A DNA stretch of 64,000 bases, taken from the IMG/VR virus record IMGVR_UViG_3300020182_001907; one strand, written 5' to 3'. This document shows, one piece after another, positions 1 through 64,000 of this stretch (positions within the stretch are counted from its first letter, which is position 1; each line of letters opens with the position of its first letter). The position numbers were made by a program, and so were the translations under genes. Source of the DNA: a virus. The notes under the pieces were generated by a model. That model had not been told where the DNA came from and did no database searches. It saw only the letters and a program-made list of their open reading frames with translations.

Positions 1-512
1 CTTTTTGTGTCATAACTTCCCGATTTATCAGGATCACTTCTAGCAGTTGCTATTCTTGTTAGTGTGTAGTGACTTAATCTACATTTTCTACGAGGAAGAA
101 CAGTAAATGAATCAAATATGCAGTTTTTGTATGCCTCCCAAAGCCTAATATTTGTTCTCATATCTTCTTTAGGCATACTATTCTCCGCCATTTTCTCCGT
201 CATTATATCTATAATAAACTGATATTTTAATGCACTGTTAACAACAATAATATGTTTGTCCGGAAGTTCTCTCCATTTAGAATATAGTTCGGTTAATAAT
301 TTGCTTTGCCCCATAGGTCCAGTCATTATAAACGCATCAAGGTCGTTTTCTAAAACATTCTCAACACAATTTAAATGAGCTTCAGTGTCGTACCGAAATG
401 TGTAACCTGTTGCTCTAGAGTAACCATATAGTGTATGCTGGTTATCCTTATGTAGTTGGTTGCATAGAGCTGTTCCTAGTCCACCAGTGTGACCAGTAAT
501 TCCAATTTTCAT
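1..512 (-). CDS. Short-chain dehydrogenase/reductase-like protein (partial, runs off window start)
   Basis: Not in ORF track; read manually from ATG at 512: MKIGITGHTGGLGTALC (Rossmann TGxxGxG). ATGA overlap with the stop of the HNH gene. Confidence 0.7.
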   Translation of the reverse strand, partial: MKIGITGHTGGLGTALCNQLHKDNQHTLYGYSRATGYTFRYDTEAHLNCVENVLENDLDAFIMTGPMGQSKLLTELYSKWRELPDKHIIVVNSALKYQFIIDIMTEKMAENSMPKEDMRTNIRLWEAYKNCIFDSFTVLPRRKCRLSHYTLTRIATARSDPDKSGSYDTK

Positions 513-1033
513 TGTATGTATTCCTCCCAACTTGGATGTTTAACTGTGAAAGGCATCTTCTTCCTGTTACTTGCTAGTTCAAAGTAGGTGGGTTGATATG
601 GCTTTCTTATAGGTTTAATAATTTTGTGCCCTTTGTGACTATTGCATTTAGCACATGCTGTAACAATATTAGTCCATGTTGTTTTACCGTGATGCTTTAT
701 AGGTATAACATGATCTAGTGTACCGTTAACCCTGGTTACATCTGTTTCGCAGTACTGGCACACAAACATGTCGCGTAATAATACACAATATTTGCTGAAC
801 CTAGGTGCTCTGTTTTGGTTGACATACTGCTTAACCATTATCACAGCAGGCACTTGTGTTTCCCATGTGGGGGAACTTACAATCCAATCGTCATACCATT
901 CTAGTACGTTAACTCTATCTAACCAAACATACTTGATTGCATCTTGCCAACTAACTGCACTTAATGGCAAAAAACTTATAGGTTGTGCGTCACTATTAAG
1001 TATTAAAGTGTCCATGTTATAAATATTCCGCAA
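509..1033 (-). CDS. HNH endonuclease
   Basis: CQYC...TLDHVIP...GKTTWTNIVTACAKCNSHKG, typical McrA-like HNH motif. Confidence 0.9.
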   Translation of the reverse strand: MRNIYNMDTLILNSDAQPISFLPLSAVSWQDAIKYVWLDRVNVLEWYDDWIVSSPTWETQVPAVIMVKQYVNQNRAPRFSKYCVLLRDMFVCQYCETDVTRVNGTLDHVIPIKHHGKTTWTNIVTACAKCNSHKGHKIIKPIRKPYQPTYFELASNRKKMPFTVKHPSWEEYIQ

Positions 1034-1385
1034 ATTCGTTTATATTTTTACCATTAAGCTGATACCAGGCAGCATCGTCCTCAGAGTAAAAAGTCGCATA
1101 TCTCATACTTATATAATACGGCCATAACATCTTTTTGTCAAGTACTATTATTGCTTTGTTGCTAATTTCTTGTATAACTGGATACGAATTAAATGCAAAG
1201 TGTTTGCATAGTACTGCATTACCATTAAATGTTAATCGTAATCCTTGGTGATGTCCATGACTAAATCTGTAGTTTTTAAATAAAAATGATAACGCTTTAG
1301 ATTTACTTACTTCTTCGTCAAACAGGGTGTTGACATCGTTATATACTGTATAGAGTATGTGTTCATGCAAACTTTTATACGTCAT
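1017..1385 (-). CDS. Hypothetical protein
   Basis: 122 aa ORF packed in the operon; no recognised motif. Confidence 0.6.
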   Translation of the reverse strand: MTYKSLHEHILYTVYNDVNTLFDEEVSKSKALSFLFKNYRFSHGHHQGLRLTFNGNAVLCKHFAFNSYPVIQEISNKAIIVLDKKMLWPYYISMRYATFYSEDDAAWYQLNGKNINEFAEYL

Positions 1386-1671
1386 GTTCCTCTACAACTT
1401 CACCCTGAGTAAGTTTAATTACACAAAACTTGTCTGTATTAAAAATTTTGTTTAATCTATCTCTTAAATTAAACGCATGTCCAGGATTACTAAAAGAAAC
1501 TTTTTTATATTTAGGTCCAGGATAATTTACTAGTGTATTTTGTGTTCTTAAATTAACAGGATTCCCGTCAAAGAATACACTAAAAATTGCTTCTGCACTT
1601 AGCACTTGTTCTGATTTATATGTATGTTTGTTAACTGCTTCTAGTAATATGTGTGGTTTAGGTCTACTCAT
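1375..1671 (-). CDS. Hypothetical phage protein
   Basis: Likely start MSRPKP at 1671, 5 nt after a GATAAATA late-promoter-like motif. Confidence 0.6.
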   Translation of the reverse strand: MSRPKPHILLEAVNKHTYKSEQVLSAEAIFSVFFDGNPVNLRTQNTLVNYPGPKYKKVSFSNPGHAFNLRDRLNKIFNTDKFCVIKLTQGEVVEEHDV

Positions 1672-1696
1672 ACAGGTATTTATCAAAAAACATGTT

Positions 1697-2638
1697 TTAA
1701 CGATTAGCAGTATATGTAAACTCCATATCGTTTAAACTAACACCATTTTCACAACTATTGCACATCTCAAAACATGTGTAAGGTTCCGGCGCTATTTCTT
1801 CATATGATTCTAGTATTAGGTTTCCCAGTACATGTTCTAAGTTATAATCCATACAACATAATACAACATCCCCATTAGGCAAACATACGTTATGATATAG
1901 TCCTTCTGGACAATTACAAGTAGTTGGACTTTCAGGAGGATGGCTAGCCCAGTAAAATATTTCGGGAAGCAATTCTGGCTTTAGTAAACGTTCTTTTTCC
2001 AAATTTCCTGCTCTCGAATACATTTTACTTGCACTAAATCCGTTCCAGAGATGGCTGAATTCATCTAATACTTCTCCCATGCACATTACATCAAAATTTT
2101 GTACTCTGTGCTCGTTTTCTTTAATATGCTGTAAAAGTTTACGATATCTATCAGTTATAGGATGCTTTGCTCTTTTTTCTTTGTCAGGCAAATGTAGCAT
2201 GAATCCACCGTTCGGATTTCCAGCAAAAGGTATATGTGCTATTTTCTCAAAATCCTCAACGCTCATACCTATGCCTGTGGTAAAAACACTTACAGGATGC
2301 CCGGTTTCGTGTGCATAAACAATCATATCAGCACAGTGGTTGTTTACAAATGGTTCTGTAAACCCTGCAAATGTAACTCTAAGCTCAAGTGGTAATTTAT
2401 CAACCATGTGTTTAAAGCTATCAAGAGATAACATAGTTAAGTCACTGTATGCTTTAGTTAATACACGCTGCGGGCAAAATACACAATCAACAGGACAACC
2501 TTTTAACGGTATATTTGTTGTAAATTCCATAGTAGGGAAATCTGTAGTTTTCCAAGGATGTGTTGTAAATTTTTTGTGTTTTACCACAGTGTTTACTTTT
2601 TTTGGTATAACTTCAACGGTTTTAATTAAGTTAATCAT
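1697..2638 (-). CDS. Radical SAM protein with SPASM/twitch domain
   Basis: CPVDCVFC (Cx3Cx2C), GFTEPF, C-terminal CNC...PNGDVVLCCMD...CxxC. Confidence 0.85.
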   Translation of the reverse strand: MINLIKTVEVIPKKVNTVVKHKKFTTHPWKTTDFPTMEFTTNIPLKGCPVDCVFCPQRVLTKAYSDLTMLSLDSFKHMVDKLPLELRVTFAGFTEPFVNNHCADMIVYAHETGHPVSVFTTGIGMSVEDFEKIAHIPFAGNPNGGFMLHLPDKEKRAKHPITDRYRKLLQHIKENEHRVQNFDVMCMGEVLDEFSHLWNGFSASKMYSRAGNLEKERLLKPELLPEIFYWASHPPESPTTCNCPEGLYHNVCLPNGDVVLCCMDYNLEHVLGNLILESYEEIAPEPYTCFEMCNSCENGVSLNDMEFTYTANR

Positions 2639-3162
2639 TATGTTAATTTCTGAGCATTCCTATATACTTTATTTAACTGTTTTAATCTCTGTTTAGCGTC
2701 AAAGGCAGTTTTAAAAGGACCTTCGTAACCATATTTCTCAAGTGTGGCTAGTTTGGGCCCGTGTGCATGCTTCCACCCTTTTTCAAAGTTAATTGTGTAA
2801 AAACCAGCAGCATAGTATACATCGCTATCTAAAATCTTTGTGTATAAAGGTAAATCATGCCGATAGTCTGGATTAGACTCTTCTAAGGCAAATGGTTCTG
2901 TATAATCTACTTGATGCCCTTTAACAAAAAACTTATCTGGTTTTTGTATAGGTTTTTTTATTTGTACCTCAAACATCTCTACATTACCAAAATGCTTAAT
3001 TACTGCAGACTTGTCTGTAAAATGAAGTAGTTCTTTACCAGTTATAAAAGTAAAATGGTCTTGTACATCTTTATTTAATATGCCCATTCTGTTTTCACCT
3101 TGATGAACTAACCAAGCAACGTCTGATACCTGCTGTAACATTATCTCTTTAAAGTACGACAT
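2638..3162 (-). CDS. Hypothetical phage protein
   Basis: Probable start MSYFKE at 3162 avoids overlap with the upstream gene. Confidence 0.6.
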   Translation of the reverse strand: MSYFKEIMLQQVSDVAWLVHQGENRMGILNKDVQDHFTFITGKELLHFTDKSAVIKHFGNVEMFEVQIKKPIQKPDKFFVKGHQVDYTEPFALEESNPDYRHDLPLYTKILDSDVYYAAGFYTINFEKGWKHAHGPKLATLEKYGYEGPFKTAFDAKQRLKQLNKVYRNAQKLT

Positions 3163-3172
3163 GTGTTTTTTC

Positions 3173-3433
3173 CTATTTTGTATCCCCAAACCTTCTAGGT
3201 CGGGTAAATTCTTGTTGTATTGCTTCGTGCGCACTATTGCCTTCAGCTGCTTTGCGTATATTGTAATATTTTTCTCGTTTAGTGTCTATCCAGGGAGGTA
3301 CATTACTATCTGGATCTCCCATAAACGGTCTTCTATATACTTGCTCATCTACTCTTTCGTAAACCCATTTAATATCAGGCTGGCCATTTTCTAAAATCCA
3401 AGCAGCTTTGTCTGTATCTGTCCACTCTATCAT
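3173..3433 (-). CDS. Hypothetical protein
   Basis: 86 aa ORF, 4-nt overlap with upstream gene. Confidence 0.55.
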   Translation of the reverse strand: MIEWTDTDKAAWILENGQPDIKWVYERVDEQVYRRPFMGDPDSNVPPWIDTKREKYYNIRKAAEGNSAHEAIQQEFTRPRRFGDTK

Positions 3434-3636
3434 AGTTTAAATGCCAATACCATTAGTATACACAATAAAAGTATATTTGTAAAGAAGATTTCTATTGCAA
3501 GAATAGTATGATACCAAACCCAGCGGGACTCATATATCTTGTTTACTTCTGGGTGACTGCCTTTTTCTATAATAGCTTTATCCAGTATATTATCTTCAAC
3601 TGGACGTTCGAAGAATTTAATTATTTTTGCTAACAT
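3430..3636 (-). CDS. Small membrane protein
   Basis: C-terminal hydrophobic helix. Confidence 0.55.
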   Translation of the reverse strand: MLAKIIKFFERPVEDNILDKAIIEKGSHPEVNKIYESRWVWYHTILAIEIFFTNILLLCILMVLAFKL

Positions 3637-3685
3637 TGTCTAATTGTTCCTTCTAGTTCTATCTTTTCTGAGGACATACAATCCA

Positions 3686-4675
3686 TTATTTAACTCCTGC
3701 GTTTAATAACGTAGCAAACTCTGTAGGTTGATCACTAAGTCTCTTTAAATCCCACTTAGCACAAAACTTCATAAAGTGTATGCCTACGTTCTGTACTTTT
3801 TCTTTATTTACTGCCTCAGCAATTACCGCATTGCATGCCTGCTTAACTTCTTCTGGTTGCATGGTTAAATCAATTAATGTACGGTTACGTTCATAGTCAT
3901 CTCGAACACGATGCTCTATATCTTCATGGTCTGTCCAGCGTTGTAGCATAAAGTTATTGTAATTAAAGCCACCAGTGTTTCGATCTGCAAACGCTTCCGA
4001 AATACCAGTTTTATTTTTACTGCCCTTAGTACGTGCGCCTGGGTAAGCAGCAAACACATTGTCTGCACTATCACCACGAACACATTTTTCAAACAGAATC
4101 CATTCAGGATCAGGCAGTACTTTATCTTTACCAGTCTTCTTATCAACTATACGCTTACCACTCTTAGCATCAACAAATCCTTCTAGACTAACAATTGTAT
4201 CCTGTGTGCCGTTATATTGCTTGACATTGGGCGCCATTAGCTGATGGAAATCACTATCTGTACTTACAATAACATGTTGATCATCTGGATGCTTTTGTAT
4301 CCAGGTAGCAATTAGGTCGTCAGCCTCAGCATTACCACACTGGATAACACTAGAGTTTGTCTTTTCAGTAAAGAACTTGATCATGTCATTATAAGCTTCA
4401 AAGAACAATTCGTCATCTTCTTGTTCCCTGACTGATCTTTTAGCTGCTAACACTTTACGATTGGCTTTGTAAGGGGGGTAAAAGTCTTTACGCCATGAAC
4501 GACCTTCTAAACAAAACACAACATGACTGCCGTTAAAATCCTTCCAGGCCTTCTTAATGCTGTTAAACATAATGTGCATTGCCATGCCAATCTTCATGTC
4601 AATGTCCTTACCACCACCCACATGCTTTGCTCTGAAAAACATGTTCAAACTGTCTACTAGGATATATGTTGACAC
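3686..4675 (-). CDS. T4 RNase H-like 5'-3' exonuclease (flap endonuclease family)
   Basis: ILVDSLN, WRKDFYPPYKANR, EADDLIA, STDSDFHQL, RGDSADNV motifs; GGAGG RBS, GTG start. Confidence 0.9.
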   Translation of the reverse strand: MSTYILVDSLNMFFRAKHVGGGKDIDMKIGMAMHIMFNSIKKAWKDFNGSHVVFCLEGRSWRKDFYPPYKANRKVLAAKRSVREQEDDELFFEAYNDMIKFFTEKTNSSVIQCGNAEADDLIATWIQKHPDDQHVIVSTDSDFHQLMAPNVKQYNGTQDTIVSLEGFVDAKSGKRIVDKKTGKDKVLPDPEWILFEKCVRGDSADNVFAAYPGARTKGSKNKTGISEAFADRNTGGFNYNNFMLQRWTDHEDIEHRVRDDYERNRTLIDLTMQPEEVKQACNAVIAEAVNKEKVQNVGIHFMKFCAKWDLKRLSDQPTEFATLLNAGVK

Positions 4676-4684
4676 TGTGACCTC

Positions 4685-5032
4685 CTATGGTCGATTCATT
4701 ACACGTAAATATTTAAGTTTGGTTTTGCCTTTATTGTACACACGATGAAATACACCTGCTTGAACAGTTACAATGTCTTGTGCATTTACTTTGTGTGTTT
4801 CTTCGATTTCTCCCTGCCCTTCGTCAGGATATCTCAAATACATCTCACCTGCGCCCTGGGTAAAAAAGAAAATTTCATCTTGTAAATGATGTTTGTGTCC
4901 AGCAGTATGGCTACCCGAAAACAGGTGAGTGCTACTGAGTATGAGATTATCACCAACAAAGTTATCTTTTACAGTATAACTGTCATTCTCTTTGGTGATA
5001 TGTCCGCCAATGTCATCAAATTCATCCTTCAT
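4685..5032 (-). CDS. Cupin-domain protein
   Basis: GHKHHLQDEIFFFTQGAG and VQAGVFHRVYN cupin motifs 1 and 2. Confidence 0.8.
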   Translation of the reverse strand: MKDEFDDIGGHITKENDSYTVKDNFVGDNLILSSTHLFSGSHTAGHKHHLQDEIFFFTQGAGEMYLRYPDEGQGEIEETHKVNAQDIVTVQAGVFHRVYNKGKTKLKYLRVMNRP

Positions 5033-5336
5033 TACTAGTCCTGCCCTCGTGACCTTGAATACCTTGACGTCCTTGTGTTGCTTGAGAACCAGTGTTGCCC
5101 TGTGGCACCAACTGTGTTTTGAACTCCTTGTACATCTTGTATGCCTTGAGCGCCAGTTGTGCCTTCTTCTTAGACTTCTTCTTCATACGGCGCAATTTTG
5201 CAAAAAAGTTTGATAATCGCTGTGATACAATTTCCCTGCGTTTATGACGTCTAGTTCTAGCACGTTCAGACTGTTCAACTCTTTTGGTCTTAACAACAGG
5301 TTTAACAACAACTTCTTCTAATATTTTGTCTTCCAT
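5022..5336 (-). CDS. Hypothetical basic protein
   Basis: Lys/Arg-rich; GAGG RBS upstream. Confidence 0.55.
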   Translation of the reverse strand: MEDKILEEVVVKPVVKTKRVEQSERARTRRHKRREIVSQRLSNFFAKLRRMKKKSKKKAQLALKAYKMYKEFKTQLVPQGNTGSQATQGRQGIQGHEGRTSNEG

Positions 5337-5343
5337 AACTACC

Positions 5344-5529
5344 TCACTTTGAATGCGGTGGTTTTTTTACCTCTACAAACCATTCGTGCTTGCGACTAAC
5401 CGGATTGAATTTTTTCATTCGCATTTTTTCCATCTTCTTCTTTTTGGATACAGTGTAATGATACTCGTGAGATTCACGAGTTTGTCCTTCTGGGATCAAA
5501 TACACAATGTCGTTGTCTTTTCTAGCCAT
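5344..5529 (-). CDS. rpmG: 50S ribosomal protein bL33 (Cys-free type)
   Basis: 61 aa; YHYTVSK...KMRMKKFNPVSRKHEWFVEVK matches the bL33 pattern HFYTTxK...KLELKKFDPxxRxHVxFxExK; GGAG RBS. Confidence 0.8.
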   Translation of the reverse strand: MARKDNDIVYLIPEGQTRESHEYHYTVSKKKKMEKMRMKKFNPVSRKHEWFVEVKKPPHSK

Positions 5530-5530
5530 T

Positions 5531-5755
5531 TTAATCTCCGTTTAAAATATCGTCAAAAGGTGATTCTTTTAAACCAACCTCTCTTGCTTTTTCTAAGTCT
5601 TGCTCTAAGTTAATTTTAAGGTAATTTCGGTAATTTGTCAAGATATAATTTACCTCTGCATTAGACATAGTTTTAATATACTCATCTATAACAGGTTGTA
5701 CTGCATTCATTAAGGCAGCCAGTTTAAGTTTACTTTTGGTATCAACGTCTTTCAT
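5531..5755 (-). CDS. Hypothetical protein
   Basis: 74 aa ORF in tight operon. Confidence 0.55.
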   Translation of the reverse strand: MKDVDTKSKLKLAALMNAVQPVIDEYIKTMSNAEVNYILTNYRNYLKINLEQDLEKAREVGLKESPFDDILNGD

Positions 5756-6146
5756 GTGGGTCTACCTGTTGTAATCCGTAATCTTGGTCAGCCCCTGCTT
5801 GCAATAACACACTCCTACAAATACTGTTGAACCATTGATTAACAACATCTTCATCACTCTTGCCAGCCAAGCCGTTTGAAGACAGCATTTTAATAAATTC
5901 ATCGTTCCAATCTAATTCAAAAAAGCCTTGTGTTACATCGTCAGGATTAACACCAACTTCAATAACACTTACCCAAGGTTCCTCTCGCTTTGTTGCGTCT
6001 TCCTTGTCCCATTTGTTATTGATTTTAGTAACTTCTTCAGCTAACTTTTCTTCATCTTTAATTTCGTAATTAGCCTTTGCTAACTCTAGTTCTCTGTCTT
6101 TTTTGCCCCAACTAGTTGGGTGCATTCTAAAAGGTATTCTAGCCAT
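5742..6146 (-). CDS. Hypothetical phage protein
   Basis: 134 aa ORF directly after queE. Confidence 0.6.
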   Translation of the reverse strand: MARIPFRMHPTSWGKKDRELELAKANYEIKDEEKLAEEVTKINNKWDKEDATKREEPWVSVIEVGVNPDDVTQGFFELDWNDEFIKMLSSNGLAGKSDEDVVNQWFNSICRSVLLQAGADQDYGLQQVDPHERR

Positions 6147-6147
6147 A

Positions 6148-7071
6148 TTATTTTCCTATTGCGTTTCCGTATATATGAACGTGGGCTCTTGTAGTATAGT
6201 TGTAACCACGTTGTATTGCTTCATCAGCAATGTTTGCTTCTGTTAAAGTAAGTCCTTCAAAGGTACCACCAACGCCCATAATCCAAACAGGAAAATCACA
6301 ACCGGCATCTCTAAATGCTTTAGTGTGTTCTTCCACTTCACGCCATGATTCCTTCGAACCGTTTACCACAAACTTTAACTGCCCGTGAGGACTAACCTGT
6401 ACATACTTACCTACTACTTTTGGCTTAATTGCTTTAGAGTTCTTCTCTCCAGCAGTGTTCCACAGTTTAGGTGAAATACTCCAATACCATTCAGGCGAAC
6501 CTAATGAGTCAGATAGCAATCCACCATAATCGCTTGAGGTATAAAATCTTCCTTGTATCCAACTAGCCATCTCGTCTGTGATATGCTGTGTACCGTTTGT
6601 TTCCACAGTAACGTTCTTGGGTGTGTTGAGCCGTTTATGAAACTCCTGCATAACAGCAATCATGCTCTTTTGGCTTGCTTTAAGCATGGGCTCACCACCT
6701 GTAAACACCATGTGTGTCCATTGCTTTGTTTTAGGATGACAGAACTTTCCATGTGGCAGCAATGCAGTTAGTTCGTCTACACCTTGCTCAACAGTGCGAT
6801 TATTAATCAAGTGTCGATACCGTTTGCTCCAAGTATATGAACTGTCACATCCTTTATCAAATACAGGCAAGTCAAACACACTTGTGATGTTAGTAATATC
6901 TAGTGTTTCATAAGGTAGTTCATATGTACTAGGATCAGTAGGATCAGTTTGTCCAAACCCGTCACACTGCAAGTTGCACAGAAAGAAACGCATCCACAAG
7001 CTGGGTATGCCTGTGTATGCGCCTTCGCCTTGTGCACTAAAAAATGTTTCTGAATATTTAAGTGATTCCAT
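6148..7071 (-). CDS. queE: 7-carboxy-7-deazaguanine synthase (QueE-like radical SAM)
   Basis: ETFFSAQGEG..TGIPSLWMRF..CNLQC...GCDSSY, FTGGEP, VETNGT, SISPK, HVHIYGN. Confidence 0.85.
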   Translation of the reverse strand: MESLKYSETFFSAQGEGAYTGIPSLWMRFFLCNLQCDGFGQTDPTDPSTYELPYETLDITNITSVFDLPVFDKGCDSSYTWSKRYRHLINNRTVEQGVDELTALLPHGKFCHPKTKQWTHMVFTGGEPMLKASQKSMIAVMQEFHKRLNTPKNVTVETNGTQHITDEMASWIQGRFYTSSDYGGLLSDSLGSPEWYWSISPKLWNTAGEKNSKAIKPKVVGKYVQVSPHGQLKFVVNGSKESWREVEEHTKAFRDAGCDFPVWIMGVGGTFEGLTLTEANIADEAIQRGYNYTTRAHVHIYGNAIGK

Positions 7072-7615
7072 TTATTTCTCCGAAATCAAATTTTAGACTG
7101 GATAACAGATATTCTATATCGCTCTGCTCTAACTCGCCATAGCTCTTTACAAAAGCATCATATACGATTTGATGCAACATACTTTCCTTAAAATGGTACT
7201 CATTTATGTATAAATCTTTTAAGATGTCACGTAATATATGGTGTAATCCTACCGCAAACAACCGTTTTAAATCGTCAGTGTTTAAATGTACATTTCCATA
7301 TGCAAGCACCGCTAAAAATACCCATTTACTTAGTCCCAGTGTGTGCAGAGATAGTTCGTTTTTTGCGTTGTGGGTTACTTCTAGTTCAATAAATTCCTTA
7401 TTACTAATTTCTGTTGTGTCAAGATAATAATCTATGCAAGCAAATACTTCTTCGTAAGTAACTGGATACAATCTTTTTGTGCGTACTAAGTTCCTATCTA
7501 CTACTACACTTTCTAATACTGCATCCACCGGTGTAGCAGTGGATTCAATAAGCACTTGATTACTAAATTGTCTCCTACCGAACATTATTACGAATGCCCC
7601 TTCATGCTTAAACAT
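7058..7615 (-). CDS. Hypothetical protein
   Basis: 185 aa ORF between folE and queE; start uncertain. Confidence 0.55.
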   Translation of the reverse strand: MFKHEGAFVIMFGRRQFSNQVLIESTATPVDAVLESVVVDRNLVRTKRLYPVTYEEVFACIDYYLDTTEISNKEFIELEVTHNAKNELSLHTLGLSKWVFLAVLAYGNVHLNTDDLKRLFAVGLHHILRDILKDLYINEYHFKESMLHQIVYDAFVKSYGELEQSDIEYLLSSLKFDFGEINGIT

Positions 7616-8259
7616 ACATCGTAAAACTCTTTCTTTAAACTCTTGTCTGATTGGAATAGGCCATGCATAACAGCAGTTGTCATATCCGATTCATGTTCTT
7701 TGACGCCTCTGTGCGTCATACAATGATGTTCTGCTTTAACTAAAACAGCAACATTAGGCGTCTTTGCATACTCCATTAATGCCTCTGCAATCTGTGTAGT
7801 CATCTCTTCCTGAATCTGTGGCCGCTCTGCAATGTGATGTGCTAGACGATTAAACTTGCTGAGACCAATTACTTCTTCCTCAGGAAAAATACCTACCCAA
7901 CACTTTCCAACGATATTTTGAAAATGGTGTGCACAAGTACTCCTGATACTTATAGGTCCTGTAACATACAAGCTTTTGTAGCCCATGTTAGGAAAACTTG
8001 TTACTCTAGGAACAGGTGCATAACGGCCGCCAAATGTTTCCCTAATAAACATTTTTGCAACACGTTTTGCAGTTTCTTGTGTATTGTGATCGTTATCTGT
8101 GTCAATAACCAGGGCTTCTAGTACACTCTGCATAGCAGTTTGTACTTCTGATTGTAATTGATCTAGTTCACCTTCATAGATAAACTCTGCAATATTGTCA
8201 TTACTGTGGAACCGCTTGCCTGCTTTTCCTATGCGGCTACGAATTTTGTCTGAAATCAT
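7588..8259 (-). CDS. folE: GTP cyclohydrolase I
   Basis: ETAKRVAKM, STCAHHF, IGLSKFNR, RPQIQEEMT, AEHHCMTHRGV. Confidence 0.95.
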   Translation of the reverse strand: MISDKIRSRIGKAGKRFHSNDNIAEFIYEGELDQLQSEVQTAMQSVLEALVIDTDNDHNTQETAKRVAKMFIRETFGGRYAPVPRVTSFPNMGYKSLYVTGPISIRSTCAHHFQNIVGKCWVGIFPEEEVIGLSKFNRLAHHIAERPQIQEEMTTQIAEALMEYAKTPNVAVLVKAEHHCMTHRGVKEHESDMTTAVMHGLFQSDKSLKKEFYDVCLSMKGHS

Positions 8260-8285
8260 ATTAAGAATCCTTTGTAAGTTTTATA

Positions 8286-8314
8286 ATTATACAGCTATTT
8301 AGACAGGAAGTCAA
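8286..8314 (-). promoter_or_regulatory. Sigma70-like promoter upstream of folE
   Basis: TTGACT-N17-TATAAT on the minus strand. Confidence 0.65.
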
Positions 8315-8329
8315 GTATCAAAGGAAAAT

Positions 8330-8830
8330 TTAAGACCACCAATTTTCCCAGGGGAATTCAAACCATTGTGTATCGTCAGATCTACGTATATCCCTACCAG
8401 TGAAATCCACTTCAAATTCAACTTCATGGTTATGAATAGCAGCAGCGTAACTTACATAAGCAAAATGGCCTTCATTATGAATAAACTCTGCTATTTGTTT
8501 GAATGTTTTAGCAGTATCACATATATCATCTACTATTAATACGTCTTGACCTACGAAGTATTTTAATATGTCATTGAGTTTACTGGTTTCTCTAATATAG
8601 CCATCCCGAGTTTGCCATGCAACAGCGTGTGTTGGTACACTAAAATAGTGACTTAGTTTGTTAGAGAAGTCTACACCACCTCGCATAATGCCTACAATAA
8701 CATCTGGTTTATAATTAGCGATTGACATTTGACGAACACATTCTGAATAATATCCGTTCATTTGTTGTTCTGATAATTTTTCTATTACAGGCATTGTAAT
8801 TTTTTCCCAGTGGTACTGCTCTTTTGCCAA
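8330..8830 (-). CDS. Purine phosphoribosyltransferase (xanthine-guanine PRT-like, type I)
   Basis: IVGIMRGG, PRPP-binding VLIVDDICDTAKTF, C-terminal WFEFPWE. Confidence 0.85.
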   Translation of the reverse strand: MAKEQYHWEKITMPVIEKLSEQQMNGYYSECVRQMSIANYKPDVIVGIMRGGVDFSNKLSHYFSVPTHAVAWQTRDGYIRETSKLNDILKYFVGQDVLIVDDICDTAKTFKQIAEFIHNEGHFAYVSYAAAIHNHEVEFEVDFTGRDIRRSDDTQWFEFPWENWWS

Positions 8831-9765
8831 TCATATGCATGACTTACTATATCTTTTAAAGTAAACTGTGGCTGCCAGCCTAGTAATTCTTTTGCTTTAG
8901 TAGTATCTGCATTCGTAGCAGCAATATCTCCAGGCCTAGCCGGGCCTACATCATACTCTATTGCTCTTGCATGTTTTTCTATTACTGCATTCATAACATC
9001 TAATATGCTATAAGAATTACCACAGCCAATATTAAATACATCACTAGTTTCTTGGTCATGTATATAATTTAATGCTGCTAGATGCGCAGTAGCAACATCA
9101 TATACATGTGTGTAATCTCTTTGAGCTGTGCCGTCAGGTGTGTTGTAAGAATTACCATTTACTGTAAATGTTTCTTGTTTTAATGCTGAGATGCATAAGG
9201 CTGGAATTAAGTGACTTGCAGGACTTTGTGTATAACCATGGCTTAAGTCAGGCATCGCACCAGCAGCATTAAAATAACGTAGAATTATATAGTTAAAGTC
9301 ATATGCTTTTCTATAATCCTCCAAAATCGTCTCTATAATGAGTTTTGATCTAGCATAGGGACTTTGCGGGTTACAATCGTGTGTCTCGGGTGTAGGAGTA
9401 GATGCATTGCCATAAACACTACTTGAGCTACTGAAGACAAATTCTTTAACACCAGCATCTACAGCACAATTTAGCAGATTGATAGTATTTGCAACATTGT
9501 TTGCATAGTAAACTGCTGGATCAATAACGCTTCTACCAACTTCATGATCAGCAGCAAGGTGTATAATACTGTCAGGTCGTACTAGTTTTATAATACCTTT
9601 TACTTGATTATTGTCAATATCAAAGGGATATTGTGATACTCCTTCTATTTTTTTCTTTTTTCTATCTAAATTAATAACATTGTGTCCTGCGGATACTAAT
9701 AATTTACATACCACAGTACCAATAAAGCCTGAACCTCCTGTAACTAAGATCGTTTTACTTTCCAT
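8785..9765 (-). CDS. galE: UDP-glucose 4-epimerase
   Basis: LVTGGSGFIG, FSSSSSVYG, SPYARSK, LRYFNAAGA, PDGTAQRDYTHV; start MESK at 9765 with GGAG RBS. Confidence 0.9.
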   Translation of the reverse strand: MESKTILVTGGSGFIGTVVCKLLVSAGHNVINLDRKKKKIEGVSQYPFDIDNNQVKGIIKLVRPDSIIHLAADHEVGRSVIDPAVYYANNVANTINLLNCAVDAGVKEFVFSSSSSVYGNASTPTPETHDCNPQSPYARSKLIIETILEDYRKAYDFNYIILRYFNAAGAMPDLSHGYTQSPASHLIPALCISALKQETFTVNGNSYNTPDGTAQRDYTHVYDVATAHLAALNYIHDQETSDVFNIGCGNSYSILDVMNAVIEKHARAIEYDVGPARPGDIAATNADTTKAKELLGWQPQFTLKDIVSHAYDWQKSSTTGKKLQCL

Positions 9766-10747
9766 GTGTGTGTTCTCCAAACCAAACGTCAAAACAATTA
9801 TTTTTTATTTTATATGACTCTGACCCTGTTGTATTTGTTAAAGCATCGCAAACCATATCAATACTTTCTTCAAACCTATCGAATAAAAATTCTTTAGGAT
9901 ATAATTCTGGATAAACTAATCTGTTGGGCAAAATAACATTGCATCCTAAATATGCAGCTTCAGCCATCCCAAAACCAAAATTTTCTTGTAATGCGTAACT
10001 AACAGCACATTTGCTTTTCGCTACTATATTATAGTAATTATCTTTATCCAAGTTCATTTCTTGTGTTTTAAGGAATTTTACTGGAAAATCTAGCTTTTTC
10101 GATACTTGTCGTGCTAGTTCATCAAACAACCATGGCTGCTTTTCATCGCACAACCTTCCATTAAATATTACAATATTATCTTTTTCTGTTCCTAGATGCA
10201 TGTCTAAGCCTACAAAATCTAAAGGTAGTCCGCTAACAATTAGTTTTTCTGACTGTACCATTCTTTTTTTAAGGATGTCATTTCGAATAAAATTACTGGC
10301 GCAAAAAACTTTGTCGGATATGTCAAAAACCATATCCTCGAAGTTTTTTGCCCAGCGTTCCATATCACGTACAAAGTCTGTATCAGTAAAACTTCCTGCA
10401 TGTACAACACCAGTAATTTTTGCATTTACTTTATGAAAATAATTCATATAGGCAATACTTTCGATCCCAGGGAACCAGATATCACTAAAAAAGAACACAT
10501 CATTGTCGGATACTTCGCCACGCTCATACATACTGGCAATTTCTGCCATCTGTAAACTTTTAAATTTAGAAGTAAATGCAGCATTTAAAAAACAACCTTC
10601 AGGTAATCCCGCAGGCTCTCCTGCAGCAGGATATACTCGTACAAATGGAACATTATTGACATTCAAATAATTAAGTATGTCTCTGTCCATATGAACTGTG
10701 TATCTGCCTTCAATATGCTCTAACGGAACATATATAATCTTACCCAT
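9755..10747 (-). CDS. GT-B fold glycosyltransferase
   Basis: IFNGRLCDEKQP, QENFGFGMAEA (Ex7E), PNRLVYPE; likely start MGKIIY at 10747. Confidence 0.8.
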   Translation of the reverse strand: MGKIIYVPLEHIEGRYTVHMDRDILNYLNVNNVPFVRVYPAAGEPAGLPEGCFLNAAFTSKFKSLQMAEIASMYERGEVSDNDVFFFSDIWFPGIESIAYMNYFHKVNAKITGVVHAGSFTDTDFVRDMERWAKNFEDMVFDISDKVFCASNFIRNDILKKRMVQSEKLIVSGLPLDFVGLDMHLGTEKDNIVIFNGRLCDEKQPWLFDELARQVSKKLDFPVKFLKTQEMNLDKDNYYNIVAKSKCAVSYALQENFGFGMAEAAYLGCNVILPNRLVYPELYPKEFLFDRFEESIDMVCDALTNTTGSESYKIKNNCFDVWFGEHTHGK

Positions 10748-10811
10748 ATTAGGTTTCCTTATAAATTGATGACGTATTTTTCTTTTTTGTAATAATCTGC
10801 CAGCACCCATT

Positions 10812-10991
10812 TTACATTGCGTTCTTTTTGTCCTGGATTTCTGCACGACGAGCTTTTGCAAGTTTTGCAAGTTCTCCCAAAGCCTTACGAGCTCTTGCCG
10901 CAGATGCTTTTACGCCTTTGGTTTCAAACTTCTCGCTTTCTGCGAGATACTCTTCCATTTGTGCTTTAATTTGTAAATGTACTTCTGTCAT
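10812..10991 (-). CDS. Small basic Hc1/histone-H1-like DNA-binding protein (59 aa)
   Basis: Below ORF-track cutoff: MTEVHLQIKAQMEEYLAESEKFETKGVKASAARARKALGELAKLAKARRAEIQDKKNAM; AAGGAG RBS. Confidence 0.7.
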   Translation of the reverse strand: MTEVHLQIKAQMEEYLAESEKFETKGVKASAARARKALGELAKLAKARRAEIQDKKNAM

Positions 10992-11002
10992 TTCTTTCTC
11001 CT

Positions 11003-12088
11003 TTAGTTTGTTTCATACCCTACAGCATAATTGTAATCTACGTAATCCTTCTTACATTTTAGATTACATTCCACCCAGGGCGAACTCTTCCAACTGTTAA
11101 ATAGTTTCTTCCAATGTTCATGATTAAGAACATCTTGCATAGAACTTGTTTTGACACTAAGTTGATCTCTATACATATAAAAGAAACTGTCAGTATAATT
11201 TATTGTTTTATCACCGTCACTCATAGCAATATAGGGAAAACTAGTCCAGGAACAGGGATGTAGTGCACCATCAGCGCTCAAATACATACCTCTGTTTCCC
11301 ACCATGCATAACGGCAAAATATTACCTTGTGGTTTTGCATTTTCATATTTAAAATGGTTAGTTTGCATATAGTTTTCTATAGGCTGTGTCCTGTTGCTAA
11401 TTTTTTTAATGCTTCTTTCGTATCTGTTAGTGCTACTAACAAATTCTGAATCTGGTTCTAAAGGATCGTATTCTCCGTACGATCCGTACTTGCTAGAAAA
11501 CTTTGTGCTTTTAGTCCATTGTACACTATCACAGCCATTTTGTAAAGCCTTATTTTGTATGTCGTAAATATGATCCTGATTAAATTTAAAATATATTGCT
11601 GCCCATACTGTAAATGCATCACTTTCTAATCCTATTATACGCATACCTTCCATTATGCTGTCCCACTCACTGTTTACCCGATATAGTATGTTACTGTCGT
11701 GATCGTAGCCATCTACACTAAAGTTTACAGTATCATAGTTGTTTAATAACCCTGCTAGCTCACGCCACCATTCTGGCTTTTTATAACTGCCGTTAGTGAT
11801 AATGAATATGTGACACGTAGGTTTAAGATTTTTTATATAGCGTACAATGTCTAGCATGTCCTTGCAGTATATAGGATCGCCGATATCTCCGCAAAATGTA
11901 AAACGTTGTACGTGTTCCAGTATAAAATCTTCTGTAAATGCGTTTTTAAACTCCTCAAAAGACCATTCTTTGTTTGTCCAGGAAGTGGCAGGCAATTCAG
12001 TTCTGGGGCACCTAGGACATTTTAGTGTGCACTTAGCACTTAACTCTATGTGCCAATGATATAATTGCCAGCCGTAATTATTAATCAC
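11003..12088 (-). CDS. Radical SAM protein
   Basis: CTLKCPRC, FCGDIGDP, ITNGS, FSVDG, C-terminal Cys cluster. Confidence 0.85.
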   Translation of the reverse strand: MINNYGWQLYHWHIELSAKCTLKCPRCPRTELPATSWTNKEWSFEEFKNAFTEDFILEHVQRFTFCGDIGDPIYCKDMLDIVRYIKNLKPTCHIFIITNGSYKKPEWWRELAGLLNNYDTVNFSVDGYDHDSNILYRVNSEWDSIMEGMRIIGLESDAFTVWAAIYFKFNQDHIYDIQNKALQNGCDSVQWTKSTKFSSKYGSYGEYDPLEPDSEFVSSTNRYERSIKKISNRTQPIENYMQTNHFKYENAKPQGNILPLCMVGNRGMYLSADGALHPCSWTSFPYIAMSDGDKTINYTDSFFYMYRDQLSVKTSSMQDVLNHEHWKKLFNSWKSSPWVECNLKCKKDYVDYNYAVGYETN

Positions 12089-12681
12089 GGCGCTAACCTT
12101 AAAAACTTATCTGCAGAAAATATAAAGTGATATATTTCTTCCGCAACATCTTCAGGCAAAAGGTGTTGATTATCATATAAATTATCAATAGATTTGTGGT
12201 TAGGCTTATGTCTATTATTATTAAAGTTTGTTTTAGTAAGGCCTAACCGAACTTCCTTAACTGTAACACTAGGATGCTCTTGGGAAAGCATATTACCAAA
12301 GTCTTCTAATGCTTTTTTAGATAGACTATATACTAAATCACCAGGCCAAAACTTATCATTGTTTGTGCTTGTGATGTTAACAATTATTACTTCTGAGTTT
12401 TTTCTAATTGCTAACTGACTTAGAGTCATAGGACTTACTAGATTAGCAGAGATAATTTTTTGCCAATCTAAAGTGTTATGCGAACTAAACGGAACTTTAC
12501 CACCCAAGTCGTGACCAGCACAGTTTATTAGCATGTCCACAAATGGCAGGCTTTCTATTCTGTCAGGGTAGTCTAAATCACATGCATTACGTGTTAGTTC
12601 AAACACATTATGTGTGGCTTTTAACAATGTGCTCAGGCACTTTCCTACCCCACTTGATGTTCCGGTAATTGCAACTTCCAT
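12085..12681 (-). CDS. Short-chain dehydrogenase/reductase
   Basis: AITGTSSGVG, INCAG, YSLSK (YxxxK); start MEVAIT at 12681. Confidence 0.85.
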   Translation of the reverse strand: MEVAITGTSSGVGKCLSTLLKATHNVFELTRNACDLDYPDRIESLPFVDMLINCAGHDLGGKVPFSSHNTLDWQKIISANLVSPMTLSQLAIRKNSEVIIVNITSTNNDKFWPGDLVYSLSKKALEDFGNMLSQEHPSVTVKEVRLGLTKTNFNNNRHKPNHKSIDNLYDNQHLLPEDVAEEIYHFIFSADKFLRLAP

Positions 12682-12683
12682 GT

Positions 12684-13091
12684 TTATCCTTGACGCACCT
12701 TCATTGTAAGGTCGCCATAAATATTCTCGCAACCGTTTTCATTGTCTTCGGCTACGGATATTTTTAACCAGCGATTGGGATATTTTGCTTGTATCTCTAA
12801 TGCCAAGTCATCTGCAATCATTTCACAACTCTTGTGATCCAATTGTAGTACACATGTACTGCTTTCTACTTCAGCGTACAATCTTTCTAACCAGCGTTTG
12901 AACTGGATAAATTCAATGTCTCTGTCGTCATGGAACACTTCGATCCATACTTTAAAGTGAAACATGTGTCTATGCGGAAAACCCAGGAAGCTAACATCGT
13001 CCCATTCACCTGTAGCAAGTTTAGGGTCTGTATCTGCACCTGGATACATGTGTACGCCTTCCTTCTGAAAGGTTACCCAAATAGTTCTCAT
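12684..13091 (-). CDS. QueD-paralogous T-fold protein, probably DpdL-type (CDG decarboxylase)
   Basis: EGVH...LGFPHRHMF...SCEMIA...VAEDNENG; HRH replaces QueD CxxxHGH; lies in a folE/queE/dpdA cluster. Confidence 0.65.
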   Translation of the reverse strand: MRTIWVTFQKEGVHMYPGADTDPKLATGEWDDVSFLGFPHRHMFHFKVWIEVFHDDRDIEFIQFKRWLERLYAEVESSTCVLQLDHKSCEMIADDLALEIQAKYPNRWLKISVAEDNENGCENIYGDLTMKVRQG

Positions 13092-13495
13092 TATAATGTC
13101 TCCACAAATTCTGCTAAGTCTTTAATGTCTGCATCACTTAACAAACTAGCCTGACTCCACATCATCGCAGATTGTCTGCCAACCTTCTCACGATTCTTGT
13201 ACGCAACAAGTCGCTCACTAATGTATGCAGCAGTTTGTCCTGCAAGTTTAGGACCAACACCACCTTCGCCTTTGCCACCGTGGCATGCAGCACAGCCAGC
13301 ATACTTCTTTTCACCTGGCAATTTTGGCTGTTCTTTCTTAACTGGAGCACCACCTGCTATAGCCACGGTTGGACTAAACAGTTGGTATTCAACAGTCTTT
13401 GGTTCTTCTTTTGGTGGTGTTACTCTTGTGCCAAACACTTTGTTAGGATCACAAGCTGTGATCAATAAGCATAAACTTACTAATAAAACTCTCAT
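13091..13495 (-). CDS. Cytochrome c (c553/c4-like) lipoprotein
   Basis: Lipobox LITAC, heme motif CAACH, GPKLAGQ, distal Met (AMM), LSDADIKDLAEFV. Confidence 0.9.
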   Translation of the reverse strand: MRVLLVSLCLLITACDPNKVFGTRVTPPKEEPKTVEYQLFSPTVAIAGGAPVKKEQPKLPGEKKYAGCAACHGGKGEGGVGPKLAGQTAAYISERLVAYKNREKVGRQSAMMWSQASLLSDADIKDLAEFVETL

Positions 13496-13638
13496 GTATT
13501 GTCCCCATCTCTATATTTTACGTTGTTCTTGTCAAAACCTTTTTTCTCATCATGTTCGACCATAAAGGGGTATGCAATACCGCATATGCCTACTAGCAAA
13601 AACCAAGCAGCCCCTAATAGTGTCATGATAGTATCCAT
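13492..13638 (-). CDS. Small membrane protein
   Basis: Start MDTIM at 13638 (TAATG overlap); single hydrophobic helix. Confidence 0.5.
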   Translation of the reverse strand: MDTIMTLLGAAWFLLVGICGIAYPFMVEHDEKKGFDKNNVKYRDGDNT

Positions 13639-13925
13639 TAGTCTTCGCCTTCCCGAAGATTTAACTCCTTTAAGTATTCGCCGCCATCCAATGTAGTGCT
13701 GTGAAAGCTCTCCCATCTTTTAACCACAATTCTTAACCCTCGGCAGATACCAGTTGAACCCACATTTTTAAATGCAAACGCTTCTATTGCCTGCATCTCT
13801 TCACGATTACATTGAGTAAAAGATTTACCATAAAAACTTCTGATAAAGTTTTCACATAAATTACTTAGATATACATCTAACTCTCTTTCTACAACTGAAA
13901 AATTTTCTATAACAAACTTATTCAT
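13638..13925 (-). CDS. Hypothetical protein
   Basis: 95 aa ORF coupled to its neighbours. Confidence 0.55.
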   Translation of the reverse strand: MNKFVIENFSVVERELDVYLSNLCENFIRSFYGKSFTQCNREEMQAIEAFAFKNVGSTGICRGLRIVVKRWESFHSTTLDGGEYLKELNLREGED

Positions 13926-14032
13926 TTATTCAACGCATCTTTTAGTTGCTCTAGAATCACAAGTATGCGCTCAAGCTGTTTCTTGTCTGATACATTATCA
14001 GTGTCAACTTCAAATTCTACTTTAACTTTCAT
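13922..14032 (-). CDS. Micro-ORF (36 aa)
   Basis: MKVKVEFEVDTDNVSDKKQLERILVILEQLKDALNK; fills the gap, ATGA overlap with the next gene. Confidence 0.5.
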   Translation of the reverse strand: MKVKVEFEVDTDNVSDKKQLERILVILEQLKDALNK

Positions 14033-14342
14033 CAGCTTCCTTTACAAACACGCCATCTACCATACGACCTTTGCGATCCTTAATATCATTATACGCTACT
14101 TCTAGACATTCTGTCAAGCTCAGTTTGTTACGTTCAGCGATATTAATTAGTACGACCATCATGTCACCGATATCGTCCCGGATGTCTTTGCCTTTGCAAA
14201 TGTTATCCGATAGCTCACCTGCTTCCTGAATAAGTTTAGCAAACTGTGTCTTATCATCTGAACCTTTAATAAGGTTCCTATCGTGATGCCATTGCTTGAT
14301 ATTTTCTACCCAAGCAAGAATAGTTGTATCTTCCATTGCCAT
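14022..14342 (-). CDS. MazG-like NTP pyrophosphohydrolase
   Basis: QFAKLIQEAGEL...DDIGDMMVVL...AYNDIKDRKG. Confidence 0.8.
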   Translation of the reverse strand: MAMEDTTILAWVENIKQWHHDRNLIKGSDDKTQFAKLIQEAGELSDNICKGKDIRDDIGDMMVVLINIAERNKLSLTECLEVAYNDIKDRKGRMVDGVFVKEADES

Positions 14343-15871
14343 TATATTTCTCCTAAAATATCTTCAAAGTTTGCATATTCCTCTGGTTTTGTCTCTTCCG
14401 ACTCTTCAAAAAAGTCAACACTTAGAGATGATTCCTGGTCTAGATCACCAAAACTTATTTCTTCCAAAAACGGCTTGTACTCTTTTAGCATTTCATAAGG
14501 ATTTTTACAGTCAGGATGCAACACTTCTTTTACAAAACTATCAAAATACACTACACTGTAAGGTACATATGGAGAGAACTCATTTGTTCCTTTGTTCTTT
14601 TTGTCTCTAATCCAGTCTTTGTATGTCAAATCAGTTCTGTATTTTTCCACATCAGCAAGACGATTTGCTTCCTGTACTGCAAATATATGGTTGTAAACAC
14701 TGTGCGCCATATAATACAAATAACTCTGCGTATCCCAGCTGGTGCTTCCTGCTTTTTTAGGTTTGCCGTTTCGATCCAGGTCACCTTCAGCCATAGCACA
14801 AATATCACCAGTAGTAAGTCTACTCATAATAGGAGATGCAGCAAATGGCATCGGCAAATCGCTGCCCTTCAAGCCCTGTTGATCAATAGCCCTATCCATA
14901 AAGTAACTAAACTTTTTAGGAGAAAAGAAATTATACGAGTATGTTGTCCCGTATGCTGTGTTCACAAAAGGGCTAGCAGCATCAAAACTTACTATAACAT
15001 CTTTGCTATAGTGTTCGCGGATAGTTCGTTGGATGCTTGTTAAATAACAACCCCAGTTCAACCTACCTGTTCCCAAAAAGTGAATCCAACCTTTGTTCTG
15101 TAGCAACCCATCGTCTTTAAGATTAAGTAATCTTTTGAGCGCCAAATACATGTTACTCTTGTTATTGCCAGCAAAAGCAAAGCCTTCAAGTGCAAGTTCA
15201 GCATCTCCGTAGTTTTCTTCCACCCAAGCAGGATCTGAAAATTGTTTAACGCCTTCATACCAGATATCAGATGTTGCTTCATCATTTCCACTAAGGATAT
15301 TCATAAATTTTGTTGCGCCAAGCACACGGTTTTTTAAAAAGTAATCAATATTTAAACAAGTAATATCAACACAAGTTTGGAAGTCCTTAAGTCCTGTTCG
15401 TTCGTTCAACGGAGGGATCGCTGCTACACTGGGAACATCAAGTATCATACTCCAATCTGTAGTATATTCTAACCATCGCAGCACTTTTTCGCAAAGTGCA
15501 AGTCTAGCAGGATCATTAGGATCTGTTACTGTTTCCCAGTCCATTTTAATAACGCCAGTTGCTACTTGGAACCCACCACTATCTCCTAGCACTACAGTTT
15601 TATTTCGGTTACGTCCCTGTACCATAGGTTCCTGAGAATCTGTTTTTTTCAAATCCAGTTGTGCATGTCCTGCACTATACAGAGTGTAAGGATAATGATA
15701 GTAACTATCCACTTCTTTCAAAAAGTCCATCCCTTCATGACCATGTTCTAAACCAACTGGAATTCTTGGTGCTTCTTCTTTAGATAACTTATCAAGTTGT
15801 TTTACATAGAAACTACTAAGTGCTGGTAAGTATACTGCATAGTCTCTTTGAGTTTTTCCTAAATCAAACAT
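14342..15871 (-). CDS. dpdA: TGT-fold 7-deazaguanine transglycosylase (DpdA-like)
   Basis: TGT catalytic motif GDSGGFQ, MILD, IHFLG, SFDAASP; no CxCxxC zinc site of tRNA TGTs; clustered with folE/queE and replication genes. Confidence 0.75.
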   Translation of the reverse strand: MFDLGKTQRDYAVYLPALSSFYVKQLDKLSKEEAPRIPVGLEHGHEGMDFLKEVDSYYHYPYTLYSAGHAQLDLKKTDSQEPMVQGRNRNKTVVLGDSGGFQVATGVIKMDWETVTDPNDPARLALCEKVLRWLEYTTDWSMILDVPSVAAIPPLNERTGLKDFQTCVDITCLNIDYFLKNRVLGATKFMNILSGNDEATSDIWYEGVKQFSDPAWVEENYGDAELALEGFAFAGNNKSNMYLALKRLLNLKDDGLLQNKGWIHFLGTGRLNWGCYLTSIQRTIREHYSKDVIVSFDAASPFVNTAYGTTYSYNFFSPKKFSYFMDRAIDQQGLKGSDLPMPFAASPIMSRLTTGDICAMAEGDLDRNGKPKKAGSTSWDTQSYLYYMAHSVYNHIFAVQEANRLADVEKYRTDLTYKDWIRDKKNKGTNEFSPYVPYSVVYFDSFVKEVLHPDCKNPYEMLKEYKPFLEEISFGDLDQESSLSVDFFEESEETKPEEYANFEDILGEI

Positions 15872-15876
15872 ATTTC

Positions 15877-16632
15877 TTAACCCTTAGCTGGAAGTAAGTA
15901 TGTGTATTCACCAATACCACTGCTAACTTTAATTTGTAAAAGTCCTTTAGTATTAATACTCATAACAATACCAGCGCTGTCACCCAAACGTAAAATTTTC
16001 AATACTACGTCCAAAGGCCATTTAAACTCATGAGTGATTTGACCGTTTGGTGCATCATTAATTAAAATTTTTGTCCTATCACCACCAGCATCACCAATAT
16101 AAAAATATAACTTTCCATCTTCTGTACGAGGGGAGAAAGTGCTTTCAAAAGCACTTAACACGCCGTTGAAATATGCTAAGTCTTTTAAGTTTTTTTGACT
16201 AGGTACAATACTTAGATCGAAATCTGCTCCTTTAAACTTAATTTCTTTTAATTGTGCATTAACAACATCAGCAAGCATAAATCTGTAATGTGCATCTGTA
16301 CCATTCTCGTCAACAAACGCAACTTCAGTTGGAACATCCACACCATTTCGTGACTGTTTAATAACTTGAACAGTCGCTACATCAGAGTCAAAGCCTGGAT
16401 ATTTTAAGTAACCGTCTAGTACATTCATACGACTTAAACCAACAGTGCTATCAACAAAATCAGCAACAGGATTTACCATAGACCCTTTAAAAATAACAGT
16501 CTTGTCTGCATCTACTGTTTCTACTTCTGTACTAGAACCAGTACCTGAAATTTTAACCATTTCAAAAATACCCAAGCTGTGGGTGTGTTTAAGTACGTCT
16601 TTCAGTACATCCTTAATCGCATTTTCTGCCAT
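15877..16632 (-). CDS. Probable DNA polymerase sliding clamp
   Basis: 251 aa alpha/beta protein of gp45/PCNA size, C-terminal strand YTYLLP, next to polB; inferred mostly from context. Confidence 0.55.
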   Translation of the reverse strand: MAENAIKDVLKDVLKHTHSLGIFEMVKISGTGSSTEVETVDADKTVIFKGSMVNPVADFVDSTVGLSRMNVLDGYLKYPGFDSDVATVQVIKQSRNGVDVPTEVAFVDENGTDAHYRFMLADVVNAQLKEIKFKGADFDLSIVPSQKNLKDLAYFNGVLSAFESTFSPRTEDGKLYFYIGDAGGDRTKILINDAPNGQITHEFKWPLDVVLKILRLGDSAGIVMSINTKGLLQIKVSSGIGEYTYLLPAKG

Positions 16633-16656
16633 GTGTGTTCTCCTGTGTAATTGTAT

Positions 16657-16914
16657 TTAGACAGTCTGTTCTGTCTGTTTTTGTTTTTTTCGTTCATTGT
16701 TTAGAAAATATAACCTTATATGATATTTTCTAACTACTGCAAAAACTGTAAAGATACATATAAGTGTCGTGCTTGTTGCAACTGGTCCAAATTCTAGTAT
16801 AGTAAGGCATACCCATACTATTATATAGTTTAACGGTATGTTAAAGGAACCAGCAATAAGCGTATCTATAGCCGCTTCTTTTAATGCTCTAGCTTTATCA
16901 CTTTTTGTAATCAT
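16657..16914 (-). CDS. Small membrane protein
   Basis: Two hydrophobic segments; ATG 5 nt after a TATAAT box. Confidence 0.55.
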   Translation of the reverse strand: MITKSDKARALKEAAIDTLIAGSFNIPLNYIIVWVCLTILEFGPVATSTTLICIFTVFAVVRKYHIRLYFLNNERKKQKQTEQTV

Positions 16915-16919
16915 ACTGT

Positions 16920-16948
16920 ATTATACTAGAAATCGAAGAATGTGTCAA
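16920..16948 (-). promoter_or_regulatory. Sigma70-like promoter overlapping the polB 3' end
   Basis: TTGACA-N17-TATAAT. Confidence 0.6.
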
Positions 16949-19613
16949 GTGCTTCTGAGTCCTTAATACGGGTAAGATCCCATCCCATAGCACCTAACAC
17001 GTTATTAATCTTCTTGTTAAGCACACTTTCCTCCATCAAGTCGTCATCAAAGGGTAACTCTTTGAACCATTGCGGCAACTGTAGTTCATCTGTAGGGTAT
17101 GCAACGTTTGTGTATCCCATTGCATTATTTTTAAGTCTACAAACAATAACTTTCATACCATCTGTTACTTGCATGCTGTATTGATCGCCATTCATTTTTT
17201 TAAGAATGTTCCAATGTATACTTGCAGTTACATGACCTGGCATCATGTTGTTTACGGGTTTGCCATCAATTAGGGGTTTACGTTTTTTAGCAAACGGATC
17301 CTCACCGCCTAAACCTTTGAGCTTGTTATACTTAACCGTGTATGGTGTTAAGTTGTTAACTCGTTTAGGCATACCTTTTTCCCAAGGATTAAGCCCTTGA
17401 AAATATGTTTTAAACTTTTTAATCTTTGCTATAACTTCTGTTTCTGGAACACCTTCTAGTGCGTTGTCTAATATTTCTTCTAGAAAGTCTTGAATAAATT
17501 CAGGGGTATCTGAACGTTTGATATCCATGCCCATGATTTTTAGTTTACCACCCTCGGGCTGGTATCCTTCAATATCCAAACACTTGATTGCATAACGCTT
17601 CTTGGTAATGAACAATCCTGATCTACCAACTACCTCCCTGCCTGCCTTCATTACTTGTCCAGCACTAATTGGTACGTTAAACTGTTTGTTCAACATATCA
17701 GGGAAAGTGTCACTTACTTGATCTGAAATAGTATCATACAGTTTAATAGCACTTTCCATGTCCAGCTCAGTGCCCTCTGGCAATACATTTGCTGCTGTAA
17801 AATATACGCTATCAGTATCTCCGTATATTATAGTCTCGCCACTATAGTCGTAGATTCCTGTGAGCAGTCTATTTGTTTCTGCTGCCATATGTTTTGTAAT
17901 GGCTCTGCCTGTAAGTGTGGTGCTCTGGCCAATACGTTTATCGAAAAAACGACACCCAGCATTAAGAATAGCGCCATATAATGAGTTAAGGTTAATTTTT
18001 TTAACCAACTGTCTTTTGTCCCAGAACGCAATATCAGCCGCAGTTGTTGCTGCTTTTTTCTTTGCTTGTAGTTCCTTCCTTTCTGCATACCACCTCTCTA
18101 ATAAGCCAGGAATGATTCCCTGAAAGTCCGTTTTAAATATAGTGCCATTTGCTGATATATTCCAAGGCTGCTCACCATTAAAAATTAAGTTATATATGTC
18201 AGCACCAGTCACTTCATGAGTGCTACCATCATCCATATCTAAATGCATGATATGATCAACGTCCTTACTTATCATAAATTCGTATTCACTAGTAGTAAAC
18301 TTTCCTACCCAAGCATCTGCAAACGACCTTTTTTCTAAAGACATCCTGTTATTAATTTCTTCATCTGTATAAGTTGGTCTAAGTTGACCCACAATAGTTT
18401 CCGGTCCCATATTGAGTGCACGAATTACACTAGGGTATAGACTGTTCAAGTCCATGCTGCCAATCCATTCATGGAATCCTTTCTTGGGAAAGGCAACAAA
18501 TGCACCTGCTGCTTTACCGTCCTTTTCTTCTCTGTGTCGATCAGGAACAACATACCCACGTCTGTGCGCTTCGTTAATAATTGCTTGTTCTGTGGTTGCA
18601 ACAGCACCCATTGTGGTTGGTAGTAACACGGTGTTATCGTGTGCAATTGTATTTGCTAAATCAATAAACTGGAGCTTCTTGTCTAGTTTGTCTAGTAACA
18701 TAACGTCCTGAATATTGTATTCTAAAAACAGTTTAAAGTCATGATTATATAATCTATCTAAACTGCCTTCGTATGCAACCTTCTTCTCACCAACTTCCAT
18801 CTCTCCAATGAAGTCCAACCTATAACTGTGTCGTTCTTCGTAGTTGTACTTCTGGTACAGTTGCATATAGTCTAAGTGAATGCGCCCTATTAAATCATAT
18901 GTCTGTGATTCCTTACCGTAACGTTCAAACACTCTTTCTTTTGGACGTTGATCCCACAAACACAATTTTCTAGTCTCTGCTTTGCCCAATACTTTTATAA
19001 TACGATTAGTAGTGTACGGTATATCATAACCTTCCGAATTCCAACCGCTTAATACATCAGCATCATCAATCACCATTAAAAACTTTTGCAACATTTCCTT
19101 TTCCGTTTCACACAACATGACTTCGGGCATGTCAGAGACAATTGATTCTGCTTGCTTCCAGCTTAGTGTTTTGGGAGGAACAGCCAAACAAATCATAGCG
19201 TCCATCCATTGCAGGTAGACGCCTATGCTTGTTATTTCCATAAATGCTTCTTCAGGTGAACTATATCCTCTCTCAGGATCAAAGTCTACCTCGATGTCAA
19301 AAAATGCTGTTTGGAGTACAGGTTGATCAGCACCTGAATAGTGCTTTGCAATAGTTTTGTTAACAGGTTTAATGTCGCTTTCAAACATCTTATTATGTCT
19401 GTTAAAGGCAACATTCTTTCGGAAGTCCTTGAGATTTTTACATCTTATCTCAGCTACGGGATCACCGTAAATACTGCGATGGCTACCACGAGGATCTGAA
19501 ACATAAAAGTTGTATTCAGGCCTGTGGTCCACTAATATACGCTTACCATCAACACGTTCTACGACTCGAACGAGGTCTTTGTGTTTGTCGTAGAATGCAT
19601 CTACGTATGACAT
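16926..19613 (-). CDS. Family B DNA polymerase
   Basis: Exonuclease FFDIEVD, GWNSEGYDIPY, YNIQD; polymerase DLNSLYPS, KINLNSLYG, YGDTDS, KKRY. Confidence 0.97.
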   Translation of the reverse strand: MSYVDAFYDKHKDLVRVVERVDGKRILVDHRPEYNFYVSDPRGSHRSIYGDPVAEIRCKNLKDFRKNVAFNRHNKMFESDIKPVNKTIAKHYSGADQPVLQTAFFDIEVDFDPERGYSSPEEAFMEITSIGVYLQWMDAMICLAVPPKTLSWKQAESIVSDMPEVMLCETEKEMLQKFLMVIDDADVLSGWNSEGYDIPYTTNRIIKVLGKAETRKLCLWDQRPKERVFERYGKESQTYDLIGRIHLDYMQLYQKYNYEERHSYRLDFIGEMEVGEKKVAYEGSLDRLYNHDFKLFLEYNIQDVMLLDKLDKKLQFIDLANTIAHDNTVLLPTTMGAVATTEQAIINEAHRRGYVVPDRHREEKDGKAAGAFVAFPKKGFHEWIGSMDLNSLYPSVIRALNMGPETIVGQLRPTYTDEEINNRMSLEKRSFADAWVGKFTTSEYEFMISKDVDHIMHLDMDDGSTHEVTGADIYNLIFNGEQPWNISANGTIFKTDFQGIIPGLLERWYAERKELQAKKKAATTAADIAFWDKRQLVKKINLNSLYGAILNAGCRFFDKRIGQSTTLTGRAITKHMAAETNRLLTGIYDYSGETIIYGDTDSVYFTAANVLPEGTELDMESAIKLYDTISDQVSDTFPDMLNKQFNVPISAGQVMKAGREVVGRSGLFITKKRYAIKCLDIEGYQPEGGKLKIMGMDIKRSDTPEFIQDFLEEILDNALEGVPETEVIAKIKKFKTYFQGLNPWEKGMPKRVNNLTPYTVKYNKLKGLGGEDPFAKKRKPLIDGKPVNNMMPGHVTASIHWNILKKMNGDQYSMQVTDGMKVIVCRLKNNAMGYTNVAYPTDELQLPQWFKELPFDDDLMEESVLNKKINNVLGAMGWDLTRIKDSEALDTFFDF

Positions 19614-19630
19614 GTGTGTACTCCTAAAGA

Positions 19631-19689
19631 TTGGGTCGGGGAGATGCGTCTCCCCAGTTTATGCCGTCATGCGCTCAGGAGGCACCCAA
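19631..19689 (-). promoter_or_regulatory. Structured 5' leader of the DNA polymerase gene
   Basis: GC-rich stems TTGGGT/ACCCAA and GGGGAGA-CGCA-TCTCCCC directly upstream of the AGGAG RBS. Confidence 0.55.
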
Positions 19690-19696
19690 AAGGGTT

Positions 19697-19960
19697 TTAT
19701 AATGTACGACCAACAGTTTCTAGAATAGTTTCTAGTTCGTCATACTTGTCTTGTTCGTCAGTCCATGCTGCTTTGTGTGCAATGTTGATTGCTTTGTTAA
19801 GTACAGCAGGCTTGAGGTCCATTTCTTCTGCAATTGCTTTAACAGTGTCACGTAAGCCTTCAGATAAGATATCTACCTCTGCTTTAACTTGGCAGCCTTC
19901 ATCAATTAGTTTCTTAAGTCGTGCTTGTTCTTCGCCGTTAAATGTTCTATTAAAAGCCAT
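19697..19960 (-). CDS. Phage dsDNA-binding protein (T4 DsbA/GapR-like)
   Basis: 87 aa helical protein LKKLIDEG...LRDTVKAIAEEMDLKPAVLNKAINIAHK. Confidence 0.6.
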   Translation of the reverse strand: MAFNRTFNGEEQARLKKLIDEGCQVKAEVDILSEGLRDTVKAIAEEMDLKPAVLNKAINIAHKAAWTDEQDKYDELETILETVGRTL

Positions 19961-19974
19961 ATTTGTATTCCTTC

Positions 19975-20178
19975 TTATGTGCGTGTGTTTATATTGATAT
20001 TGTTAATTATAGCAGGATTTGTTGTGTTGTCAACTGAAACATCTAGATAATAGCTAATTTTAAATGCGGGCATCTGATCAAAACTTATTTGTTCCAATAT
20101 GTTACGATCAGTAATACGATTACCTTGCGGATCATACGCTACAAATTCATTACCTGTGCGATGAACTTCTATTCTCAT
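19975..20178 (-). CDS. Hypothetical protein
   Basis: 67 aa ORF; also contains a TTGACA-N16-TATAAT promoter (20006-20033) for the downstream gene. Confidence 0.5.
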   Translation of the reverse strand: MRIEVHRTGNEFVAYDPQGNRITDRNILEQISFDQMPAFKISYYLDVSVDNTTNPAIINNININTRT

Positions 20179-20186
20179 ATTCTTAT

Positions 20187-21353
20187 TTATACGCTAACTT
20201 CAATCACTTGACTCATATTTTTTCCACCAAAGCCAAAACTGTTGTTAATCATTACAAGTTTATCTTTTTTAGGGAGAGCTTGGTTTAAAGTAGCAAGTTT
20301 ATTGTTTGTGTCAAAGGAACATATTTCTAAATTTTGGATATGCGGTACTGTACCTTGTTTCATTGATTCTATGCAGTATATTGTTTCTAACGTGCCTGCA
20401 CCACCTATAGTATGACCTACTTTGGACTTTGGAGCCCATATTACTGAGTCGGGTAGCGTTTTTGCTATAGCACTATATTCAACAACGTCTCCTACAGGAG
20501 TAGATGTAGCATGAGCGCATACAGCGTCCACTGTAGGATAGCCTGCATTCTTTAGTGCGCTTGTTATACTTTGTATTGCCCCTCTACCGTCCTCAGCAGG
20601 TGAAGTTATATGAAGACCTTCTGATGCATGTCCTGGAGTATACAGTTTAGCATGTGATGTACTGCCATACTCTTTGGCTTTCTCTTCACTTTGTAATATC
20701 AACACACCTGCACCTTCCCCCATAACAAATCCTGATCTATAGTCATCAAATGGTTTATTGTCTGCTGAAATTGCTCCTATGGTTGTAAATCCTTTTAACG
20801 CCATAGGATAACATCCTGCATCAGCACTGCCAACAATAACATATTCGTATTCATCTAATAGTCGCATAGCATAATCTATACCTACTAATCCTGTTGCACA
20901 CGCAGCAGCAACACTAGTAGACATTCCATGAAACCCCCAATGGCTTACAACATGGTATGTTACCATATCTGTTATTCGGTTAATCATTCTTCTAGGTTGT
21001 ACTTTGCGATTTTCTAGTAATTTAGAAAAGTCAGTAGATACAAACTCTCCTTCGCTTAAAGTAGAGGATATAATAACTGCTACGTCTTTTTTTATTGGTA
21101 GTTTAGAGTGAGATATTGCAATATTTGTAGCATGCATTGCAAACTTTTGCGCTCTTGTTAATGCTCTAGGTTTAAACCCTTCTGGATATTCTATACAGTT
21201 ATCATCAACCATGTATCCTCGATTTATGGGATAATCAGACATAAAATCTAACTGTTTGATATAATCATGATCATCTAACATCCTGTTAAATGATGATAAT
21301 GAATTATTGCCTAACACGTCAATAGAACCATAACCTACAACATGAGCTTGCAT
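20187..21353 (-). CDS. Beta-ketoacyl-ACP synthase (FabF-like)
   Basis: Cys-His-His triad: AACATG, HATSTPVGD, KSKVGHTIGGAG; GFVMGEGAG, NSFGFGGKN. Confidence 0.92.
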   Translation of the reverse strand: MQAHVVGYGSIDVLGNNSLSSFNRMLDDHDYIKQLDFMSDYPINRGYMVDDNCIEYPEGFKPRALTRAQKFAMHATNIAISHSKLPIKKDVAVIISSTLSEGEFVSTDFSKLLENRKVQPRRMINRITDMVTYHVVSHWGFHGMSTSVAAACATGLVGIDYAMRLLDEYEYVIVGSADAGCYPMALKGFTTIGAISADNKPFDDYRSGFVMGEGAGVLILQSEEKAKEYGSTSHAKLYTPGHASEGLHITSPAEDGRGAIQSITSALKNAGYPTVDAVCAHATSTPVGDVVEYSAIAKTLPDSVIWAPKSKVGHTIGGAGTLETIYCIESMKQGTVPHIQNLEICSFDTNNKLATLNQALPKKDKLVMINNSFGFGGKNMSQVIEVSV

Positions 21354-21420
21354 AAAAAGTTTTCTCCTAATGTTATGCTATTACTTATAGTGATTTAATT
21401 TATGATTGGTATATTTTGGT

Positions 21421-21930
21421 TTATCTGTTAAGTAACCTTACTTGTGATATTAAGTCTAGATCATTAGCATAGTGTTTTTCTATAAACTTTGTATTAACTG
21501 ATGTTACTACTTTCTCATTACAAACATTATACCTAACATTTTTATCGACTGCTAGATTATAATAATCAATTATGTTGTTAACTACCTCACTATCGTACAT
21601 CCAGTAATCAATATCAGCAAAATCCTTTACAGCATCCATATAAACTGTTTGGGGGACAAAATGCTTATTATTTTTGAGATAATTTTCAAAGTTAATTGGT
21701 TCAGGGAACATAAAATCTCGACCGGTTTGTAGGTACATGTTCACTGCACTAATAAACCTATCAGTAGGATCACGTAGAATTACTACGTGTTTAGACAAAG
21801 GAACGTCACTAGGAATTTCTCTTGTCCAGTTGTTATAATCTTTGTTTGCTCTAATAGCAGTAGAAGCGTTTTTTGGTATTTGCAAAAAAGCCAGTTGCTG
21901 ATCTGCAGGAACCATTGTGTATATTACCAT
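21421..21930 (-). CDS. Sulfotransferase family 2-like protein
   Basis: FLQIPKNASTAI (5'-PSB), LRDPTDRFISA (3'-PB), HFVPQ. Confidence 0.75.
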   Translation of the reverse strand: MVIYTMVPADQQLAFLQIPKNASTAIRANKDYNNWTREIPSDVPLSKHVVILRDPTDRFISAVNMYLQTGRDFMFPEPINFENYLKNNKHFVPQTVYMDAVKDFADIDYWMYDSEVVNNIIDYYNLAVDKNVRYNVCNEKVVTSVNTKFIEKHYANDLDLISQVRLLNR

Positions 21931-21950
21931 GTATGTATTTATATTAGGTT

Positions 21951-23558
21951 TTAATCTTCCAACCAGGATAGTGATAAAGCACTTCTAGTTATCTGTGCAG
22001 TTGATTCAACCAGCAAACTAATGGTGCTGCCTGGTGGGATATTTAAATTTAGAGTTTCCAAATTCTCACTTACACTTTCCAGCACGTCAATGATATACAA
22101 TGGTACATTATCACCCAAAGTCGTGACATCCTGTGTGTTGCTGTAATACACACTGCTCTGTGTCTCACTAACGGCTGTCCATTCTCTGGTGAAGCCTGGT
22201 TCAAAGTTAAACATAATATAAACTGCAACTGCTGTGGAACTGGCTTGTGTAAAGGCAGCATTGATATTTTTTAAGATAAACTCTCTGGTGTTAATTTTAT
22301 CCAGGAACAATGTTCTGTTTTTAATGCTGATAAGGTGCGTTAGGACATTAGCGCCAATGTTAGTGGTGTTGGAAGTCTGTGCTGCACTGGGAAATTTTGT
22401 AGGACGTATTAGGCCCTCAATAGCACCCATCATACTTGCACCACAAACACTCACTTCTTGTGCAATTGGCCCGCCGCTCAAGTTAGCAGCTATATAACCC
22501 ACTTTCAAACTGGGGTTATCTAAATGCACATCAGTGTTTTGGTTACTGTAATGAAGATGGTGAAAGAACACCAGATCACCAGTGTTAGGATCTTCAATAG
22601 CAAAACGCATTTCGCCAGCGCCTAGCCAACGGAAGTTAATTTGGTATACATTTAACTTTTGATGATCCAAATCCATACCGCTTGGTCCGTTGCCGTCCAG
22701 TGTGTCAATATTAAACGCACTCTGGTAAATCCATTGATCGTTGTGTATGAGTCCTGCTTGTCTAACACTGTTAGTCATTGTGACGGCGCCTGTGGTGCTG
22801 AATTCAAATAAGCCACCAAGAGGACCAACACTGGTGCTTAAAAAACTCACATGATCTTCACCTTCTTCTACAATCCACAGTAAATTGCCCACAAAATCTG
22901 CACGGACACCTACTGCAATTTCAGCAGCAGTCTGAGATATACTTGCGCCGCCTGATAATGTGATAGCAATGCTGTAGTCATTTAACGTAAGAGTAAGCGT
23001 TTCGCCACCGCCAGCTACAGCACCAGTAATTTCAAAACGATGTATGTGTGCTTTACCACCGTTTTGTCTCAGTATGCCAAAGTCTGATCCATTGTATCCA
23101 ACTTGCAATGCTTGTTCTTGTGTAAAGAACCCTGCTCGTTGGGTTGCACCAGGCTGCGGTGTTGAAAATTTAGCAGTAAATCTGGTTAGTGCGCCCTGTC
23201 CTGGACGATATCTCACAGCACGTCTACTACGTAATACACCATAACCGTTATTAGCAAGACCAGATTTAACTTCCATTAATGTGCCTGTGGTTCCCGCAGA
23301 ACCACTTGCTGGATTGCTATATGTTTCAAAGTCACGTTCTGGTAATCCATAAAGTCCGTCTAATTGGAATACAGGATTTATTATGGAAGTCATTATCTCA
23401 CCAAATGCGGATGTTGAGCCTGCATCAGCTGGTTTGGATGACGTGAGAGTTCTAATAACTGGCTCACCGCTAGTATTATATTGCATAGCAGTGTGTAGAT
23501 TATTTAAATTCCAATTTGTGCTGTTAGCGCCAGTGGGCGGATGTATATAATCTGTCAT
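21951..23558 (-). CDS. Hypothetical, probable virion structural protein
   Basis: 535 aa, Gly/Ser/Thr-rich beta composition. Confidence 0.5.
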   Translation of the reverse strand: MTDYIHPPTGANSTNWNLNNLHTAMQYNTSGEPVIRTLTSSKPADAGSTSAFGEIMTSIINPVFQLDGLYGLPERDFETYSNPASGSAGTTGTLMEVKSGLANNGYGVLRSRRAVRYRPGQGALTRFTAKFSTPQPGATQRAGFFTQEQALQVGYNGSDFGILRQNGGKAHIHRFEITGAVAGGGETLTLTLNDYSIAITLSGGASISQTAAEIAVGVRADFVGNLLWIVEEGEDHVSFLSTSVGPLGGLFEFSTTGAVTMTNSVRQAGLIHNDQWIYQSAFNIDTLDGNGPSGMDLDHQKLNVYQINFRWLGAGEMRFAIEDPNTGDLVFFHHLHYSNQNTDVHLDNPSLKVGYIAANLSGGPIAQEVSVCGASMMGAIEGLIRPTKFPSAAQTSNTTNIGANVLTHLISIKNRTLFLDKINTREFILKNINAAFTQASSTAVAVYIMFNFEPGFTREWTAVSETQSSVYYSNTQDVTTLGDNVPLYIIDVLESVSENLETLNLNIPPGSTISLLVESTAQITRSALSLSWLED

Positions 23559-23725
23559 ATGGTATCAGTCTTTTTCCGTAAGTTATCAGTCCTGCTTTTT
23601 TTAAAAGAAAACTCAGGATTAGCTGTTAGTTGTGCTGGATCTTTAACGTCATTAATTTTTCTTTTACTAGGATCTTTAATATCCTTTGGATTAGATTTTT
23701 TACCTATAATATCTTCTATAAACAT
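23555..23725 (-). CDS. Small basic protein (56 aa)
   Basis: MFIEDIIGKKSNPKDIKDP...; fills the gap, ATGA overlap with the next gene. Confidence 0.5.
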   Translation of the reverse strand: MFIEDIIGKKSNPKDIKDPSKRKINDVKDPAQLTANPEFSFKKSRTDNLRKKTDTI

Positions 23726-24025
23726 TTAGATTTCCATGCTTGTTTCAAAGTCAAAGTCAAAATCAAATTCTTTATTAAGTTCATCTGAAATTTGTTCACC
23801 TTCTTCAAGACTAATTTGTTCGTTCAGCACAATTTCATAAATGTGTAAACCGTTTTGGCCTTCATATTCTGTAACAACTACACTGACTATATCCTGATCG
23901 TCAGTGTGAGAAGTGACCAATTTAACAGGAACAAGACTTTGAACAATATCATAGTATTCTATAACGTCTTCATGATCTAATTCACTGGCAGTTACTAGCC
24001 TGCAAAAATGTTTTATAAAGTCCAT
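23726..24025 (-). CDS. Hypothetical acidic protein
   Basis: 99 aa; ATG 5 nt after GATAAATA. Confidence 0.6.
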   Translation of the reverse strand: MDFIKHFCRLVTASELDHEDVIEYYDIVQSLVPVKLVTSHTDDQDIVSVVVTEYEGQNGLHIYEIVLNEQISLEEGEQISDELNKEFDFDFDFETSMEI

Positions 24026-24029
24026 AACA

Positions 24030-24818
24030 CTATTTATCTAATTTCTTCAATATTTTTAGCAAAGGGTGCTTCTTATCGTGGCCATTGTGATGGTTGGCAT
24101 GTAATGCTTCAAACGGTATTAACCACCATCCCCAATAAAAATTATGTGCGTTATGGTAAATACGAGGATGTGCTATGTGCTTTCCGCCTATTTTACCGCT
24201 ATGATTTAGTATTCCTAGCATCTCGCCGAGAACAAAGTACAATACTGGTATTGCATAGAAATACACAAAATAATCTAACCCTGCGGATAGAAAACCTATA
24301 CTTGTAACAGCTAATGTTAGTACAAAATATTTTTCAAAAAATATTGCTGCAGGATCATTCATTAGATGTTGCACACTAACAAAACATTTTTTTTGTTGAT
24401 AAGGCGGCAGGTGATCTAAACTAAATTTATGATTTGAATACCACATTACTTTAAAAAATCCTCGATGCTTGGGACTATGTGGATCTAATTCTGTATCCAC
24501 GTATCTATGATGCATATAATGTATTAACGCCCAACTTACAGTAGGAGTTACAATATAAGCAGTGCTAAAAAAATTCAAAATAAATCTCAATGTGGTTGAT
24601 TTAATTTTAATCAGTTTATGTGTGTTTATAAAATGGGTGTTTGTCATTAGCACTGCAAAAATACAATATGAAAAAAATGCACTGTACAACAACATCATCA
24701 TGTCAATAGGATAAACTGTAAAGTATACTAATATTCCGATAGGTAGTATAACCTGAGACCACCAACTTTTTATTCGATACTTTAGAATTTTATCTTTTTG
24801 GGTGTGTACAAAATCCAT
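24030..24818 (-). CDS. Membrane fatty-acid desaturase (delta-9-like)
   Basis: His boxes HFINTH, HYMHHRYVDTELDPHSP, HANHH plus TM helices. Confidence 0.85.
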   Translation of the reverse strand: MDFVHTQKDKILKYRIKSWWSQVILPIGILVYFTVYPIDMMMLLYSAFFSYCIFAVLMTNTHFINTHKLIKIKSTTLRFILNFFSTAYIVTPTVSWALIHYMHHRYVDTELDPHSPKHRGFFKVMWYSNHKFSLDHLPPYQQKKCFVSVQHLMNDPAAIFFEKYFVLTLAVTSIGFLSAGLDYFVYFYAIPVLYFVLGEMLGILNHSGKIGGKHIAHPRIYHNAHNFYWGWWLIPFEALHANHHNGHDKKHPLLKILKKLDK

Positions 24819-25574
24819 TTATGCTCCTTTTGTTAGCAGGAAACTGCTTACTGTTGCATTAGAATTATCATACTCCATTCCATCAATGTAACAAAACTCT
24901 GATATATTAGATTTGAATGTGTATAATTTTTCTAACCATCTCATGTTCTGTATATTTATAAAATGCTTAATATTGTCTTTTTGTAATTCACTAAGATCCT
25001 TTACTAAAACACCATTGTTTACAAAATACATATAATCTTTGATATTCTTAAGATCATCTGTAGTGCACTCCACACAACCGTATTGTTCCTTTCTTCGTGG
25101 CATTAAATAGAAATAAGCATTGAGAGGCGATACAAATGATATAAGTAATTTACCGCCTGGTTTTGTTGCAGCTAACAATTTGTCCAAATCGTCTAAATAT
25201 CTACTGTTAAGAGTATGGTTAAATACATTATATGCAAAAACAAAATCATAGTAGTTATCAATAAGCTCAATATCTTCTAGATCTTGTTCTAGACTACTAT
25301 ATATTGTAGATGCTACTGGTCTAAATATCCAGTTTGCCTCAGGTATTTCTAATCTCGAAAGTTCTAACACAACTTGATCTACATCCACACATGTATAGTT
25401 ACTTGGATGTATTTCATTTGATGCCATACCATCTCGCAGCAAATAACCCACATTGCCGCCCCAATCTAGTATGCGCATGTTCTCAGGCAATGATTCGACA
25501 CCTAGTGCATAACGTACTAAGCCAAGATGCTTTTTTTTATTAGACCTAATGCTTCTGGTGTTTAAAATTTTCAA
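24819..25574 (-). CDS. Class I SAM-dependent methyltransferase
   Basis: RILDWGGNVG, CVDVD, YDFVFAYNVFNH, TKPGGKL. Confidence 0.85.
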   Translation of the reverse strand: MKILNTRSIRSNKKKHLGLVRYALGVESLPENMRILDWGGNVGYLLRDGMASNEIHPSNYTCVDVDQVVLELSRLEIPEANWIFRPVASTIYSSLEQDLEDIELIDNYYDFVFAYNVFNHTLNSRYLDDLDKLLAATKPGGKLLISFVSPLNAYFYLMPRRKEQYGCVECTTDDLKNIKDYMYFVNNGVLVKDLSELQKDNIKHFINIQNMRWLEKLYTFKSNISEFCYIDGMEYDNSNATVSSFLLTKGA

Positions 25575-26181
25575 CGGGATTTGATTCTAAAATATTTAAA
25601 AATGTTTGTTCATAGGTGGTATCAAATAAAATATAAAGCACATACTGTGGAACTGAGTTTACATTATACGGACCTACTAGCTTTGTGGGATAGGGATCTT
25701 TCTCATTGCTTTTATAGCGTACTCTTTTTTTATCATTTATAAACATGATTGTCCTAATGATTTTTTTATTGTATTCATTTGTGTATATACATAGACCTTT
25801 ATATCCATGCTCTAGTGCAATTCGTATAGGGTAATCTTTGAGATATTGATGATACTGTGGACCAGTAATACTCTTATCAATGGGTGCATATACCCTGCTA
25901 CCACCAACTAAAATGTTTTTATCTAACACAAAAGGAAGATATCCAGATCCAAATAAATATTGTTCTGTCTCGCTGTCCTGATATATACAGTATCCAGAAC
26001 TTTCACCATCGTACGCTTTATCAATATATATTTTATATAGCAAACTGTTAGGTGCATTTTCCCAGTTAGTAAATTTAATGTTACTAGCTGCTGGTCGAGA
26101 ATCTAGGTCTGCTAGTTTACAAAAAGGAATAACTAAATCTATGTCGGTGTTACTGGTTACTTCTATAATATCTATGCTCAT
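25546..26181 (-). CDS. Hypothetical protein (possible GNAT-like fold)
   Basis: 211 aa ORF among tailoring genes; fold guess is weak. Confidence 0.5.
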   Translation of the reverse strand: MSIDIIEVTSNTDIDLVIPFCKLADLDSRPAASNIKFTNWENAPNSLLYKIYIDKAYDGESSGYCIYQDSETEQYLFGSGYLPFVLDKNILVGGSRVYAPIDKSITGPQYHQYLKDYPIRIALEHGYKGLCIYTNEYNKKIIRTIMFINDKKRVRYKSNEKDPYPTKLVGPYNVNSVPQYVLYILFDTTYEQTFLNILESNPVENFKHQKH

Positions 26182-27080
26182 AATATACGCTCCTTTATGT
26201 ACTGTTCAAGCTCAGGAACCATTACAGAATCGGTTATAATCTCAGGTATTTTATAGTTGTTAATAATTTTTTCAGTATCTAGAGTAATTCCGTTGTATGT
26301 ATTTTTTTCTAGTTCAGCGATATCTATATCATATAGTGTAGCTAAAGCTGAATCAGTATTACCAACATTTAAAGGAATAGTGCGATCGTAAATATAACAA
26401 CTGTCATTAACTAACAATAACAAATTAAGATTTCCAATGATTGCTTGTTCCAACAGTTTAAAATTAACATTAAACTCTTCATGACATATAATGCTAGGAT
26501 ACTGTATGGTTTTTGCAGATTGTTTATTGCAACATAATAATCTAAAACAAGTATAATCTTTTTGCCCTAAAGTTTTTTTCACTCTAGAATAAAACTTAAA
26601 AGCAGTTTTCATTTTTTTACGCACTTTATCGTTGTTGGCTAGCGCCATAAACTTAGGAGATAATACCTGCCAATTAATACAGTGAAACTGTTTAGTGCTG
26701 TGGAAAATTTGTAAATTAGGAAGTACTATTGTTTCAGAAGTAAAAAGCACATCTGCATTTGAATTTTGTAATGTGTTGTGTACTATGGATATACCATCAG
26801 GTCCTAAAAAGTCGTCACCGTCTAACATTGTTATCCAGTCGTATTCAGTATTGAGGAAGTAGTCAATTACACTTTGCTTGCCCTTTGCCACTGTGCCATT
26901 TGATTGAGTACGCACAATATTGAAATTTTGGCAATAGGAATCTTCGCACAATTTTTTGTAATACTCTTCGTCAAGAGTATTACAAATTATTACCACGTCT
27001 TCCAGTTGTCCGATACTAACTAGAGCACGTTTGAGTTTTTTTAAATTACATGATGTTAGTACAGTAGTTAATAATTTCAT
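26178..27080 (-). CDS. Glycosyltransferase family 2-like (GT-A)
   Basis: LKRALVSI, SNGTVAKGKQ, WITMLDGDD (DxD). Confidence 0.75.
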   Translation of the reverse strand: MKLLTTVLTSCNLKKLKRALVSIGQLEDVVIICNTLDEEYYKKLCEDSYCQNFNIVRTQSNGTVAKGKQSVIDYFLNTEYDWITMLDGDDFLGPDGISIVHNTLQNSNADVLFTSETIVLPNLQIFHSTKQFHCINWQVLSPKFMALANNDKVRKKMKTAFKFYSRVKKTLGQKDYTCFRLLCCNKQSAKTIQYPSIICHEEFNVNFKLLEQAIIGNLNLLLLVNDSCYIYDRTIPLNVGNTDSALATLYDIDIAELEKNTYNGITLDTEKIINNYKIPEIITDSVMVPELEQYIKERIL

Positions 27081-27470
27081 CTATATCAGCATTTTAACTA
27101 AATTCATCATAACTGCTGTGCCGCTAATAGCACTACCTATCATGATTGCTTTATCGTTCCAGCAGTGTCCTACATATATCCAACAGATAGCACTACCTGC
27201 ATACAACACCTGTCCTTCAGTTATTAGTCCTGCACTCTGTAGAAAAACGCCCACGACGGCTAATATAGTTGCCGCCCACTTTACGTATTCATCAACTGTG
27301 CCTGTAGGTGTTACAGGAGAAAGATTTAATACTTGCTCTTGCAGTTCCTCCATCTCTTCAGATAGCCGTCTTTTTTCAGTTGCAAGTTCCATAGCAAGAC
27401 GCCCAGCCTTACTCATTGTACTTTCTTTGTACTGCTCCTTAATATCTGCTTGTTTTTCTGCTGTGCTCAC
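27081..27470 (-). CDS. Membrane protein with N-terminal coiled coil
   Basis: Heptad region followed by about three hydrophobic helices. Confidence 0.6.
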   Translation of the reverse strand: MSTAEKQADIKEQYKESTMSKAGRLAMELATEKRRLSEEMEELQEQVLNLSPVTPTGTVDEYVKWAATILAVVGVFLQSAGLITEGQVLYAGSAICWIYVGHCWNDKAIMIGSAISGTAVMMNLVKMLI

Positions 27471-27493
27471 AATAACTTCTCTATTTTATTTTT

Positions 27494-27570
<77 letters not shown>

Positions 27571-27576
27571 AGTAGT

Positions 27577-27653
27577 TGGTGTCCCTAGAGGGATTCGAAC
27601 CCCCGTTTCCACCCTGAGATGGTGGCGTTCTCGCCCATGTAAACTATAGGGAC
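27577..27653 (-). tRNA. tRNA-Glu(CUC), atypical anticodon loop
   Basis: GTCCCTA/TAGGGAC acceptor, CCACC-ATCTCAG-GGTGG anticodon arm, CCA. Confidence 0.8.
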
Positions 27654-27663
27654 ATTTCTGCAA

Positions 27664-28047
27664 CTACTGTGGTACGTTAGGTAGTTGCCTCCATACAGGA
27701 CCTTTTGTTCCAGCAGTAGAATAATTGTAACACCAGAAACTACCATCATTGCATTGAAACAAAATGTCAGTTGTTCCGTCAGGCATTTCGATTAATGTAT
27801 AATCCACAGCCATACGATTTGCATGCAAGTTTGATTCACGCTCATTGTGTTTCATTAATTGAAATTCTAGATTTTTCATCATTGAAAATAATTCTGTAAA
27901 ATCCTGTTGATTTGAGTCTTGTTTAACTACTGGATCTCCAATAGCTAGGTCTTTAACGGAAGAACTTGATCCTGTTGGTTGTTCGGATTGTTGTCCCAAC
28001 TCTACAAATTTTCCTAATTTTTTCTTTTCTTTATTAAATATATTCAT
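27664..28047 (-). CDS. Hypothetical protein within the tRNA cluster
   Basis: 127 aa ORF with AAGGA RBS. Confidence 0.6.
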   Translation of the reverse strand: MNIFNKEKKKLGKFVELGQQSEQPTGSSSSVKDLAIGDPVVKQDSNQQDFTELFSMMKNLEFQLMKHNERESNLHANRMAVDYTLIEMPDGTTDILFQCNDGSFWCYNYSTAGTKGPVWRQLPNVPQ

Positions 28048-28081
28048 TAAATTTCCTTAAAACAAATTTTTATAAGGGTTT

Positions 28082-28157
28082 TGGCTCCCTGTCGTGGGCT
28101 CGAACCACGGACCCAATGATTAACAGTCATTTGCTCTACCAACTGAGCTAACAGGGA
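28082..28157 (-). tRNA. tRNA-Asn(GUU)
   Basis: Loop CTGTTAA, full cloverleaf, CCA. Confidence 0.93.
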
Positions 28158-28164
28158 ATTATCA

Positions 28165-28240
28165 TGGTGCCGCCACCAAGAGTCGAACTCGGGACCTACT
28201 GATTACAAATCAGTTGCTCTACCAACTGAGCTATAGCGGC
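28165..28240 (-). tRNA. tRNA-Thr(UGU)
   Basis: Loop TTTGTAA, full cloverleaf, CCA. Confidence 0.93.
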
Positions 28241-28283
28241 ATATGTCTATTTAACCCTTTATGCTCCAGCAAACCAAAATTAA

Positions 28284-28320
28284 TGGTAACCGGAGGCGGA
28301 ATCGAACCGCCAAGGCCATT
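28284..28320 (-). pseudogene. 3' fragment duplicate of tRNA-Leu(UAA)
   Basis: 35/37 nt identical to 28524-28560; has T-arm and CCA but no 5' half. Confidence 0.8.
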
Positions 28321-28332
28321 TATTTCTCCGTA

Positions 28333-28409
28333 TGGTAGGACTGGGTGGAATCGAACCACCGTTCTCTGACTTATAAGATCAGTGCATGACACCACTCTGC
28401 TACAGTCCC
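28333..28409 (-). tRNA. tRNA-Ile(UAU)
   Basis: CTGAT-CTTATAA-GTCAG anticodon arm, GGGACTG/CAGTCCT acceptor, CCA. Confidence 0.85.
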
Positions 28410-28416
28410 TTTTATT

Positions 28417-28493
28417 TGGTGGGCCCTGATGGACTCGAACCATCGACCTGCCGATTATGAGTCGGATGCTCTAACCAACTGAGCTAAGGGCCC
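28417..28493 (-). tRNA. tRNA with CAU anticodon, Ile2 (lysidine)-type body
   Basis: GGGCCCTTAGCTCAGTTGGTTAGAGCA...GACTCATAATCG resembles bacterial tRNA-Ile2; lacks initiator features. Confidence 0.8.
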
Positions 28494-28523
28494 TAATAGG
28501 TTATCTCTATTTTAATTATAGTT

Positions 28524-28611
28524 TGGTACCCGGAGGCGGACTCGAACCGCCAAGGCCATTACAGCCGGGGGATTTTAAGTCCCCTATGGTTACCAATTTC
28601 ATCATCCGGGC
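28524..28611 (-). tRNA. tRNA-Leu(UAA)
   Basis: Loop CTTAAAA, long variable arm, CCA. Confidence 0.9.
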
Positions 28612-29051
28612 AATTTACTCTTCTTCATTGTAACACTAAGACGTACAGAAGTCAACTCTGAAATACTATGCGGCTGTAAAATATTAATCCTATGCCAAGT
28701 TTTTTCAGGTAGCACAACTGAACACACACTTGGGTTAGGTGAGTTCACAGCGTCCCACCACATTGTTGTTACTTCTTTCCCACCTAAGGTTAAAAGGTAA
28801 TTATATTTAAATTCGTTGTCACCAAAATCAATATGTGGTGTCAAAGCTACTTTAATTACTTGGTATCTGACATCTACGTTAAAATCAAAAAACTGTTGTC
28901 CCCATTGTTGCAATTCGTCACTTACAAAATATGTTGCATAGGCATGAGGGATCTTTAACGGATGTAGATTTTGTCTTTGCTCTATATCTTCCAATGGGTC
29001 AATCATGCTTTCAGGTATACTAGGTATATCTGAAAAAGAATAGTATTCCAT
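28602..29051 (-). CDS. Putative Fe(II) jelly-roll (cupin/2OG-like) protein
   Basis: PHID...QPHSI...RLS pattern; likely start MEYYSF at 29051; stop lies within the tRNA-Leu 5' end. Confidence 0.5.
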   Translation of the reverse strand: MEYYSFSDIPSIPESMIDPLEDIEQRQNLHPLKIPHAYATYFVSDELQQWGQQFFDFNVDVRYQVIKVALTPHIDFGDNEFKYNYLLTLGGKEVTTMWWDAVNSPNPSVCSVVLPEKTWHRINILQPHSISELTSVRLSVTMKKSKLPG

Positions 29052-29052
29052 T

Positions 29053-29589
29053 CTATGCCTCCCAACTAATAGTTGGTCTACAGTCACCACTACCATTCCA
29101 ATTTATTGTACAACCACATTCTTCAATAATGGGAATGATTTCCTTGAGATTTTTTACGCCTTGTTTATCTCCATCAAAACAAAAAGATGATTCCTTTGCA
29201 ACTTCTGGAGGCATACAAGCAAAACCATCTACCCTCACATCAGGTTCATAGTCAACTTCAAAGTTGCCACGCAGATAACCTTCACCAGCACAGTAGTCGC
29301 ATTCTAGATACTGCTCTTCATTTTTTGGGTCATCTTCGTAACGATCATTATCAATCATACCTTCACCCTCACACGAAGAACACTCCTCTTCATCCTCATC
29401 ATAGATCTCACAATCCTGACTGTGATTGAATAGCACTTTGCTGAGGTCTAGTTCCTCACCTTTGAATGGCCCTTCTTCATGCTTCCAGGGTAAAGATCCC
29501 CAAGCACAACTTTGACAGCAAGGCATGTTCCACTCGACAAACCAGCCCTCTTCTCTCAACCGCTCTTGTAATTTTCTAAATCCGTTCAT
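29053..29589 (-). CDS. Hypothetical protein with CxxCxGxG zinc-finger insert
   Basis: CCQSC, CSSCEGEG, CDYCAGEG. Confidence 0.6.
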   Translation of the reverse strand: MNGFRKLQERLREEGWFVEWNMPCCQSCAWGSLPWKHEEGPFKGEELDLSKVLFNHSQDCEIYDEDEEECSSCEGEGMIDNDRYEDDPKNEEQYLECDYCAGEGYLRGNFEVDYEPDVRVDGFACMPPEVAKESSFCFDGDKQGVKNLKEIIPIIEECGCTINWNGSGDCRPTISWEA

Positions 29590-29601
29590 TATAAATGTCC
29601 A

Positions 29602-30174
29602 TTATTTGTCCCATACTGCGTATTCCCTGTATTTTGATAAACTACGCTCTATGAGTTCTTGATGTTTTACAGCATCAATTTCAAAATGCATGAATAATGT
29701 TTGACGATCTTCTTCAAACTCTACACCATGCATACCGTTTGTGTGTCGTAAAACATACGTATCGGTATCTTCTGCAATCTGTGGATAAAATTTCTCACCA
29801 TTGCTTTTAATCACATATAATTTATTTTGCTTAGATCCTTTTATTAAAACTCTAAATCCACAAGGTTCATTTTCTGTGTTGTTTTGGTGTAACTCTGGAT
29901 TACCATCAGGATTAGTAAAATCCATATGAGGCATCACAGCTGATTGCTGTATGTTAAACTTTACATTGCGTATTGTTTTATACGGTAATAAATACATCCA
30001 TTCTAATATTTCAGAAGAAACACCAATCTTAAACAATGTTTTGTCGTATGGGCTAGGCCTATCTTCTGTTAGCTTTTTGAAATTCCAAAACAACCACTGA
30101 ACCTCTGTGTCTGTTGAAAGTGATTCAACAGGAAATTTAGGAAGATCTACAGGTAAAAACAACAAATCGGTCAT
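29602..30174 (-). CDS. Putative Fe(II) jelly-roll protein
   Basis: PHMD...MHGV...RQT pattern. Confidence 0.5.
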   Translation of the reverse strand: MTDLLFLPVDLPKFPVESLSTDTEVQWLFWNFKKLTEDRPSPYDKTLFKIGVSSEILEWMYLLPYKTIRNVKFNIQQSAVMPHMDFTNPDGNPELHQNNTENEPCGFRVLIKGSKQNKLYVIKSNGEKFYPQIAEDTDTYVLRHTNGMHGVEFEEDRQTLFMHFEIDAVKHQELIERSLSKYREYAVWDK

Positions 30175-30875
30175 TGTACAGTTAAGTCCTTCTTTTTTTG
30201 CATTGACTTCTTAGTTTTAAAGAGATGTTTAGCAACACCACGTGCCGCTGTTTTAAATGTCTTATCTTGTAGTTCCGCAGAACTGTACAAACTGTTAATA
30301 ATTATATCAGGCTGACTCCATCCATCTTGTTGTAGCCATGCTCTCTCGGCATGCTCAATCATCATTGTCGCAGCTTCGGTTACATCAATTAATGCATCTC
30401 TACCTACATCACTAACACCCACTAATCCTGTTTCAACAAAACCCCAACTAAAATTAATTAGTCTGCACTTATTATTATACGGATATTCAAAACTTCTATT
30501 GATACAGTATTCAGACAGCTCTTTCTTATCGGTAGCATATACATTTCCCGAATGCAACATATCGGTCATGTGGCCCGTGATCGAACCTGTATTAACAATT
30601 ACTTTGTGTTCGTCTTTCCATTTGTTGTGTAACTTTTTACACAACATATTCTGCACACTCGGATGCCAAGCATTGTTAAAAAATACATCAGGATTAAAAT
30701 CAGCAATTTCTTCTAGTAGCATCTTGCCGCCAGCTTCAGCTAAGTTCCAACCGTTGCTTCTACTATAGGATTTTATATCTAATGTACTAGCATTTGCAAT
30801 GCTACCAGTTAGCTCTAAAATATCTAGTATTGCTTGACCTATACCACTTGTATGTCCTGTGATTGCTATTTTCAT
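30171..30875 (-). CDS. Short-chain dehydrogenase/reductase
   Basis: AITGHTSGIG, FFNNA, VNTGS, YATDK. Confidence 0.85.
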   Translation of the reverse strand: MKIAITGHTSGIGQAILDILELTGSIANASTLDIKSYSRSNGWNLAEAGGKMLLEEIADFNPDVFFNNAWHPSVQNMLCKKLHNKWKDEHKVIVNTGSITGHMTDMLHSGNVYATDKKELSEYCINRSFEYPYNNKCRLINFSWGFVETGLVGVSDVGRDALIDVTEAATMMIEHAERAWLQQDGWSQPDIIINSLYSSAELQDKTFKTAARGVAKHLFKTKKSMQKKKDLTVQ

Positions 30876-30879
30876 TTAA

Positions 30880-31524
30880 CTAAACTACCTTAACACGATT
30901 TACCATGGTTTCTTTACCGTCGCTAAATTTACTTATACTTTGGCTTTTAACAAATGCAGTAATACAGATAGGATCGCCTACGTTACCTAAACCATCACCA
31001 AAAAACTTAACAATGTTTTTGCCACTTTCACTACAACAATACAAACTTGAACCAGTATTTTTAATGTAACGAACATTTTCAATTACTAGATCAAAGTTAC
31101 AACGGCTGTTAAGTTTTCCAACAAATTCTGATGTATCTGCTAGTTCCTGCTCACGTGTTAACCAAACATCTTGTTCCTGTTTGTTAAGAAACACTTTGGG
31201 TAGACTTGCTGCGATTCCCAAACTTTTGTTATCTATTTCTTTGCTAGTAACTAACCTTAGGGTATTGGCTTCAAAGTCCGTAAGCTCTCTATCAAATGCT
31301 TTAAAAGTTAGCCCTGTAAGATAGTCAATGACCTGATCAGCCTGTTCTATGTCGCACTCCAATACTTCTATCTTATCATCGCCGTAAAAGTGTTGATATA
31401 ACATACTGCTGTTTGATACTTTGGGTTGATCGTCTTGCGCAAAATAAGTGTCAGCTTTTTTAACAAAGCCGTTCTTTCTATGGGCAGCACATGCAACAGA
31501 TATAACTTCATTTACTGGAAACAT
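30880..31524 (-). CDS. Hypothetical phage protein (possible C-terminal OB fold)
   Basis: 214 aa ORF with RBS. Confidence 0.6.
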   Translation of the reverse strand: MFPVNEVISVACAAHRKNGFVKKADTYFAQDDQPKVSNSSMLYQHFYGDDKIEVLECDIEQADQVIDYLTGLTFKAFDRELTDFEANTLRLVTSKEIDNKSLGIAASLPKVFLNKQEQDVWLTREQELADTSEFVGKLNSRCNFDLVIENVRYIKNTGSSLYCCSESGKNIVKFFGDGLGNVGDPICITAFVKSQSISKFSDGKETMVNRVKVV

Positions 31525-31534
31525 TTAGTTTTCC

Positions 31535-31831
31535 TTAAGCTTTTTTGCTGTTGGGTTTAGTATATCCGTCTTTGGGTTTTGCAGTTCTAGCCATCTCGCT
31601 AGGTCCACGTAATATTCTATCTATGCGACCTTTTTCTACCATTGGGTGGTTTTTAATTACTTCTTGTACTGCTTCTAGTTCTTTTCTACGTTCTGGTTTA
31701 CAAAATCTAGATTGCTCGTTGACAACAATTTCAAATAGCTTATATAAATCTGCTATCGACAAACCAGTAACTAACCGGCTAGCTTCTCGCATATAATTTC
31801 GTTGATCTCGATCTTCAATTTTACCACGCAT
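31535..31831 (-). CDS. Hypothetical protein
   Basis: 98 aa, GGAG RBS, downstream of a sigma70-like promoter. Confidence 0.6.
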   Translation of the reverse strand: MRGKIEDRDQRNYMREASRLVTGLSIADLYKLFEIVVNEQSRFCKPERRKELEAVQEVIKNHPMVEKGRIDRILRGPSEMARTAKPKDGYTKPNSKKA

Positions 31832-31904
31832 TTCTCTACTCCATCAATTAAAAAAACGTGCCGCCCATAGCAATAATTAGCAATTTTCGTACGGCACAAA
31901 ACTT

Positions 31905-31932
31905 ATTATAACAGATTTGGCTAAGATGTCAA
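31905..31932 (-). promoter_or_regulatory. Sigma70-like promoter
   Basis: TTGACA-N16-TATAAT with extended -10 TG. Confidence 0.7.
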
Positions 31933-31949
31933 GTATTAATCATCATTAC

Positions 31950-32216
31950 TTAAACTCCAAATACCTTAAGGTAGTTACCTCCGTAGTATACTACAGAAAC
32001 AATAATAGCTGTAAATATAAAGAAAGAAGGATGCCATCTTTTGACGCCGTCATCATCTTCCCAAAATCCCAGAAAAACAAAGGCAGCTCCACCAAGGTAA
32101 TACAAACTTAAAAGGAACGTGGCTGTTGCAAAAAGCAAAATTGGACTGGTAAAAAACCAAATCACAAATTTGAAAAATGTTACTATTGCTCCGCCTGCAA
32201 GATAAACTATTTCCAC
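31950..32216 (-). CDS. Membrane protein
   Basis: Highly hydrophobic 88 aa ORF. Confidence 0.55.
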   Translation of the reverse strand: MEIVYLAGGAIVTFFKFVIWFFTSPILLFATATFLLSLYYLGGAAFVFLGFWEDDDGVKRWHPSFFIFTAIIVSVVYYGGNYLKVFGV

Positions 32217-32250
32217 GATATTTTCTACTCTTTATTTAACATACTCGTTT

Positions 32251-32314
32251 ATTATAGCAGGAATACAGTATTTGTCAAGCTGTAAGTTGTTGATTTTAAA
32301 GGGAGTTTTACGCT
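32251..32314 (-). promoter_or_regulatory. Sigma70-like promoter with conserved upstream module
   Basis: TTGACA-N16-TATAAT preceded by AAAATCAACAACTTACAGC, repeated at 56899-56940. Confidence 0.7.
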
Positions 32315-32491
32315 ACCATTTGCCTTGAGGGCATTTAGATTGTGGTATTTTGGTTTTTGCAGGCATCCAGCAATGGCATAATCTACACTGTTGGGTTTTT
32401 TTATAGAATTGAGTACACGAATTACAAGTTTCGAGACGCCTGTGCGACGTCTCAATTAATTGTAAAGCAGCAGCTTTAGCTTCTGAGAACA

Positions 32492-33103
32492 TTAAGCTTT
32501 AGTGAACATCCAGAAATTACCAAGAGTCCAGTGATATAATGTTGTGCCTTGATTAGCTACTGCACTATCCACTGCTGCCTTAACCCCTGTAGCTCTCCCT
32601 GAAGCAGCCTCGTTATCATTATATTGATGTCCCGCGATAAATTTACCTGAAGCTACTTTTGGTATCCAAGCAGCAAATAAGCTGTCCCATACTGCCTCAC
32701 TTCTGCTTCGATGATCTATATAAATAAAATCAAAATATCCGTCGGCGTAATTACTTGCCGAAGAAACCATATCGCCTTCTATAATACTTAAAGTTGGAGC
32801 AGTGGGCTCAGAAAGGGCAATACCATTCACCGTAGCTATCACTAATTCTTTTGTTAAGGTAACTAAATTTTGATCAGTTAGTGACATATTTTTAATTCTA
32901 CCATCAGCATCAAATACCCAGTCATCAATACCAACACCAGTGACTGGAGAAACAGCGTTGGCCTTGTAACTATAATAAAATAACTCTTGACCATTGCCTA
33001 CCCCTATATTGCATATGTTTGTAATGCTGCCAAGCGCCATAGCTTTTTCCATTGGTGCATAAAAAGGTGGCCATGAAATGTCTGTAATTGTTGTTGTTGC
33101 CAT
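32492..33103 (-). CDS. SAM-dependent methyltransferase-like protein
   Basis: NIGVGNG, GIDDW, FDFIYID, WIPKVASGKFIAGHQY, GVKAAVD; motifs partly degenerate. Confidence 0.65.
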   Translation of the reverse strand: MATTTITDISWPPFYAPMEKAMALGSITNICNIGVGNGQELFYYSYKANAVSPVTGVGIDDWVFDADGRIKNMSLTDQNLVTLTKELVIATVNGIALSEPTAPTLSIIEGDMVSSASNYADGYFDFIYIDHRSRSEAVWDSLFAAWIPKVASGKFIAGHQYNDNEAASGRATGVKAAVDSAVANQGTTLYHWTLGNFWMFTKA

Positions 33104-33123
33104 GTGTAACTCCTGTTATGTTA

Positions 33124-35547
33124 TTATATTATCCAATTATAGTATACTGACGCTGTTACTTGCCCAGCTGTTGGTACTGCTTCTGTAGTGCCGTTACTTT
33201 CGTAAAAGTATAACACTATGTTCTGTCCTTTAGTTAATGTAGTTAATTGATCTTGTTCTATCAAGTAAACACCAGTTTGCGCTATATCAGTATCATTTGC
33301 TGCAACTAATGTATTTCCTGTACCGTTGTTATCTTTAATTATCAATTGATTAACGCTTCCGCCACTAAAACCGGTTTCTACAGTAACAACTACTTTTGTT
33401 GCATAGTATGTTCTAGCTGTAACACTTGGTGCCAAGCCCAAACTAATATTACTTTCTACGCTGTCTGCTGTGAATACGTTACGTAGCAATAATCCGTCAC
33501 CAGCATTGTTGCCAATATAGTCAATAATTGCTGCTGTTGTTGGTACACTAGTATCGTTATCATTGCCTGTAATTCCGTCTGCTTCTGTAATAAACTGATT
33601 AATGCTGTCTGTACCATCTGATAATGTAGCAAATTGTGTTGTACCAGTAACAGTAACGTTTCCTGTAGATATACTATCATCTAACGAAATAATAACTACG
33701 TTACCGCCTGTGCCATCACTAATGCTTGTAGTGATGTTATCACCACCCAATAAACGAAGCTCTTCGTTGAATACATTAACCAAACCGTCTGAATCTGTAT
33801 CAGTAACTAAAGAAATATTAGCGCCATCTCTCGTAGCACCAATTTGACTATCTACATATGCTTTAATACTTTGTTGTGTTGCAAGTACTGTATCACTATC
33901 GCTTGACATAGTATCTTCATCTAGAATATCTGTTACACTTACTGCGCCAGTGCCGCTTAGATTATCAAATTCTACACCACCAAAATCACCTGTACCAACT
34001 ACTGCTAAGTTCTCATCAGTATAAACATTACCGCTTAGTTCCCAGCGTGAACTACCTGGCACATAAAGTACACTTTCTATAACACCAGCAATGTTTGCTT
34101 CTAAACCTGCACTTACTGCGGCACCATCTGAATTAACACGGATGACAGCATCTGCAATATCTACTTCAGTACTATTAACTACAGTAGTTGTGCCGTTAAC
34201 CGTTAAATTACCTGTAACGGTGGCGTCACCATCTATGCTAATTGCTGTTGATGTTATATCGTTAGATAACAAAGTACCAATAACAGTAAGATTGTTGTTA
34301 ATTGAAACATCATTAGGCAAACCAATCTGTAGTGTTTGGTTTGTCATGTTAGTTTCGATTTCGTTATTAGTGCCAATTATGCTTAATTCTTCATTAGCAT
34401 ACCAATTAACAGTACCCTGTCCAGTACCACCGTTTATGATTATTTCGTCTACTTTGAGAATTTCAGTATCAACGTATGTTTTAACACTCTGCTGAGTTGG
34501 GATAGCGTTAGCAAGATCGCTAACCATAGTATCTTCGTCTTTGATACTGGTAATGCTTAGTACACCGTCTGTTAATGTACCAAAGCTTAGAATGGCAGTA
34601 TTAAGAGTGCCTGTTGCTGAGGTAAAACTAATGTTTGCAGAGTCTTCAGTTAGTAAACCACCTGTGCCTACAATAGGGACACTATCTGCTGTTAAACTAG
34701 TTGTAAAATCAGTTGTTACTGTAAGACTTCCTGGTGCTACTACATCAGCAGGAAGACTTGCCGTAAATGTTTGAACACCGTCAAAATCTACAGATATTTG
34801 GTTTGTGGTTCCATTAAAAGTAAAGACCTCAGAACTAAAGATAACAGTACCATTGCCAGTATCACCAGCAACTGTCATTGCCAAGCCACCGGATGTTAAT
34901 TCAGTATCAATGTATGTTTTAATACTTTCTGAAGTTGCTAAAGTAGTAGCACTTGCATTAGCCATTGTGTCATCGTCTAAAATGTCAGTGATAGTAACTG
35001 CACCAGTACCACTTAAACTATTAAATTCAACAACATTTAAATTTGCATTTCCTAAATAAGTACCAGTTGTTAATGTAATATTATCCCCGGCAACCTCTAA
35101 ATTACCAAATACCTTGGGGTCTTCTGTTAATGCAATACGAACAGTGTTTGTGCCTTCCCAACTAGTAATAATGTTATTTGCATTACCAGTGAGTTCAAAT
35201 GTTTCTGATGCAAAAATAATAGATCCACTACTTGGACTACCAGAGTCTGTGGTAACAGAAAGTCCACCATTATTAGTAACTTGATCGATATATGCTTTTG
35301 TACTTTCTGATGTTGCTAATCCAGTAGCACTTACATTACCAAAATCATCCTGGTCTAAAATTTCTACAATTGATGTTGATGTACCTAACGTAATCCCTGA
35401 TACTACAATTTCTTCTAGTGTGTTGCCATCGTTTGCAAAAAAACTAAACAATCCAGAGCCAGCATTGTATACTAATCTGCCTCCGTTTTTGCCTAGTTGT
35501 AGATCCGAGCCTACACCCGACAATCCAAATTGTTTAATTATTGCCAT
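33124..35547 (-). CDS. Virion structural protein (tail/fibre-associated) with internal repeats
   Basis: Repeated ILDxDxM...LATxxSIKxYxD units, GNLTVNGTTT motif, Thr/Gly-rich. Confidence 0.7.
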   Translation of the reverse strand: MAIIKQFGLSGVGSDLQLGKNGGRLVYNAGSGLFSFFANDGNTLEEIVVSGITLGTSTSIVEILDQDDFGNVSATGLATSESTKAYIDQVTNNGGLSVTTDSGSPSSGSIIFASETFELTGNANNIITSWEGTNTVRIALTEDPKVFGNLEVAGDNITLTTGTYLGNANLNVVEFNSLSGTGAVTITDILDDDTMANASATTLATSESIKTYIDTELTSGGLAMTVAGDTGNGTVIFSSEVFTFNGTTNQISVDFDGVQTFTASLPADVVAPGSLTVTTDFTTSLTADSVPIVGTGGLLTEDSANISFTSATGTLNTAILSFGTLTDGVLSITSIKDEDTMVSDLANAIPTQQSVKTYVDTEILKVDEIIINGGTGQGTVNWYANEELSIIGTNNEIETNMTNQTLQIGLPNDVSINNNLTVIGTLLSNDITSTAISIDGDATVTGNLTVNGTTTVVNSTEVDIADAVIRVNSDGAAVSAGLEANIAGVIESVLYVPGSSRWELSGNVYTDENLAVVGTGDFGGVEFDNLSGTGAVSVTDILDEDTMSSDSDTVLATQQSIKAYVDSQIGATRDGANISLVTDTDSDGLVNVFNEELRLLGGDNITTSISDGTGGNVVIISLDDSISTGNVTVTGTTQFATLSDGTDSINQFITEADGITGNDNDTSVPTTAAIIDYIGNNAGDGLLLRNVFTADSVESNISLGLAPSVTARTYYATKVVVTVETGFSGGSVNQLIIKDNNGTGNTLVAANDTDIAQTGVYLIEQDQLTTLTKGQNIVLYFYESNGTTEAVPTAGQVTASVYYNWII

Positions 35548-35579
35548 TTAATACTCCTATGCTCCTATATGCTTATTTA

Positions 35580-37574
35580 TCACAAATACGTTATTTTAAC
35601 CGTAACATCTCCTGCAGTTGCATTGAAATGAGTAAGTTTTGCTTGTAGTAATAGTTCCACAACAGCTGGACTTGGGTGTACATACTCAGGTAAACTAATA
35701 TATTCTTCAGCTGTTTCTAAGTTGGATTCGCTTGCTCCCATAAGCAAGTCAGTAGCTGCCAAGGTGCCTATTTCAATTACCGGAGTATCAGTACCGCCTG
35801 ACAACGGTGTAATTATGTCAATACTTACCGTGGTGATCTTTCTTCCAGGTGAAACAGTTCCAATATTTTGAACGTTTATATTGCCAGTAAATGGTCCTGT
35901 AAATGTTGTTGTGATAGTTCTTGCATCCACAGTGCTACTGTCTTGTGTTGCTATTTGAGTCCAGCCTCCGCCATTCCATAAGTACAGTACCCATTCACCA
36001 AAACCGCCGTCAAGAACGTATGCTTGATCCCCAACCTGAGCATTTAAACTGTCTCTTTCTGTAATATCTGCTACTACAGTTGTACCTGCTTTTCTAATAC
36101 CTTGTTCTATAGTCATTGCCAGCGGCAATGAACCATTTTGTCCACTAAACACACCTGTTGCAGTTTGAAATGCTTCAGATGCTTCATAAATTAATACTTC
36201 GCCGCCGTCATCTCTGGTTAAAACTATTAAGTTTTGATTAAGACCAGTAGTTGTTGCTGATAATCCTGAAACATTACTGCTGCCTACAAAAGGATTAGTA
36301 TTTGCATCCGGATCACCATTCACAATAGTTATTGATCCTCCAGTAGATTCTGTTAGTGTTAGTACAGTAGGAGTTGCACTTGCAGTTAAGTTTACAATAC
36401 CTGAGTTATTAATATCAATTGCCATATCCTGAGGGGTTGCAATACCAGGGTATATAGACCCTGATGTAGTGAAGTTTACAAGTGTGCTATTAATTGTTGC
36501 ACTAAACGGAGTATATCCACCTACTAATCCATATGCTGTTCCAACACTATTGCTAGATATCTTAGTAGGATTATTAACAGAACTTGCTAATACTTTTGTA
36601 GTCGCAGTCGCAGTATTGATATCATCTATCATATCAGTTAAGGTTTCTGTGCCACCTGCCCCAGTAAAAGTAATAGTCTCACCATTTAATACAATTGTAC
36701 TATCTGAAGATATAGTAGGATCTGGAACTGTTCCTGTTAACACTGTAGGGTTAGGACCACTTAAATTTAAAAATATTGCTTTGCCTGCTAATTGCTCAAC
36801 GTTAGTTAAAGTACCGTTAGTATCATTAACATATATTCTTTCGCCTTGCAATCCAGGAATTGCAGGATCAACATCTAGTATGGGATTATTAGGAGCAATA
36901 ATAAAGTAATTATCGCCTGGGCCTGCATCTGTAACATAACCTACGACATTTATTGCGGTGTCAGCATTGGATTTAACAAAACCGTTTGTTGTAACACTAA
37001 CAACATCTCCTACAGAGAATCCGTGATTATCTTGTTCTAATACATAATTTTTTTGAGGGTTTAAATAAGCAAATCTACTAGTAACAGTAGGAAAAAAATC
37101 AATGCCTACAGAACTAGGAAGTGGATCCAACATTGGCTGGCCTAATTCGTTGAGTGTGAACACAACAGCAGACCCTGTGTTAAATATTCCGTTTCCTGTA
37201 GGGCTTTTAAATGTATTATATCTTAACCAATCTTCTACAATACAGGTTACTGAAGACTTAGTTTTTGATTCCACTGAAATAATCTTTAATGCTTGTCCTG
37301 AAGATGCACTAGCAACCCAATCATTGACACGAACATCTAATCCATTGTAGGCAAAATCATCTCTGGTTAAATTAGACCCATGAGTTACAGCGGTAACAGC
37401 AAATGTTATTTTCCATCTGTAGTTTCTAGGAGAGGGGGAACCAGAATACCATGGATCAGTAGGCGAGTTCTGAAAAGGCCATACTTCTAAACCTTCAATT
37501 AATGATACGCTTACAGGTAATACTTTACTGGGAACATTAAGTTTAATTTGATTTGTTGTATATGTATGGGTCAT
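35580..37574 (-). CDS. Virion structural protein
   Basis: 664 aa Thr/Ser/Gly-rich protein in the structural block; VVADITERDSL...GDQAYVLD...LYLW motif. Confidence 0.65.
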   Translation of the reverse strand: MTHTYTTNQIKLNVPSKVLPVSVSLIEGLEVWPFQNSPTDPWYSGSPSPRNYRWKITFAVTAVTHGSNLTRDDFAYNGLDVRVNDWVASASSGQALKIISVESKTKSSVTCIVEDWLRYNTFKSPTGNGIFNTGSAVVFTLNELGQPMLDPLPSSVGIDFFPTVTSRFAYLNPQKNYVLEQDNHGFSVGDVVSVTTNGFVKSNADTAINVVGYVTDAGPGDNYFIIAPNNPILDVDPAIPGLQGERIYVNDTNGTLTNVEQLAGKAIFLNLSGPNPTVLTGTVPDPTISSDSTIVLNGETITFTGAGGTETLTDMIDDINTATATTKVLASSVNNPTKISSNSVGTAYGLVGGYTPFSATINSTLVNFTTSGSIYPGIATPQDMAIDINNSGIVNLTASATPTVLTLTESTGGSITIVNGDPDANTNPFVGSSNVSGLSATTTGLNQNLIVLTRDDGGEVLIYEASEAFQTATGVFSGQNGSLPLAMTIEQGIRKAGTTVVADITERDSLNAQVGDQAYVLDGGFGEWVLYLWNGGGWTQIATQDSSTVDARTITTTFTGPFTGNINVQNIGTVSPGRKITTVSIDIITPLSGGTDTPVIEIGTLAATDLLMGASESNLETAEEYISLPEYVHPSPAVVELLLQAKLTHFNATAGDVTVKITYL

Positions 37575-37581
37575 ATTTTAT

Positions 37582-38352
37582 CTATCCTGCTAGTACAAAC
37601 TGTATCCAAGCGTGAGTAACTGTGCCGAAGCCACCCCTACTTGCAGCAGTTTCTGCTTCTCTTAGTCTCAGTTGTACTTCAACAGTGTCTGCACCGTCAA
37701 ACAGTGTAGGGGAACCTGATGTTCCTCCTGCTAACACAGTTCTTTTGGTCATAGTTGATTCTAACGGCGATATTACATAATTATTATTAGTATAATCATA
37801 TCCATACATAATCACACTAAGTGGTGGATAATTATAAATGCCACTATCAAAAGTAATAGTGACTTCTCCGCCAGTTGCGCTATCTATATTTGTTGAACCA
37901 ATACCTATAGTAGCATCTGTGATCGAACTTAATGTACCGTCGCTACTATAATTTAATTTAAATCTTTCAACAGCAGCTACGCCACCACCACCACTTGTAC
38001 TATTAGTTGATATTGCCGTTATTTGGCCATCTGCATTAACAGTAAGTTGAGGTATATTGTTCGCATCTCCGTATGTGCCAGGAGTTACCCCGGTTGATCC
38101 AGTTAAGAAAGTTGTAGTATCAGTTGGTCTAAATGTAAATACACCAGTGCTTGCGCTGTAACTTAAACTACCGCCTGCACTTGCTGCACCTGTAGAAACA
38201 GAAAAACTTGTGAGGTCAACATTGCTTCCACCACCACCACCACTACTTCCTGATCCCTGTGCGACCCAACTTACTCCGTCCCAAGTCCAGGTTACACTTC
38301 CTACAGCATATGTTTCATTTACAACTGGGTTGTTTGGAAAATTAATTGCCAT
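37582..38352 (-). CDS. Tail-fibre-associated structural protein
   Basis: AINFPNNP...WTWDGVSW, GVTPGTYG...LTVNADGQIT motifs. Confidence 0.65.
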   Translation of the reverse strand: MAINFPNNPVVNETYAVGSVTWTWDGVSWVAQGSGSSGGGGGSNVDLTSFSVSTGAASAGGSLSYSASTGVFTFRPTDTTTFLTGSTGVTPGTYGDANNIPQLTVNADGQITAISTNSTSGGGGVAAVERFKLNYSSDGTLSSITDATIGIGSTNIDSATGGEVTITFDSGIYNYPPLSVIMYGYDYTNNNYVISPLESTMTKRTVLAGGTSGSPTLFDGADTVEVQLRLREAETAASRGGFGTVTHAWIQFVLAG

Positions 38353-38398
38353 GATTAAATCCTAAATACGTTTTATTGTATTTATCACTTTGGGATGA

Positions 38399-39256
38399 TT
38401 ATGGTGGTGAGGAATAGTATGGATGAAGGGGGTCTAATATAGCTGTTGCCAAACCCCATTTGTGAGCCAAGTAACCTTCTGCTTTTTCCACATTAGAGTT
38501 ATTTGTACCACCTATGCCAGGAATGTCTTTCACACTCATGAACTCAGCTACCCTGCCATTCATTCTTTCATTAGCTCTGTTGCGGAACAGACGTAAATCC
38601 ATATTTGTATTTAATGAGTTGTCATAGTCATTTACAGGAGGAGCGACAGTACCTCCATTTAACCTTACAGAAATTTGATTTCCTGACTTGTTAAAAACCG
38701 CAGCAATCAGGTACCAAACGTTTATGTTTAGACTCGTGTTAAATAACAGTGCATTGCCTATACTTGATGAGATCCTGTTTGAAGCCAGTCCGTCTAAATC
38801 CAGTTCACCAGGAAAAGAAGTTGTATTACTGGCGCTGATAGCATAGTCTCTTTTGGTCGATAATGCCACTGAGTTATTTTCCGTACTCCAAAAACTATCC
38901 CGTGCATTAGTCACCAAATTCCACTGCATCAGTCCTATTGCCCAGTGGTTGCCTGATCCATCTGTTTGTGCAAACTCGTTAGTGGTTATATCATCGCCTG
39001 AATCAAACGACCATACAGGCTTGCCGTCCAGGCTGGTGCTATTATAAGGAGTGCCAGTCAGTGTATTAGTAGAGTTACCTGTTTTGTCTGTTACTGATGT
39101 GATCGTTGATCCGCTGGTTGTATAACTTCCTGTGTCTGAAGCATCAAACCAGGCTGCCAGAGAAATATCAGTGGGGGCCCAAGGTGCAGGAGAACCAAAG
39201 GCAGCGGCTCTACGCCCACCTGTAAAACTGCCTGTGAAACTGCTAAAGAAGGGCAT
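38399..39256 (-). CDS. LamG/concanavalin-like virion protein
   Basis: WFDASD...DKTGN and EGYLAHKWGL...HPY motifs. Confidence 0.65.
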   Translation of the reverse strand: MPFFSSFTGSFTGGRRAAAFGSPAPWAPTDISLAAWFDASDTGSYTTSGSTITSVTDKTGNSTNTLTGTPYNSTSLDGKPVWSFDSGDDITTNEFAQTDGSGNHWAIGLMQWNLVTNARDSFWSTENNSVALSTKRDYAISASNTTSFPGELDLDGLASNRISSSIGNALLFNTSLNINVWYLIAAVFNKSGNQISVRLNGGTVAPPVNDYDNSLNTNMDLRLFRNRANERMNGRVAEFMSVKDIPGIGGTNNSNVEKAEGYLAHKWGLATAILDPLHPYYSSPP

Positions 39257-41982
39257 TAACTAAACCCTACAAGCTGACCTAATACTGTGTATGTGCTAAC
39301 ACCTGTTTTAAGGAAACTAAAGCTCACCACATCTTCACCGTTGTTGGTGCCTGTGGGTGGTGATCCACCTTGCCATAGCAGTGTTTGTGCCACACCACCA
39401 ATCTGTACTGCTGTGGGAATACGTGCTGTTGCGCCCTGATCAATAACCAGTGTAACTGTGGCTGCATAGTCAGTGGTTAAACCAAAATTAGTAAAGTTCG
39501 CTGTGAAGTCTGCAACTGGAGCAGTGTGACGGAATATGTGTCCGTTATCACAATCGTGTGTTACGGTGCCTGTTGCTGCATTAATTGTGCTGAACGCTTC
39601 CTGCACACCAGTATCAAACAGTGCATCCCCCTGAGATCTGAAAGTGCCCAGCGTGTTAACTGATCCTGCAATAATGGTAGTACTGGTGCCATTACCAATA
39701 TCTATTTGTGTTGCGGTCGTTGTGCCAATGTCTACCTGGCCATTTGCCACTGCGCCAGTGCCTGCATCCAGTATCAGTGTGCCGCCTGTGCTGTTCAAGC
39801 CCGAAGCATCACCGCCGTTGATGTTTAGATTGTCACCGTTAACGCTGTCAGTGGTTTCTGCCGCAGGTTGTACATTGCCTGTTTCCAAACTGCTTGCTGA
39901 GAACGTGCCACCTGCAAATGATATAGTAACGGTATTACCACCCGAGATGCTTAGGTTGCTGTTTGCCTGATCCCAGGTTAATGTTTGACTATCAGAGTCT
40001 ACGTTGCTGTAGCCCTGAGTATCTAAATATGCTTGCACTGTGGCATTGCTATAACTTACCACTGTGTTGCTGTAGCCCTGAGTATCTAAATATGCTTGCA
40101 CTGTGGCATTGCTATAACTTACCACTGTGTTGCTATAACCGTTTGATGTAAGGAAAGTGTTTACATCACTGTCAGCATAGTTAGAAAATCCTGTGATAGT
40201 AACCTCATTGCCGCCACTGATTGAAATATTTGAATTTGCCTCGTCCCAGGTTAAAGTTTGTGCATCTAAATCTACATTACTATAGCCTTGTGCATCCAAG
40301 TATGTTTGTACATCAGTATCGCCATACGTTGTTGCAGTATTACTGAATCCCTGTGCATCTAAATAAGCCTGAACTGATGCATCTGTATAACTTACAATAG
40401 CATTACCATTTAATAATAATCCTGCGCCGCTAGTGCTAATTGTATCTGTACCTAAATAAATTGTGGCATTTGCCAAATATAAATCTTTCCAACGAGCATC
40501 GTTTGTGCCTAAATCATATGTTACGTTTGCGCTTGGTATGATATTACCTGCCCAGTTACCTTCACCTAACAACAATACATCTGCATCACCATAACTACCA
40601 CCTAGACCAGTTAAAGCAATGCTGTTACCTCCTGCAATACTAAGTGTTGCGTTAGCTTCGTCCCAAGCTAAATCTAAATCATCTAAATCTGCGAGTGTAA
40701 CAAATCCTGCATCACCTGTACCCACATGTAAAGTATCTGTGGTATAATTCCATGTTACCGAACCTTCTCCACTGCTTATCACTGTGTTACTTTGAGGTAC
40801 AATTAACTCACCATCAGTTAGATTAGCAACATCGGTTAAACCGGTAGTAGGACTTGCATCTACCCACTGTACACTATCAACATCTTGATAATAAATTTTT
40901 AATCTACCTTTATTGCTGTTCCACCACAAGTCTCCATCACTAGGACCGGAAGGGGGATTGTCGCTTACGGTTACACTAGCGCCACCACCAGCACTTCCTG
41001 CGGGGTTAGTGTCAACCCATTGACTGCTATCAACATCAGTATAATATATTTTTAATCTACCGGCAGCACTATCCCACCATAAGTCACCTTCACTGGGACT
41101 TAAAGGAGGAGTATCATCAACATCTACACTAGCACCTCCTGCTGCACTAGCGAAAGTAATTGTGTCTGCTGCTGCATTAGTAGTAATAGTCATACCAGTG
41201 CCGGCTGCAAATGTTAATGTATCTGCCTTGTTGTCAGCACTAACTGTAGTTTGTCCTGCTACTTCAATATTACGATAAGCTTCAGTTGTAATAATATTAT
41301 AATCAACATTACCGTTCCCACCAGCGCCGCCAGCCATTAGTACTAAGTCAACGTTTTGTATTCTACCGTAAGTGTCTACAGTGATTTGAGGTGCATGAGT
41401 AACGTTACCGTATGTACCTGGTGTAACACCTGTAGATACTAAGTTTAATGTTGGAGACGATGCAATACCAGATCCACCAGTAACGCTAATTTGTCCCGCC
41501 GTTCCTGAAATATTAGCTATGTGTTCTGCATTTAAACTTTGTGCAATTTCAAAAGTACCTTCTACTAATGCGGTACTAATTACTTGGCCTTTGTCGTTTA
41601 TAGTGATCGAGGGAATGTGTGTTGCATTGCCGTATGTGCCTGCTGTAGATACTGGTTCAATAAATATACCAGTGCTATTTGCAAGTAACCCTCCGGATGG
41701 CGAAGTAGTAATATTAATTACGCCCTGATCAGTTTTGTTTAAGCCATTACCTGCACTGTAAGGATCAGATAATGCGGGCCTCCATTCATTAACCCCACCA
41801 AAATATGTAAGTACTTGTCCGTTTTCTGGTGCATAAGCACCAAAGGTGTTAACATCAGATAATTCGTTTGTTGAGAAAGTAATAAAATCTATTTCAGATC
41901 CTGCTGTTATTACTACTTGGGTGCTTCCAGAGTACACTGACGGAGTGTCAGATAAACTAATAAATGTATTGGCCATTATCAA
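39256..41982 (-). CDS. Long tail fibre / receptor-binding-type protein
   Basis: GTYGN..ITxxxxGxI repeats, two GDLWW..GRLKIYY..QWVD repeats, YDLGT..RWKDLY, DVQxYL repeats, DVVSFSF C-terminal domain. Confidence 0.75.
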   Translation of the reverse strand: MIMANTFISLSDTPSVYSGSTQVVITAGSEIDFITFSTNELSDVNTFGAYAPENGQVLTYFGGVNEWRPALSDPYSAGNGLNKTDQGVINITTSPSGGLLANSTGIFIEPVSTAGTYGNATHIPSITINDKGQVISTALVEGTFEIAQSLNAEHIANISGTAGQISVTGGSGIASSPTLNLVSTGVTPGTYGNVTHAPQITVDTYGRIQNVDLVLMAGGAGGNGNVDYNIITTEAYRNIEVAGQTTVSADNKADTLTFAAGTGMTITTNAAADTITFASAAGGASVDVDDTPPLSPSEGDLWWDSAAGRLKIYYTDVDSSQWVDTNPAGSAGGGASVTVSDNPPSGPSDGDLWWNSNKGRLKIYYQDVDSVQWVDASPTTGLTDVANLTDGELIVPQSNTVISSGEGSVTWNYTTDTLHVGTGDAGFVTLADLDDLDLAWDEANATLSIAGGNSIALTGLGGSYGDADVLLLGEGNWAGNIIPSANVTYDLGTNDARWKDLYLANATIYLGTDTISTSGAGLLLNGNAIVSYTDASVQAYLDAQGFSNTATTYGDTDVQTYLDAQGYSNVDLDAQTLTWDEANSNISISGGNEVTITGFSNYADSDVNTFLTSNGYSNTVVSYSNATVQAYLDTQGYSNTVVSYSNATVQAYLDTQGYSNVDSDSQTLTWDQANSNLSISGGNTVTISFAGGTFSASSLETGNVQPAAETTDSVNGDNLNINGGDASGLNSTGGTLILDAGTGAVANGQVDIGTTTATQIDIGNGTSTTIIAGSVNTLGTFRSQGDALFDTGVQEAFSTINAATGTVTHDCDNGHIFRHTAPVADFTANFTNFGLTTDYAATVTLVIDQGATARIPTAVQIGGVAQTLLWQGGSPPTGTNNGEDVVSFSFLKTGVSTYTVLGQLVGFS
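40003..40134. repeat. Perfect 63-bp tandem duplication in the tail-fibre gene
   Basis: Two identical 63-nt units plus a partial third, encoding YSNTVVSYSNATVQAYLDTQG. Confidence 0.9.
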
Positions 41983-42019
41983 TCCTAAGCTAGTGTGCTA
42001 TTACAGCTATTTATCACTT

Positions 42020-42448
42020 TTAGCTAGATAATATGACTCTATCAATGCTGCCATAAGATGAATCATATGTAAGACTGTCGCCAATATGCCTACGATCCAT
42101 ATAAGCCCTTATGAATGTGTAGTTTCCTCTGAAAGTATATGCTTCTGATTTTGTTGCAGGAGCGTTTGCGTTGTATTGAATATAACCGTCTGGGTTCCAA
42201 GGATTACTACCTGGATACAAACCGTTAAGTGGATCAATCACAAGATCAAACCAATCTCCGTCCGCAGGTTCTAAACTGAGAGTTGCCTGAATTCTAAATC
42301 TTCCTATCCAATTGTTATATGTTACTTGTATTGTGTGCAATCCGTCAGTATATCCGTAATAGCTATCACTTTTTACAACTTCGCTAAATTTGGACATTTC
42401 AATGCCAGTAGCACTCATAATCGTAACACTTCTTCTATTAATGGGCAT
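42020..42448 (-). CDS. Hypothetical protein (probably structural)
   Basis: 142 aa ORF in the late block. Confidence 0.55.
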   Translation of the reverse strand: MPINRRSVTIMSATGIEMSKFSEVVKSDSYYGYTDGLHTIQVTYNNWIGRFRIQATLSLEPADGDWFDLVIDPLNGLYPGSNPWNPDGYIQYNANAPATKSEAYTFRGNYTFIRAYMDRRHIGDSLTYDSSYGSIDRVILSS

Positions 42449-42453
42449 TTGTA

Positions 42454-42621
42454 TTATCCTGCTGTTTTGACTTCTACTACAGCACCGTCACCAACCAATT
42501 GCTGTACAACTTGCTCCAGTGTGCTAACTACTTCCTCATTAACCACTGATGTAAGTTTCTCACCGTCTTTTGCAATTCTGCTGATTTCGATCACTACTGA
42601 ATCGCTTACTATTTGTGCCAT
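42454..42621 (-). CDS. Small hypothetical protein
   Basis: Likely start MAQIVS with GGAG RBS after GATAAATA. Confidence 0.55.
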   Translation of the reverse strand: MAQIVSDSVVIEISRIAKDGEKLTSVVNEEVVSTLEQVVQQLVGDGAVVEVKTAG

Positions 42622-42695
42622 GTGTATCTCTCCCTGGGTTATTATAGTATTTATCATATAAAATACTTTTCAACCAGCAAAGTTTCTTTTTTTAG

Positions 42696-44879
42696 TTAGA
42701 CAATACTTAACATGTAATCTTTATCTGTATATCCTATTTCTACCCAACAATCCTTTAAATTTTCAAACAATATTTTTTTACTCAATGGTTTCTTTATTTC
42801 GTGTTCAAACAATCGTTTTAATGGCCTTGCTCCCATATTAGGATCATATCCGTCTTGAGCTAGTTGTAAACGAGCATCCTGAGTAATCTTAATTCTAATT
42901 TTACTGTTGTTACCTATCAACAATGCGTTTGTTTCTTCTACTAGTTTATCAACAATTAACAACATTTGTGTGTTCTCTAGTTTACTAAACGGCACTATTG
43001 CATCAATCCTGTTTCTAAATTCAGGGGCAAAAAATTGTTGGATAGCTTTATCAATCTCTCCCTGCTTTACGGGATCACCAAAACCAATTTTACGAACCTC
43101 ACTTGCTTGTATTCCCAAATTGCTTGTCATTAAAATAATAACATTAGAAAAATCTACTTTTTTGCCAGCACTACCAGTAAGAACTCCATCGTCCATAATT
43201 TGTAACAACACCTGTAAAACTTCTGGTGCTGCTTTTTCCACCTCATCTAATAATAAAACACAATTAGGTGTTTCATCGATTGCTGCTAATAACTGACCTT
43301 GGCCCATTTTACCTTCTGCATGGCCAATATATCCTGGAGGAGCACCAATCAATTTTGCAATGCTGTGTCTTTCTTGATATTCACTCATATCAAATTTTAC
43401 CAATGTACAATTTAATTCCTCTGCTAATGCCCTTGCAGTTTCTGTTTTACCAGTACCTGTGGGTCCTACAAATAGAAAACTACCAATTGGTTTATGCACT
43501 TCCCGTAAACCTGCTTTGCTTACCAATATACTCTCTACAATTTTTGCAATTGCTTGATCTTGTCCGTAAACAACTGTCTTGATTCTATCTTCCAGTGTTT
43601 CGTAACCATAACTGCTTTCCGTATCAATTACGTCTTCGCCAATGTTACTTATTTTACTAATAACTTTTACGACATCTGAAATTTTTACGGTTTTTTGTTC
43701 ACGAAGTTTAACTCTAGCGCCAGCAGCATCTACAATGTCCAATGCTTTATCTGGAAAACACTTATTTTTGATATATCTATCAGAAAGGTCAACTACTCTG
43801 CTTAATAATTTTAAGCTGTATTTTACATGATGGAATTCTTCGTAATAGGATTTCAGACCGTATAGAATATCCTTAGTGTCAGCAACTGAAGTTTCATTGA
43901 TTATTAGTTTTTCAAAACGCCGTTTCATTGCGCCATCTTTTTCTATACTATTAGCAAATTCGTCTGGAGTAGTTGCTCCTATGGTTTGTAATCTACCTCT
44001 ACCTAACGCAGGCTTTAGGATATTTGCAGCATCAACTGATCCGCTAGATCCTGTACCTGCTCCCATGATCATATGTATTTCGTCTATAAACAAAATAGCG
44101 TCTGGGTCTTTTTCTAGATAGGAAATTACACCTTTTAATCTTTCCTCAAAGTCACCTCTGTACTTGGCACCTGCAATCATTCCTGCTAAGTCCATGCTGT
44201 ACACAACTTTGTTTTTCATTATATTTGGTATTTCACCGTCTACGATTTTTTTAGCCAACCCTTCTGCAATAGCAGTTTTACCTGTGCCTGGTTCCCCTAC
44301 TAACACACAGTTATTTTTCTTTCTTTTTGCAAGTACGTGTACTAAGTCACTTACCTCGTTTTGTCTTCCAATTAAAGGATCTATCTTGGAATTTTTTGCT
44401 TCTTGGTTTAAGTTTATGGTGTATTGTTCCAATAAATCTCTTGCTTCGTTATCTTCCTTTTCTTTGATAATTTTCTCTTTAATTGTCTCTTTTTCTAATC
44501 CGTTTATTTCGCAATAGTAACGAGCAAAACTTTCTTCCTCGCTTAAAATACTAATTAACAAATCTGTTGTTTCAAATTTGTCTTTTTGGCTAAACATCAT
44601 TTGTGCTACGCCTCTTTGAAAAACACGATCAACTAATGTTGTTTTTTTAGGTTTTCCTTTAGTGCCGTGAACATTCTTTAAACCATGCCAACTTTCTCTG
44701 TTAAAATAGTTATTTAAGTCTGTGATTATTTGATCAACGTCAACTGTATTTTCCTTACATACCTCTATTATTTTTTCGTCCCTGAGTAAGCACAAAACAA
44801 TATGTTCTAGAGTAACATATTCATGATTTAGTTCTTGGGCTACAGTTAGCGCATTATGCATTACTTCTTCAATTGTCAC
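42696..44879 (-). CDS. clpA: ATP-dependent Clp protease ATPase subunit ClpA-like
   Basis: N-domain HEYVTLEH, two Walker A motifs (GEPGTGKT, GPTGTGKT), FIDEIH, LLDEVEKA, ClpP-docking IGF loop, GARPLKR; no ClpB M-domain. Confidence 0.9.
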   Translation of the reverse strand: MTIEEVMHNALTVAQELNHEYVTLEHIVLCLLRDEKIIEVCKENTVDVDQIITDLNNYFNRESWHGLKNVHGTKGKPKKTTLVDRVFQRGVAQMMFSQKDKFETTDLLISILSEEESFARYYCEINGLEKETIKEKIIKEKEDNEARDLLEQYTINLNQEAKNSKIDPLIGRQNEVSDLVHVLAKRKKNNCVLVGEPGTGKTAIAEGLAKKIVDGEIPNIMKNKVVYSMDLAGMIAGAKYRGDFEERLKGVISYLEKDPDAILFIDEIHMIMGAGTGSSGSVDAANILKPALGRGRLQTIGATTPDEFANSIEKDGAMKRRFEKLIINETSVADTKDILYGLKSYYEEFHHVKYSLKLLSRVVDLSDRYIKNKCFPDKALDIVDAAGARVKLREQKTVKISDVVKVISKISNIGEDVIDTESSYGYETLEDRIKTVVYGQDQAIAKIVESILVSKAGLREVHKPIGSFLFVGPTGTGKTETARALAEELNCTLVKFDMSEYQERHSIAKLIGAPPGYIGHAEGKMGQGQLLAAIDETPNCVLLLDEVEKAAPEVLQVLLQIMDDGVLTGSAGKKVDFSNVIILMTSNLGIQASEVRKIGFGDPVKQGEIDKAIQQFFAPEFRNRIDAIVPFSKLENTQMLLIVDKLVEETNALLIGNNSKIRIKITQDARLQLAQDGYDPNMGARPLKRLFEHEIKKPLSKKILFENLKDCWVEIGYTDKDYMLSIV

Positions 44880-45700
44880 TTAAATACCTCATCTTTTATT
44901 TTATTTAACATCGATATATGCTCAGGATTAGTAATATTAGGTGTCTTAATATCTAATATTAAAAACAAATGTCCTTTGCTGTTGATATTATTAGGACTAG
45001 GCATACCCCATTGGCTTAGTCTTAATCTTTCCCCCGTACACGAACCTCTTGGTATTTTTACTTTGAACCTAGATCCTGCAAAGTGTTCGTATTCTATTTC
45101 TCCTCCTATCATTGCAGTGATACAGTCTATGTTAATTTTATGCAATACATTATCCCCATCACGTGCCATGTTTGGTGGCATTTGTGTTTGTATTCTTACA
45201 ATCAAATCTCCAGGAGGTAACTGTTTAAATCGTTGATGTCCTTTGCCGTGTATTCTTAATTTTGCCCCTTCACGAATACCAGGTGGCAATGATATATTTT
45301 CGTTTATAACCCCAGCGTTTATGTTAAAATCTCCGCCTGTATAGGATTGCAAAAGACTAATATTTAAATTTACTTGTGCATCAGGATTTCTTTGTTGCTG
45401 TGGTCCTCTGTTACTAAATCCAAATTGTGACATGACATCATCAAACGGGCTACCGGTATTAAAGTTAAAACTGAATCCCTGAGGTCCACCTTGTTGTTGT
45501 GGATCCACTGTACCAAACTGATCATACATTTGACGCTTTTGAGGATCACTTAATCCTTCATATGCTTCTTGTAATTTTTTGAACTCAGCTTCGTCGCCGC
45601 CTTTGTCAGGATGATGTTGTCCAGCTAACTTGCGATAAGCACGTTTAATCGTTTGTGGATCCGCATCGCGAGCCACGCCTAGTGTTTGATAGTAATCCAT
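44876..45700 (-). CDS. DnaJ/CbpA-like co-chaperone (class B, no zinc finger)
   Basis: DYYQTLGV...AYRKLA..HHPDK, G/F-rich linker, GDLIV C-domain. Confidence 0.9.
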   Translation of the reverse strand: MDYYQTLGVARDADPQTIKRAYRKLAGQHHPDKGGDEAEFKKLQEAYEGLSDPQKRQMYDQFGTVDPQQQGGPQGFSFNFNTGSPFDDVMSQFGFSNRGPQQQRNPDAQVNLNISLLQSYTGGDFNINAGVINENISLPPGIREGAKLRIHGKGHQRFKQLPPGDLIVRIQTQMPPNMARDGDNVLHKINIDCITAMIGGEIEYEHFAGSRFKVKIPRGSCTGERLRLSQWGMPSPNNINSKGHLFLILDIKTPNITNPEHISMLNKIKDEVFK

Positions 45701-45733
45701 ATGTGTCTATTATAGCATAAGTTTGAGGAAAAT

Positions 45734-45761
45734 GCAAGGGGCAACTGTTGTTACCCCCGCA
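45734..45761 (-). terminator. Hairpin after the TonB-dependent receptor gene
   Basis: Imperfect inverted repeat GGGGCAAC/GTTACCCC with T-run downstream on the minus strand. Confidence 0.5.
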
Positions 45762-45776
45762 TCTTTATTTATAGAA

Positions 45777-48700
45777 TTAAAAGACGTACTTTAATCCTAA
45801 CTGGATACGACTTAAACTTCTGTAGTAGTTAATCGCTTGATTATCCACACGGTCTAAGCTCATGCCGTAAGCTGGACGATATTCATAACTGTATGAGCCG
45901 TCAGCGTTTGTGACTGGTACTGCTTCAGCTAAACTACGGGCTGAGTTGTTTGCTTTAGTCTGCTGTCCCCAATCTGAGTTCAACAAGTTAGGCAAGTTCT
46001 CAATATCAAGTGATACTAGGACCTTGTCTGCCTTGCGAAATCCTGGAAACTCTTGAGTAACTTTTAAGTCAACTCTGTAGTTCCAATCAGTTTCGAACTC
46101 GTTGATTGGTGCAAAGCCACCTGCATAACCTGCTAAACCAGCTGCTGCAATGTATGCGTTGTAATCAGCTGCAAAGTAATCAGGAATGATTACGTCTGTA
46201 CCTGAACCATTTGGTACATAAAATGCTGCTGTTTCATCACGAGCTGATTCTCTATCCAATCCCCATAACGCACCATCTTTATACTGACCAAGAGTATAGC
46301 TGAATGGTTCGCCACTTACAGCGCCAGCAATTAATGCAAAGCGTGTTGGTGAGTTTGGAATCCAGTTTGCAGTATAACCTGCAACAACACTAATTGTGTG
46401 TTCACGGCTGTATGGGCTTCTGTGCAATACGTCTGCATTGAAGTCTTCATACTTAGTGGTGTACTTGAAGTTACTGATGTTACGTGAGCTGCTTAAAGCA
46501 CCTACTGTTTCTACATCTTGCCAAGTGTAATTAGCGTATAAGTCAAAGCCATTATCAAAGGCCTTTGCAACACTAGCTGAGAACAAAAGACTTTCGCCTT
46601 TGTCTGTGTTAGTGAGTAACATGTCATAACCACGACCGTCAATGAATTTCTCCATTGCTTTACCACATACACTATAGTCTGCATAAATTGCTCTGCCATC
46701 TGGGCCTGTACCAATTTGAGTATTTGATACATAGTCACCAATTTCTGGACAATCTACAGCACCACCAAATGCAGGGTTGCCAATACGCAACTGCCGGAAG
46801 TGTAAGTCTTTGTCTACTTTGGTCATTAACAAGTCTGCTGTCATATCCCAACCATCACCAAAAGTCCAATCAGCGCCAATGCTTACTTTAAGTTCACGTG
46901 GCAATTCAAAGTTTGGATCCATGATGTCAGCATAACCAGGACGGAATCCAGGTTGACCAGGCTGATAAATGTACTGGTCAAATACTGATGTATCAAACCC
47001 ATCAAAGCCTGCTGCTGCTTCTAGTGGAACGTTTGCGTTTTGGATACCAATACCATCATTGCTGAAAGTACCACCCATCCACACGTTAGGACGTCCACCA
47101 GTAAAGTAACCTGCACCACCGCGGAATGTTACATCCTGGAAGAAAGCAAGGTCATCTGCTTGGAATGAAAAACTAACTCTAGGCAAGAATACATCTTTGC
47201 CGTCTAAGCTAGTAGCGTTACTGAAACCATAGTATTGTTCAATTTGAGGATTAGCCTTTGGTGCTTGATCCATAGAGATCTTTTCCCAACGTGCGCCAGC
47301 ATTAACAGTTAATCTGTCAGTAGCGTCCCAGGTATCCTGAATATAGAAACTGGTAGTTTCAATAGCAAAGGCAGCACTGCCATCAGCAGGGTCGCCACTT
47401 GGTGCATTACGATAGTCAATGTCGTAAGGAGTCTTGTTAGCAAAGTCTTCAATGCTTGCAAAAACTAACTCACCATCGCTGTATGCAACAAAGCCGTTAA
47501 AAACGTCTACTTCGTTGTAATGCACACCAGCAACAATTTCATGTTGGCCCAGCAAGTAACTTGCTTCCAATTCCATCTCTGTTGTGGTTGTACTGAGTGT
47601 GTTAAAGTGACGGAAAACGTCAGGACCCATTAATACTTGTGGGCCTCTGTTGCCTTCGCCTAGTTCAACAACTGCTCGCATAAAGTCTGCACCACCAACA
47701 CTGTCTTGTGCTGTATCAACTTCACGCTTACCATATCGTACACTTGTGCTTAACTTGTCATTCCAATCTGAAAAGATTTGAACGCTGTTAGCAGCAAGTT
47801 CAGATGTTTTGATGTAGTTACCTGAGGTAAGTGCTAACACAGTGTTTGAACCACCGTACTCGCTTACATCGTTATTGTCTGAAGTCTGGTGGGTAAAAGT
47901 TGCACGATGGAAATCTGAGATATTCCAATCCAACTTAACCAACAAATCTTCGTCTTCTAGCATGTTATCCATGCCGCTTGCGCTACCTGCATTATAACCA
48001 TAAACTGAATCAGCAATGGCAATAATTTCCTGTGCGTCAGCAAGTGACACGCCGTCTACTTCTCTAACGGCACCAGATCCAGCAGCACCAAAAACACCTG
48101 GCTCTTGCTTTTCAAATTTGTCATAGTTGACAAAGAAGAAAAGTTTGTCTTCCAGGATTGGACCACCGAATGTAAAACCAACAGTTTCTTCATCAAACTC
48201 ACCATTGGTGACTTCAGTGCCGTCAGTTTCATCACCTACAAAACTGTCGTTAGTCTTATAAGCATACACGCTACCAGAAAATTCATTTGTACCTGACTTA
48301 GTAACAACATTAATGTTACCAGCAGTTGAACCTGAATCTCTTACGTCATAGTCTACCACGCTCACAGTTACCTGATCAACGCTTTCCAATGCAATAGGCG
48401 AACGTACACCTGGGTAGCCGCCATACTCCAAACCGAAGTCATCTGATTGGCCAATACCGTCAACACTGAATGAGCTATAACGTGCGTTTTGTCCAGCGAT
48501 GCTGATACTTTCAGTATCGTCACCGTTGAAACTGATGCTGTAAACATTCACAAATGGTTGTGTTGCAACTGCATCTTTTAGGTCACGGCGAACACTAGCA
48601 ATATCATTAACTTGATCTGCTGTCATTACGCCGCTTGGACCAGCTTGCAGACCTTTGAGGTCTTGTCTGATCGCTGTTACTACTACTTCTTCCATACTGC

Positions 48701-49031
48701 GTTCTGGTGCAACGGTTAAACGTAAACGTTCTTCTTTACCCAAGTTCAAGAAGATACCTGATGCGGAACCCAGTGAATCACCTACAGTTGCAGCAACGTA
48801 GTAAGGACCGCCAACACGTAAATTACGTGCTACAAAGATACCTTGCTCGTTTGTTGTTTGTAGTGAAATTGAACCAGATGGTTCGTGTGTGATAACGACT
48901 TTAGCGCCGTCTACTACTGCACCCCCAGAGTCAACAACGACTCCACGAATAGCACTAGTTGTCTCCGAGGCAACCGAACCAACAGAAAATACTGCAAGTA
49001 CGATACCAAGGAGGAGTTTGCGAATATTCAT
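45777..49031 (-). CDS. TonB-dependent outer-membrane receptor (Oar-like, carboxypeptidase-regulatory N-domain)
   Basis: Signal peptide, NLRVGGPY, TonB box EEVVVTA, INVVTKSGTNEFSGS, PRVSFSF, terminal LGLKYVF. Confidence 0.92.
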   Translation of the reverse strand: MNIRKLLLGIVLAVFSVGSVASETTSAIRGVVVDSGGAVVDGAKVVITHEPSGSISLQTTNEQGIFVARNLRVGGPYYVAATVGDSLGSASGIFLNLGKEERLRLTVAPERSMEEVVVTAIRQDLKGLQAGPSGVMTADQVNDIASVRRDLKDAVATQPFVNVYSISFNGDDTESISIAGQNARYSSFSVDGIGQSDDFGLEYGGYPGVRSPIALESVDQVTVSVVDYDVRDSGSTAGNINVVTKSGTNEFSGSVYAYKTNDSFVGDETDGTEVTNGEFDEETVGFTFGGPILEDKLFFFVNYDKFEKQEPGVFGAAGSGAVREVDGVSLADAQEIIAIADSVYGYNAGSASGMDNMLEDEDLLVKLDWNISDFHRATFTHQTSDNNDVSEYGGSNTVLALTSGNYIKTSELAANSVQIFSDWNDKLSTSVRYGKREVDTAQDSVGGADFMRAVVELGEGNRGPQVLMGPDVFRHFNTLSTTTTEMELEASYLLGQHEIVAGVHYNEVDVFNGFVAYSDGELVFASIEDFANKTPYDIDYRNAPSGDPADGSAAFAIETTSFYIQDTWDATDRLTVNAGARWEKISMDQAPKANPQIEQYYGFSNATSLDGKDVFLPRVSFSFQADDLAFFQDVTFRGGAGYFTGGRPNVWMGGTFSNDGIGIQNANVPLEAAAGFDGFDTSVFDQYIYQPGQPGFRPGYADIMDPNFELPRELKVSIGADWTFGDGWDMTADLLMTKVDKDLHFRQLRIGNPAFGGAVDCPEIGDYVSNTQIGTGPDGRAIYADYSVCGKAMEKFIDGRGYDMLLTNTDKGESLLFSASVAKAFDNGFDLYANYTWQDVETVGALSSSRNISNFKYTTKYEDFNADVLHRSPYSREHTISVVAGYTANWIPNSPTRFALIAGAVSGEPFSYTLGQYKDGALWGLDRESARDETAAFYVPNGSGTDVIIPDYFAADYNAYIAAAGLAGYAGGFAPINEFETDWNYRVDLKVTQEFPGFRKADKVLVSLDIENLPNLLNSDWGQQTKANNSARSLAEAVPVTNADGSYSYEYRPAYGMSLDRVDNQAINYYRSLSRIQLGLKYVF

Positions 49032-49092
49032 ATGTAACTCCTTACTTTTCTTCGCTGTTTGTGAATGACCTTAAATCAGCATCATCGTGTTA

Positions 49093-49164
49093 ATTATACA
49101 CACTTAAAGTAAAAAGTCAAGTTTATTGAACAAAAATGTAAGAACTATGTAAACTTAAAGTAGT
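49093..49164 (-). promoter_or_regulatory. Promoter with 11-bp-periodic upstream repeats
   Basis: TTGACT-N16-TATAAT; TTACAT repeats at 49136 and 49147. Confidence 0.55.
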
Positions 49165-49171
49165 TTCTAGA

Positions 49172-50011
49172 TTAATCAAACCATAAACAATTTATTTCAG
49201 TCTCTATACTTGATCTAGGCGTATCTTGCCTGCCAGGAAATAAAAAAGATGAATGCGGTGTAAACCAGCGTTTAGTTTTAAGCAAAGATGAATCATATAA
49301 TCTAAATAACACAACTTCGTCATAGGTCATTTCTGAATAATAATACCAATTATGTGTTATTTCTGGTTTTTTTGAAAAGAGTAACATATGATGTGAGTAG
49401 TTAGGATCATTGTTAGCCTCGATATATTTTTTCACTAAATGATCTGGTACTTTGTAATTAATCATTTCCAAAGGATGTATACTCGTGGGATCACACCAAG
49501 CCATTTGACTACAAGGATTAGTTTCTCCTGTATTACGCCAGGCCTTGAACATTGCCCAACGTTTAATTGTTGGACTAGGATCGTGGATTTTTTTACTAGC
49601 ATGCCCTATAAAACTGGGGATGTTGGAAAAATCCAAGTGTTTAAATTTATAGCCTAAAATTTCAAAAGCATTTGATGTGAGATCGTTATGAGCAAATACA
49701 GCAGGAGGTAAGTCTTCTTCTTGATCAGTGGATCTAAATCTAGATTTATTTACTAATACACAATCTGCATCAGTTTTTTCCAGACCCAACTTAGCTAATT
49801 TGTAATGGTATCTATGTAGGTCATTACTATCGGGCCCGAGTGTTGGGGTAAGCTTACCAAGTTCGTCGATGTTATGAGGGATAAGCTCAAATCCTAAGGA
49901 TTGGAGACCTGGTAGTTTAATGGTTCTAGCATTCATTATTTCAACAGGGAAGTCTTTGTACTCCTCAGGGGTAGGAGATCTATATACACGGTATTGAATA
50001 GTAGTTTTCAT
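49172..50011 (-). CDS. CmcJ/NvfI/AsaB-family 2OG-Fe(II) oxygenase
   Basis: AHND, AWRN, WYYYSEMTYDEVVLFRLYDS, TPHSSF, PRSSIE. Confidence 0.75.
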   Translation of the reverse strand: MKTTIQYRVYRSPTPEEYKDFPVEIMNARTIKLPGLQSLGFELIPHNIDELGKLTPTLGPDSNDLHRYHYKLAKLGLEKTDADCVLVNKSRFRSTDQEEDLPPAVFAHNDLTSNAFEILGYKFKHLDFSNIPSFIGHASKKIHDPSPTIKRWAMFKAWRNTGETNPCSQMAWCDPTSIHPLEMINYKVPDHLVKKYIEANNDPNYSHHMLLFSKKPEITHNWYYYSEMTYDEVVLFRLYDSSLLKTKRWFTPHSSFLFPGRQDTPRSSIETEINCLWFD

Positions 50012-50619
50012 TTAAGTTTCTTAAGAACCAATACACTGCCTGCACTGTCTACTTCCTGCCCTTTACCGCCATCAACTAATTCCTGACACGCAGTGGTTAC
50101 GCCAGGACAATGGTTAATCTGATTACGATGTTTTAATCCGTCGTTAGGCACAGCATCATGGAATACACATAATCCTCCAATGTCTAAACTGTCCCAGTGA
50201 GTGTCAATATCTCGCTTAACTCCTTCGTAGGAATGGTCACCATCAATAAATAATAATCCTAAATTACCTGTTGTTATGTTTTTAGCATCATCTTTAATCA
50301 GTTTTAAACTCTTGGAAAACTCAGGATCTGAGAAATATTTTTCTGATGTCTGGTGATGGGCTGGCGCAATGTCAACACTAATCACAGGCCTGTCAGCCCC
50401 AGCGGCCGCTACAATTAACACAGTGCTACCACCATGGCGTCTGCCAATTTCCAGTATAGTACCTGAAGTAGCTTTAATAGATCGCCACAGGCATTCTGCC
50501 TCATCAAAGTTCAGACGTACGATACCTCTGTCATTGTTGTTGTTATAGGGGGTGTCTTTATATCCATGTAAGAATTTCATTTCTGAAACACTATTGAATT
50601 TTGTTTGTAATGTAATCAA
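50008..50619 (-). CDS. Class I SAM methyltransferase (Methyltransf_24-like)
   Basis: LEIGRRHGGST, SVDI, LFIDGDHSYEGVKRD, GGLCVFHD. Confidence 0.85.
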   Translation of the reverse strand: MITLQTKFNSVSEMKFLHGYKDTPYNNNNDRGIVRLNFDEAECLWRSIKATSGTILEIGRRHGGSTVLIVAAAGADRPVISVDIAPAHHQTSEKYFSDPEFSKSLKLIKDDAKNITTGNLGLLFIDGDHSYEGVKRDIDTHWDSLDIGGLCVFHDAVPNDGLKHRNQINHCPGVTTACQELVDGGKGQEVDSAGSVLVLKKLK

Positions 50620-50657
50620 GTGTACTCCTATTAATTTTATTAAGTTGTCTGTTTCTT

Positions 50658-51248
50658 TTACCGCAGATTACTCTTTGTTATACTATTATTTTTTAATGCG
50701 TTTTCCATGCATACCTTACTGTTGTGTCTTACATCTCCATCAAATAAAAATTGTTGTAATTTATCTAACTTAGTTAAATTAATATTAATCATATCATTAA
50801 ATGATAAGTTAAAAGTATTTTCTGTGCCCTGCCAGCCTGCAACTCCGTTACGAAGTTTAGCCAAATTATCGATGGGGAACGCTGCTTCGCTTAAATCTTG
50901 CCTTTTTGTTTGCTCCCTCATTCTGTTCAGTGATTCAATACATTCTTGTTTGTCCCTTGTTAACAGAATTTTTTTAAAATCTTTTAATGATTTTTCTGTT
51001 ATAGGATTATATTCAATGTGCCCTTGAGAAAAATAATTATCAGTTATTAATGATGCAGTGCGTGTTATTGGCCGATACACCGCCTTATCCGGTCCATACA
51101 GTTTTTCTTTATGAATATTGCGTGGATTAAATTTTACAAAACCTGTCGATGTAAAATGCATCCAGCTAGGATTTATTTTTAATTCAGAAAGCAAGTTTAC
51201 GCATAAGTAAGTTCCTGATTTAGGTTGGCTAATAATAACATATTTCAT
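50658..51248 (-). CDS. Sulfotransferase-like protein
   Basis: ISQPKSGTYL (PAPS loop), LTRD...S. Confidence 0.6.
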   Translation of the reverse strand: MKYVIISQPKSGTYLCVNLLSELKINPSWMHFTSTGFVKFNPRNIHKEKLYGPDKAVYRPITRTASLITDNYFSQGHIEYNPITEKSLKDFKKILLTRDKQECIESLNRMREQTKRQDLSEAAFPIDNLAKLRNGVAGWQGTENTFNLSFNDMININLTKLDKLQQFLFDGDVRHNSKVCMENALKNNSITKSNLR

Positions 51249-51249
51249 T

Positions 51250-52254
51250 TTAATTTAACCAACCTAATAAACAGTTACAGTCTATGCTTGTTCTATGTGG
51301 TAATCCTTTTTCTTTAAGACGAAATCCAGTGTGTATACTTGCCCAGGATTTGTTTTGATAAAACTTTTGGCTGTCCCAAATATTAAATAAGATTAATTCA
51401 TCAGGTTGTAGGTTGGGATAATAATAATACTTTCCAATAAGTTGAGTACAATCTCTATGTATTGTTAATGTTTGATAGTTTGAATCCTCAAATATTTTTC
51501 TCACCTCACAAGTTTTAAGTACATCAATATTACCTGAGCCTTCTAGCATGAATTGGTTATCAGGATGTTCAGGCCCTAAGTTTCTCCAGCTGTTATAGCA
51601 TGCTGTTCTAACTGTACTCCAATCGGCATCAGCAAGTGATTGTTTGTTTATACCAGGAGCAAATCTTACTGTATAATCCTTATGCAGGATTGAATTCGGA
51701 TTGATTACTCTGTTAAGCCATAGTCGACTAGTGTTAAACCTACGTGTAGATTTTTCCAGTTTTGAATGTGTTAAACCTACACTGTGCAATATTAGAGCTT
51801 TTATATATGGCTCCATTGCGGAATGATAATCATTGTGCAGTGACGAGGCTACAGTACATTGGTTTTTTACTGTACGTAGGCGATAAGCAGCAGGGCTAGG
51901 CCCTGGGATGTTTTCTTGTAAATTAAAATGCTTACCCGTCTCGGAGAGATTGACATTCTCGGAGCGCTCCCCTGAGGGCAGATGATTACTTGAACGTATC
52001 CTATGACTATGACATAACACTATGTCTGGTTTAAATGTATCCATCATTATATCAGCTAGTTCATTATAATAGACTTCAGCTATTTTTTCAGAGTTAGTTA
52101 TAATCCTGCTATTGTCTCTAGAAGTAAAAACTTTTGATTTATGATTTAATAAAGTAAGGTTATTACTGCCAAAATTAATATCTGCTTCCCTTGCATTATG
52201 AATGTCAATGTCGATAATGCCATCATGGAGATTGATCTCACCAGTGATTTTCAT
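51250..52254 (-). CDS. CmcJ/NvfI-family oxygenase paralog
   Basis: LHND, SWRN, YYYYPNLQPDELILFNIWDS, SIHTGF, RTSID. Confidence 0.7.
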   Translation of the reverse strand: MKITGEINLHDGIIDIDIHNAREADINFGSNNLTLLNHKSKVFTSRDNSRIITNSEKIAEVYYNELADIMMDTFKPDIVLCHSHRIRSSNHLPSGERSENVNLSETGKHFNLQENIPGPSPAAYRLRTVKNQCTVASSLHNDYHSAMEPYIKALILHSVGLTHSKLEKSTRRFNTSRLWLNRVINPNSILHKDYTVRFAPGINKQSLADADWSTVRTACYNSWRNLGPEHPDNQFMLEGSGNIDVLKTCEVRKIFEDSNYQTLTIHRDCTQLIGKYYYYPNLQPDELILFNIWDSQKFYQNKSWASIHTGFRLKEKGLPHRTSIDCNCLLGWLN

Positions 52255-52730
52255 TTATTTTTATATTTTTCAGTAAGTTCTTTGTTACGTGCAACATAAT
52301 CTTCTAGATCCGTATCACCATCTCCGTCAGCGTCGGATGTTGTGGTTGCCTGTCTGTAATAAAGGATTACATCTTTGCTTTGCAATATGTAACGTTTGAT
52401 CTCTTGTAAATTAGCAGCCATTGCTTCATAGTCTTGAGGAATAAGAGCGAAAACCACAAAGCCACCGTCCAGTATTTTCTCTACCTTCTTGATCTGTTCA
52501 TCTAGGTTATTACGATTAATCACAAAAAACTCTACGTCTTGCATTTGTATTTCTTGTGGGAGTGGAGGTTGATAAATTTCTACAGCAACCTGTTCGGTTA
52601 CTATTTTTACTTCAGGAATAGGTGGGGGTAATTTGTCCTTACCTTTAAAAAGACCCCCTATTCCAAATGAAGCGCAACTACTTAGTAGTAGAGTCGCTGT
52701 CAGTATCGCTAGTGTCTGTGTTATCCGCAT
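52251..52730 (-). CDS. Outer-membrane spanin-like lipoprotein (Rz1-like)
   Basis: Start MRITQ, lipobox LSSC, Pro-rich; overlaps the 3' end of the i-spanin candidate. Confidence 0.65.
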   Translation of the reverse strand: MRITQTLAILTATLLLSSCASFGIGGLFKGKDKLPPPIPEVKIVTEQVAVEIYQPPLPQEIQMQDVEFFVINRNNLDEQIKKVEKILDGGFVVFALIPQDYEAMAANLQEIKRYILQSKDVILYYRQATTTSDADGDGDTDLEDYVARNKELTEKYKNK

Positions 52731-53136
52731 TTTGTACCTCTTTGCTGGCTTGCTCAACGCTTCTGAACACTTCAGCTGTGCTTTTGTTAGCACGTGGTTC
52801 AATTAGTCCAGGCTTTGCTCTGGCAAGTTTTGTTAGGTTGTGTCGTTTAAATATACTCAAGTATGCATCACGTTCTGCTGCAATTGCATTTGATTTTGCA
52901 CTAAGCTCACTGATAGCAACATTTTGTGCTTGTGCTTTTTGGCTTAGGCTTTGTATTGTGTTTAAGTTTTCTGCTTGTGCTACTTCAAGTGCTGCCGCTT
53001 TCTTTTGTTCCACTTGTAGTTTGTAACCCAGATCATCAATTTGATCTTGCTTTGCATTAATAGTAGTGTAATGATAAAACCAGGCGGCACCTGCTACTAA
53101 AATTAGTACTGGTAATAGTTTTAAGAATCCGAACAT
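52678..53136 (-). CDS. Inner-membrane spanin-like protein (Rz-like)
   Basis: N-terminal TM helix followed by a long coiled coil. Confidence 0.65.
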   Translation of the reverse strand: MFGFLKLLPVLILVAGAAWFYHYTTINAKQDQIDDLGYKLQVEQKKAAALEVAQAENLNTIQSLSQKAQAQNVAISELSAKSNAIAAERDAYLSIFKRHNLTKLARAKPGLIEPRANKSTAEVFRSVEQASKEVQNADNTDTSDTDSDSTTK

Positions 53137-53879
53137 AATCGTGTTACTAACACCTGTTGCTGGGTTGGGTGGAAAACCACAATGTAATCATCTATGGGTA
53201 CTGCTCTCATTTCTCCTAACATTTTATTAAATGTTCTCATAACGCTATCTAGAGGTTTTAAAGCACTTTCTGAAATGCCTATGTCTTGCATTATTTCTTT
53301 TTCACCAAATCCACTAATAGTTAATTGTGCTGTATTTTGTCCTTTTGTCATTGTTATTGTATTTTCGTTAATTACAACCGTATCTAATAATGATTTACCT
53401 AAAAATTCTAAAATATCCTGGTTTTTTTGGTTCATTTGTTCTTCTGCTTGTTGCTTATCCATATCTTCCCGTGTTTTATAATCAGCCGGATCTGTTATTA
53501 GAGCAGCCTTAAATTCGTCACTGCCTAACGGACTGTAATCATCTGTTAAGTGTGTCTTTACTTCCCAATTAAGTTCGCCAGCAACATTGGAAATATCGTT
53601 GGTTAACTGTTTTATGTTATTGTATGTATTTTCGTTACGATCAAGTTCTACAAATACCATAAAGTAACCATCCTCATTTGGATTTGGAGTTACTTCAACG
53701 TCACGGAACTCTACTATGCCATTATTAATAAATGAGTAAAGATCTTTGCCAACTAATTCTTCGGAAACATAATATCCAACTACTACTACATCTTTGCTTT
53801 CGCCAGTTTTTGGTTCAAATTCATCAACTGAAACTTTTTTTAGGACAGTGTCTTTTAAATCTCCTTCATATAATCCCAT
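53121..53879 (-). CDS. Hypothetical phage protein
   Basis: 252 aa acidic ORF, coupled to neighbours. Confidence 0.6.
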   Translation of the reverse strand: MGLYEGDLKDTVLKKVSVDEFEPKTGESKDVVVVGYYVSEELVGKDLYSFINNGIVEFRDVEVTPNPNEDGYFMVFVELDRNENTYNNIKQLTNDISNVAGELNWEVKTHLTDDYSPLGSDEFKAALITDPADYKTREDMDKQQAEEQMNQKNQDILEFLGKSLLDTVVINENTITMTKGQNTAQLTISGFGEKEIMQDIGISESALKPLDSVMRTFNKMLGEMRAVPIDDYIVVFHPTQQQVLVTRLCSDS

Positions 53880-54409
53880 TATACTTGTCCTCCTGACAGC
53901 TGCTCTTCGTTCTCAGCCTGTTGCTCGGCATTTAAACTTTCTGTGTCAACATAGTTATTCTCTTCTGATTGCACTATCTCTGTGGTGAATTCATCCACAT
54001 ATCTACGAGGCATCTTGATTTCTACTACCCAAACTGGTTCAGTTTTAGTTTTTGCTTTATGTCTAACCCTGCCGTCAGTACTAATGTCAGTGGTAATATC
54101 GTCAAATGTTTTTACTTTGACAGGTGAAAGTAAATCATCTTTGTAATATTTAACCAAACAATTTCTAGCAAATAATCTTTTTGCACCAGCTGGATCAGGC
54201 ATTTCTGATTGTTTGTAAAGTAATTTTACGCCGACATAATGTCTATCTAGGGTAGGTCCTTCAAGCACTTCGCCTTTGCTCCAGTTTTTATAAGCATAAA
54301 GGTCAATATTATCCAGTGTTTTTTCAAATTCCAATAGCATATCCAATAATGTATTAGTTTCAGATATCTTTTTGATCTGGTCGTTTAACAATTTTACAGA
54401 TATAGTCAT
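53879..54409 (-). CDS. Hypothetical phage protein
   Basis: 176 aa, GGAG RBS, GATAAATA upstream. Confidence 0.6.
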   Translation of the reverse strand: MTISVKLLNDQIKKISETNTLLDMLLEFEKTLDNIDLYAYKNWSKGEVLEGPTLDRHYVGVKLLYKQSEMPDPAGAKRLFARNCLVKYYKDDLLSPVKVKTFDDITTDISTDGRVRHKAKTKTEPVWVVEIKMPRRYVDEFTTEIVQSEENNYVDTESLNAEQQAENEEQLSGGQV

Positions 54410-54429
54410 ATCATGTCTCCGAATTACAA

Positions 54430-55035
54430 CTATTTATCTGATTCGTCAACGAAAGGCAAAGATTCTGTAGGCTGTACAGGAATCAATAATCCTGCTTCAT
54501 TTAATCTGTTAAAAACAACATCCCAACTTTCCTGAACCATAATTTTAAGAATTAATCTATGATTAGGATCTGGTTTAACAGTATGCCAAATTTTCTCTAC
54601 ATTGACAAATAGTGCTTCAAAGGGATATTTATGTTGTATTCTGTCTTTCCCTAACCATATTATAGGCACTGTATCCTGTAAATTTAAATTGATTGTCACT
54701 CCTGAATTCTGGTCGTCTATGTGCCAACCTAGGCAGGTATTAGGAAATTGATAATTAAACCTAGGATAAGTCTCTAATCCTTGTAGGTTTAAATCTTTTG
54801 AAACCTTGTCAACTTCATTTTTCATATCTGTGCCTTCAAAACACATCATATGAAAGTAATATAATTCTCTCTTTGTTTGGCAACTCCAGTGCCAAAATTG
54901 ATCGTGCCTACAAGGATCGTTATTTACTCCAGGTCTTATATTATCATAAAAGACATCTTGGTAATATTTTTTGTCTATTTCATAATCTAAGGCCCAGGGC
55001 CTTGTTACATCATCTACATCTAGCTGATAATCCAT
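54430..55035 (-). CDS. Putative Fe(II) jelly-roll protein
   Basis: GWHID...WHTV...HRLI pattern. Confidence 0.5.
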   Translation of the reverse strand: MDYQLDVDDVTRPWALDYEIDKKYYQDVFYDNIRPGVNNDPCRHDQFWHWSCQTKRELYYFHMMCFEGTDMKNEVDKVSKDLNLQGLETYPRFNYQFPNTCLGWHIDDQNSGVTINLNLQDTVPIIWLGKDRIQHKYPFEALFVNVEKIWHTVKPDPNHRLILKIMVQESWDVVFNRLNEAGLLIPVQPTESLPFVDESDK

Positions 55036-55081
55036 AAATAATATTTTCCTATTTCGCTTATTTACTTTTCAGTATTTACAC

Positions 55082-55510
55082 TTACTTACTTAAATGATCT
55101 CCGTGCGCAATAGTTTTAATGTTGTGGCAAGTGGGACATAATGTTTGCAAATTTTTAGGGTCATTATTGTCATGATTACCGTCTATGTGATCTACTGTTA
55201 GCACACTTCGGATTGCAGCATTTTGTACTTTTTTATCAGTTATGCTCTTAATCCAGCGATGCCGCAAAGGGTCAAAACCACAACAGTCACAGGAATCATT
55301 TCTACTAAAACTGTATGTTTTACGCCCTGTAGCAAGACCACCGTATTCACTTAAACTGCGCTGATGGGATCTACAATACTTGTCACTGCCTGGTCCCTGG
55401 TAGGGTGTGAGAACCTTCCCACACCCTTCAACAGTACAACGTTCAGTTCTAGCTTTTTTAAGTAAAACCCCTTCTTTTAATTTATCAAACTCTGCTTCAC
55501 GGAATGCCAT
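55082..55510 (-). CDS. HNH endonuclease
   Basis: CDCCG...LTVDHIDGNHDNNDPKNLQTLCPTCHNIKT. Confidence 0.9.
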   Translation of the reverse strand: MAFREAEFDKLKEGVLLKKARTERCTVEGCGKVLTPYQGPGSDKYCRSHQRSLSEYGGLATGRKTYSFSRNDSCDCCGFDPLRHRWIKSITDKKVQNAAIRSVLTVDHIDGNHDNNDPKNLQTLCPTCHNIKTIAHGDHLSK

Positions 55511-56787
55511 TATGACAACTCCTCAGCAGTAAACTCGTATGCAAACTTACCGCTAAATGTTGGTAGCTCAAGTTTAAAGCCAGCATTTCTAACAGCCTGA
55601 CATAACCATGTAGGAGCAACTTCTGTCTGATTACACCTTGAGTTGAAGTGTCCACGTACATCTTCAGGTTGTCTACGTAACCAGCCAGCATATGCAGCCA
55701 TTACTTTGGCATGCTTTTTATATTTCCAATTGTTACCGTAACCTTTCTGCCAGGTATTTTCTGTAACTATTCCTAGACATTTTGCAAACTGTTTGATGTA
55801 GTCACTATCCACATCAATACCTTGCACATCACATGCTCTAAAAATATGAGACATGTTGTCTATTTCCAGAGGTTGCACACTTTGGTCTGAATTAGTAATG
55901 CGATGATATTCAAACACATTAGCAAGAACGCTACTTTTCCATTTGTTTATATCACGGCTGTTAGCAGGAAAAATTTCTGTAGCACGTGATACAGCCCCAG
56001 GCTGCAGGTGATTTCCAAATTTTTCGTGAGTAAAGAACATACCATTCTGCTCTAATGCAGTCTGTATCTCTTCAAATCTAACACTCCAAGGATCTGTGTC
56101 CCCGTTATTGCGTACACTAAAAACATACTGCTGGTAAAGGTCAAATTTGTCAAGAGCTTTAGTCATAGTATTATCGTGGACACCAATAAAACGCTTTCGA
56201 AGTTTTGCTATATCCTGAGCAGGATGTACTGCTACTGGAACTACTAGGTCCAGTGCGTCTTGTTCAGTCATTCCAAAAGCATATACCGCAACACAAAACA
56301 GAGTAAGCGCAGTGTGCTGACCGTCCCAGATGGCATAAAACTGCTCTCCTGTGATCTTGTCTTCATAATGGACTAATACTTCGTCATCTGTTAAAGGATA
56401 TACACGGATTACATTAACGTATGCTGGATCAAACTTGCCTAAAATATCTACAATCCAGTTCGGATCTGGTATACGCTGGATACTGGCGTTAATAAAACAC
56501 TGCCTAAGTGTAACCTGCTGGTCTTTAGGAATGTACACCATAGATGGATACATGTCCTGAAATTTTTCATACTGTGGGAACCTGAACCGAAACTCTTCAC
56601 AAACTTCAACAATCTGTTCCATGACTGATTCATCGCTGTTTACGTAAGTATCGAACCGGTCTATTAAGGACGCAATTTCGTCCTGGTTGGTGTTATACTG
56701 AGCATTAGCTTGATCAGCAAATGCGTTAGTTTTTTGGCTTTGATGGGCCTTTAAGATTCCTGGAACCTTCCATGTATTCTGATGCAT
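55510..56787 (-). CDS. ParB/Srx-like (DGQH-motif) protein
   Basis: IQRIPD...IWDGQHT; remainder unrecognised. Confidence 0.55.
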   Translation of the reverse strand: MHQNTWKVPGILKAHQSQKTNAFADQANAQYNTNQDEIASLIDRFDTYVNSDESVMEQIVEVCEEFRFRFPQYEKFQDMYPSMVYIPKDQQVTLRQCFINASIQRIPDPNWIVDILGKFDPAYVNVIRVYPLTDDEVLVHYEDKITGEQFYAIWDGQHTALTLFCVAVYAFGMTEQDALDLVVPVAVHPAQDIAKLRKRFIGVHDNTMTKALDKFDLYQQYVFSVRNNGDTDPWSVRFEEIQTALEQNGMFFTHEKFGNHLQPGAVSRATEIFPANSRDINKWKSSVLANVFEYHRITNSDQSVQPLEIDNMSHIFRACDVQGIDVDSDYIKQFAKCLGIVTENTWQKGYGNNWKYKKHAKVMAAYAGWLRRQPEDVRGHFNSRCNQTEVAPTWLCQAVRNAGFKLELPTFSGKFAYEFTAEELS

Positions 56788-56875
56788 AATTTTACATCCT
56801 TTTTTATGCCCTTTACGAGCTGTTAGTTTTTTTAGTTTATGGCTTAAATGCCTATGTAATTTTCATTACTCGTAC

Positions 56876-56960
56876 ATAATAGCAAATTTTGCAGATAAGT
56901 CAAGCTCTAAGTTGTTGATTTTATTGGAGATTTTTACGCTGCTAAGTGCTTGATTTTATT
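56876..56960 (-). promoter_or_regulatory. Sigma70-like promoter with conserved upstream module
   Basis: TTGACT-N16-TATTAT preceded by AAAATCAACAACTTAGAGC and a second AAAATCAAGCACTTAG. Confidence 0.65.
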
Positions 56961-57155
56961 AGGGCGAATAGTGTAGGAATCCTTGAAGTTTTGTAAAAAT
57001 TGCAAATTATGTAAAATTTTTGTTGGTTTATATGCTAAATAATATTTGATGATAAAGAACCATCTAAAAAGTTCATGTAATAACCATTCATTTAACGTGT
57101 ATTGGACGAGAGTCTTCTACACGTTTTTTTATGACTGGATTAACAGGAGTAAACT

Positions 57156-57908
57156 ATGTCACGTAAGAAGCGTAAAGCAAATTGCAACAAATACCGAAGA
57201 AACCAACCACAAGGAGAACCATATTTGAGACTAGTACAGGGCGGCGCACCTTTAGAGCGTAACAGAAACAAACAAGTAAACATTGTACCCAGAAACTTCC
57301 ACCAGGATAATTTATTAGATTATCTGGAAGATCACAAAATCAACATAGTTTTTGCTGTGGGCCCAGCAGGCACAGGCAAAACACTCATTTCAACACTAGC
57401 AGGCATCAGAGAACTAAAAGCAGGTGACATCGACAAGTTCGTAGTAACCCGCCCTGCTGTAAGTGTGGATGAGCAACACGGTTTCTTGCCAGGAACTTTA
57501 CAAGAGAAAATGGCGCCGTGGACGAGACCCATATTTGATATCTTTGAGGAATACTATAGCCCAGATCAAATTGAGTACATGTTGAGTGATAATAAAGTAG
57601 AAATTGCTCCACTAGCATATATGCGTGGACGCACTTTTAAAAACTCATTCATCATAGCAGATGAGATGCAGAATGCTACAGAAAGCCAAATGAAAATGCT
57701 ACTAACCAGAATAGGAGATGGTAGTAAAATTGTGGTTACTGGCGACCTAGCGCAGCATGATCGTGGCTATGAATCAAACGGCTTAAAGTTGTTCATTGAG
57801 AGATTGGTGAGAACAGGAAGCGACCGCATCAAACTAGTAGAGTTTGACAGTAAGGACATTGAACGACACCCAGTGGTAGATGAAGTACTAAGACTTTACG
57901 CTGAGTAG
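57156..57908 (+). CDS. phoH: PhoH-family ATPase
   Basis: GPAGTGKT, VTRPAV, GFLPG, APLAYMRGRTF, DEMQN, TGDLAQHD; AGGAG RBS. Confidence 0.95.
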   Translation: MSRKKRKANCNKYRRNQPQGEPYLRLVQGGAPLERNRNKQVNIVPRNFHQDNLLDYLEDHKINIVFAVGPAGTGKTLISTLAGIRELKAGDIDKFVVTRPAVSVDEQHGFLPGTLQEKMAPWTRPIFDIFEEYYSPDQIEYMLSDNKVEIAPLAYMRGRTFKNSFIIADEMQNATESQMKMLLTRIGDGSKIVVTGDLAQHDRGYESNGLKLFIERLVRTGSDRIKLVEFDSKDIERHPVVDEVLRLYAE

Positions 57909-57913
57909 GAAGG

Positions 57914-57938
57914 AAGGGGTGGCGACACCCCTTTTTTT
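57914..57938 (+). terminator. Rho-independent terminator after phoH
   Basis: AAGGGGTG-GCGA-CACCCCTT followed by a T-tract. Confidence 0.85.
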
Positions 57939-57974
57939 GATAAATAATGTGATATAATACCCAGGAGTGACATC

Positions 57975-58682
57975 ATGGCAACACGGAAAGCGTTGAGCAT
58001 CCAACATAAAGATATTTTTAAAGCTATACACAGAAGTCAGCATTGTCAGCGTAATTGGAATCTAGATAAAAAAATACCTCAAGAAGACATTGATATGATT
58101 ATGGAATCCATAACACAATGTCCAAGTAAACAAAACCGAGCATTTTATAAAGTACATCTCGTACAAGACCGTGACATTATTGAAACTATACATAGTTACT
58201 CTGATGGGTGTGGACAACAACACATTGGACCAACATTTACAACAACTAATACTCAAGTGCTTGCACATTTATGTATTATTTTCGAACAATTACCAATTAA
58301 ACAATTTGTAAGAAGAGAATATGGTTTAAATTTAGCACTAGTCCAAAAAATTGATTTATCTACTATAGATTTTGAAAAACATATAGTAGATACAGATCTC
58401 GTCGCAGAAATTGAACGTGATGTACTTAAAGATCAAAATATGGCAATGGGCATTGCTGCAGGATATGCTAATTTAAGTGCTAGTTTACTAGGTTATAGTA
58501 CTGGATGTTGTGCTTGTTTTGATGGTTATGCAGTAAAGGACCTTTTAGGATTAGAAAGTGCACCTGAGCTGATAATGGGCATAGGTATACCTGGAGAAAA
58601 ACCTAGACGAGTACATCATTACGACGACTCAATTACTTTTAGGACAAATAAAAAACAACCAATTCCAGTAACACATTTTTAG
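57975..58682 (+). CDS. Nitroreductase-family protein
   Basis: HCQRNW, QCPSKQN, MGIAAGYANLSASLLGYSTGC, IMGIG. Confidence 0.8.
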   Translation: MATRKALSIQHKDIFKAIHRSQHCQRNWNLDKKIPQEDIDMIMESITQCPSKQNRAFYKVHLVQDRDIIETIHSYSDGCGQQHIGPTFTTTNTQVLAHLCIIFEQLPIKQFVRREYGLNLALVQKIDLSTIDFEKHIVDTDLVAEIERDVLKDQNMAMGIAAGYANLSASLLGYSTGCCACFDGYAVKDLLGLESAPELIMGIGIPGEKPRRVHHYDDSITFRTNKKQPIPVTHF

Positions 58683-58693
58683 GATAAATTATT

Positions 58694-58978
58694 ATGGCTA
58701 GAACACGACCTAGAAGAGGCCCACCTTCAAACACTGCAACTGTTATTAGTTTTAGTGATTTGCCATCCGCCGCCCAACAAAAAGGCAGAGGTCAAGGCGC
58801 CCAAAATTTTGGGAAGTCTATGCGTGATTTATCTAGAGATGATTTAAGTGCTAGTCAACGCAATGATGCAGCCTCTACTGATATTGTTATAATACAGGAT
58901 GGAGACGCAGACATTATATTAAGTCCAACTGGAGATGCTATCCAGGCAATACAACTGGCAGTAGCAGCCCGAACATAA
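58694..58978 (+). CDS. Hypothetical protein
   Basis: 94 aa ORF co-oriented with phoH. Confidence 0.5.
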   Translation: MARTRPRRGPPSNTATVISFSDLPSAAQQKGRGQGAQNFGKSMRDLSRDDLSASQRNDAASTDIVIIQDGDADIILSPTGDAIQAIQLAVAART

Positions 58979-58988
58979 AATTTTACTG

Positions 58989-59138
58989 CTACCTTCTACC
59001 CCATGCAGGCTTAGGCCGATCTTCAATTGGCGTGGTAGCAGCATAATCGCATTGAGTAATCTTTCCGCCTTTTTCCAAAAATTCTGCTATTAATCTTTCC
59101 GATTCTTCTTCTGGCGTTTCTGTTGGTTCGTTATCCAT
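58989..59138 (-). CDS. Small hypothetical phage protein (49 aa)
   Basis: MDNEPTETPEEESERLIAEFLEKGGKITQCDY...; AAGGA RBS; below ORF cutoff. Confidence 0.55.
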   Translation of the reverse strand: MDNEPTETPEEESERLIAEFLEKGGKITQCDYAATTPIEDRPKPAWGRR

Positions 59139-59155
59139 TTGTTTTCCTTTATGGT

Positions 59156-60079
59156 TTATTGGGCATTCATTTGTAATTCTACGAGTGTAGCACTTAAATT
59201 AATCTCAGGATCAGCACAAGCAACACTTTTAACCATGCCATCTCTGATAATTAACAATGCCTGATCCTGTGTTGCTTGACTATTGCCCCAAAGTTCTAGA
59301 TTACGATACAGGAATCTAAACACATCATCATATTCTTCTGGGCGAGCCTGTGTAACAATCATTTCCCTCGCAGGTTTGTAGTCACCTTTCTTGAACAGTT
59401 CAATAGCACTCAGCATCCAGTCTGATGTACTGCTTTCTCCTGCTTGTGGTTTCTTTAACTGTCCATCCACTACATTCTGTTGCACTAGATTAATACACTT
59501 ACGCAAATCAGGATAGGTTGCCTGCACATAAGTATCCAGTGTTTCTAAATCCAGGTCCACACCTTCACTAATACCAATCGTTGCAATACGTGCAGTAAAT
59601 TCTGTGGTATCCAGTTTCTCAATGTGGAAGCCCTGACATCTACTGTGCAATGCAGGAATAACACGTTGAGGATAATTGCAAGTAAGCAAAAACCTACAAC
59701 TGGTGTGATACATTTCCATTACGCCACGCAATGCTGCTTGACCGTTTGGAGTAATATAATCTGCCTCATCCAGCAACACATACTTCATATCACCAAATGG
59801 CATTGTGCTAGCAAAGTTAGTGATCTTGTTTCTAATTGTATCTACATTGTTTTCGTTACTGGCGTTGATCTCTAATACGTCTAAATCGTTTACATCTAGC
59901 TCTGCAAGTAATACTTTTGCTAATGTGGTCTTGCCTGTGCCTGGTGCTCCTGAAAATAACAAATGCGGCATTGCACCACTTGCTATCCAACCTTGTACTT
60001 GCGCTTTTTGTTTTGCATCACGAAAAACATAATCTTTTGTGTTGTTTGGTCTGTATTTTTCAGTCCATAATTCTTTCAT
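59156..60079 (-). CDS. Clamp loader ATPase (T4 gp44/RFC small subunit-like)
   Basis: WTEKYRP, GAPGTGKTT, EINAS, LLDEAD, LHSRC, DLRKCIN; probable start MKELW. Confidence 0.92.
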   Translation of the reverse strand: MKELWTEKYRPNNTKDYVFRDAKQKAQVQGWIASGAMPHLLFSGAPGTGKTTLAKVLLAELDVNDLDVLEINASNENNVDTIRNKITNFASTMPFGDMKYVLLDEADYITPNGQAALRGVMEMYHTSCRFLLTCNYPQRVIPALHSRCQGFHIEKLDTTEFTARIATIGISEGVDLDLETLDTYVQATYPDLRKCINLVQQNVVDGQLKKPQAGESSTSDWMLSAIELFKKGDYKPAREMIVTQARPEEYDDVFRFLYRNLELWGNSQATQDQALLIIRDGMVKSVACADPEINLSATLVELQMNAQ

Positions 60080-60098
60080 ATTGTGTCCCGTTTGTGTG

Positions 60099-60383
60099 TT
60101 ATAGTCCGCCAATGGTAAAGGAGTTAAGCTTGTTTACTGGAATTGTGTCAGTATGTTCTAAAATAAAATGTGCTGCTACAGCATCATCTTTAAATTCTGC
60201 ATCCACGCCAACTACCAGATAATGATCTCCTGGTTCAAAATATCTTGTAAATTGTACAGCATTATCCGGATATTGTCTACTCCATTCCATAAAAGGTTCA
60301 ACAGTGTCCCTGATCATCATGTCGAGGACCCAATCTTCCATGCTGTCATTTGCAGTGCATTGTATTACCTTTATTGTCTTCAC
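60099..60383 (-). CDS. Hypothetical protein
   Basis: 94 aa; GTGA overlap with the upstream gene. Confidence 0.55.
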   Translation of the reverse strand: MKTIKVIQCTANDSMEDWVLDMMIRDTVEPFMEWSRQYPDNAVQFTRYFEPGDHYLVVGVDAEFKDDAVAAHFILEHTDTIPVNKLNSFTIGGL

Positions 60384-60541
60384 CAGTTGTGCACTACGTT
60401 GGCCATGATAAAGAAACAGGTCATGAAGTTTATTCCCACAATTACGGTTCTTACTATGGTAATATATTTGTCGTAAGGCTCTGTCTTATCATCAGAGTAA
60501 CCTCCCAGACTGTATTGCCAAATTTTCCAAATTTTGTTCAT
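60380..60541 (-). CDS. Small membrane protein (53 aa)
   Basis: True start MNKIWK at 60541 via ATGA overlap. Confidence 0.6.
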   Translation of the reverse strand: MNKIWKIWQYSLGGYSDDKTEPYDKYITIVRTVIVGINFMTCFFIMANVVHNW

Positions 60542-60642
60542 GTAAAGAACCAGTGCACAAAAACAAGCATAGCTATGCCTGTAAGATATCCAGTAAGGAA
60601 CCCTTTCCAGAATTTTATACTCAATTCTTCCTGGTATTTCAT
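60538..60642 (-). CDS. Micro membrane protein (34 aa)
   Basis: MKYQEELSIKFWKGFLTGYLTGIAMLVFVHWFFT; ATGA overlaps at both ends. Confidence 0.55.
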   Translation of the reverse strand: MKYQEELSIKFWKGFLTGYLTGIAMLVFVHWFFT

Positions 60643-60746
60643 ATAAAAAATAATCCAATTATTGATAACACTAGAATAACGTTTAGATAGGATACTACAC
60701 CAATCCAAAATAACTTTTTATTCTTCTTAACAAAACTATAGCTCAT
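60639..60746 (-). CDS. Micro membrane protein (35 aa)
   Basis: MSYSFVKKNKKLFWIGVVSYLNVILVLSIIGLFFI; ATG 6 nt after TATAAT. Confidence 0.55.
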   Translation of the reverse strand: MSYSFVKKNKKLFWIGVVSYLNVILVLSIIGLFFI

Positions 60747-60752
60747 AGGGTA

Positions 60753-60781
60753 ATTATACACTAAGTTCAGTTAAATGTCAA
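60753..60781 (-). promoter_or_regulatory. Sigma70-like promoter
   Basis: TTGACA-N17-TATAAT. Confidence 0.7.
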
Positions 60782-61120
60782 TCAGAAAGAGTACCTCACT
60801 TCAGTTTCAACCTTGGTCTTAGCATCGCCAGTGTCCTTGGTCTCCAGTTTACCTTTAACTGTTACAGCATCAAACTTAAACTTGTATCCTGCTTCGTAAC
60901 TGTGACCCTTAGTCATTGGTCCGATTTCAAAATACATGTTGTTCTTTGCTTTATATCCAAAACGCAAATGGTTAGTTGTCTTAGTGTGATCCCACTCTTT
61001 CAACTCGTACTCGTTCTTGTATTCTATATAGGGTGCAGCATTGGCATTAGAACCAAGAATTGCTACAACCATTAACACTAGTAATCCTACATACACACTT
61101 TGAAAAAACTTCTTTGCCAT
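60782..61120 (-). CDS. Exported small beta-stranded (outer-membrane-like) protein
   Basis: Signal peptide ending ANA, amphipathic strands, terminal YSF; AAGGAG RBS. Confidence 0.65.
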   Translation of the reverse strand: MAKKFFQSVYVGLLVLMVVAILGSNANAAPYIEYKNEYELKEWDHTKTTNHLRFGYKAKNNMYFEIGPMTKGHSYEAGYKFKFDAVTVKGKLETKDTGDAKTKVETEVRYSF

Positions 61121-61170
61121 TGTTAACTCCTTAGGTTATGTTTATTAAGTGTATTATTTAAACATACCGC

Positions 61171-61214
61171 AGTTAAGATTGTGTAAAGATGATGTTAATT
61201 TTATGTTAAATTTT
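61171..61214 (-). promoter_or_regulatory. Four 11-bp-periodic direct repeats (PhoB/OmpR-type box candidate)
   Basis: GT(T/A)AA cores at 61172, 61183, 61194 and 61205. Confidence 0.55.
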
Positions 61215-61218
61215 AGAC

Positions 61219-61244
61219 AAAAAAATACCCCCTTGCGGAGGTAT
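61219..61244 (-). terminator. Rho-independent terminator after the porin gene
   Basis: ATACCTCC-GCAA-GGGGGTAT then TTTTTT on the minus strand. Confidence 0.8.
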
Positions 61245-61267
61245 CTTTCCAAATTGTATACGAAATA

Positions 61268-61927
61268 TTAAAACAATTTTTTAGTGATTGTAACAAATGC
61301 TTGCTTTTCATCTGATAAGTCTGAAGCATCATCAGCTTTAAATGAGCTGTAACCAAATGTAGCGTCTGATTCAAAAGCAGTGCCTTCGAAAATACTTACG
61401 CCTTTAGAAACTTTCCAGTTGGTTCCTGCACCATCTAAATCGCCAAAGCTAGCATCAAAGTGGCCCAGAACATCTACACTTACTTCCATGTAGTCTGCTG
61501 CATCGTCCATTCCTTTGAAGTAAGAAGCACTTACTGCTTTGTATCCCAATGAGACCATAACTTCTTCTACATCAAGAGCTGACTCGTTAAAGTCTACTAA
61601 CTCATCGAAGCTGCTATAATTGTAATCAATGTATGCAACATCCAAAGTTAAGCCTTCACCACCCATCTTGTAACCAGCATAGATGTCATACTCTGCTTCA
61701 ATGTCTGTACCGTAATCAACTTGACTACCCCATACACCAGCATAAAAATTGCCAGCAGAGACATTTACGTCTGCACTAACAGCAGGACTATTAGCATTTT
61801 GTGCCATACCACGGAAAATGTATTCCGAAGATACACCAACAGAACCACCAACTTCTAAAGCTGATACACTGCCAGCGAACAATAATGCACCCACTGCAAC
61901 AAGTGACTTAATATTTAATATATTCAT
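61268..61927 (-). CDS. TorF/TIGR02001-family putative porin
   Basis: Signal peptide, VSSEYIFRGMAQ...PAVS, FYAGVWGSQVD, EYDIYAGY, terminal F; start MNILN. Confidence 0.85.
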   Translation of the reverse strand: MNILNIKSLVAVGALLFAGSVSALEVGGSVGVSSEYIFRGMAQNANSPAVSADVNVSAGNFYAGVWGSQVDYGTDIEAEYDIYAGYKMGGEGLTLDVAYIDYNYSSFDELVDFNESALDVEEVMVSLGYKAVSASYFKGMDDAADYMEVSVDVLGHFDASFGDLDGAGTNWKVSKGVSIFEGTAFESDATFGYSSFKADDASDLSDEKQAFVTITKKLF

Positions 61928-61994
61928 AATTTTTCCTTTTCTTTGGAGCAAATAAATTTGCCTCACTTTTATTTAGCTTTTTCTTGCAGTTTTC

Positions 61995-62369
61995 TTACAT
62001 TTTTTGGAATTGCATATGAATAGCATAGTTGGAAAGGCTTAACCCTGGTAGTATGGTTGCGCCGCAAGAATGGGCGTATTCTGTGACTTCAGTACAGTCC
62101 GATACAACTAAATCTGAACTAGCATACCAACTAGCACATTCTAAATCTGTTTGAGAACCTGTAAAAATAACTTCTGGATATTGGTTATCCAGATCAACAA
62201 TGTTGTTTCCAGTGCCTATTACTATGCGAGTGCAGCGTTTCCAGGGAGGAGTAAAGTCGCAGAACTCACGTAAACTGGGTGTATCGGCAAGTCCTCTTAG
62301 TGAATGATATATCAACAGTGGGCGGCCACAGTACAAGTCTTTCTTCTGACTCGGGTTATACACGCCCAT
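61995..62369 (-). CDS. Truncated or degenerate GT-B glycosyltransferase C-domain-like protein
   Basis: IVIGTG...YPEVIFTG...WYASSDLVV...EYAHSCG. Confidence 0.5.
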   Translation of the reverse strand: MGVYNPSQKKDLYCGRPLLIYHSLRGLADTPSLREFCDFTPPWKRCTRIVIGTGNNIVDLDNQYPEVIFTGSQTDLECASWYASSDLVVSDCTEVTEYAHSCGATILPGLSLSNYAIHMQFQKM

Positions 62370-62398
62370 AGTTTTAACCTACGTAAATTTTACTTTAT

Positions 62399-63211
62399 TT
62401 ATTCTTTTCTGAACAAAATGTCGTTAAGGTAAACACTAGTACGTAGAACTTCTAAATGGTGGTCTTGACTTTCTGCATAGTGTAAAAAGGCACTGGTATC
62501 TTTAGGTAAACAGTGCCCGCCAAATCCAAACTCACCGTCTGGACCAGGTACCTGGAAGTGGGTTTGACCCAGTCTGGAGTCTGTTTTTAATATCTCTGTG
62601 AACTGATCCCAAGTACTATCTGCTCCGCTGACACTGTGTAATTTGTGCAGCTCATTCATAAATGTAACTTTGGTTGCTAACCAACTGTTGATAGTGTATT
62701 TGATTAGACTGGCTGTTACAATGTCTGTTTTATATGTGGGCACAGTTTTAACTTTACTGTATTGCACATATGCTTTTTCAACCTCAACACAGTCACTCCA
62801 ATCACCACCTAACACCTGCATATGGGGATTGATAAAATCAGCGTGTGCATTTGCTTCTGTGAGAAACTCTGGATTATACACAATACGTAAATTGTAATTT
62901 TTAAAATTGTTCAGGTGATCTGGAGTTATTGTACTTTTAATAACACAAACACCTTTGTAGCCCAGCAGTTCTATATGGTCCAGGGTGAGTGATACTGTGT
63001 CCACATTAACACTGCCATCTGGGTTACTGGGAGTGGGTAAACATAAAAATATAATGTCTGGTTTTGCATTTACACATGTAGGAATATCAGTAACAGTATA
63101 TTTGGGGTCTACTATGTGTATGGCCACATTGTCAGTACTGAATCCATTTATAACTGCATCGCCCACAAAGCCAGCGCCGATTACACCCAGTCTAAGGCGC
63201 TTCATTATCAT
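62399..63211 (-). CDS. UDP-glucose/GDP-mannose dehydrogenase family protein
   Basis: GVIGAGFVG, LCLPTP, IKSTITP, YNPEFL, KYTINSWLATKVTFMNE, GFGGHCLPKD. Confidence 0.9.
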   Translation of the reverse strand: MIMKRLRLGVIGAGFVGDAVINGFSTDNVAIHIVDPKYTVTDIPTCVNAKPDIIFLCLPTPSNPDGSVNVDTVSLTLDHIELLGYKGVCVIKSTITPDHLNNFKNYNLRIVYNPEFLTEANAHADFINPHMQVLGGDWSDCVEVEKAYVQYSKVKTVPTYKTDIVTASLIKYTINSWLATKVTFMNELHKLHSVSGADSTWDQFTEILKTDSRLGQTHFQVPGPDGEFGFGGHCLPKDTSAFLHYAESQDHHLEVLRTSVYLNDILFRKE

Positions 63212-63440
63212 ATCCTAATTTTTTTAATGCTAATTCGGTTTGATATTCTGCTATCCATTCGTCTTCACCAGCATAGGTACTGCATTTAGCCAAATATTCT
63301 TCTGCTAGCCATTTTACTTTGTACATGTTTTGCTTACGAGCGAATGTTGACCAACCATCCATATAGGGATCAGTTGCATAAAAATACTCGTGTTGTAGAT
63401 AGTTTTTTACATGCCGAAGAGACGGCTTATCGTCTTCCAT
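63192..63440 (-). CDS. Hypothetical protein
   Basis: 82 aa ORF. Confidence 0.55.
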   Translation of the reverse strand: MEDDKPSLRHVKNYLQHEYFYATDPYMDGWSTFARKQNMYKVKWLAEEYLAKCSTYAGEDEWIAEYQTELALKKLGYDNEAP

Positions 63441-63636
63441 TCTCAGTGCCTATTGCTGATAATATAAAAAAAGTGCTCAACATTAGCCACCAAGGACTAA
63501 GTTGGCCCCAAATAACACCAGCTAATATAATACACCCAACCGTACCTGTAGTACCCATACCTGGAGACTTTCCTGGTATCATGTAATCTGGAAGTTTCAT
63601 AACGTTTTCACCCTTTAGCTTTTCTTTTCTAAGCAC
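63427..63636 (-). CDS. Small membrane protein
   Basis: Two hydrophobic segments; start uncertain. Confidence 0.5.
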   Translation of the reverse strand: MLRKEKLKGENVMKLPDYMIPGKSPGMGTTGTVGCIILAGVIWGQLSPWWLMLSTFFILSAIGTENGRR

Positions 63637-63637
63637 T

Positions 63638-63880
63638 TCATTGTCCGCTTCTTCCTATAGTTTTCTTTTCATAGATTGCTGTAATATTCGCACCCATTTG
63701 AGGACATACTAATATAGTATCAGGTAATCCGTTCTCATCGTGGTCACCACCTTCACCACATATAAAGAATGAACCACTCTTGGCTGGGTGGAAAGCTTTC
63801 CACCCATCAGGTTGTGTGTGGAACCAAATCTTAGTCAGTTTTTTGAAGAGATTGTATTCTTCATCAGTGATTTCTTTCAT
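63638..63880 (-). CDS. Hypothetical protein
   Basis: 80 aa ORF. Confidence 0.55.
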   Translation of the reverse strand: MKEITDEEYNLFKKLTKIWFHTQPDGWKAFHPAKSGSFFICGEGGDHDENGLPDTILVCPQMGANITAIYEKKTIGRSGQ

Positions 63881-63914
63881 CGTGCACCCTTCTCCAGTTT
63901 AACATCATTCATAA

Positions 63915-64000
63915 TCACTCACCCTCGCTCCAACCCATTTCAATTAATAGTTCATCAGGGATAGGTAGAATCAGTTCTCCAGTTTTTGGGTCCTCTTCAA
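63915..64000 (-). CDS. AbrB/MazE-like small DNA-binding protein (partial)
   Basis: ...EEDPKTGELILPIPDELLIEMGWSEGE*; starts outside the window. Confidence 0.5.
   Translation of the reverse strand, partial: EEDPKTGELILPIPDELLIEMGWSEGE

Follow-up and report, generated by a model that had tools for sequence, protein, structure and literature searches.

The window, the 64 kb stretch of DNA that was analysed, is part of a genome whose source is described as an uncultured marine giant phage. Every gene listed between positions 6148 and 19613 is encoded on the minus strand, as expected from the original prediction of a co-oriented run from the DNA polymerase to QueE, and the features of this locus and its downstream neighbours are as follows:

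16926..19613, minus strand: family B DNA polymerase (polB); Pfam DNA_pol_B 7e-36, exonuclease domain 5e-17
15877..16632, minus strand: sliding-clamp candidate; phrog_12062 5e-44, synteny
14342..15871, minus strand: long TGT-fold, DpdA3-like transglycosylase, 509 aa; structure model, invariant Asp
14022..14342, minus strand: MazG-like pyrophosphatase; phrog_715, phrog_1992
13091..13495, minus strand: cytochrome c lipoprotein; Pfam Cytochrom_C 1e-11
12684..13091, minus strand: DpdL, QueD-paralogous T-fold protein; hhalign/phmmer to phiST homolog, motif
12085..12681, minus strand: short-chain dehydrogenase (SDR); Pfam adh_short 3e-19
11003..12088, minus strand: radical SAM enzyme; Pfam Radical_SAM 9e-10
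9755..10747, minus strand: GT4-like retaining GT-B glycosyltransferase; alignment, profile match, model
8785..9792, minus strand: UDP-glucose 4-epimerase GalE; TIGR01179 321 bits (cut-off 262), Pfam Epimerase 2.5e-58
8330..8830, minus strand: type I 6-oxopurine phosphoribosyltransferase, Gpt/HGPRT-like (PRTase); Pfam Pribosyltran 1e-17, HGPRTase 1.5e-11
7588..8259, minus strand: GTP cyclohydrolase I (FolE); Pfam 2e-46
7058..7615, minus strand: 185-aa ORF between FolE and QueE; 19-31% identity in relatives
6148..7071, minus strand: QueE-like radical SAM enzyme (CDG synthase); phrog_2076 4e-48
5742..6146, minus strand: downstream neighbour, homolog of PA5oct gp160; tblastn 40% identity, conserved in synteny
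3686..4675, minus strand: 5'-3' exonuclease/flap endonuclease; NCBIfam Pol I N-terminal region and Xni, 1e-15 to 1e-17

The Pfam match confirms the predicted polB, the C-terminus of which (...ALDTFFDF) is a clamp-binding tail of the T4-like type. The predicted clamp always lies between polB and the TGT-like gene and is a candidate, for the identity of which ESM Atlas neighbour clusters carrying PCNA_N or gp45-slide_C provide the only leads; a PDB sequence search returned no match. The syntenic block ends with the flap endonuclease, a conserved replication-module neighbour.

Enzymes for the synthesis of 7-deazaguanine (DG) by way of 7-carboxy-7-deazaguanine (CDG) lie within this run. FolE is confirmed by Pfam; the NCBIfam FolE models match at 1e-49, yet under their cut-offs. 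The protein predicted to be QueE is indeed QueE-like by its PHROGs match and contains an N-terminal QGEG motif and cysteines, with NCBIfam QueE models matching at 1e-9, far under cut-off. The 185-aa ORF between these two genes, overlooked in the original prediction, is weakly conserved in marine relatives and gave no match in family databases and no usable match in the ESM Atlas. As predicted, the 64 kb encodes neither QueC nor QueF nor Gat, and a canonical QueD is missing as well, so QueD would come from the host or from another part of the genome, which spans roughly 250-370 kb. Eight related fragments (47-92 kb) also gave no QueD, a point against the reading proposed below.

The description of a T-fold protein with an HRH motif holds, however the protein had not been recognized as DpdL. 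In Cellulophaga phage phiST, DpdL is proposed to decarboxylate CDG; it is without the catalytic Cys found in PTPS and QueD and is defined by an LxxxHRHxF motif (PMC10516641), present here as L36...H40-R-H42-M-F44. The window protein matches phiST CGPG_00067 (hhalign 98.5%, E = 2e-15; phmmer 2e-11), and its comparison with phiST QueD gave no match. Because DpdL marks dDG, as in phiST (PMC10516641), the core pathway falls inside the characterised set of modifications, contrary to the original claim of a product or route outside it, while the accompanying claim of a QueC-less system stopping at CDG or DG is supported.

The TGT-fold protein contains the motif GDSGGFQ and has no match in Pfam (including its TGT model), PHROGs or NCBIfam. 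Its fold was verified on an AlphaFold2 model (pLDDT 90.5), for which the best 50 Foldseek matches listed are all TGT-family proteins (one archaeosine TGT, the others TGT of bacteria or humans), and VIA-align gives Z 15-18.3 against ArcTGT, QTRT2, TGT, DpdA and Cap10 (16.0 for DpdA), compared to at most 11.4 for other TIM barrels. Residues D97 (in DSGGFQ), D145 and D297 are invariant and correspond, in profile or motif alignments, to TGT Asp102, Asp156 and Asp280; the TGT zinc-site cysteines are not conserved. By hhalign, the protein matches the DpdA-like protein of Acidovorax phage ACP17 (96%) and, weakly, phiST DpdA3 (66% over 83 columns). The TGT-like proteins of relatives share the C-terminal peptide of polB, with a score reached by none of 500 shuffles in L002 and L016 and by 5 of 500 in L028; this tail is weak on the window's own protein (378 of 500). 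The aligned invariant Asp residues and the polB-like clamp tail in relatives point to action on DNA. The prediction of a DpdA-like protein sited in the replication module is supported, and this protein is proposed to be the enzyme inserting the deazaguanine base into DNA; the missing Pfam TGT match, the lack of conserved zinc-site cysteines, the weak similarity to phiST DpdA3 and the weak tail in the window count against this assignment.

The predicted purine PRTase is confirmed by Pfam, although its start codon is uncertain, and its PRPP loop VDDxxD(T/S) is invariant. The PRPP-loop Asp, which contacts N7 in Gpt, is kept, fitting guanine as substrate. Among 50,697 phage records, homologs, including those in Synechococcus phage BUCT-ZZ01, phiST and PA5oct (gp163), occur in DpdL phages only, save one Salmonella genome record. 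In this lone record of the phage collection, the gene is annotated as a hypoxanthine PRTase. Since phiST has both a PRTase and proven plain dDG, the enzyme gives no evidence for a product beyond dDG.

The predicted GT-B glycosyltransferase is GT4-like, with an EX7E motif and a PglH profile match (2.5e-4), and probably starts at Met42 of the long ORF. The gene previously called Hc1-like is not real; it corresponds to a basic stretch of 41 residues by which this ORF is extended at its 5' end and which is found in no homolog. With the glycosyltransferase model (pLDDT 75), BshA and MshA, which are small-molecule GT4 enzymes, matched at Z 17 and tetrahydrobiopterin glucosyltransferases at Z 15.1-15.8, and the T4 DNA glucosyltransferases are absent from the top 50 structural matches. 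At 26% identity or more, matches were found in 18 phage records of seven unrelated lineages with different hosts and genome types, with DpdL within about 3 kb in 18/18, and in no phage record without DpdL; matches under 26% represent a BshA-like enzyme whose gene context differs. The glycosyltransferase is missing from about half of the DpdL phage lineages, phiST included. GalE, also as predicted, exceeds the TIGR01179 cut-off and is kept in both marine clades of related loci, and only there. The window also encodes UDP-glucose dehydrogenase-like and sugar O-methyltransferase-like genes.

The four remaining genes of the run were found in none of the related loci compared, and the proposed part of MazG in extending the pathway was accordingly not supported, nor do the SDR and the radical SAM enzyme belong to the module, although the identities of all three are correct. 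MazG is an accessory gene specific to the window and outside the conserved module. The cytochrome c gene, which encodes a lipobox and the haem motif CAACH, was overlooked previously and is likewise an insert specific to the window. The SDR has TGxxxGxG (TGTSSGVG) and YxxxK motifs and a likely start at Met18; the radical SAM enzyme has a CxxxCxxC motif, 1820 homologs and a weak SPASM-like C-terminal match (0.008, under cut-off). This pair also occurs in T4-like marine phages without deazaguanine genes and is an inserted mobile cassette.

The core order of polB, clamp, TGT-like gene, DpdL, glycosyltransferase, GalE, PRTase, FolE and QueE is kept in two marine clades. Some 40 related viral loci show it again, as does the Pseudomonas jumbo phage PA5oct (Wroclawvirus; gp168, gp167, gp166, gp163, gp162), and it is therefore not a chance arrangement. 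Conservation near dpdA was confirmed in part: the glycosyltransferase and PRTase accompany the core not only in the two marine clades but also in PA5oct, ACP17, BUCT-ZZ01, Phosso and further cultured phages, whereas GalE does so in the marine clades only. In PA5oct, homologs (gp162-gp168) lie behind polB and the clamp candidate, with identities of 47% (TGT-like), 31% (glycosyltransferase), 61% (DpdL), 28% (PRTase) and 33% (QueE); unlike the window, FolE and two QueD genes are 55 kb away and GalE is missing from the cluster. A deazaguanine system was predicted for PA5oct in 2021 (PMC7824862), and its DNA is reported to be restriction-resistant in a manner suggesting modified G (PMC12191111); no chemical identification of the base was found in the literature. 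ACP17 and BUCT-ZZ01 also cluster FolE, a DpdA-like protein, the glycosyltransferase, DpdL and QueE, and BUCT-ZZ01 encodes an annotated xanthine-guanine PRTase. However, these T4-like phages of about 156 kb have compact clusters with QueD and without GalE, and shorter DpdA-like proteins (416-424 aa).

The dDG system of phiST consists of FolE, QueD, QueE, DpdL, DpdA3 and a MazG-like protein (Cui, Hutinet et al., NAR 2023, PMC10516641). Both phages have a QueC-less pathway adjoining the DNA polymerase, a DpdL homolog with LxxxHRHxF, a TGT-fold inserting enzyme and a PRTase homolog. The two differ in that the inserting enzyme, 509 aa here and 259 aa in phiST, is distantly related, QueD was not seen in the window, the MazG proteins are not homologous by phmmer, and a GT4 glycosyltransferase and GalE, both missing from phiST, are embedded here.

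The locus thus reads as a DpdL-type 7-deazaguanine (dDG) DNA-modification module set among the replication genes of a marine jumbo phage resembling PA5oct, in which the glycosyltransferase most likely adds a hexose, an interpretation to which we assign about an even chance. From the family and fold assignments, the conserved aligned catalytic residues and the gene linkage, we infer every enzymatic step, the DNA target, the PRTase role and, above all, the glycosyltransferase acceptor. FolE would convert GTP to dihydroneopterin triphosphate, QueD, encoded outside the window or host-supplied, would make CPH4, and the QueE-like enzyme would make CDG, from which DpdL would remove the carboxyl group to yield DG. 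The DpdA3-like enzyme would then replace G in newly synthesised DNA by the deazaguanine base, and the released guanine may be converted by the PRTase to GMP and returned to GTP for FolE. In an extra, DpdL-tied step, the glycosyltransferase would use UDP-hexose from GalE, most likely transferring the hexose to the deazaguanine base itself or to the form present in DNA. Of the enzymes originally proposed to extend the pathway, MazG and the PRTase fall away, and the glycosyltransferase with GalE is the sole remaining candidate. By analogy, the general logic would be that of phage DNA sugar-coating in T4, where alpha- and beta-glucosyltransferases, also GT-B enzymes encoded with a base-modification pathway, glucosylate hydroxymethylcytosine; however, T4 modifies a hydroxymethyl group on a pyrimidine, and no such handle is evident on DG. 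A sugar-bearing deazaguanine is a possible product, and as the known deazaguanine gene set is accompanied by enzymes for sugar transfer, sugar epimerization and purine salvage, the final base may be undescribed.

Alternatively, the core may make and insert 7-deazaguanine only, as in phiST, with the PRTase salvaging guanine and the glycosyltransferase and GalE, kept close for co-expression, acting on a virion protein, host envelope glycan or small metabolite. Glycan work unrelated to DNA is possible because the window holds other sugar-nucleotide genes, and such a division is consistent with a glycosyltransferase fold nearest small-molecule GT4 enzymes, the lack of an obvious hydroxyl on DG to accept a sugar, DpdL active-site residues that are identical in phages with and without the glycosyltransferase, and the proven dDG of phiST, which has DpdL and a PRTase without it (PMC10516641). 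This is a real but lesser possibility, as the linkage of the glycosyltransferase to DpdL in seven unrelated lineages and its absence, at 26% identity or more, from phage records without DpdL speak against it. In tubercidin and toyocamycin synthesis, the PRTases TubE and ToyH join a 7-deazapurine base to PRPP, and their order, in which the PRTase acts after the chemistry of FolE, QueD and QueE, recalls the present gene set, although these Streptomyces pathways end in nucleoside antibiotics that are free compounds. A pre-replicative route can be drawn up likewise: the PRTase would join DG or CDG to PRPP, kinases and ribonucleotide reductase would yield a deoxynucleoside triphosphate, MazG-type enzymes would remove dGTP, and polB would incorporate the analogue, with the TGT-like enzyme acting on nucleotides or only proofreading. 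The confinement of phage PRTase homologs to DpdL systems, the location of the phiST PRTase two genes from ribonucleotide reductase, MazG adjacent here and in the phiST cluster, and complete G replacement by DpdA3-type systems (PMC10516641) would fit such a route. It is nevertheless unlikely: relatives lack MazG, the TGT-like protein keeps the base-exchange-aligned Asp and, in relatives, the polB-like clamp tail, the retained PRPP-loop Asp fits guanine, and guanine salvage accounts for the same association.

Cyanobacteria make biopterin glucoside, and a pathway from FolE through a PTPS-like T-fold enzyme, the SDR, the glycosyltransferase and GalE to a glycosylated pterin as an auxiliary metabolite is formally complete in the window, with tetrahydrobiopterin glucosyltransferases among the structural matches. 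This is very improbable, since dozens of other GT4 enzymes match equally well or better, DpdL is without the PTPS catalytic Cys (PMC10516641), the SDR is a non-conserved insert, and QueE and the TGT-like enzyme, conserved with the set, would have no role in pterin glycosides. Least probable of all is that the TGT-fold protein acts only on host or phage tRNA, which it would reprogram with a deazaguanine, and leaves the DNA unmodified; tRNA enzymes are its best structural matches, however DpdA itself was matched well, the polB-like tail recurs on its relatives, PA5oct DNA resists restriction at G-containing sites, and even distant phages keep the gene in its place behind polB and the clamp.

The window is phage-like, with approximately 37% G+C and almost every gene on the minus strand; the 50,697 phage records queried with the region by megablast contained no close DNA relative. 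A co-oriented run at 6148–19613 contains, in transcription order:

Minus strand, gene 1: family B DNA polymerase (polB)
Minus strand: small DUF7220 protein
Minus strand: 251-aa clamp candidate (phrog_12062; ESM Atlas neighbours with PCNA_N or gp45 clamp families)
14342–15871, minus strand: 509-aa TGT-like protein
Minus strand: MazG, then two small ORFs
13091–13495, minus strand: cytochrome c lipoprotein
12684–13091, minus strand: 135-aa protein (DpdL)
11003–12681, minus strand: SDR, then radical SAM enzyme
9755–10747, minus strand: GT-B glycosyltransferase (GT), followed on the same strand by GalE
Minus strand: Gpt/HGPRT-like PRTase, then FolE
Minus strand, last two genes: 185-aa ORF, then QueE-like enzyme

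The assignment of the 251-aa protein as a putative sliding clamp is a lead only, drawn from its family neighbours, and its profile had no match in the PDB. The cytochrome c gene, overlooked in the original prediction, sits as an insert in the stretch from the TGT-like gene to DpdL; its product has a lipobox (...LITAC) and a CAACH haem motif. The "Hc1-like" gene listed among the cluster members represents a basic extension of 41 residues on the GT ORF, common to no homolog. The 185-aa ORF was considered as a hidden QueD and set aside, having neither a family match nor an ESM Atlas match. Approximately 570 bp upstream of polB lies a FabF-like beta-ketoacyl-ACP synthase II gene (20187–21353, minus strand), separated from it by a non-conserved 127-aa plus-strand ORF (19614–19997) and two small minus-strand ORFs.

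The 135-aa protein had been described as a T-fold protein with an HRH motif; homology to Cellulophaga phage phiST and a diagnostic signature identify it as DpdL. It matches phiST CGPG_00067 (hhalign 98.5%, E = 2e-15; phmmer 2e-11) and gives no match to phiST QueD (probability 0.1%). The DpdL signature LxxxHRHxF, which stands in place of the QueD CxxxHGH (PMC10516641), is present as L36-G-F-P-H40-R-H42-M-F44; L36, H40, H42 and F44 are invariant in nine DpdL proteins from GT-bearing and GT-less phages, with the central R replaced by F in two of the nine. The putative active-site residues H14, H40, H42, H54, E60, S88-C89-E90 and E115 are invariant with or without a GT. DpdL is the proposed 7-carboxy-7-deazaguanine (CDG) decarboxylase of phiST, in which 7-deazaguanine (DG) as the deoxynucleoside dDG fully replaces dG; the decarboxylase activity is proposed only, without reconstitution in E. 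coli (PMC10516641). Since DpdL is the proposed decarboxylase of a dDG-making phage, the core of the cluster represents a known kind of system.

The QueE-like enzyme matches phrog_2076, annotated "QueE-like" (4e-48), and carries an N-terminal QGEG motif and cysteines, scoring only 22–38 bits against NCBIfam QueE equivalogs with cut-offs of 200–300. No QueD was found in the 64-kb window or in eight related fragments that represent only a fraction of their genomes (CheckV 12–25% complete). The Pseudomonas jumbo phage PA5oct encodes two QueD-like PTPS proteins, gp230 and gp226, beside FolE (169206–171971), over and above its DpdL gp166. A scan of the larger window ORFs for other base-modification enzymes turned up no thymidylate-synthase-like hydroxymethylase or TET-type enzyme.

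Approximately 40 related IMG/VR loci, forming two clades with TGT-like identities of 58–79%, share the recurring order polB, clamp candidate, TGT-like gene, a variable stretch, DpdL, GT, GalE, PRTase, FolE, QueE and flap endonuclease, so that the predicted conservation of GT, GalE and PRTase near dpdA holds across both clades. All of these loci lack MazG, the SDR, the radical SAM gene, the cytochrome c gene and the two small ORFs; MazG, SDR and radical SAM, which the original prediction had listed in the run, are therefore rejected as pathway members, as is the cytochrome c. Together the SDR and radical SAM genes make up a mobile cassette, found in T4-like marine phages between gp33 and gp59 with no deazaguanine gene nearby. 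In these phage contigs (L052–L064 and L073) the cassette often follows a distinct NAD-dependent epimerase/dehydratase gene; its radical SAM family has 1820 members. Another radical SAM protein of 313 aa, unrelated to QueE, is encoded at 1697–2638 (minus strand). Related clusters are also found in named phages:

PA5oct: gp168 TGT-like, gp167 GT, gp166 DpdL, gp163 PRTase and gp162 QueE; the FolE gene and both QueD genes lie 55 kb off
ACP17: DpdA-like gp123, GT gp124, DpdL gp125, QueE gp126
BUCT-ZZ01: QueE, XGPRT, QueD, FolE, DpdA-like, DpdL, GT
Phosso: polB, clamp, DpdL, GT, FolE, QueE

Structural searches place the GT nearest to BshA (Z 17.5) and MshA (Z 17.2), and an EX7E motif is present, with ENFGFGMAE and EKQP conserved; at 18.4 bits, the Pfam Glycos_transf_1 score falls short of its 26.4-bit cut-off. 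The 50 best matches of either structural search, made with a model of pLDDT only 75, did not include T4 AGT or BGT. The GT model is a GT4 retaining GT-B enzyme closest to small-molecule transferases, a fold from which the acceptor is not readable. GalE exceeds the TIGR01179 equivalog cut-off (321.3 versus 262.3 bits). The PRTase passes the 26-bit cut-off of Pfam Pribosyltran with 64 bits without reaching the NCBIfam equivalog cut-offs, and its PRPP-loop residues D101, D102, D105 and T109 are invariant.

GT homologs with at least 26% identity were found in 18 phage records from seven lineages, all 18 with DpdL within approximately 3 kb. DpdL occurs without GT in phiST-type phages, RHph_I1_18, Ahp1 and D479. 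An association of the GT with the TGT-like gene instead of DpdL was rejected, the gene that follows TGT-like in Vibrio phage 2.275.O being a non-homolog; weaker GT matches in Xanthomonas PhiXhv-type phages were likewise excluded from the family, given their BshA-, BshB- and GlmS-like context. Phage homologs of the PRTase are confined to DpdL phages, bar one Salmonella genome record, and because these include the GT-less phiST, the PRTase belongs to DpdL systems generally. In phiST this homolog (28218–28646) is two genes away from ribonucleotide reductase, a nucleotide-metabolism context. Contrary to the original prediction, dDG, the base expected from the core, lies inside the characterised set of modified bases; a distinct variant is marked by the GT alone, accompanied by GalE in the marine clades. 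Further sugar-nucleotide genes are carried by the phage outside the cluster, namely a UDP-glucose/GDP-mannose dehydrogenase family protein (62399–63211, minus strand) and a CmcI-like sugar O-methyltransferase (50008–50619, minus strand).

The TGT-like protein gave nothing at E ≤ 0.01 against Pfam (including PF01702), PHROG or NCBIfam, and its profile reached only E = 0.5 against PDB TGT sequences. An AlphaFold2 model from a 45-sequence alignment (pLDDT 90.5) recovered TGT-family structures as all of the best 50 Foldseek matches listed (E about 1e-6), and an independent all-against-all comparison with VIA-align gave Z scores of 18.3 for ArcTGT, 17.5 for QTRT2, 16.8 for TGT, 16.0 for DpdA and 15.0 for Cap10, against 11.4 or below for generic TIM barrels. 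D97 (in DSGGFQ), D145 and D297 are invariant across 45 homologs; D97 and D145 align with Asp102 and Asp156 of Z. mobilis TGT, and D297, in an S(F/Y)D motif that follows HxLGxG, an arrangement shared with the ACP17 protein, is by motif position the putative equivalent of TGT Asp280. For the TGT zinc site CxCxxC...H, no invariant or nearly invariant Cys was present in the alignment of TGT-like homologs. Profile comparison relates the protein to ACP17 gp123 (hhalign 96%, E = 4e-9) and to the BUCT-ZZ01 DpdA-like protein (92%), and weakly to the short phiST DpdA3 CGPG_00065 (66% probability, E = 5.7e-5, 83 columns); the alignment profile had no match in Campylobacter phage CP220. As for DpdA3, FolE, QueE and DpdL genes accompany the gene, with no QueC. 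Based on these relationships it is labelled a putative long DpdA3-like transglycosylase, a description that does not assert strict subfamily membership. Relatives are numerous in metagenomes, Tara ocean samples among them, with more than 2,400 clusters at 90% identity, on contigs of up to 293 kb, and 779 matching clusters at the 50%-identity level.

The TGT-like gene is always found behind polB and the clamp candidate, including in Vibrio phage 2.275.O with its QueC/QueF-type pathway. Among relatives, the TGT-like protein has a C-terminus that mirrors the polB tail, with a common peptide that varies by lineage: the terminus of the two proteins is ...DLF(D/G)W in 2.275.O and ...LDEFFEF in locus L016, and in locus L028 polB ends in ...SLFDFDD and the TGT-like protein has an ...SLFE... 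motif approximately 25 residues before its end. No more than 5 of 500 shuffles reach the observed scores in L002, L016 and L028; this co-variation is also seen in L001. The likeness in the window itself (TGT-like region 14342–14440) is weak, an internal DFFEE being compared with the polB terminal TFFDF, at a score reached by 378 of 500 shuffles. The co-varying tails, with support from the relatives only, fit a common clamp-binding motif. Some marine DpdL proteins (L028, L035 and L049) have an acidic C-terminal extension with the terminus ...DVF(D/E/N)(S/N)L(L)K, lacking in the window's DpdL, that may be another docking peptide. From its place behind polB and the clamp candidate and the polB-like tail of its relatives, we propose that the TGT-like protein exchanges bases on DNA; a clamp-type tail on the inserting enzyme, as in the relatives, would account for complete G replacement after replication in this subfamily. 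PA5oct DNA is refractory to several restriction enzymes, and the pattern suggests that its G is modified (PMC12191111); a deazaguanine system was predicted in this phage in 2021 (PMC7824862). The literature search found no paper naming its modified base or discussing the GT.

In the proposed pathway, FolE and QueE, with a QueD that the window lacks, would produce CDG, which DpdL would convert to DG; the DpdA-like enzyme would place DG into replicating DNA, and the PRTase would recycle the released guanine. The GT with GalE would contribute an extra DpdL-linked step, possibly deazaguanine glycosylation. Tentatively, and with the balance of probability against it, GT-bearing DpdL clusters would make a sugar-bearing 7-deazaguanine in DNA: DpdL would free an electron-rich pyrrole C7 to which the GT4 enzyme adds a GalE-fed hexose from UDP-galactose or UDP-glucose, before or after clamp-tethered DpdA-like insertion, giving a nucleoside 162 Da heavier than dDG, for which PMC10516641 gives [M+H]+ 267.1.

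Four other explanations compete with this pathway. The product may be plain dDG with the GT unrelated to it, as the GT-less phiST and the shared DpdL residues would allow, set against the nearness of DpdL to the GT in seven phage lineages. Less likely is a pre-replicative nucleotide route through the PRTase, for which the near-confinement of this enzyme to DpdL phages leaves room; the polB-like tail of the TGT-like protein in relatives points instead to action on DNA. The other two are improbable. A pterin glycoside would suit a transferase of small-molecule type, but would leave the conserved QueE and TGT-like enzymes without a role. An action on tRNA only would suit the high structural scores for tRNA-type transglycosylases, set against the place of the gene behind polB and the clamp candidate.

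On the purine side, phage DNA is known to be camouflaged against restriction and CRISPR mainly by 7-deazaguanines. To our knowledge, eight 7-deazaguanine derivatives have been described so far, none of them sugar-bearing, and a sugar-bearing 7-deazaguanine, if true, would make this the first genome type with a glycosylated purine. The strict tie of the GT to DpdL in seven phage lineages points to a step or a product that is still missing, and a DpdL-linked GT may account for the failure of dpdL and dpdA alone to yield dDG in E. coli. Marine viral metagenomes hold the cluster in abundance, and cultured phages, among them the therapy candidate PA5oct, have it too.

Elsewhere in the window, a 1084-aa SusC-like TonB-dependent outer-membrane receptor with CarboxypepD_reg and beta-barrel regions (45777–49031, minus strand) hints at a Bacteroidota host. 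A ClpB/ClpA-like double AAA+ ATPase gene adjoins a DnaJ homolog (42696–45700, minus strand), and PhoH with a nitroreductase-family gene (57156–58682, plus strand) forms one of the window's few plus-strand islands.

Follow-up and report, generated by a model that had tools for sequence, protein, structure and literature searches.

A GT4-like glycosyltransferase encoded among phage 7-deazaguanine genes is a candidate for sugar decoration of deazaguanine DNA

Within the window, by which we mean the whole 64-kb stretch of viral DNA that was analysed, a block of deazaguanine genes was found, all of which lie on the minus strand according to the reading of their open reading frames (Table 1). Three genes of this block, encoding a glycosyltransferase (GT), the epimerase GalE and a phosphoribosyltransferase (PRTase), sit between DpdL and FolE/QueE, near the gene of a TGT-fold DpdA-like protein and that of a family B DNA polymerase; this is the replication block beside polB. 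Start and stop codons were read for all three. GT opens with an ATG at 10747, with AAGGA ahead of it, and closes with TAA at 9757-9755; galE runs from an ATG at 9765, preceded by GGAG, to a stop at 8787-8785; the PRTase gene runs from an ATG at 8794 to a stop at 8332-8330. GT and galE share 11 nt, and galE and the PRTase gene 10 nt, which bears out the chain of overlaps described in the original prediction. That prediction also placed the chain between the T-fold gene and folE; this is correct, but three further genes, encoding a short-chain dehydrogenase (SDR), a radical SAM/SPASM protein and a 59-aa Hc1-like protein, separate DpdL from GT. A longer GT frame with a TTG start (to 10870) was ruled out, as homologs align from residue 1. 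Downstream of the PRTase gene, 70 nt with a promoter-like site precede FolE; 39 such sites were found against 39.1 in shuffles, which is no excess.

Table 1. Features of the deazaguanine block and its surroundings, in window coordinates.
Feature	Coordinates	Strand	Basis or remark
QueE-like radical SAM enzyme, CDG synthase candidate	6148..7071	-	phrog_2076, E 4e-48
185-aa protein without family match, between FolE and QueE	7058..7615	-	conserved in the clade
GTP cyclohydrolase I (FolE)	7588..8259	-	PF01227, 158 bits; phrog_2197
Type I purine-like phosphoribosyltransferase (PRTase), 154 aa	8330..8794	-	PF00156
UDP-glucose 4-epimerase GalE, 326 aa	8785..9765	-	TIGR01179, catalytic triad
GT4-like GT-B glycosyltransferase (GT), 330 aa	9755..10747	-	AlphaFold2 fold, motifs, dpd neighbours
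59-aa Lys/Ala-rich Hc1/H1-like ORF	10812..10991	-	between DpdL and GT
Radical SAM/SPASM protein	11003..12088	-	PF04055, 39 bits; SPASM weak
Short-chain dehydrogenase (SDR)	12085..12681	-	TGxxxGxG and YxxxK; PF00106, 69.6 bits
DpdL, QueD-like T-fold, predicted CDG decarboxylase	12684..13091	-	LxxxHRHxF signature
MazG-like pyrophosphohydrolase	14022..14342	-	PF03819, 22.4 bits, at cut-off
509-aa TGT-fold protein, candidate DpdA-type transglycosylase	14342..15871	-	motifs, hhalign, Foldseek
Family B DNA polymerase, heads the replication block	16926..19613	-	PF00136, 124 bits; PF03104, 63 bits

The QueE-like enzyme matched the NCBIfam QueE models at scores under their cut-offs only. In DpdL, the signature LxxxHRHxF, as defined for this family (PMC10516641), is present as LGFPHRHMF and is kept by 24 of the 25 relatives in the alignment. 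The 509-aa protein has the motifs GDSGGFQ and HFLGTG and was aligned by hhalign at 90% to the DpdA of the ACP17/X1 type. A sequence search of the PDB gave no match for it; when its AlphaFold2 model (pLDDT 69) was submitted to Foldseek, 48 of the 49 PDB matches listed were tRNA-guanine transglycosylases, all weak with E at least 3e-3. The DNA polymerase is 52% identical to that of phage PA5oct, and its C-terminus reads LDTFFDF.

Canonical QueD and QueC were not found in the 64-kb window, and tblastn with four phage QueD proteins gave no match there. For this reason the completeness of the pathway is not demonstrable from the window alone. The QueD of PA5oct has been reported elsewhere in its genome (PMC12191111), and that of the window's phage may also lie elsewhere. 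Among the 60 window ORFs scanned (about 25 smaller ORFs fell outside the scan), no dCMP hydroxymethylase or thymidylate-synthase-like gene was present, in agreement with the earlier statement that no hydroxymethylase is visible here.

The remaining neighbours differ in how widely they are shared. The 185-aa protein had no match in Pfam, PHROG or NCBIfam, and copies 22-31% identical occupy the same place in the window's clade; it was considered as a hidden QueD and rejected (hhalign 0.2%). Copies of the 59-aa Hc1/H1-like ORF, 63-78% identical, also occur at the same place in this clade. Neither the SDR nor the radical SAM/SPASM protein had a copy in loci L001-L052 (49 IMG/VR and three GenBank phage loci), and the latter has relatives of 26% identity in the Campylobacter phages CP220 and F379. 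A radical SAM/SPASM protein beside GT in locus L066 was compared with the two of the window and showed no clear relation.

The AlphaFold2 model of GT (pLDDT 94.6, pTM 0.90) adopts a GT-B fold with two Rossmann-like domains. Its nearest structures are GT4 enzymes with small soluble acceptors, namely BshA and MshA (Z 24.8, rmsd 3.1-3.4 Å, about 300 residues aligned), sucrose-phosphate synthase, and the BH4 glucosyltransferases (PDB 5ZES and 9V0L, Z 21.6-22.2). In 70 relatives, down to 28% identity, the EX7E motif (E255/E263, QENFGFGMAE), R198 and K203 are invariant, and the HAG motif is invariant or nearly so; by analogy, R198 and K203 are the predicted donor-diphosphate pair. Pfam Glycos_transf_1 (PF00534) matched GT with 18.4 bits, below its gathering score of 26.4, and the GT family profile matched GT4 chains of the PDB weakly (best E 7e-6), so that sequence evidence alone would make a weak case for a glycosyltransferase. 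GT is GT4-like and is no curated GT4 member. Its fold is modelled with high confidence as that of a GT4-type retaining enzyme, whose EX7E motif and Arg/Lys pair it keeps, and the fold and the invariant donor-side motifs support the earlier view of an intact enzyme of the sugar-nucleotide type, as a predicted activity. The original prediction had named the T4 glucosyltransferases and LPS-type GT4 enzymes as the two poles of a structural comparison. The outcome favoured small-acceptor GT4 enzymes and gave no sequence relation to the T4 enzymes: hhalign gave 1.4% for α-GT and 0.1% for β-GT, and neither was among the best 50 structural matches.

Close relatives of GT are 63-72% identical, and matches at E<=1e-3 fell into 1382 clusters (50% identity). 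Source labels on the relatives read 'glycosyltransferase involved in cell wall biosynthesis'. No fused forms were seen among proteins of 579-2000 aa, which is weak evidence, and a modelled complex that combined GT with DpdL and the 509-aa TGT-like protein reached a score of 0.02, where the mark is 0.32, which counts neither way. The pI of GT is 5.1, with a family median of 5.9 and a value of 9.3 for canonical DpdA; as a test of DNA binding the pI was discarded as non-discriminating, since T4 α-GT is acidic (6.1) and β-GT has 9.05. A clamp-docking tail was also considered for the C-terminus of GT, FDVWFGEHTHGK, and rejected; its WF belongs to a C-terminal helix that is predicted with confidence, and close relatives do not keep the Asp.

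GalE scored 321 bits on TIGR01179 (cut-off 262). In an alignment with E. coli GalE it keeps GxxGxxG and the triad S124/Y149/K153 and has Thr where the E. coli enzyme has Tyr299, from which a tolerance for acetylated sugars would be predicted. Scoring above the cut-off and with the Ser/Tyr/Lys triad kept, the epimerase is a real GalE, as first supposed. It was found beside GT in 17 of the 59 GT loci compared, all within the window's clade, and in the window and the 16 related loci it overlaps GT or lies within about 10 nt of it. Because GalE is specific to this clade, UDP-Gal or UDP-GalNAc is no general requirement of the GT family. The proposal that a donor of this type is transferred to the modified base is upheld in part: the intact GT, the real GalE and the co-occurrence described below speak for it, and the restriction of GalE to 17 of 59 loci speaks against it. 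The PRTase scored 64 bits on PF00156 (cut-off 26) and has the PRPP loop VLIVDDICDTAKT; of the named families HGPRT matches it best, at a score under the cut-off of that family, and the PRTase occurs in 29 of 59 GT loci. Other sugar genes adjoining GT were a GT2 enzyme in L062 and a cupin of the mannose-phosphate-isomerase type in L065.

The gene neighbourhood was compared across 59 loci with GT relatives (27-72% identity). At least one 7-deazaguanine gene adjoins GT in all 59 loci, DpdL or a DpdA-type transglycosylase lies beside it in 58, and in 51 DpdL is no more than 1.5 kb away; the 49 IMG/VR loci of the set had been found by peptide patterns from the window's GT and are therefore not independent samples. 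Eight distant representatives (29-35% identity), chosen blind to gene context, all adjoin a phrog_887 DpdA and/or DpdL, FolE, QueC, QueD or QueE. Six cultured phage lineages (PA5oct, ACP17, X1/BUDD, BUCT-ZZ01, Phosso and BCSR5) have GT beside deazaguanine genes, and DpdL is present in each of the 18 phage records of GenBank that match GT at E<1e-17. The pathway genes on either side of GT come in at least four orders and with three types of DpdA; Pfam gave no match for these DpdA-type neighbours, and PHROGs did recognise them. Unrelated types of phage show the tie as well, among them L062, a contig of 38 kb. This phyletic pattern is strongly in favour of the co-occurrence with DpdL/DpdA that the original prediction had named as a check, and GT homologs independent of dpd genes, its refuting case, were not seen inside the GT family. 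A more distant group (about 24% identity), from PhiXhv-12-like Xanthomonas jumbo phages, has another context, with GlmS and a deacetylase. GT is absent from 10 of 28 DpdL-bearing GenBank phage records, phiST among them. Since deazaguanine clusters without GT exist, for example that of phiST, a phage in whose DNA plain dDG was measured (PMC10516641), GT looks like an optional tailoring step.

On balance, we lean towards an optional tailoring role for GT in the pathway by which phages modify their DNA with 7-deazaguanine. In this pathway, FolE, a QueD encoded outside the window and the QueE-like enzyme would produce 7-carboxy-7-deazaguanine, which DpdL is predicted to convert into 7-deazaguanine, and the TGT-fold DpdA-like protein would exchange guanine in the phage DNA for this base. 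GT would transfer one hexose or N-acetylhexosamine from a UDP-sugar onto the deazaguanine unit, be it as free base, as nucleotide or in DNA, probably with the α configuration retained, and the virion DNA would carry glycosylated 7-deazaguanine. In the window's clade, the translationally coupled GalE would furnish UDP-galactose or UDP-GalNAc. The coupled PRTase would most plausibly salvage the guanine freed by base exchange; alternatively, like TubE in the tubercidin pathway, it may serve to synthesise a deazapurine nucleotide.

Deazaguanine as the acceptor, a product in DNA and the identity of the sugar are what we infer from this arrangement. Against this role stand the nearest structures, whose enzymes act on small soluble acceptors, and 7-deazaguanine itself, which has no hydroxyl or amine acceptor in the major groove. 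By the precedent of huimycin and dapiramicin, the putative acceptor atom may be the exocyclic N2; a group borne on C7 is a possible acceptor if the DpdL reaction is other than decarboxylation. The full reading, in which virion DNA carries glycosylated 7-deazaguanine, possibly in place of most or all guanines, with Gal or GalNAc here on N2 or on a C7-borne group, is put forward tentatively and a little short of an even chance. A literature search found no description of glycosylated deazaguanine in DNA, in line with what had been said at the outset. In support of the tailoring role, PA5oct DNA is refractory to enzymes whose sites contain G (PMC12191111).

Four other explanations were weighed against this role. 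GT could glycosylate a small pathway compound that stays out of DNA, either a pterin derived from the FolE product or a free deazapurine base, and the soluble product could serve for storage, as an inhibitor or as a signal. The small-acceptor GT4 enzymes among the best structural matches, including the BH4 glucosyltransferases, would fit such a role, as would the T-fold protein adjoining GT, the nearby FolE and the precedent of HuiG; the SDR, in the window alone, weakly resembles pteridine reductases. However, in the distant loci L058, L060, L063 and L065, GT is followed by a DNA transglycosylase (phrog_887), some of them without DpdL in their short flanks, and a pterin product is hard to explain because the DNA transglycosylase comes directly after GT in these relatives. 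The SDR has no copy in loci L001-L052, the cyanobacterial BH4 glucosyltransferase BGluT is no closer to GT than other GT4 enzymes are, and the GT family profile had no BGluT match in the PDB. We regard a soluble product as rather unlikely.

It is also conceivable that the GT-B protein serves the transglycosylase as an accessory that would aid in exchanging bases or in handling DNA, or that would glycosylate a protein of the system, for example DpdA or the Hc1-like protein. GT adjoins DpdA-type genes of three divergent subfamilies, and DpdA3-type enzymes were inactive alone in E. coli, where 'other unknown enzymes' were suggested (PMC10516641). This is opposed by the invariant donor-side residues of a sugar transferase, by the dedicated GalE coupled to GT here, and by phiST, which reaches full dDG replacement without GT; we consider an accessory role unlikely.

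Another DNA site, either a different base or a pyrimidine hydroxymethylated by genes outside the window, might instead receive the sugar. The window covers 64 kb of a genome that continues past the start of the window for at least 91 kb, and T4-like phages keep their DNA glucosyltransferase genes in the replication region. Nevertheless, the 60 window ORFs scanned contain no hydroxymethylase, and the tie between GT and dpd genes is not a property of one genome layout because it is seen in unrelated phage types, including L062. Little likelihood is left for this explanation. That GT is an ordinary glycosyltransferase of envelope or virion glycans, placed in the block by chance together with GalE, is hardly credible, as the cell-wall source labels of its relatives are outweighed by the dpd genes beside GT in 59 of 59 loci, by its position in the replication block, and by the fact that no membrane segment or lipid-carrier enzyme adjoins it.

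To our knowledge, the sugar-bearing bases of DNA are pyrimidines only (glucosyl- and arabinosyl-cytosine derivatives and base J), and the 7-deazaguanines described in DNA, eight as far as we know, are all sugar-free. If GT does act as a tailoring enzyme on DNA, glycosylated deazaguanine would be a new chemical class of DNA modification and the first sugar-bearing purine analogue known in any DNA, comparable to glucosyl-hmC and base J among the pyrimidines. It would bear on the escape of phages from restriction enzymes and from the recently described deazaguanine-DNA glycosylases, and would matter wherever DNA of these uncultured and abundant phages is sequenced or cloned. GT may also be the 'unknown enzyme' whose lack blocked the reconstitution of DpdL/DpdA3 in E. 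coli. The cultured carriers of GT make the proposal directly testable, and phiST DNA is a natural dDG substrate.

Among known systems, that of the Cellulophaga phage phiST (Cui, Hutinet et al., NAR 2023, PMC10516641) shares with the window FolE, QueE, a DpdL with LxxxHRHxF, a MazG-like gene, a divergent TGT-fold transglycosylase, the lack of QueC and a cluster beside polymerase genes. It differs in having no GT, GalE or PRTase and in its DpdA3 of 259 aa, compared to 509 aa in the window, which in turn is without canonical QueD.

The T4 α- and β-glucosyltransferases are likewise phage GT-B enzymes that use a UDP-sugar and are encoded in the replication region, and they resemble GT in its proposed role of adding a sugar to an already modified base. 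In contrast to T4, no hmC pathway was seen in the window (60 ORFs scanned), and the putative acceptor here is a purine analogue.

HuiG, from huimycin biosynthesis, has the domain PF13439 (Glyco_transf_4), which we take to be a marker of GT4-type enzymes, a cluster of the FolE/QueD/QueE type, and a UDP-HexNAc sugar transferred onto a 7-deazapurine base. This glycosylation of the base has been described (bioRxiv 10.64898/2026.04.15.718813). Unlike the window's system, HuiG serves to make a secondary metabolite of actinomycetes, where DpdA is absent and no base is inserted into nucleic acid, and it is likened to GT by description, not by sequence. BGluT, a pteridine glucosyltransferase, shares the GT4-type fold and an acceptor from the FolE/PTPS route, but stands no closer to GT than a dozen other GT4 enzymes do and has no link to a DNA transglycosylase.

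In eukaryotic tRNA, galactosyl- and mannosyl-queuosine are formed by QTGAL and QTMAN, which add a sugar to a 7-deazaguanine derivative after its insertion into nucleic acid; the acceptor of the sugar is the cyclopentenediol of queuosine, whereas the window has no genes for the queuosine side chain. Finally, the tubercidin pathway resembles the window in a CDG-producing cluster without QueC, a PF00156 PRTase (TubE, which acts on CDG) and a decarboxylation step; it differs in its UbiD-type decarboxylase and in its product, a free nucleoside antibiotic. For the PRTase of the window, a role in guanine salvage would be at least as likely as a TubE-like one.

All 18 GenBank phage records that matched the GT, the 330-aa GT-B glycosyltransferase of the window, at E<1e-17 (the PA5oct group, Phosso, X1, BUDD, BUCT-ZZ01, ACP17 and BCSR5) also carried DpdL, the QueD-like T-fold protein predicted to be a CDG decarboxylase. 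In the five lineages inspected (PA5oct, Phosso, ACP17, X1 and BUCT-ZZ01), DpdL adjoined the GT, usually together with FolE, QueE and a gene of the type of DpdA, the TGT-fold DNA transglycosylase. Relatives at 50-72% identity were found on 49 IMG/VR viral contigs, with DpdL nearly always adjacent; these loci were retrieved with peptides of the window's GT, and are close kin rather than independent cases. Eight distant representatives (29-35% identity), chosen blind to context, were arranged as QueC-GT-DpdA (L058), GT-DpdA (L059 and L063), FolE-GT-DpdA (L060), QueD-QueE-FolE-DpdL-GT2-GT-DpdA (L062), QueE-FolE-DpdL-GT (L064), GT-cupin-DpdA (L065), and DpdL-rSAM/SPASM-GT-DpdA (L066). PHROGs assigned the DpdA-type neighbours tested (L037, L058, L059 and L060) to the queuine tRNA-ribosyltransferase family. 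The co-occurrence with dpd genes that the original prediction proposed as a check was thus found, with a deazaguanine gene in 59 of 59 GT loci and DpdL or a DpdA type in 58, the GT of the one exception lying at a contig edge. The family's boundary is set by a more distant group from Xanthomonas jumbo phages, aligning over 60% of the length at ~24% identity, whose neighbours are GlmS and a deacetylase, with dpd genes absent from the vicinity. In Xanthomonas phage PhiXhv-12 (L057:4618-7852), this nearest outgroup (~24%) is accompanied by GlmS and an LmbE/BshB-like deacetylase, an arrangement that occurs in Xanthomonas and Erwinia jumbo phages and resembles a BshA/BshB-like trio. The association of the GT with deazaguanine genes is real, conserved and so far undescribed; the word "glycosyltransferase" is absent from the 2023 paper defining DpdL and DpdA3 (PMC10516641).

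Almost all genes of the window, which comes from a large phage genome, run on the minus strand, and the family B polymerase shares 52% identity with its counterpart in Pseudomonas jumbo phage PA5oct. Because starts were read from the DNA, the predicted overlap chain of GT, galE and PRTase could be confirmed: the GT starts at an ATG at 10747 preceded by AAGGA, GalE at an ATG at 9765 preceded by GGAG, 11 nt ahead of the GT stop, and PRTase at an ATG at 8794, 10 nt ahead of the GalE stop. The GT does lie between the T-fold gene and folE as stated, with the addition that three further genes part it from the T-fold gene.

Genes and sites of the window, listed downstream from the polymerase, followed by other features
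Feature	Position	Strand	Remark
Family B DNA polymerase	16926-19613	-	C-terminus LDTFFDF
251-aa protein	15877-16632		Phosso homolog carries sliding clamp annotation
TGT-like protein, 509 aa	14342-15871	-
MazG-like protein	14022-14342	-
Cytochrome-c-like ORF	13091-13495	-	PF00034, E 1e-11
DpdL	12684-13091	-
SDR	12085-12681	-
Radical SAM/SPASM protein	11003-12088	-
Hc1-like ORF, 59 aa	10812-10991	-
GT	9755-10747	-
GalE	8785-9765	-
PRTase	8330-8794	-
FolE	7588-8259	-
185-aa protein	7058-7615	-	No family match
QueE-like enzyme	6148-7071	-
5'-3' exonuclease	3686-4675
Small cupin	4685-5032	-
Second radical SAM/SPASM protein	1697-2638	-
Beta-ketoacyl synthase	20187-21353	-	FabF/FabB-like, both Pfam domains over threshold; just upstream of polymerase block
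727-aa ORF	42696-44879	-	phrog_4871 ("ATP-dependent protease" annotation), E 2.6e-238
Sigma-70 consensus	14117-14088	-	Perfect (TTGACA-18-TATAAT), inside MazG-like gene; overall promoter count as by chance, lead only
Sigma-70-like site	8314-8286	-	11/12 match, PRTase-FolE gap; overall promoter count as by chance, lead only

The T-fold protein bears the published DpdL signature LxxxHRHxF, as LGFPHRHMF. The 509-aa protein has DSGGFQ and HFLGTG motifs and matched the ACP17/X1-type transglycosylase with 90% probability (hhalign); its model has a confident core, and among the 49 PDB structures listed as matching the fold, 48 were tRNA-guanine transglycosylases, at weak E values. This protein (pI 4.9) and the ACP17/X1-type transglycosylases (~5.9) are acidic, in contrast to the basic canonical short phage DpdA (~9.3). 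At the C-terminus, members of its family have a disordered tail of acidic and hydrophobic residues (NFEDILGEI; IMSGDFEA in relatives), which may serve replisome docking, or these enzymes may be inactive on naked duplex DNA. Canonical QueD and QueC were absent from the 64-kb window, and the 185-aa protein, kept between FolE and QueE in a clade without nearby QueD, is not QueD-like by profile comparison. QueD may be encoded elsewhere in the phage genome; in PA5oct, a PTPS-type (QueD-like) gene was reported as gp230, far from QueE gp162 (PMC12191111).

By sequence, the GT is barely recognisable, scoring 18 bits against Glycos_transf_1, under the cut-off, with no match in NCBIfam. Its AlphaFold2 model, built from an alignment of 70 relatives, reached a pLDDT of 94.6, and the best solved structural matches were all GT4-type retaining enzymes: BshA, MshA and sucrose-phosphate synthase (Z 24.8), then tll1591, GlgM, PglA, TreT and PimA, with two tetrahydrobiopterin glucosyltransferases at Z 21.6-22.2. 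Of the two kinds of enzyme proposed for comparison, the structural search favoured the GT4 side; neither T4 glucosyltransferase was related in sequence or appeared among the best 50 structural matches. The exact EX7E motif (E255, E263), R198, K203 and the HAG motif were kept across the alignment, so that the donor side is intact, as in a working sugar-nucleotide transferase.

Ten of 28 DpdL-bearing GenBank records had no GT, among them Cellulophaga phage phiST, whose DNA was measured as plain 7-deazaguanine nucleoside (dDG) with G fully replaced (PMC10516641). The GT always occurs with dpd genes and dpd clusters also occur without it, as expected if it performs an optional tailoring reaction after the core pathway. 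In Rhizobium phage RHph_I1_18, which has no GT, a macro-domain (Appr-1-p processing) protein comes after DpdL (L054:7408-8232) and may be an alternative partner, for tailoring or for counter-defence.

Only 17 of 59 loci, every one from the window's clade, had GalE, which overlapped the GT or lay no more than ~10 nt away; in 20 loci with long flanking sequence it was missing. In other lineages, the GT is accompanied by different sugar genes, a GT2 enzyme (L062) or a cupin of the mannose-phosphate-isomerase type (L065), and this variation supports a real sugar chemistry with a variable sugar. On L062, a phage contig of 38 kb that carries terminase and portal genes, the GT2-family gene (5429-6975) lies directly upstream of the GT homolog inside the QueD-QueE-FolE-DpdL...DpdA cluster; the pair hints at two-sugar decoration. 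The window's GalE scored 321 bits against the NCBI equivalog cut-off of 262 and kept the Ser/Tyr/Lys triad; it has Thr where E. coli GalE has Tyr299, and one relative has Asn there. Small residues at this position admit N-acetylated UDP-sugars, and by this rule UDP-GalNAc would be as possible a product as UDP-Gal. The PRTase belongs to type I and retains its PRPP loop; HGPRT is the nearest family, with a score under the cut-off. Its role may be to salvage the guanine that base exchange releases or, as happens in the tubercidin pathway, to form a deazapurine nucleotide.

Three genes between the TGT-like gene and the GT, those of the SDR, the radical SAM/SPASM protein and the cytochrome-c-like ORF, are peculiar to this window and may carry out further tailoring. 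The first two (11003-12681, minus strand) are inserted between DpdL and the Lys/Ala-rich Hc1/histone-H1-like ORF, which the whole of the window's clade keeps between DpdL and the GT (63-78% identity). The only phage relatives of the radical SAM protein (26% identity) were in Campylobacter phages CP220 and F379, which have dADG DNA, and a Pelagibacter phage. The cytochrome-c-like ORF, odd for a phage, sits in the replication/modification block and is absent from all related loci. The second radical SAM/SPASM protein and the small cupin, just downstream of the cluster, have no copies in related loci, the SPASM part of the former being weakly (E 2e-4) like the radical SAM protein adjoining the GT in L066.

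We consider it most likely, with modest confidence, that the GT would add one sugar to the deazaguanine unit, so that the DNA would carry a glycosylated deazaguanine. Full-text literature searches returned no report of such a base in DNA. The association predicts a new kind of DNA base, a candidate for direct test in cultured phages. PA5oct DNA is resistant to enzymes whose sites contain G, but its mass spectrometry is unreported (PMC12191111). Plain 7-deazaguanine has no major-groove nucleophile. Since the GT family occurs not only with DpdL but also next to QueC (at least in L058), the acceptor atom would be common to all deazaguanines, or specificities would have diverged. The structures nearest to the GT belong to enzymes acting on small molecules, which would slightly favour a free base or nucleotide as the acceptor. 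Isoelectric point is no discriminator here, T4 alpha-GT being acidic like the GT. A precedent is huimycin, in which a GT4-type enzyme places the sugar on N2 of a 7-deazapurine base (bioRxiv 10.64898/2026.04.15.718813).
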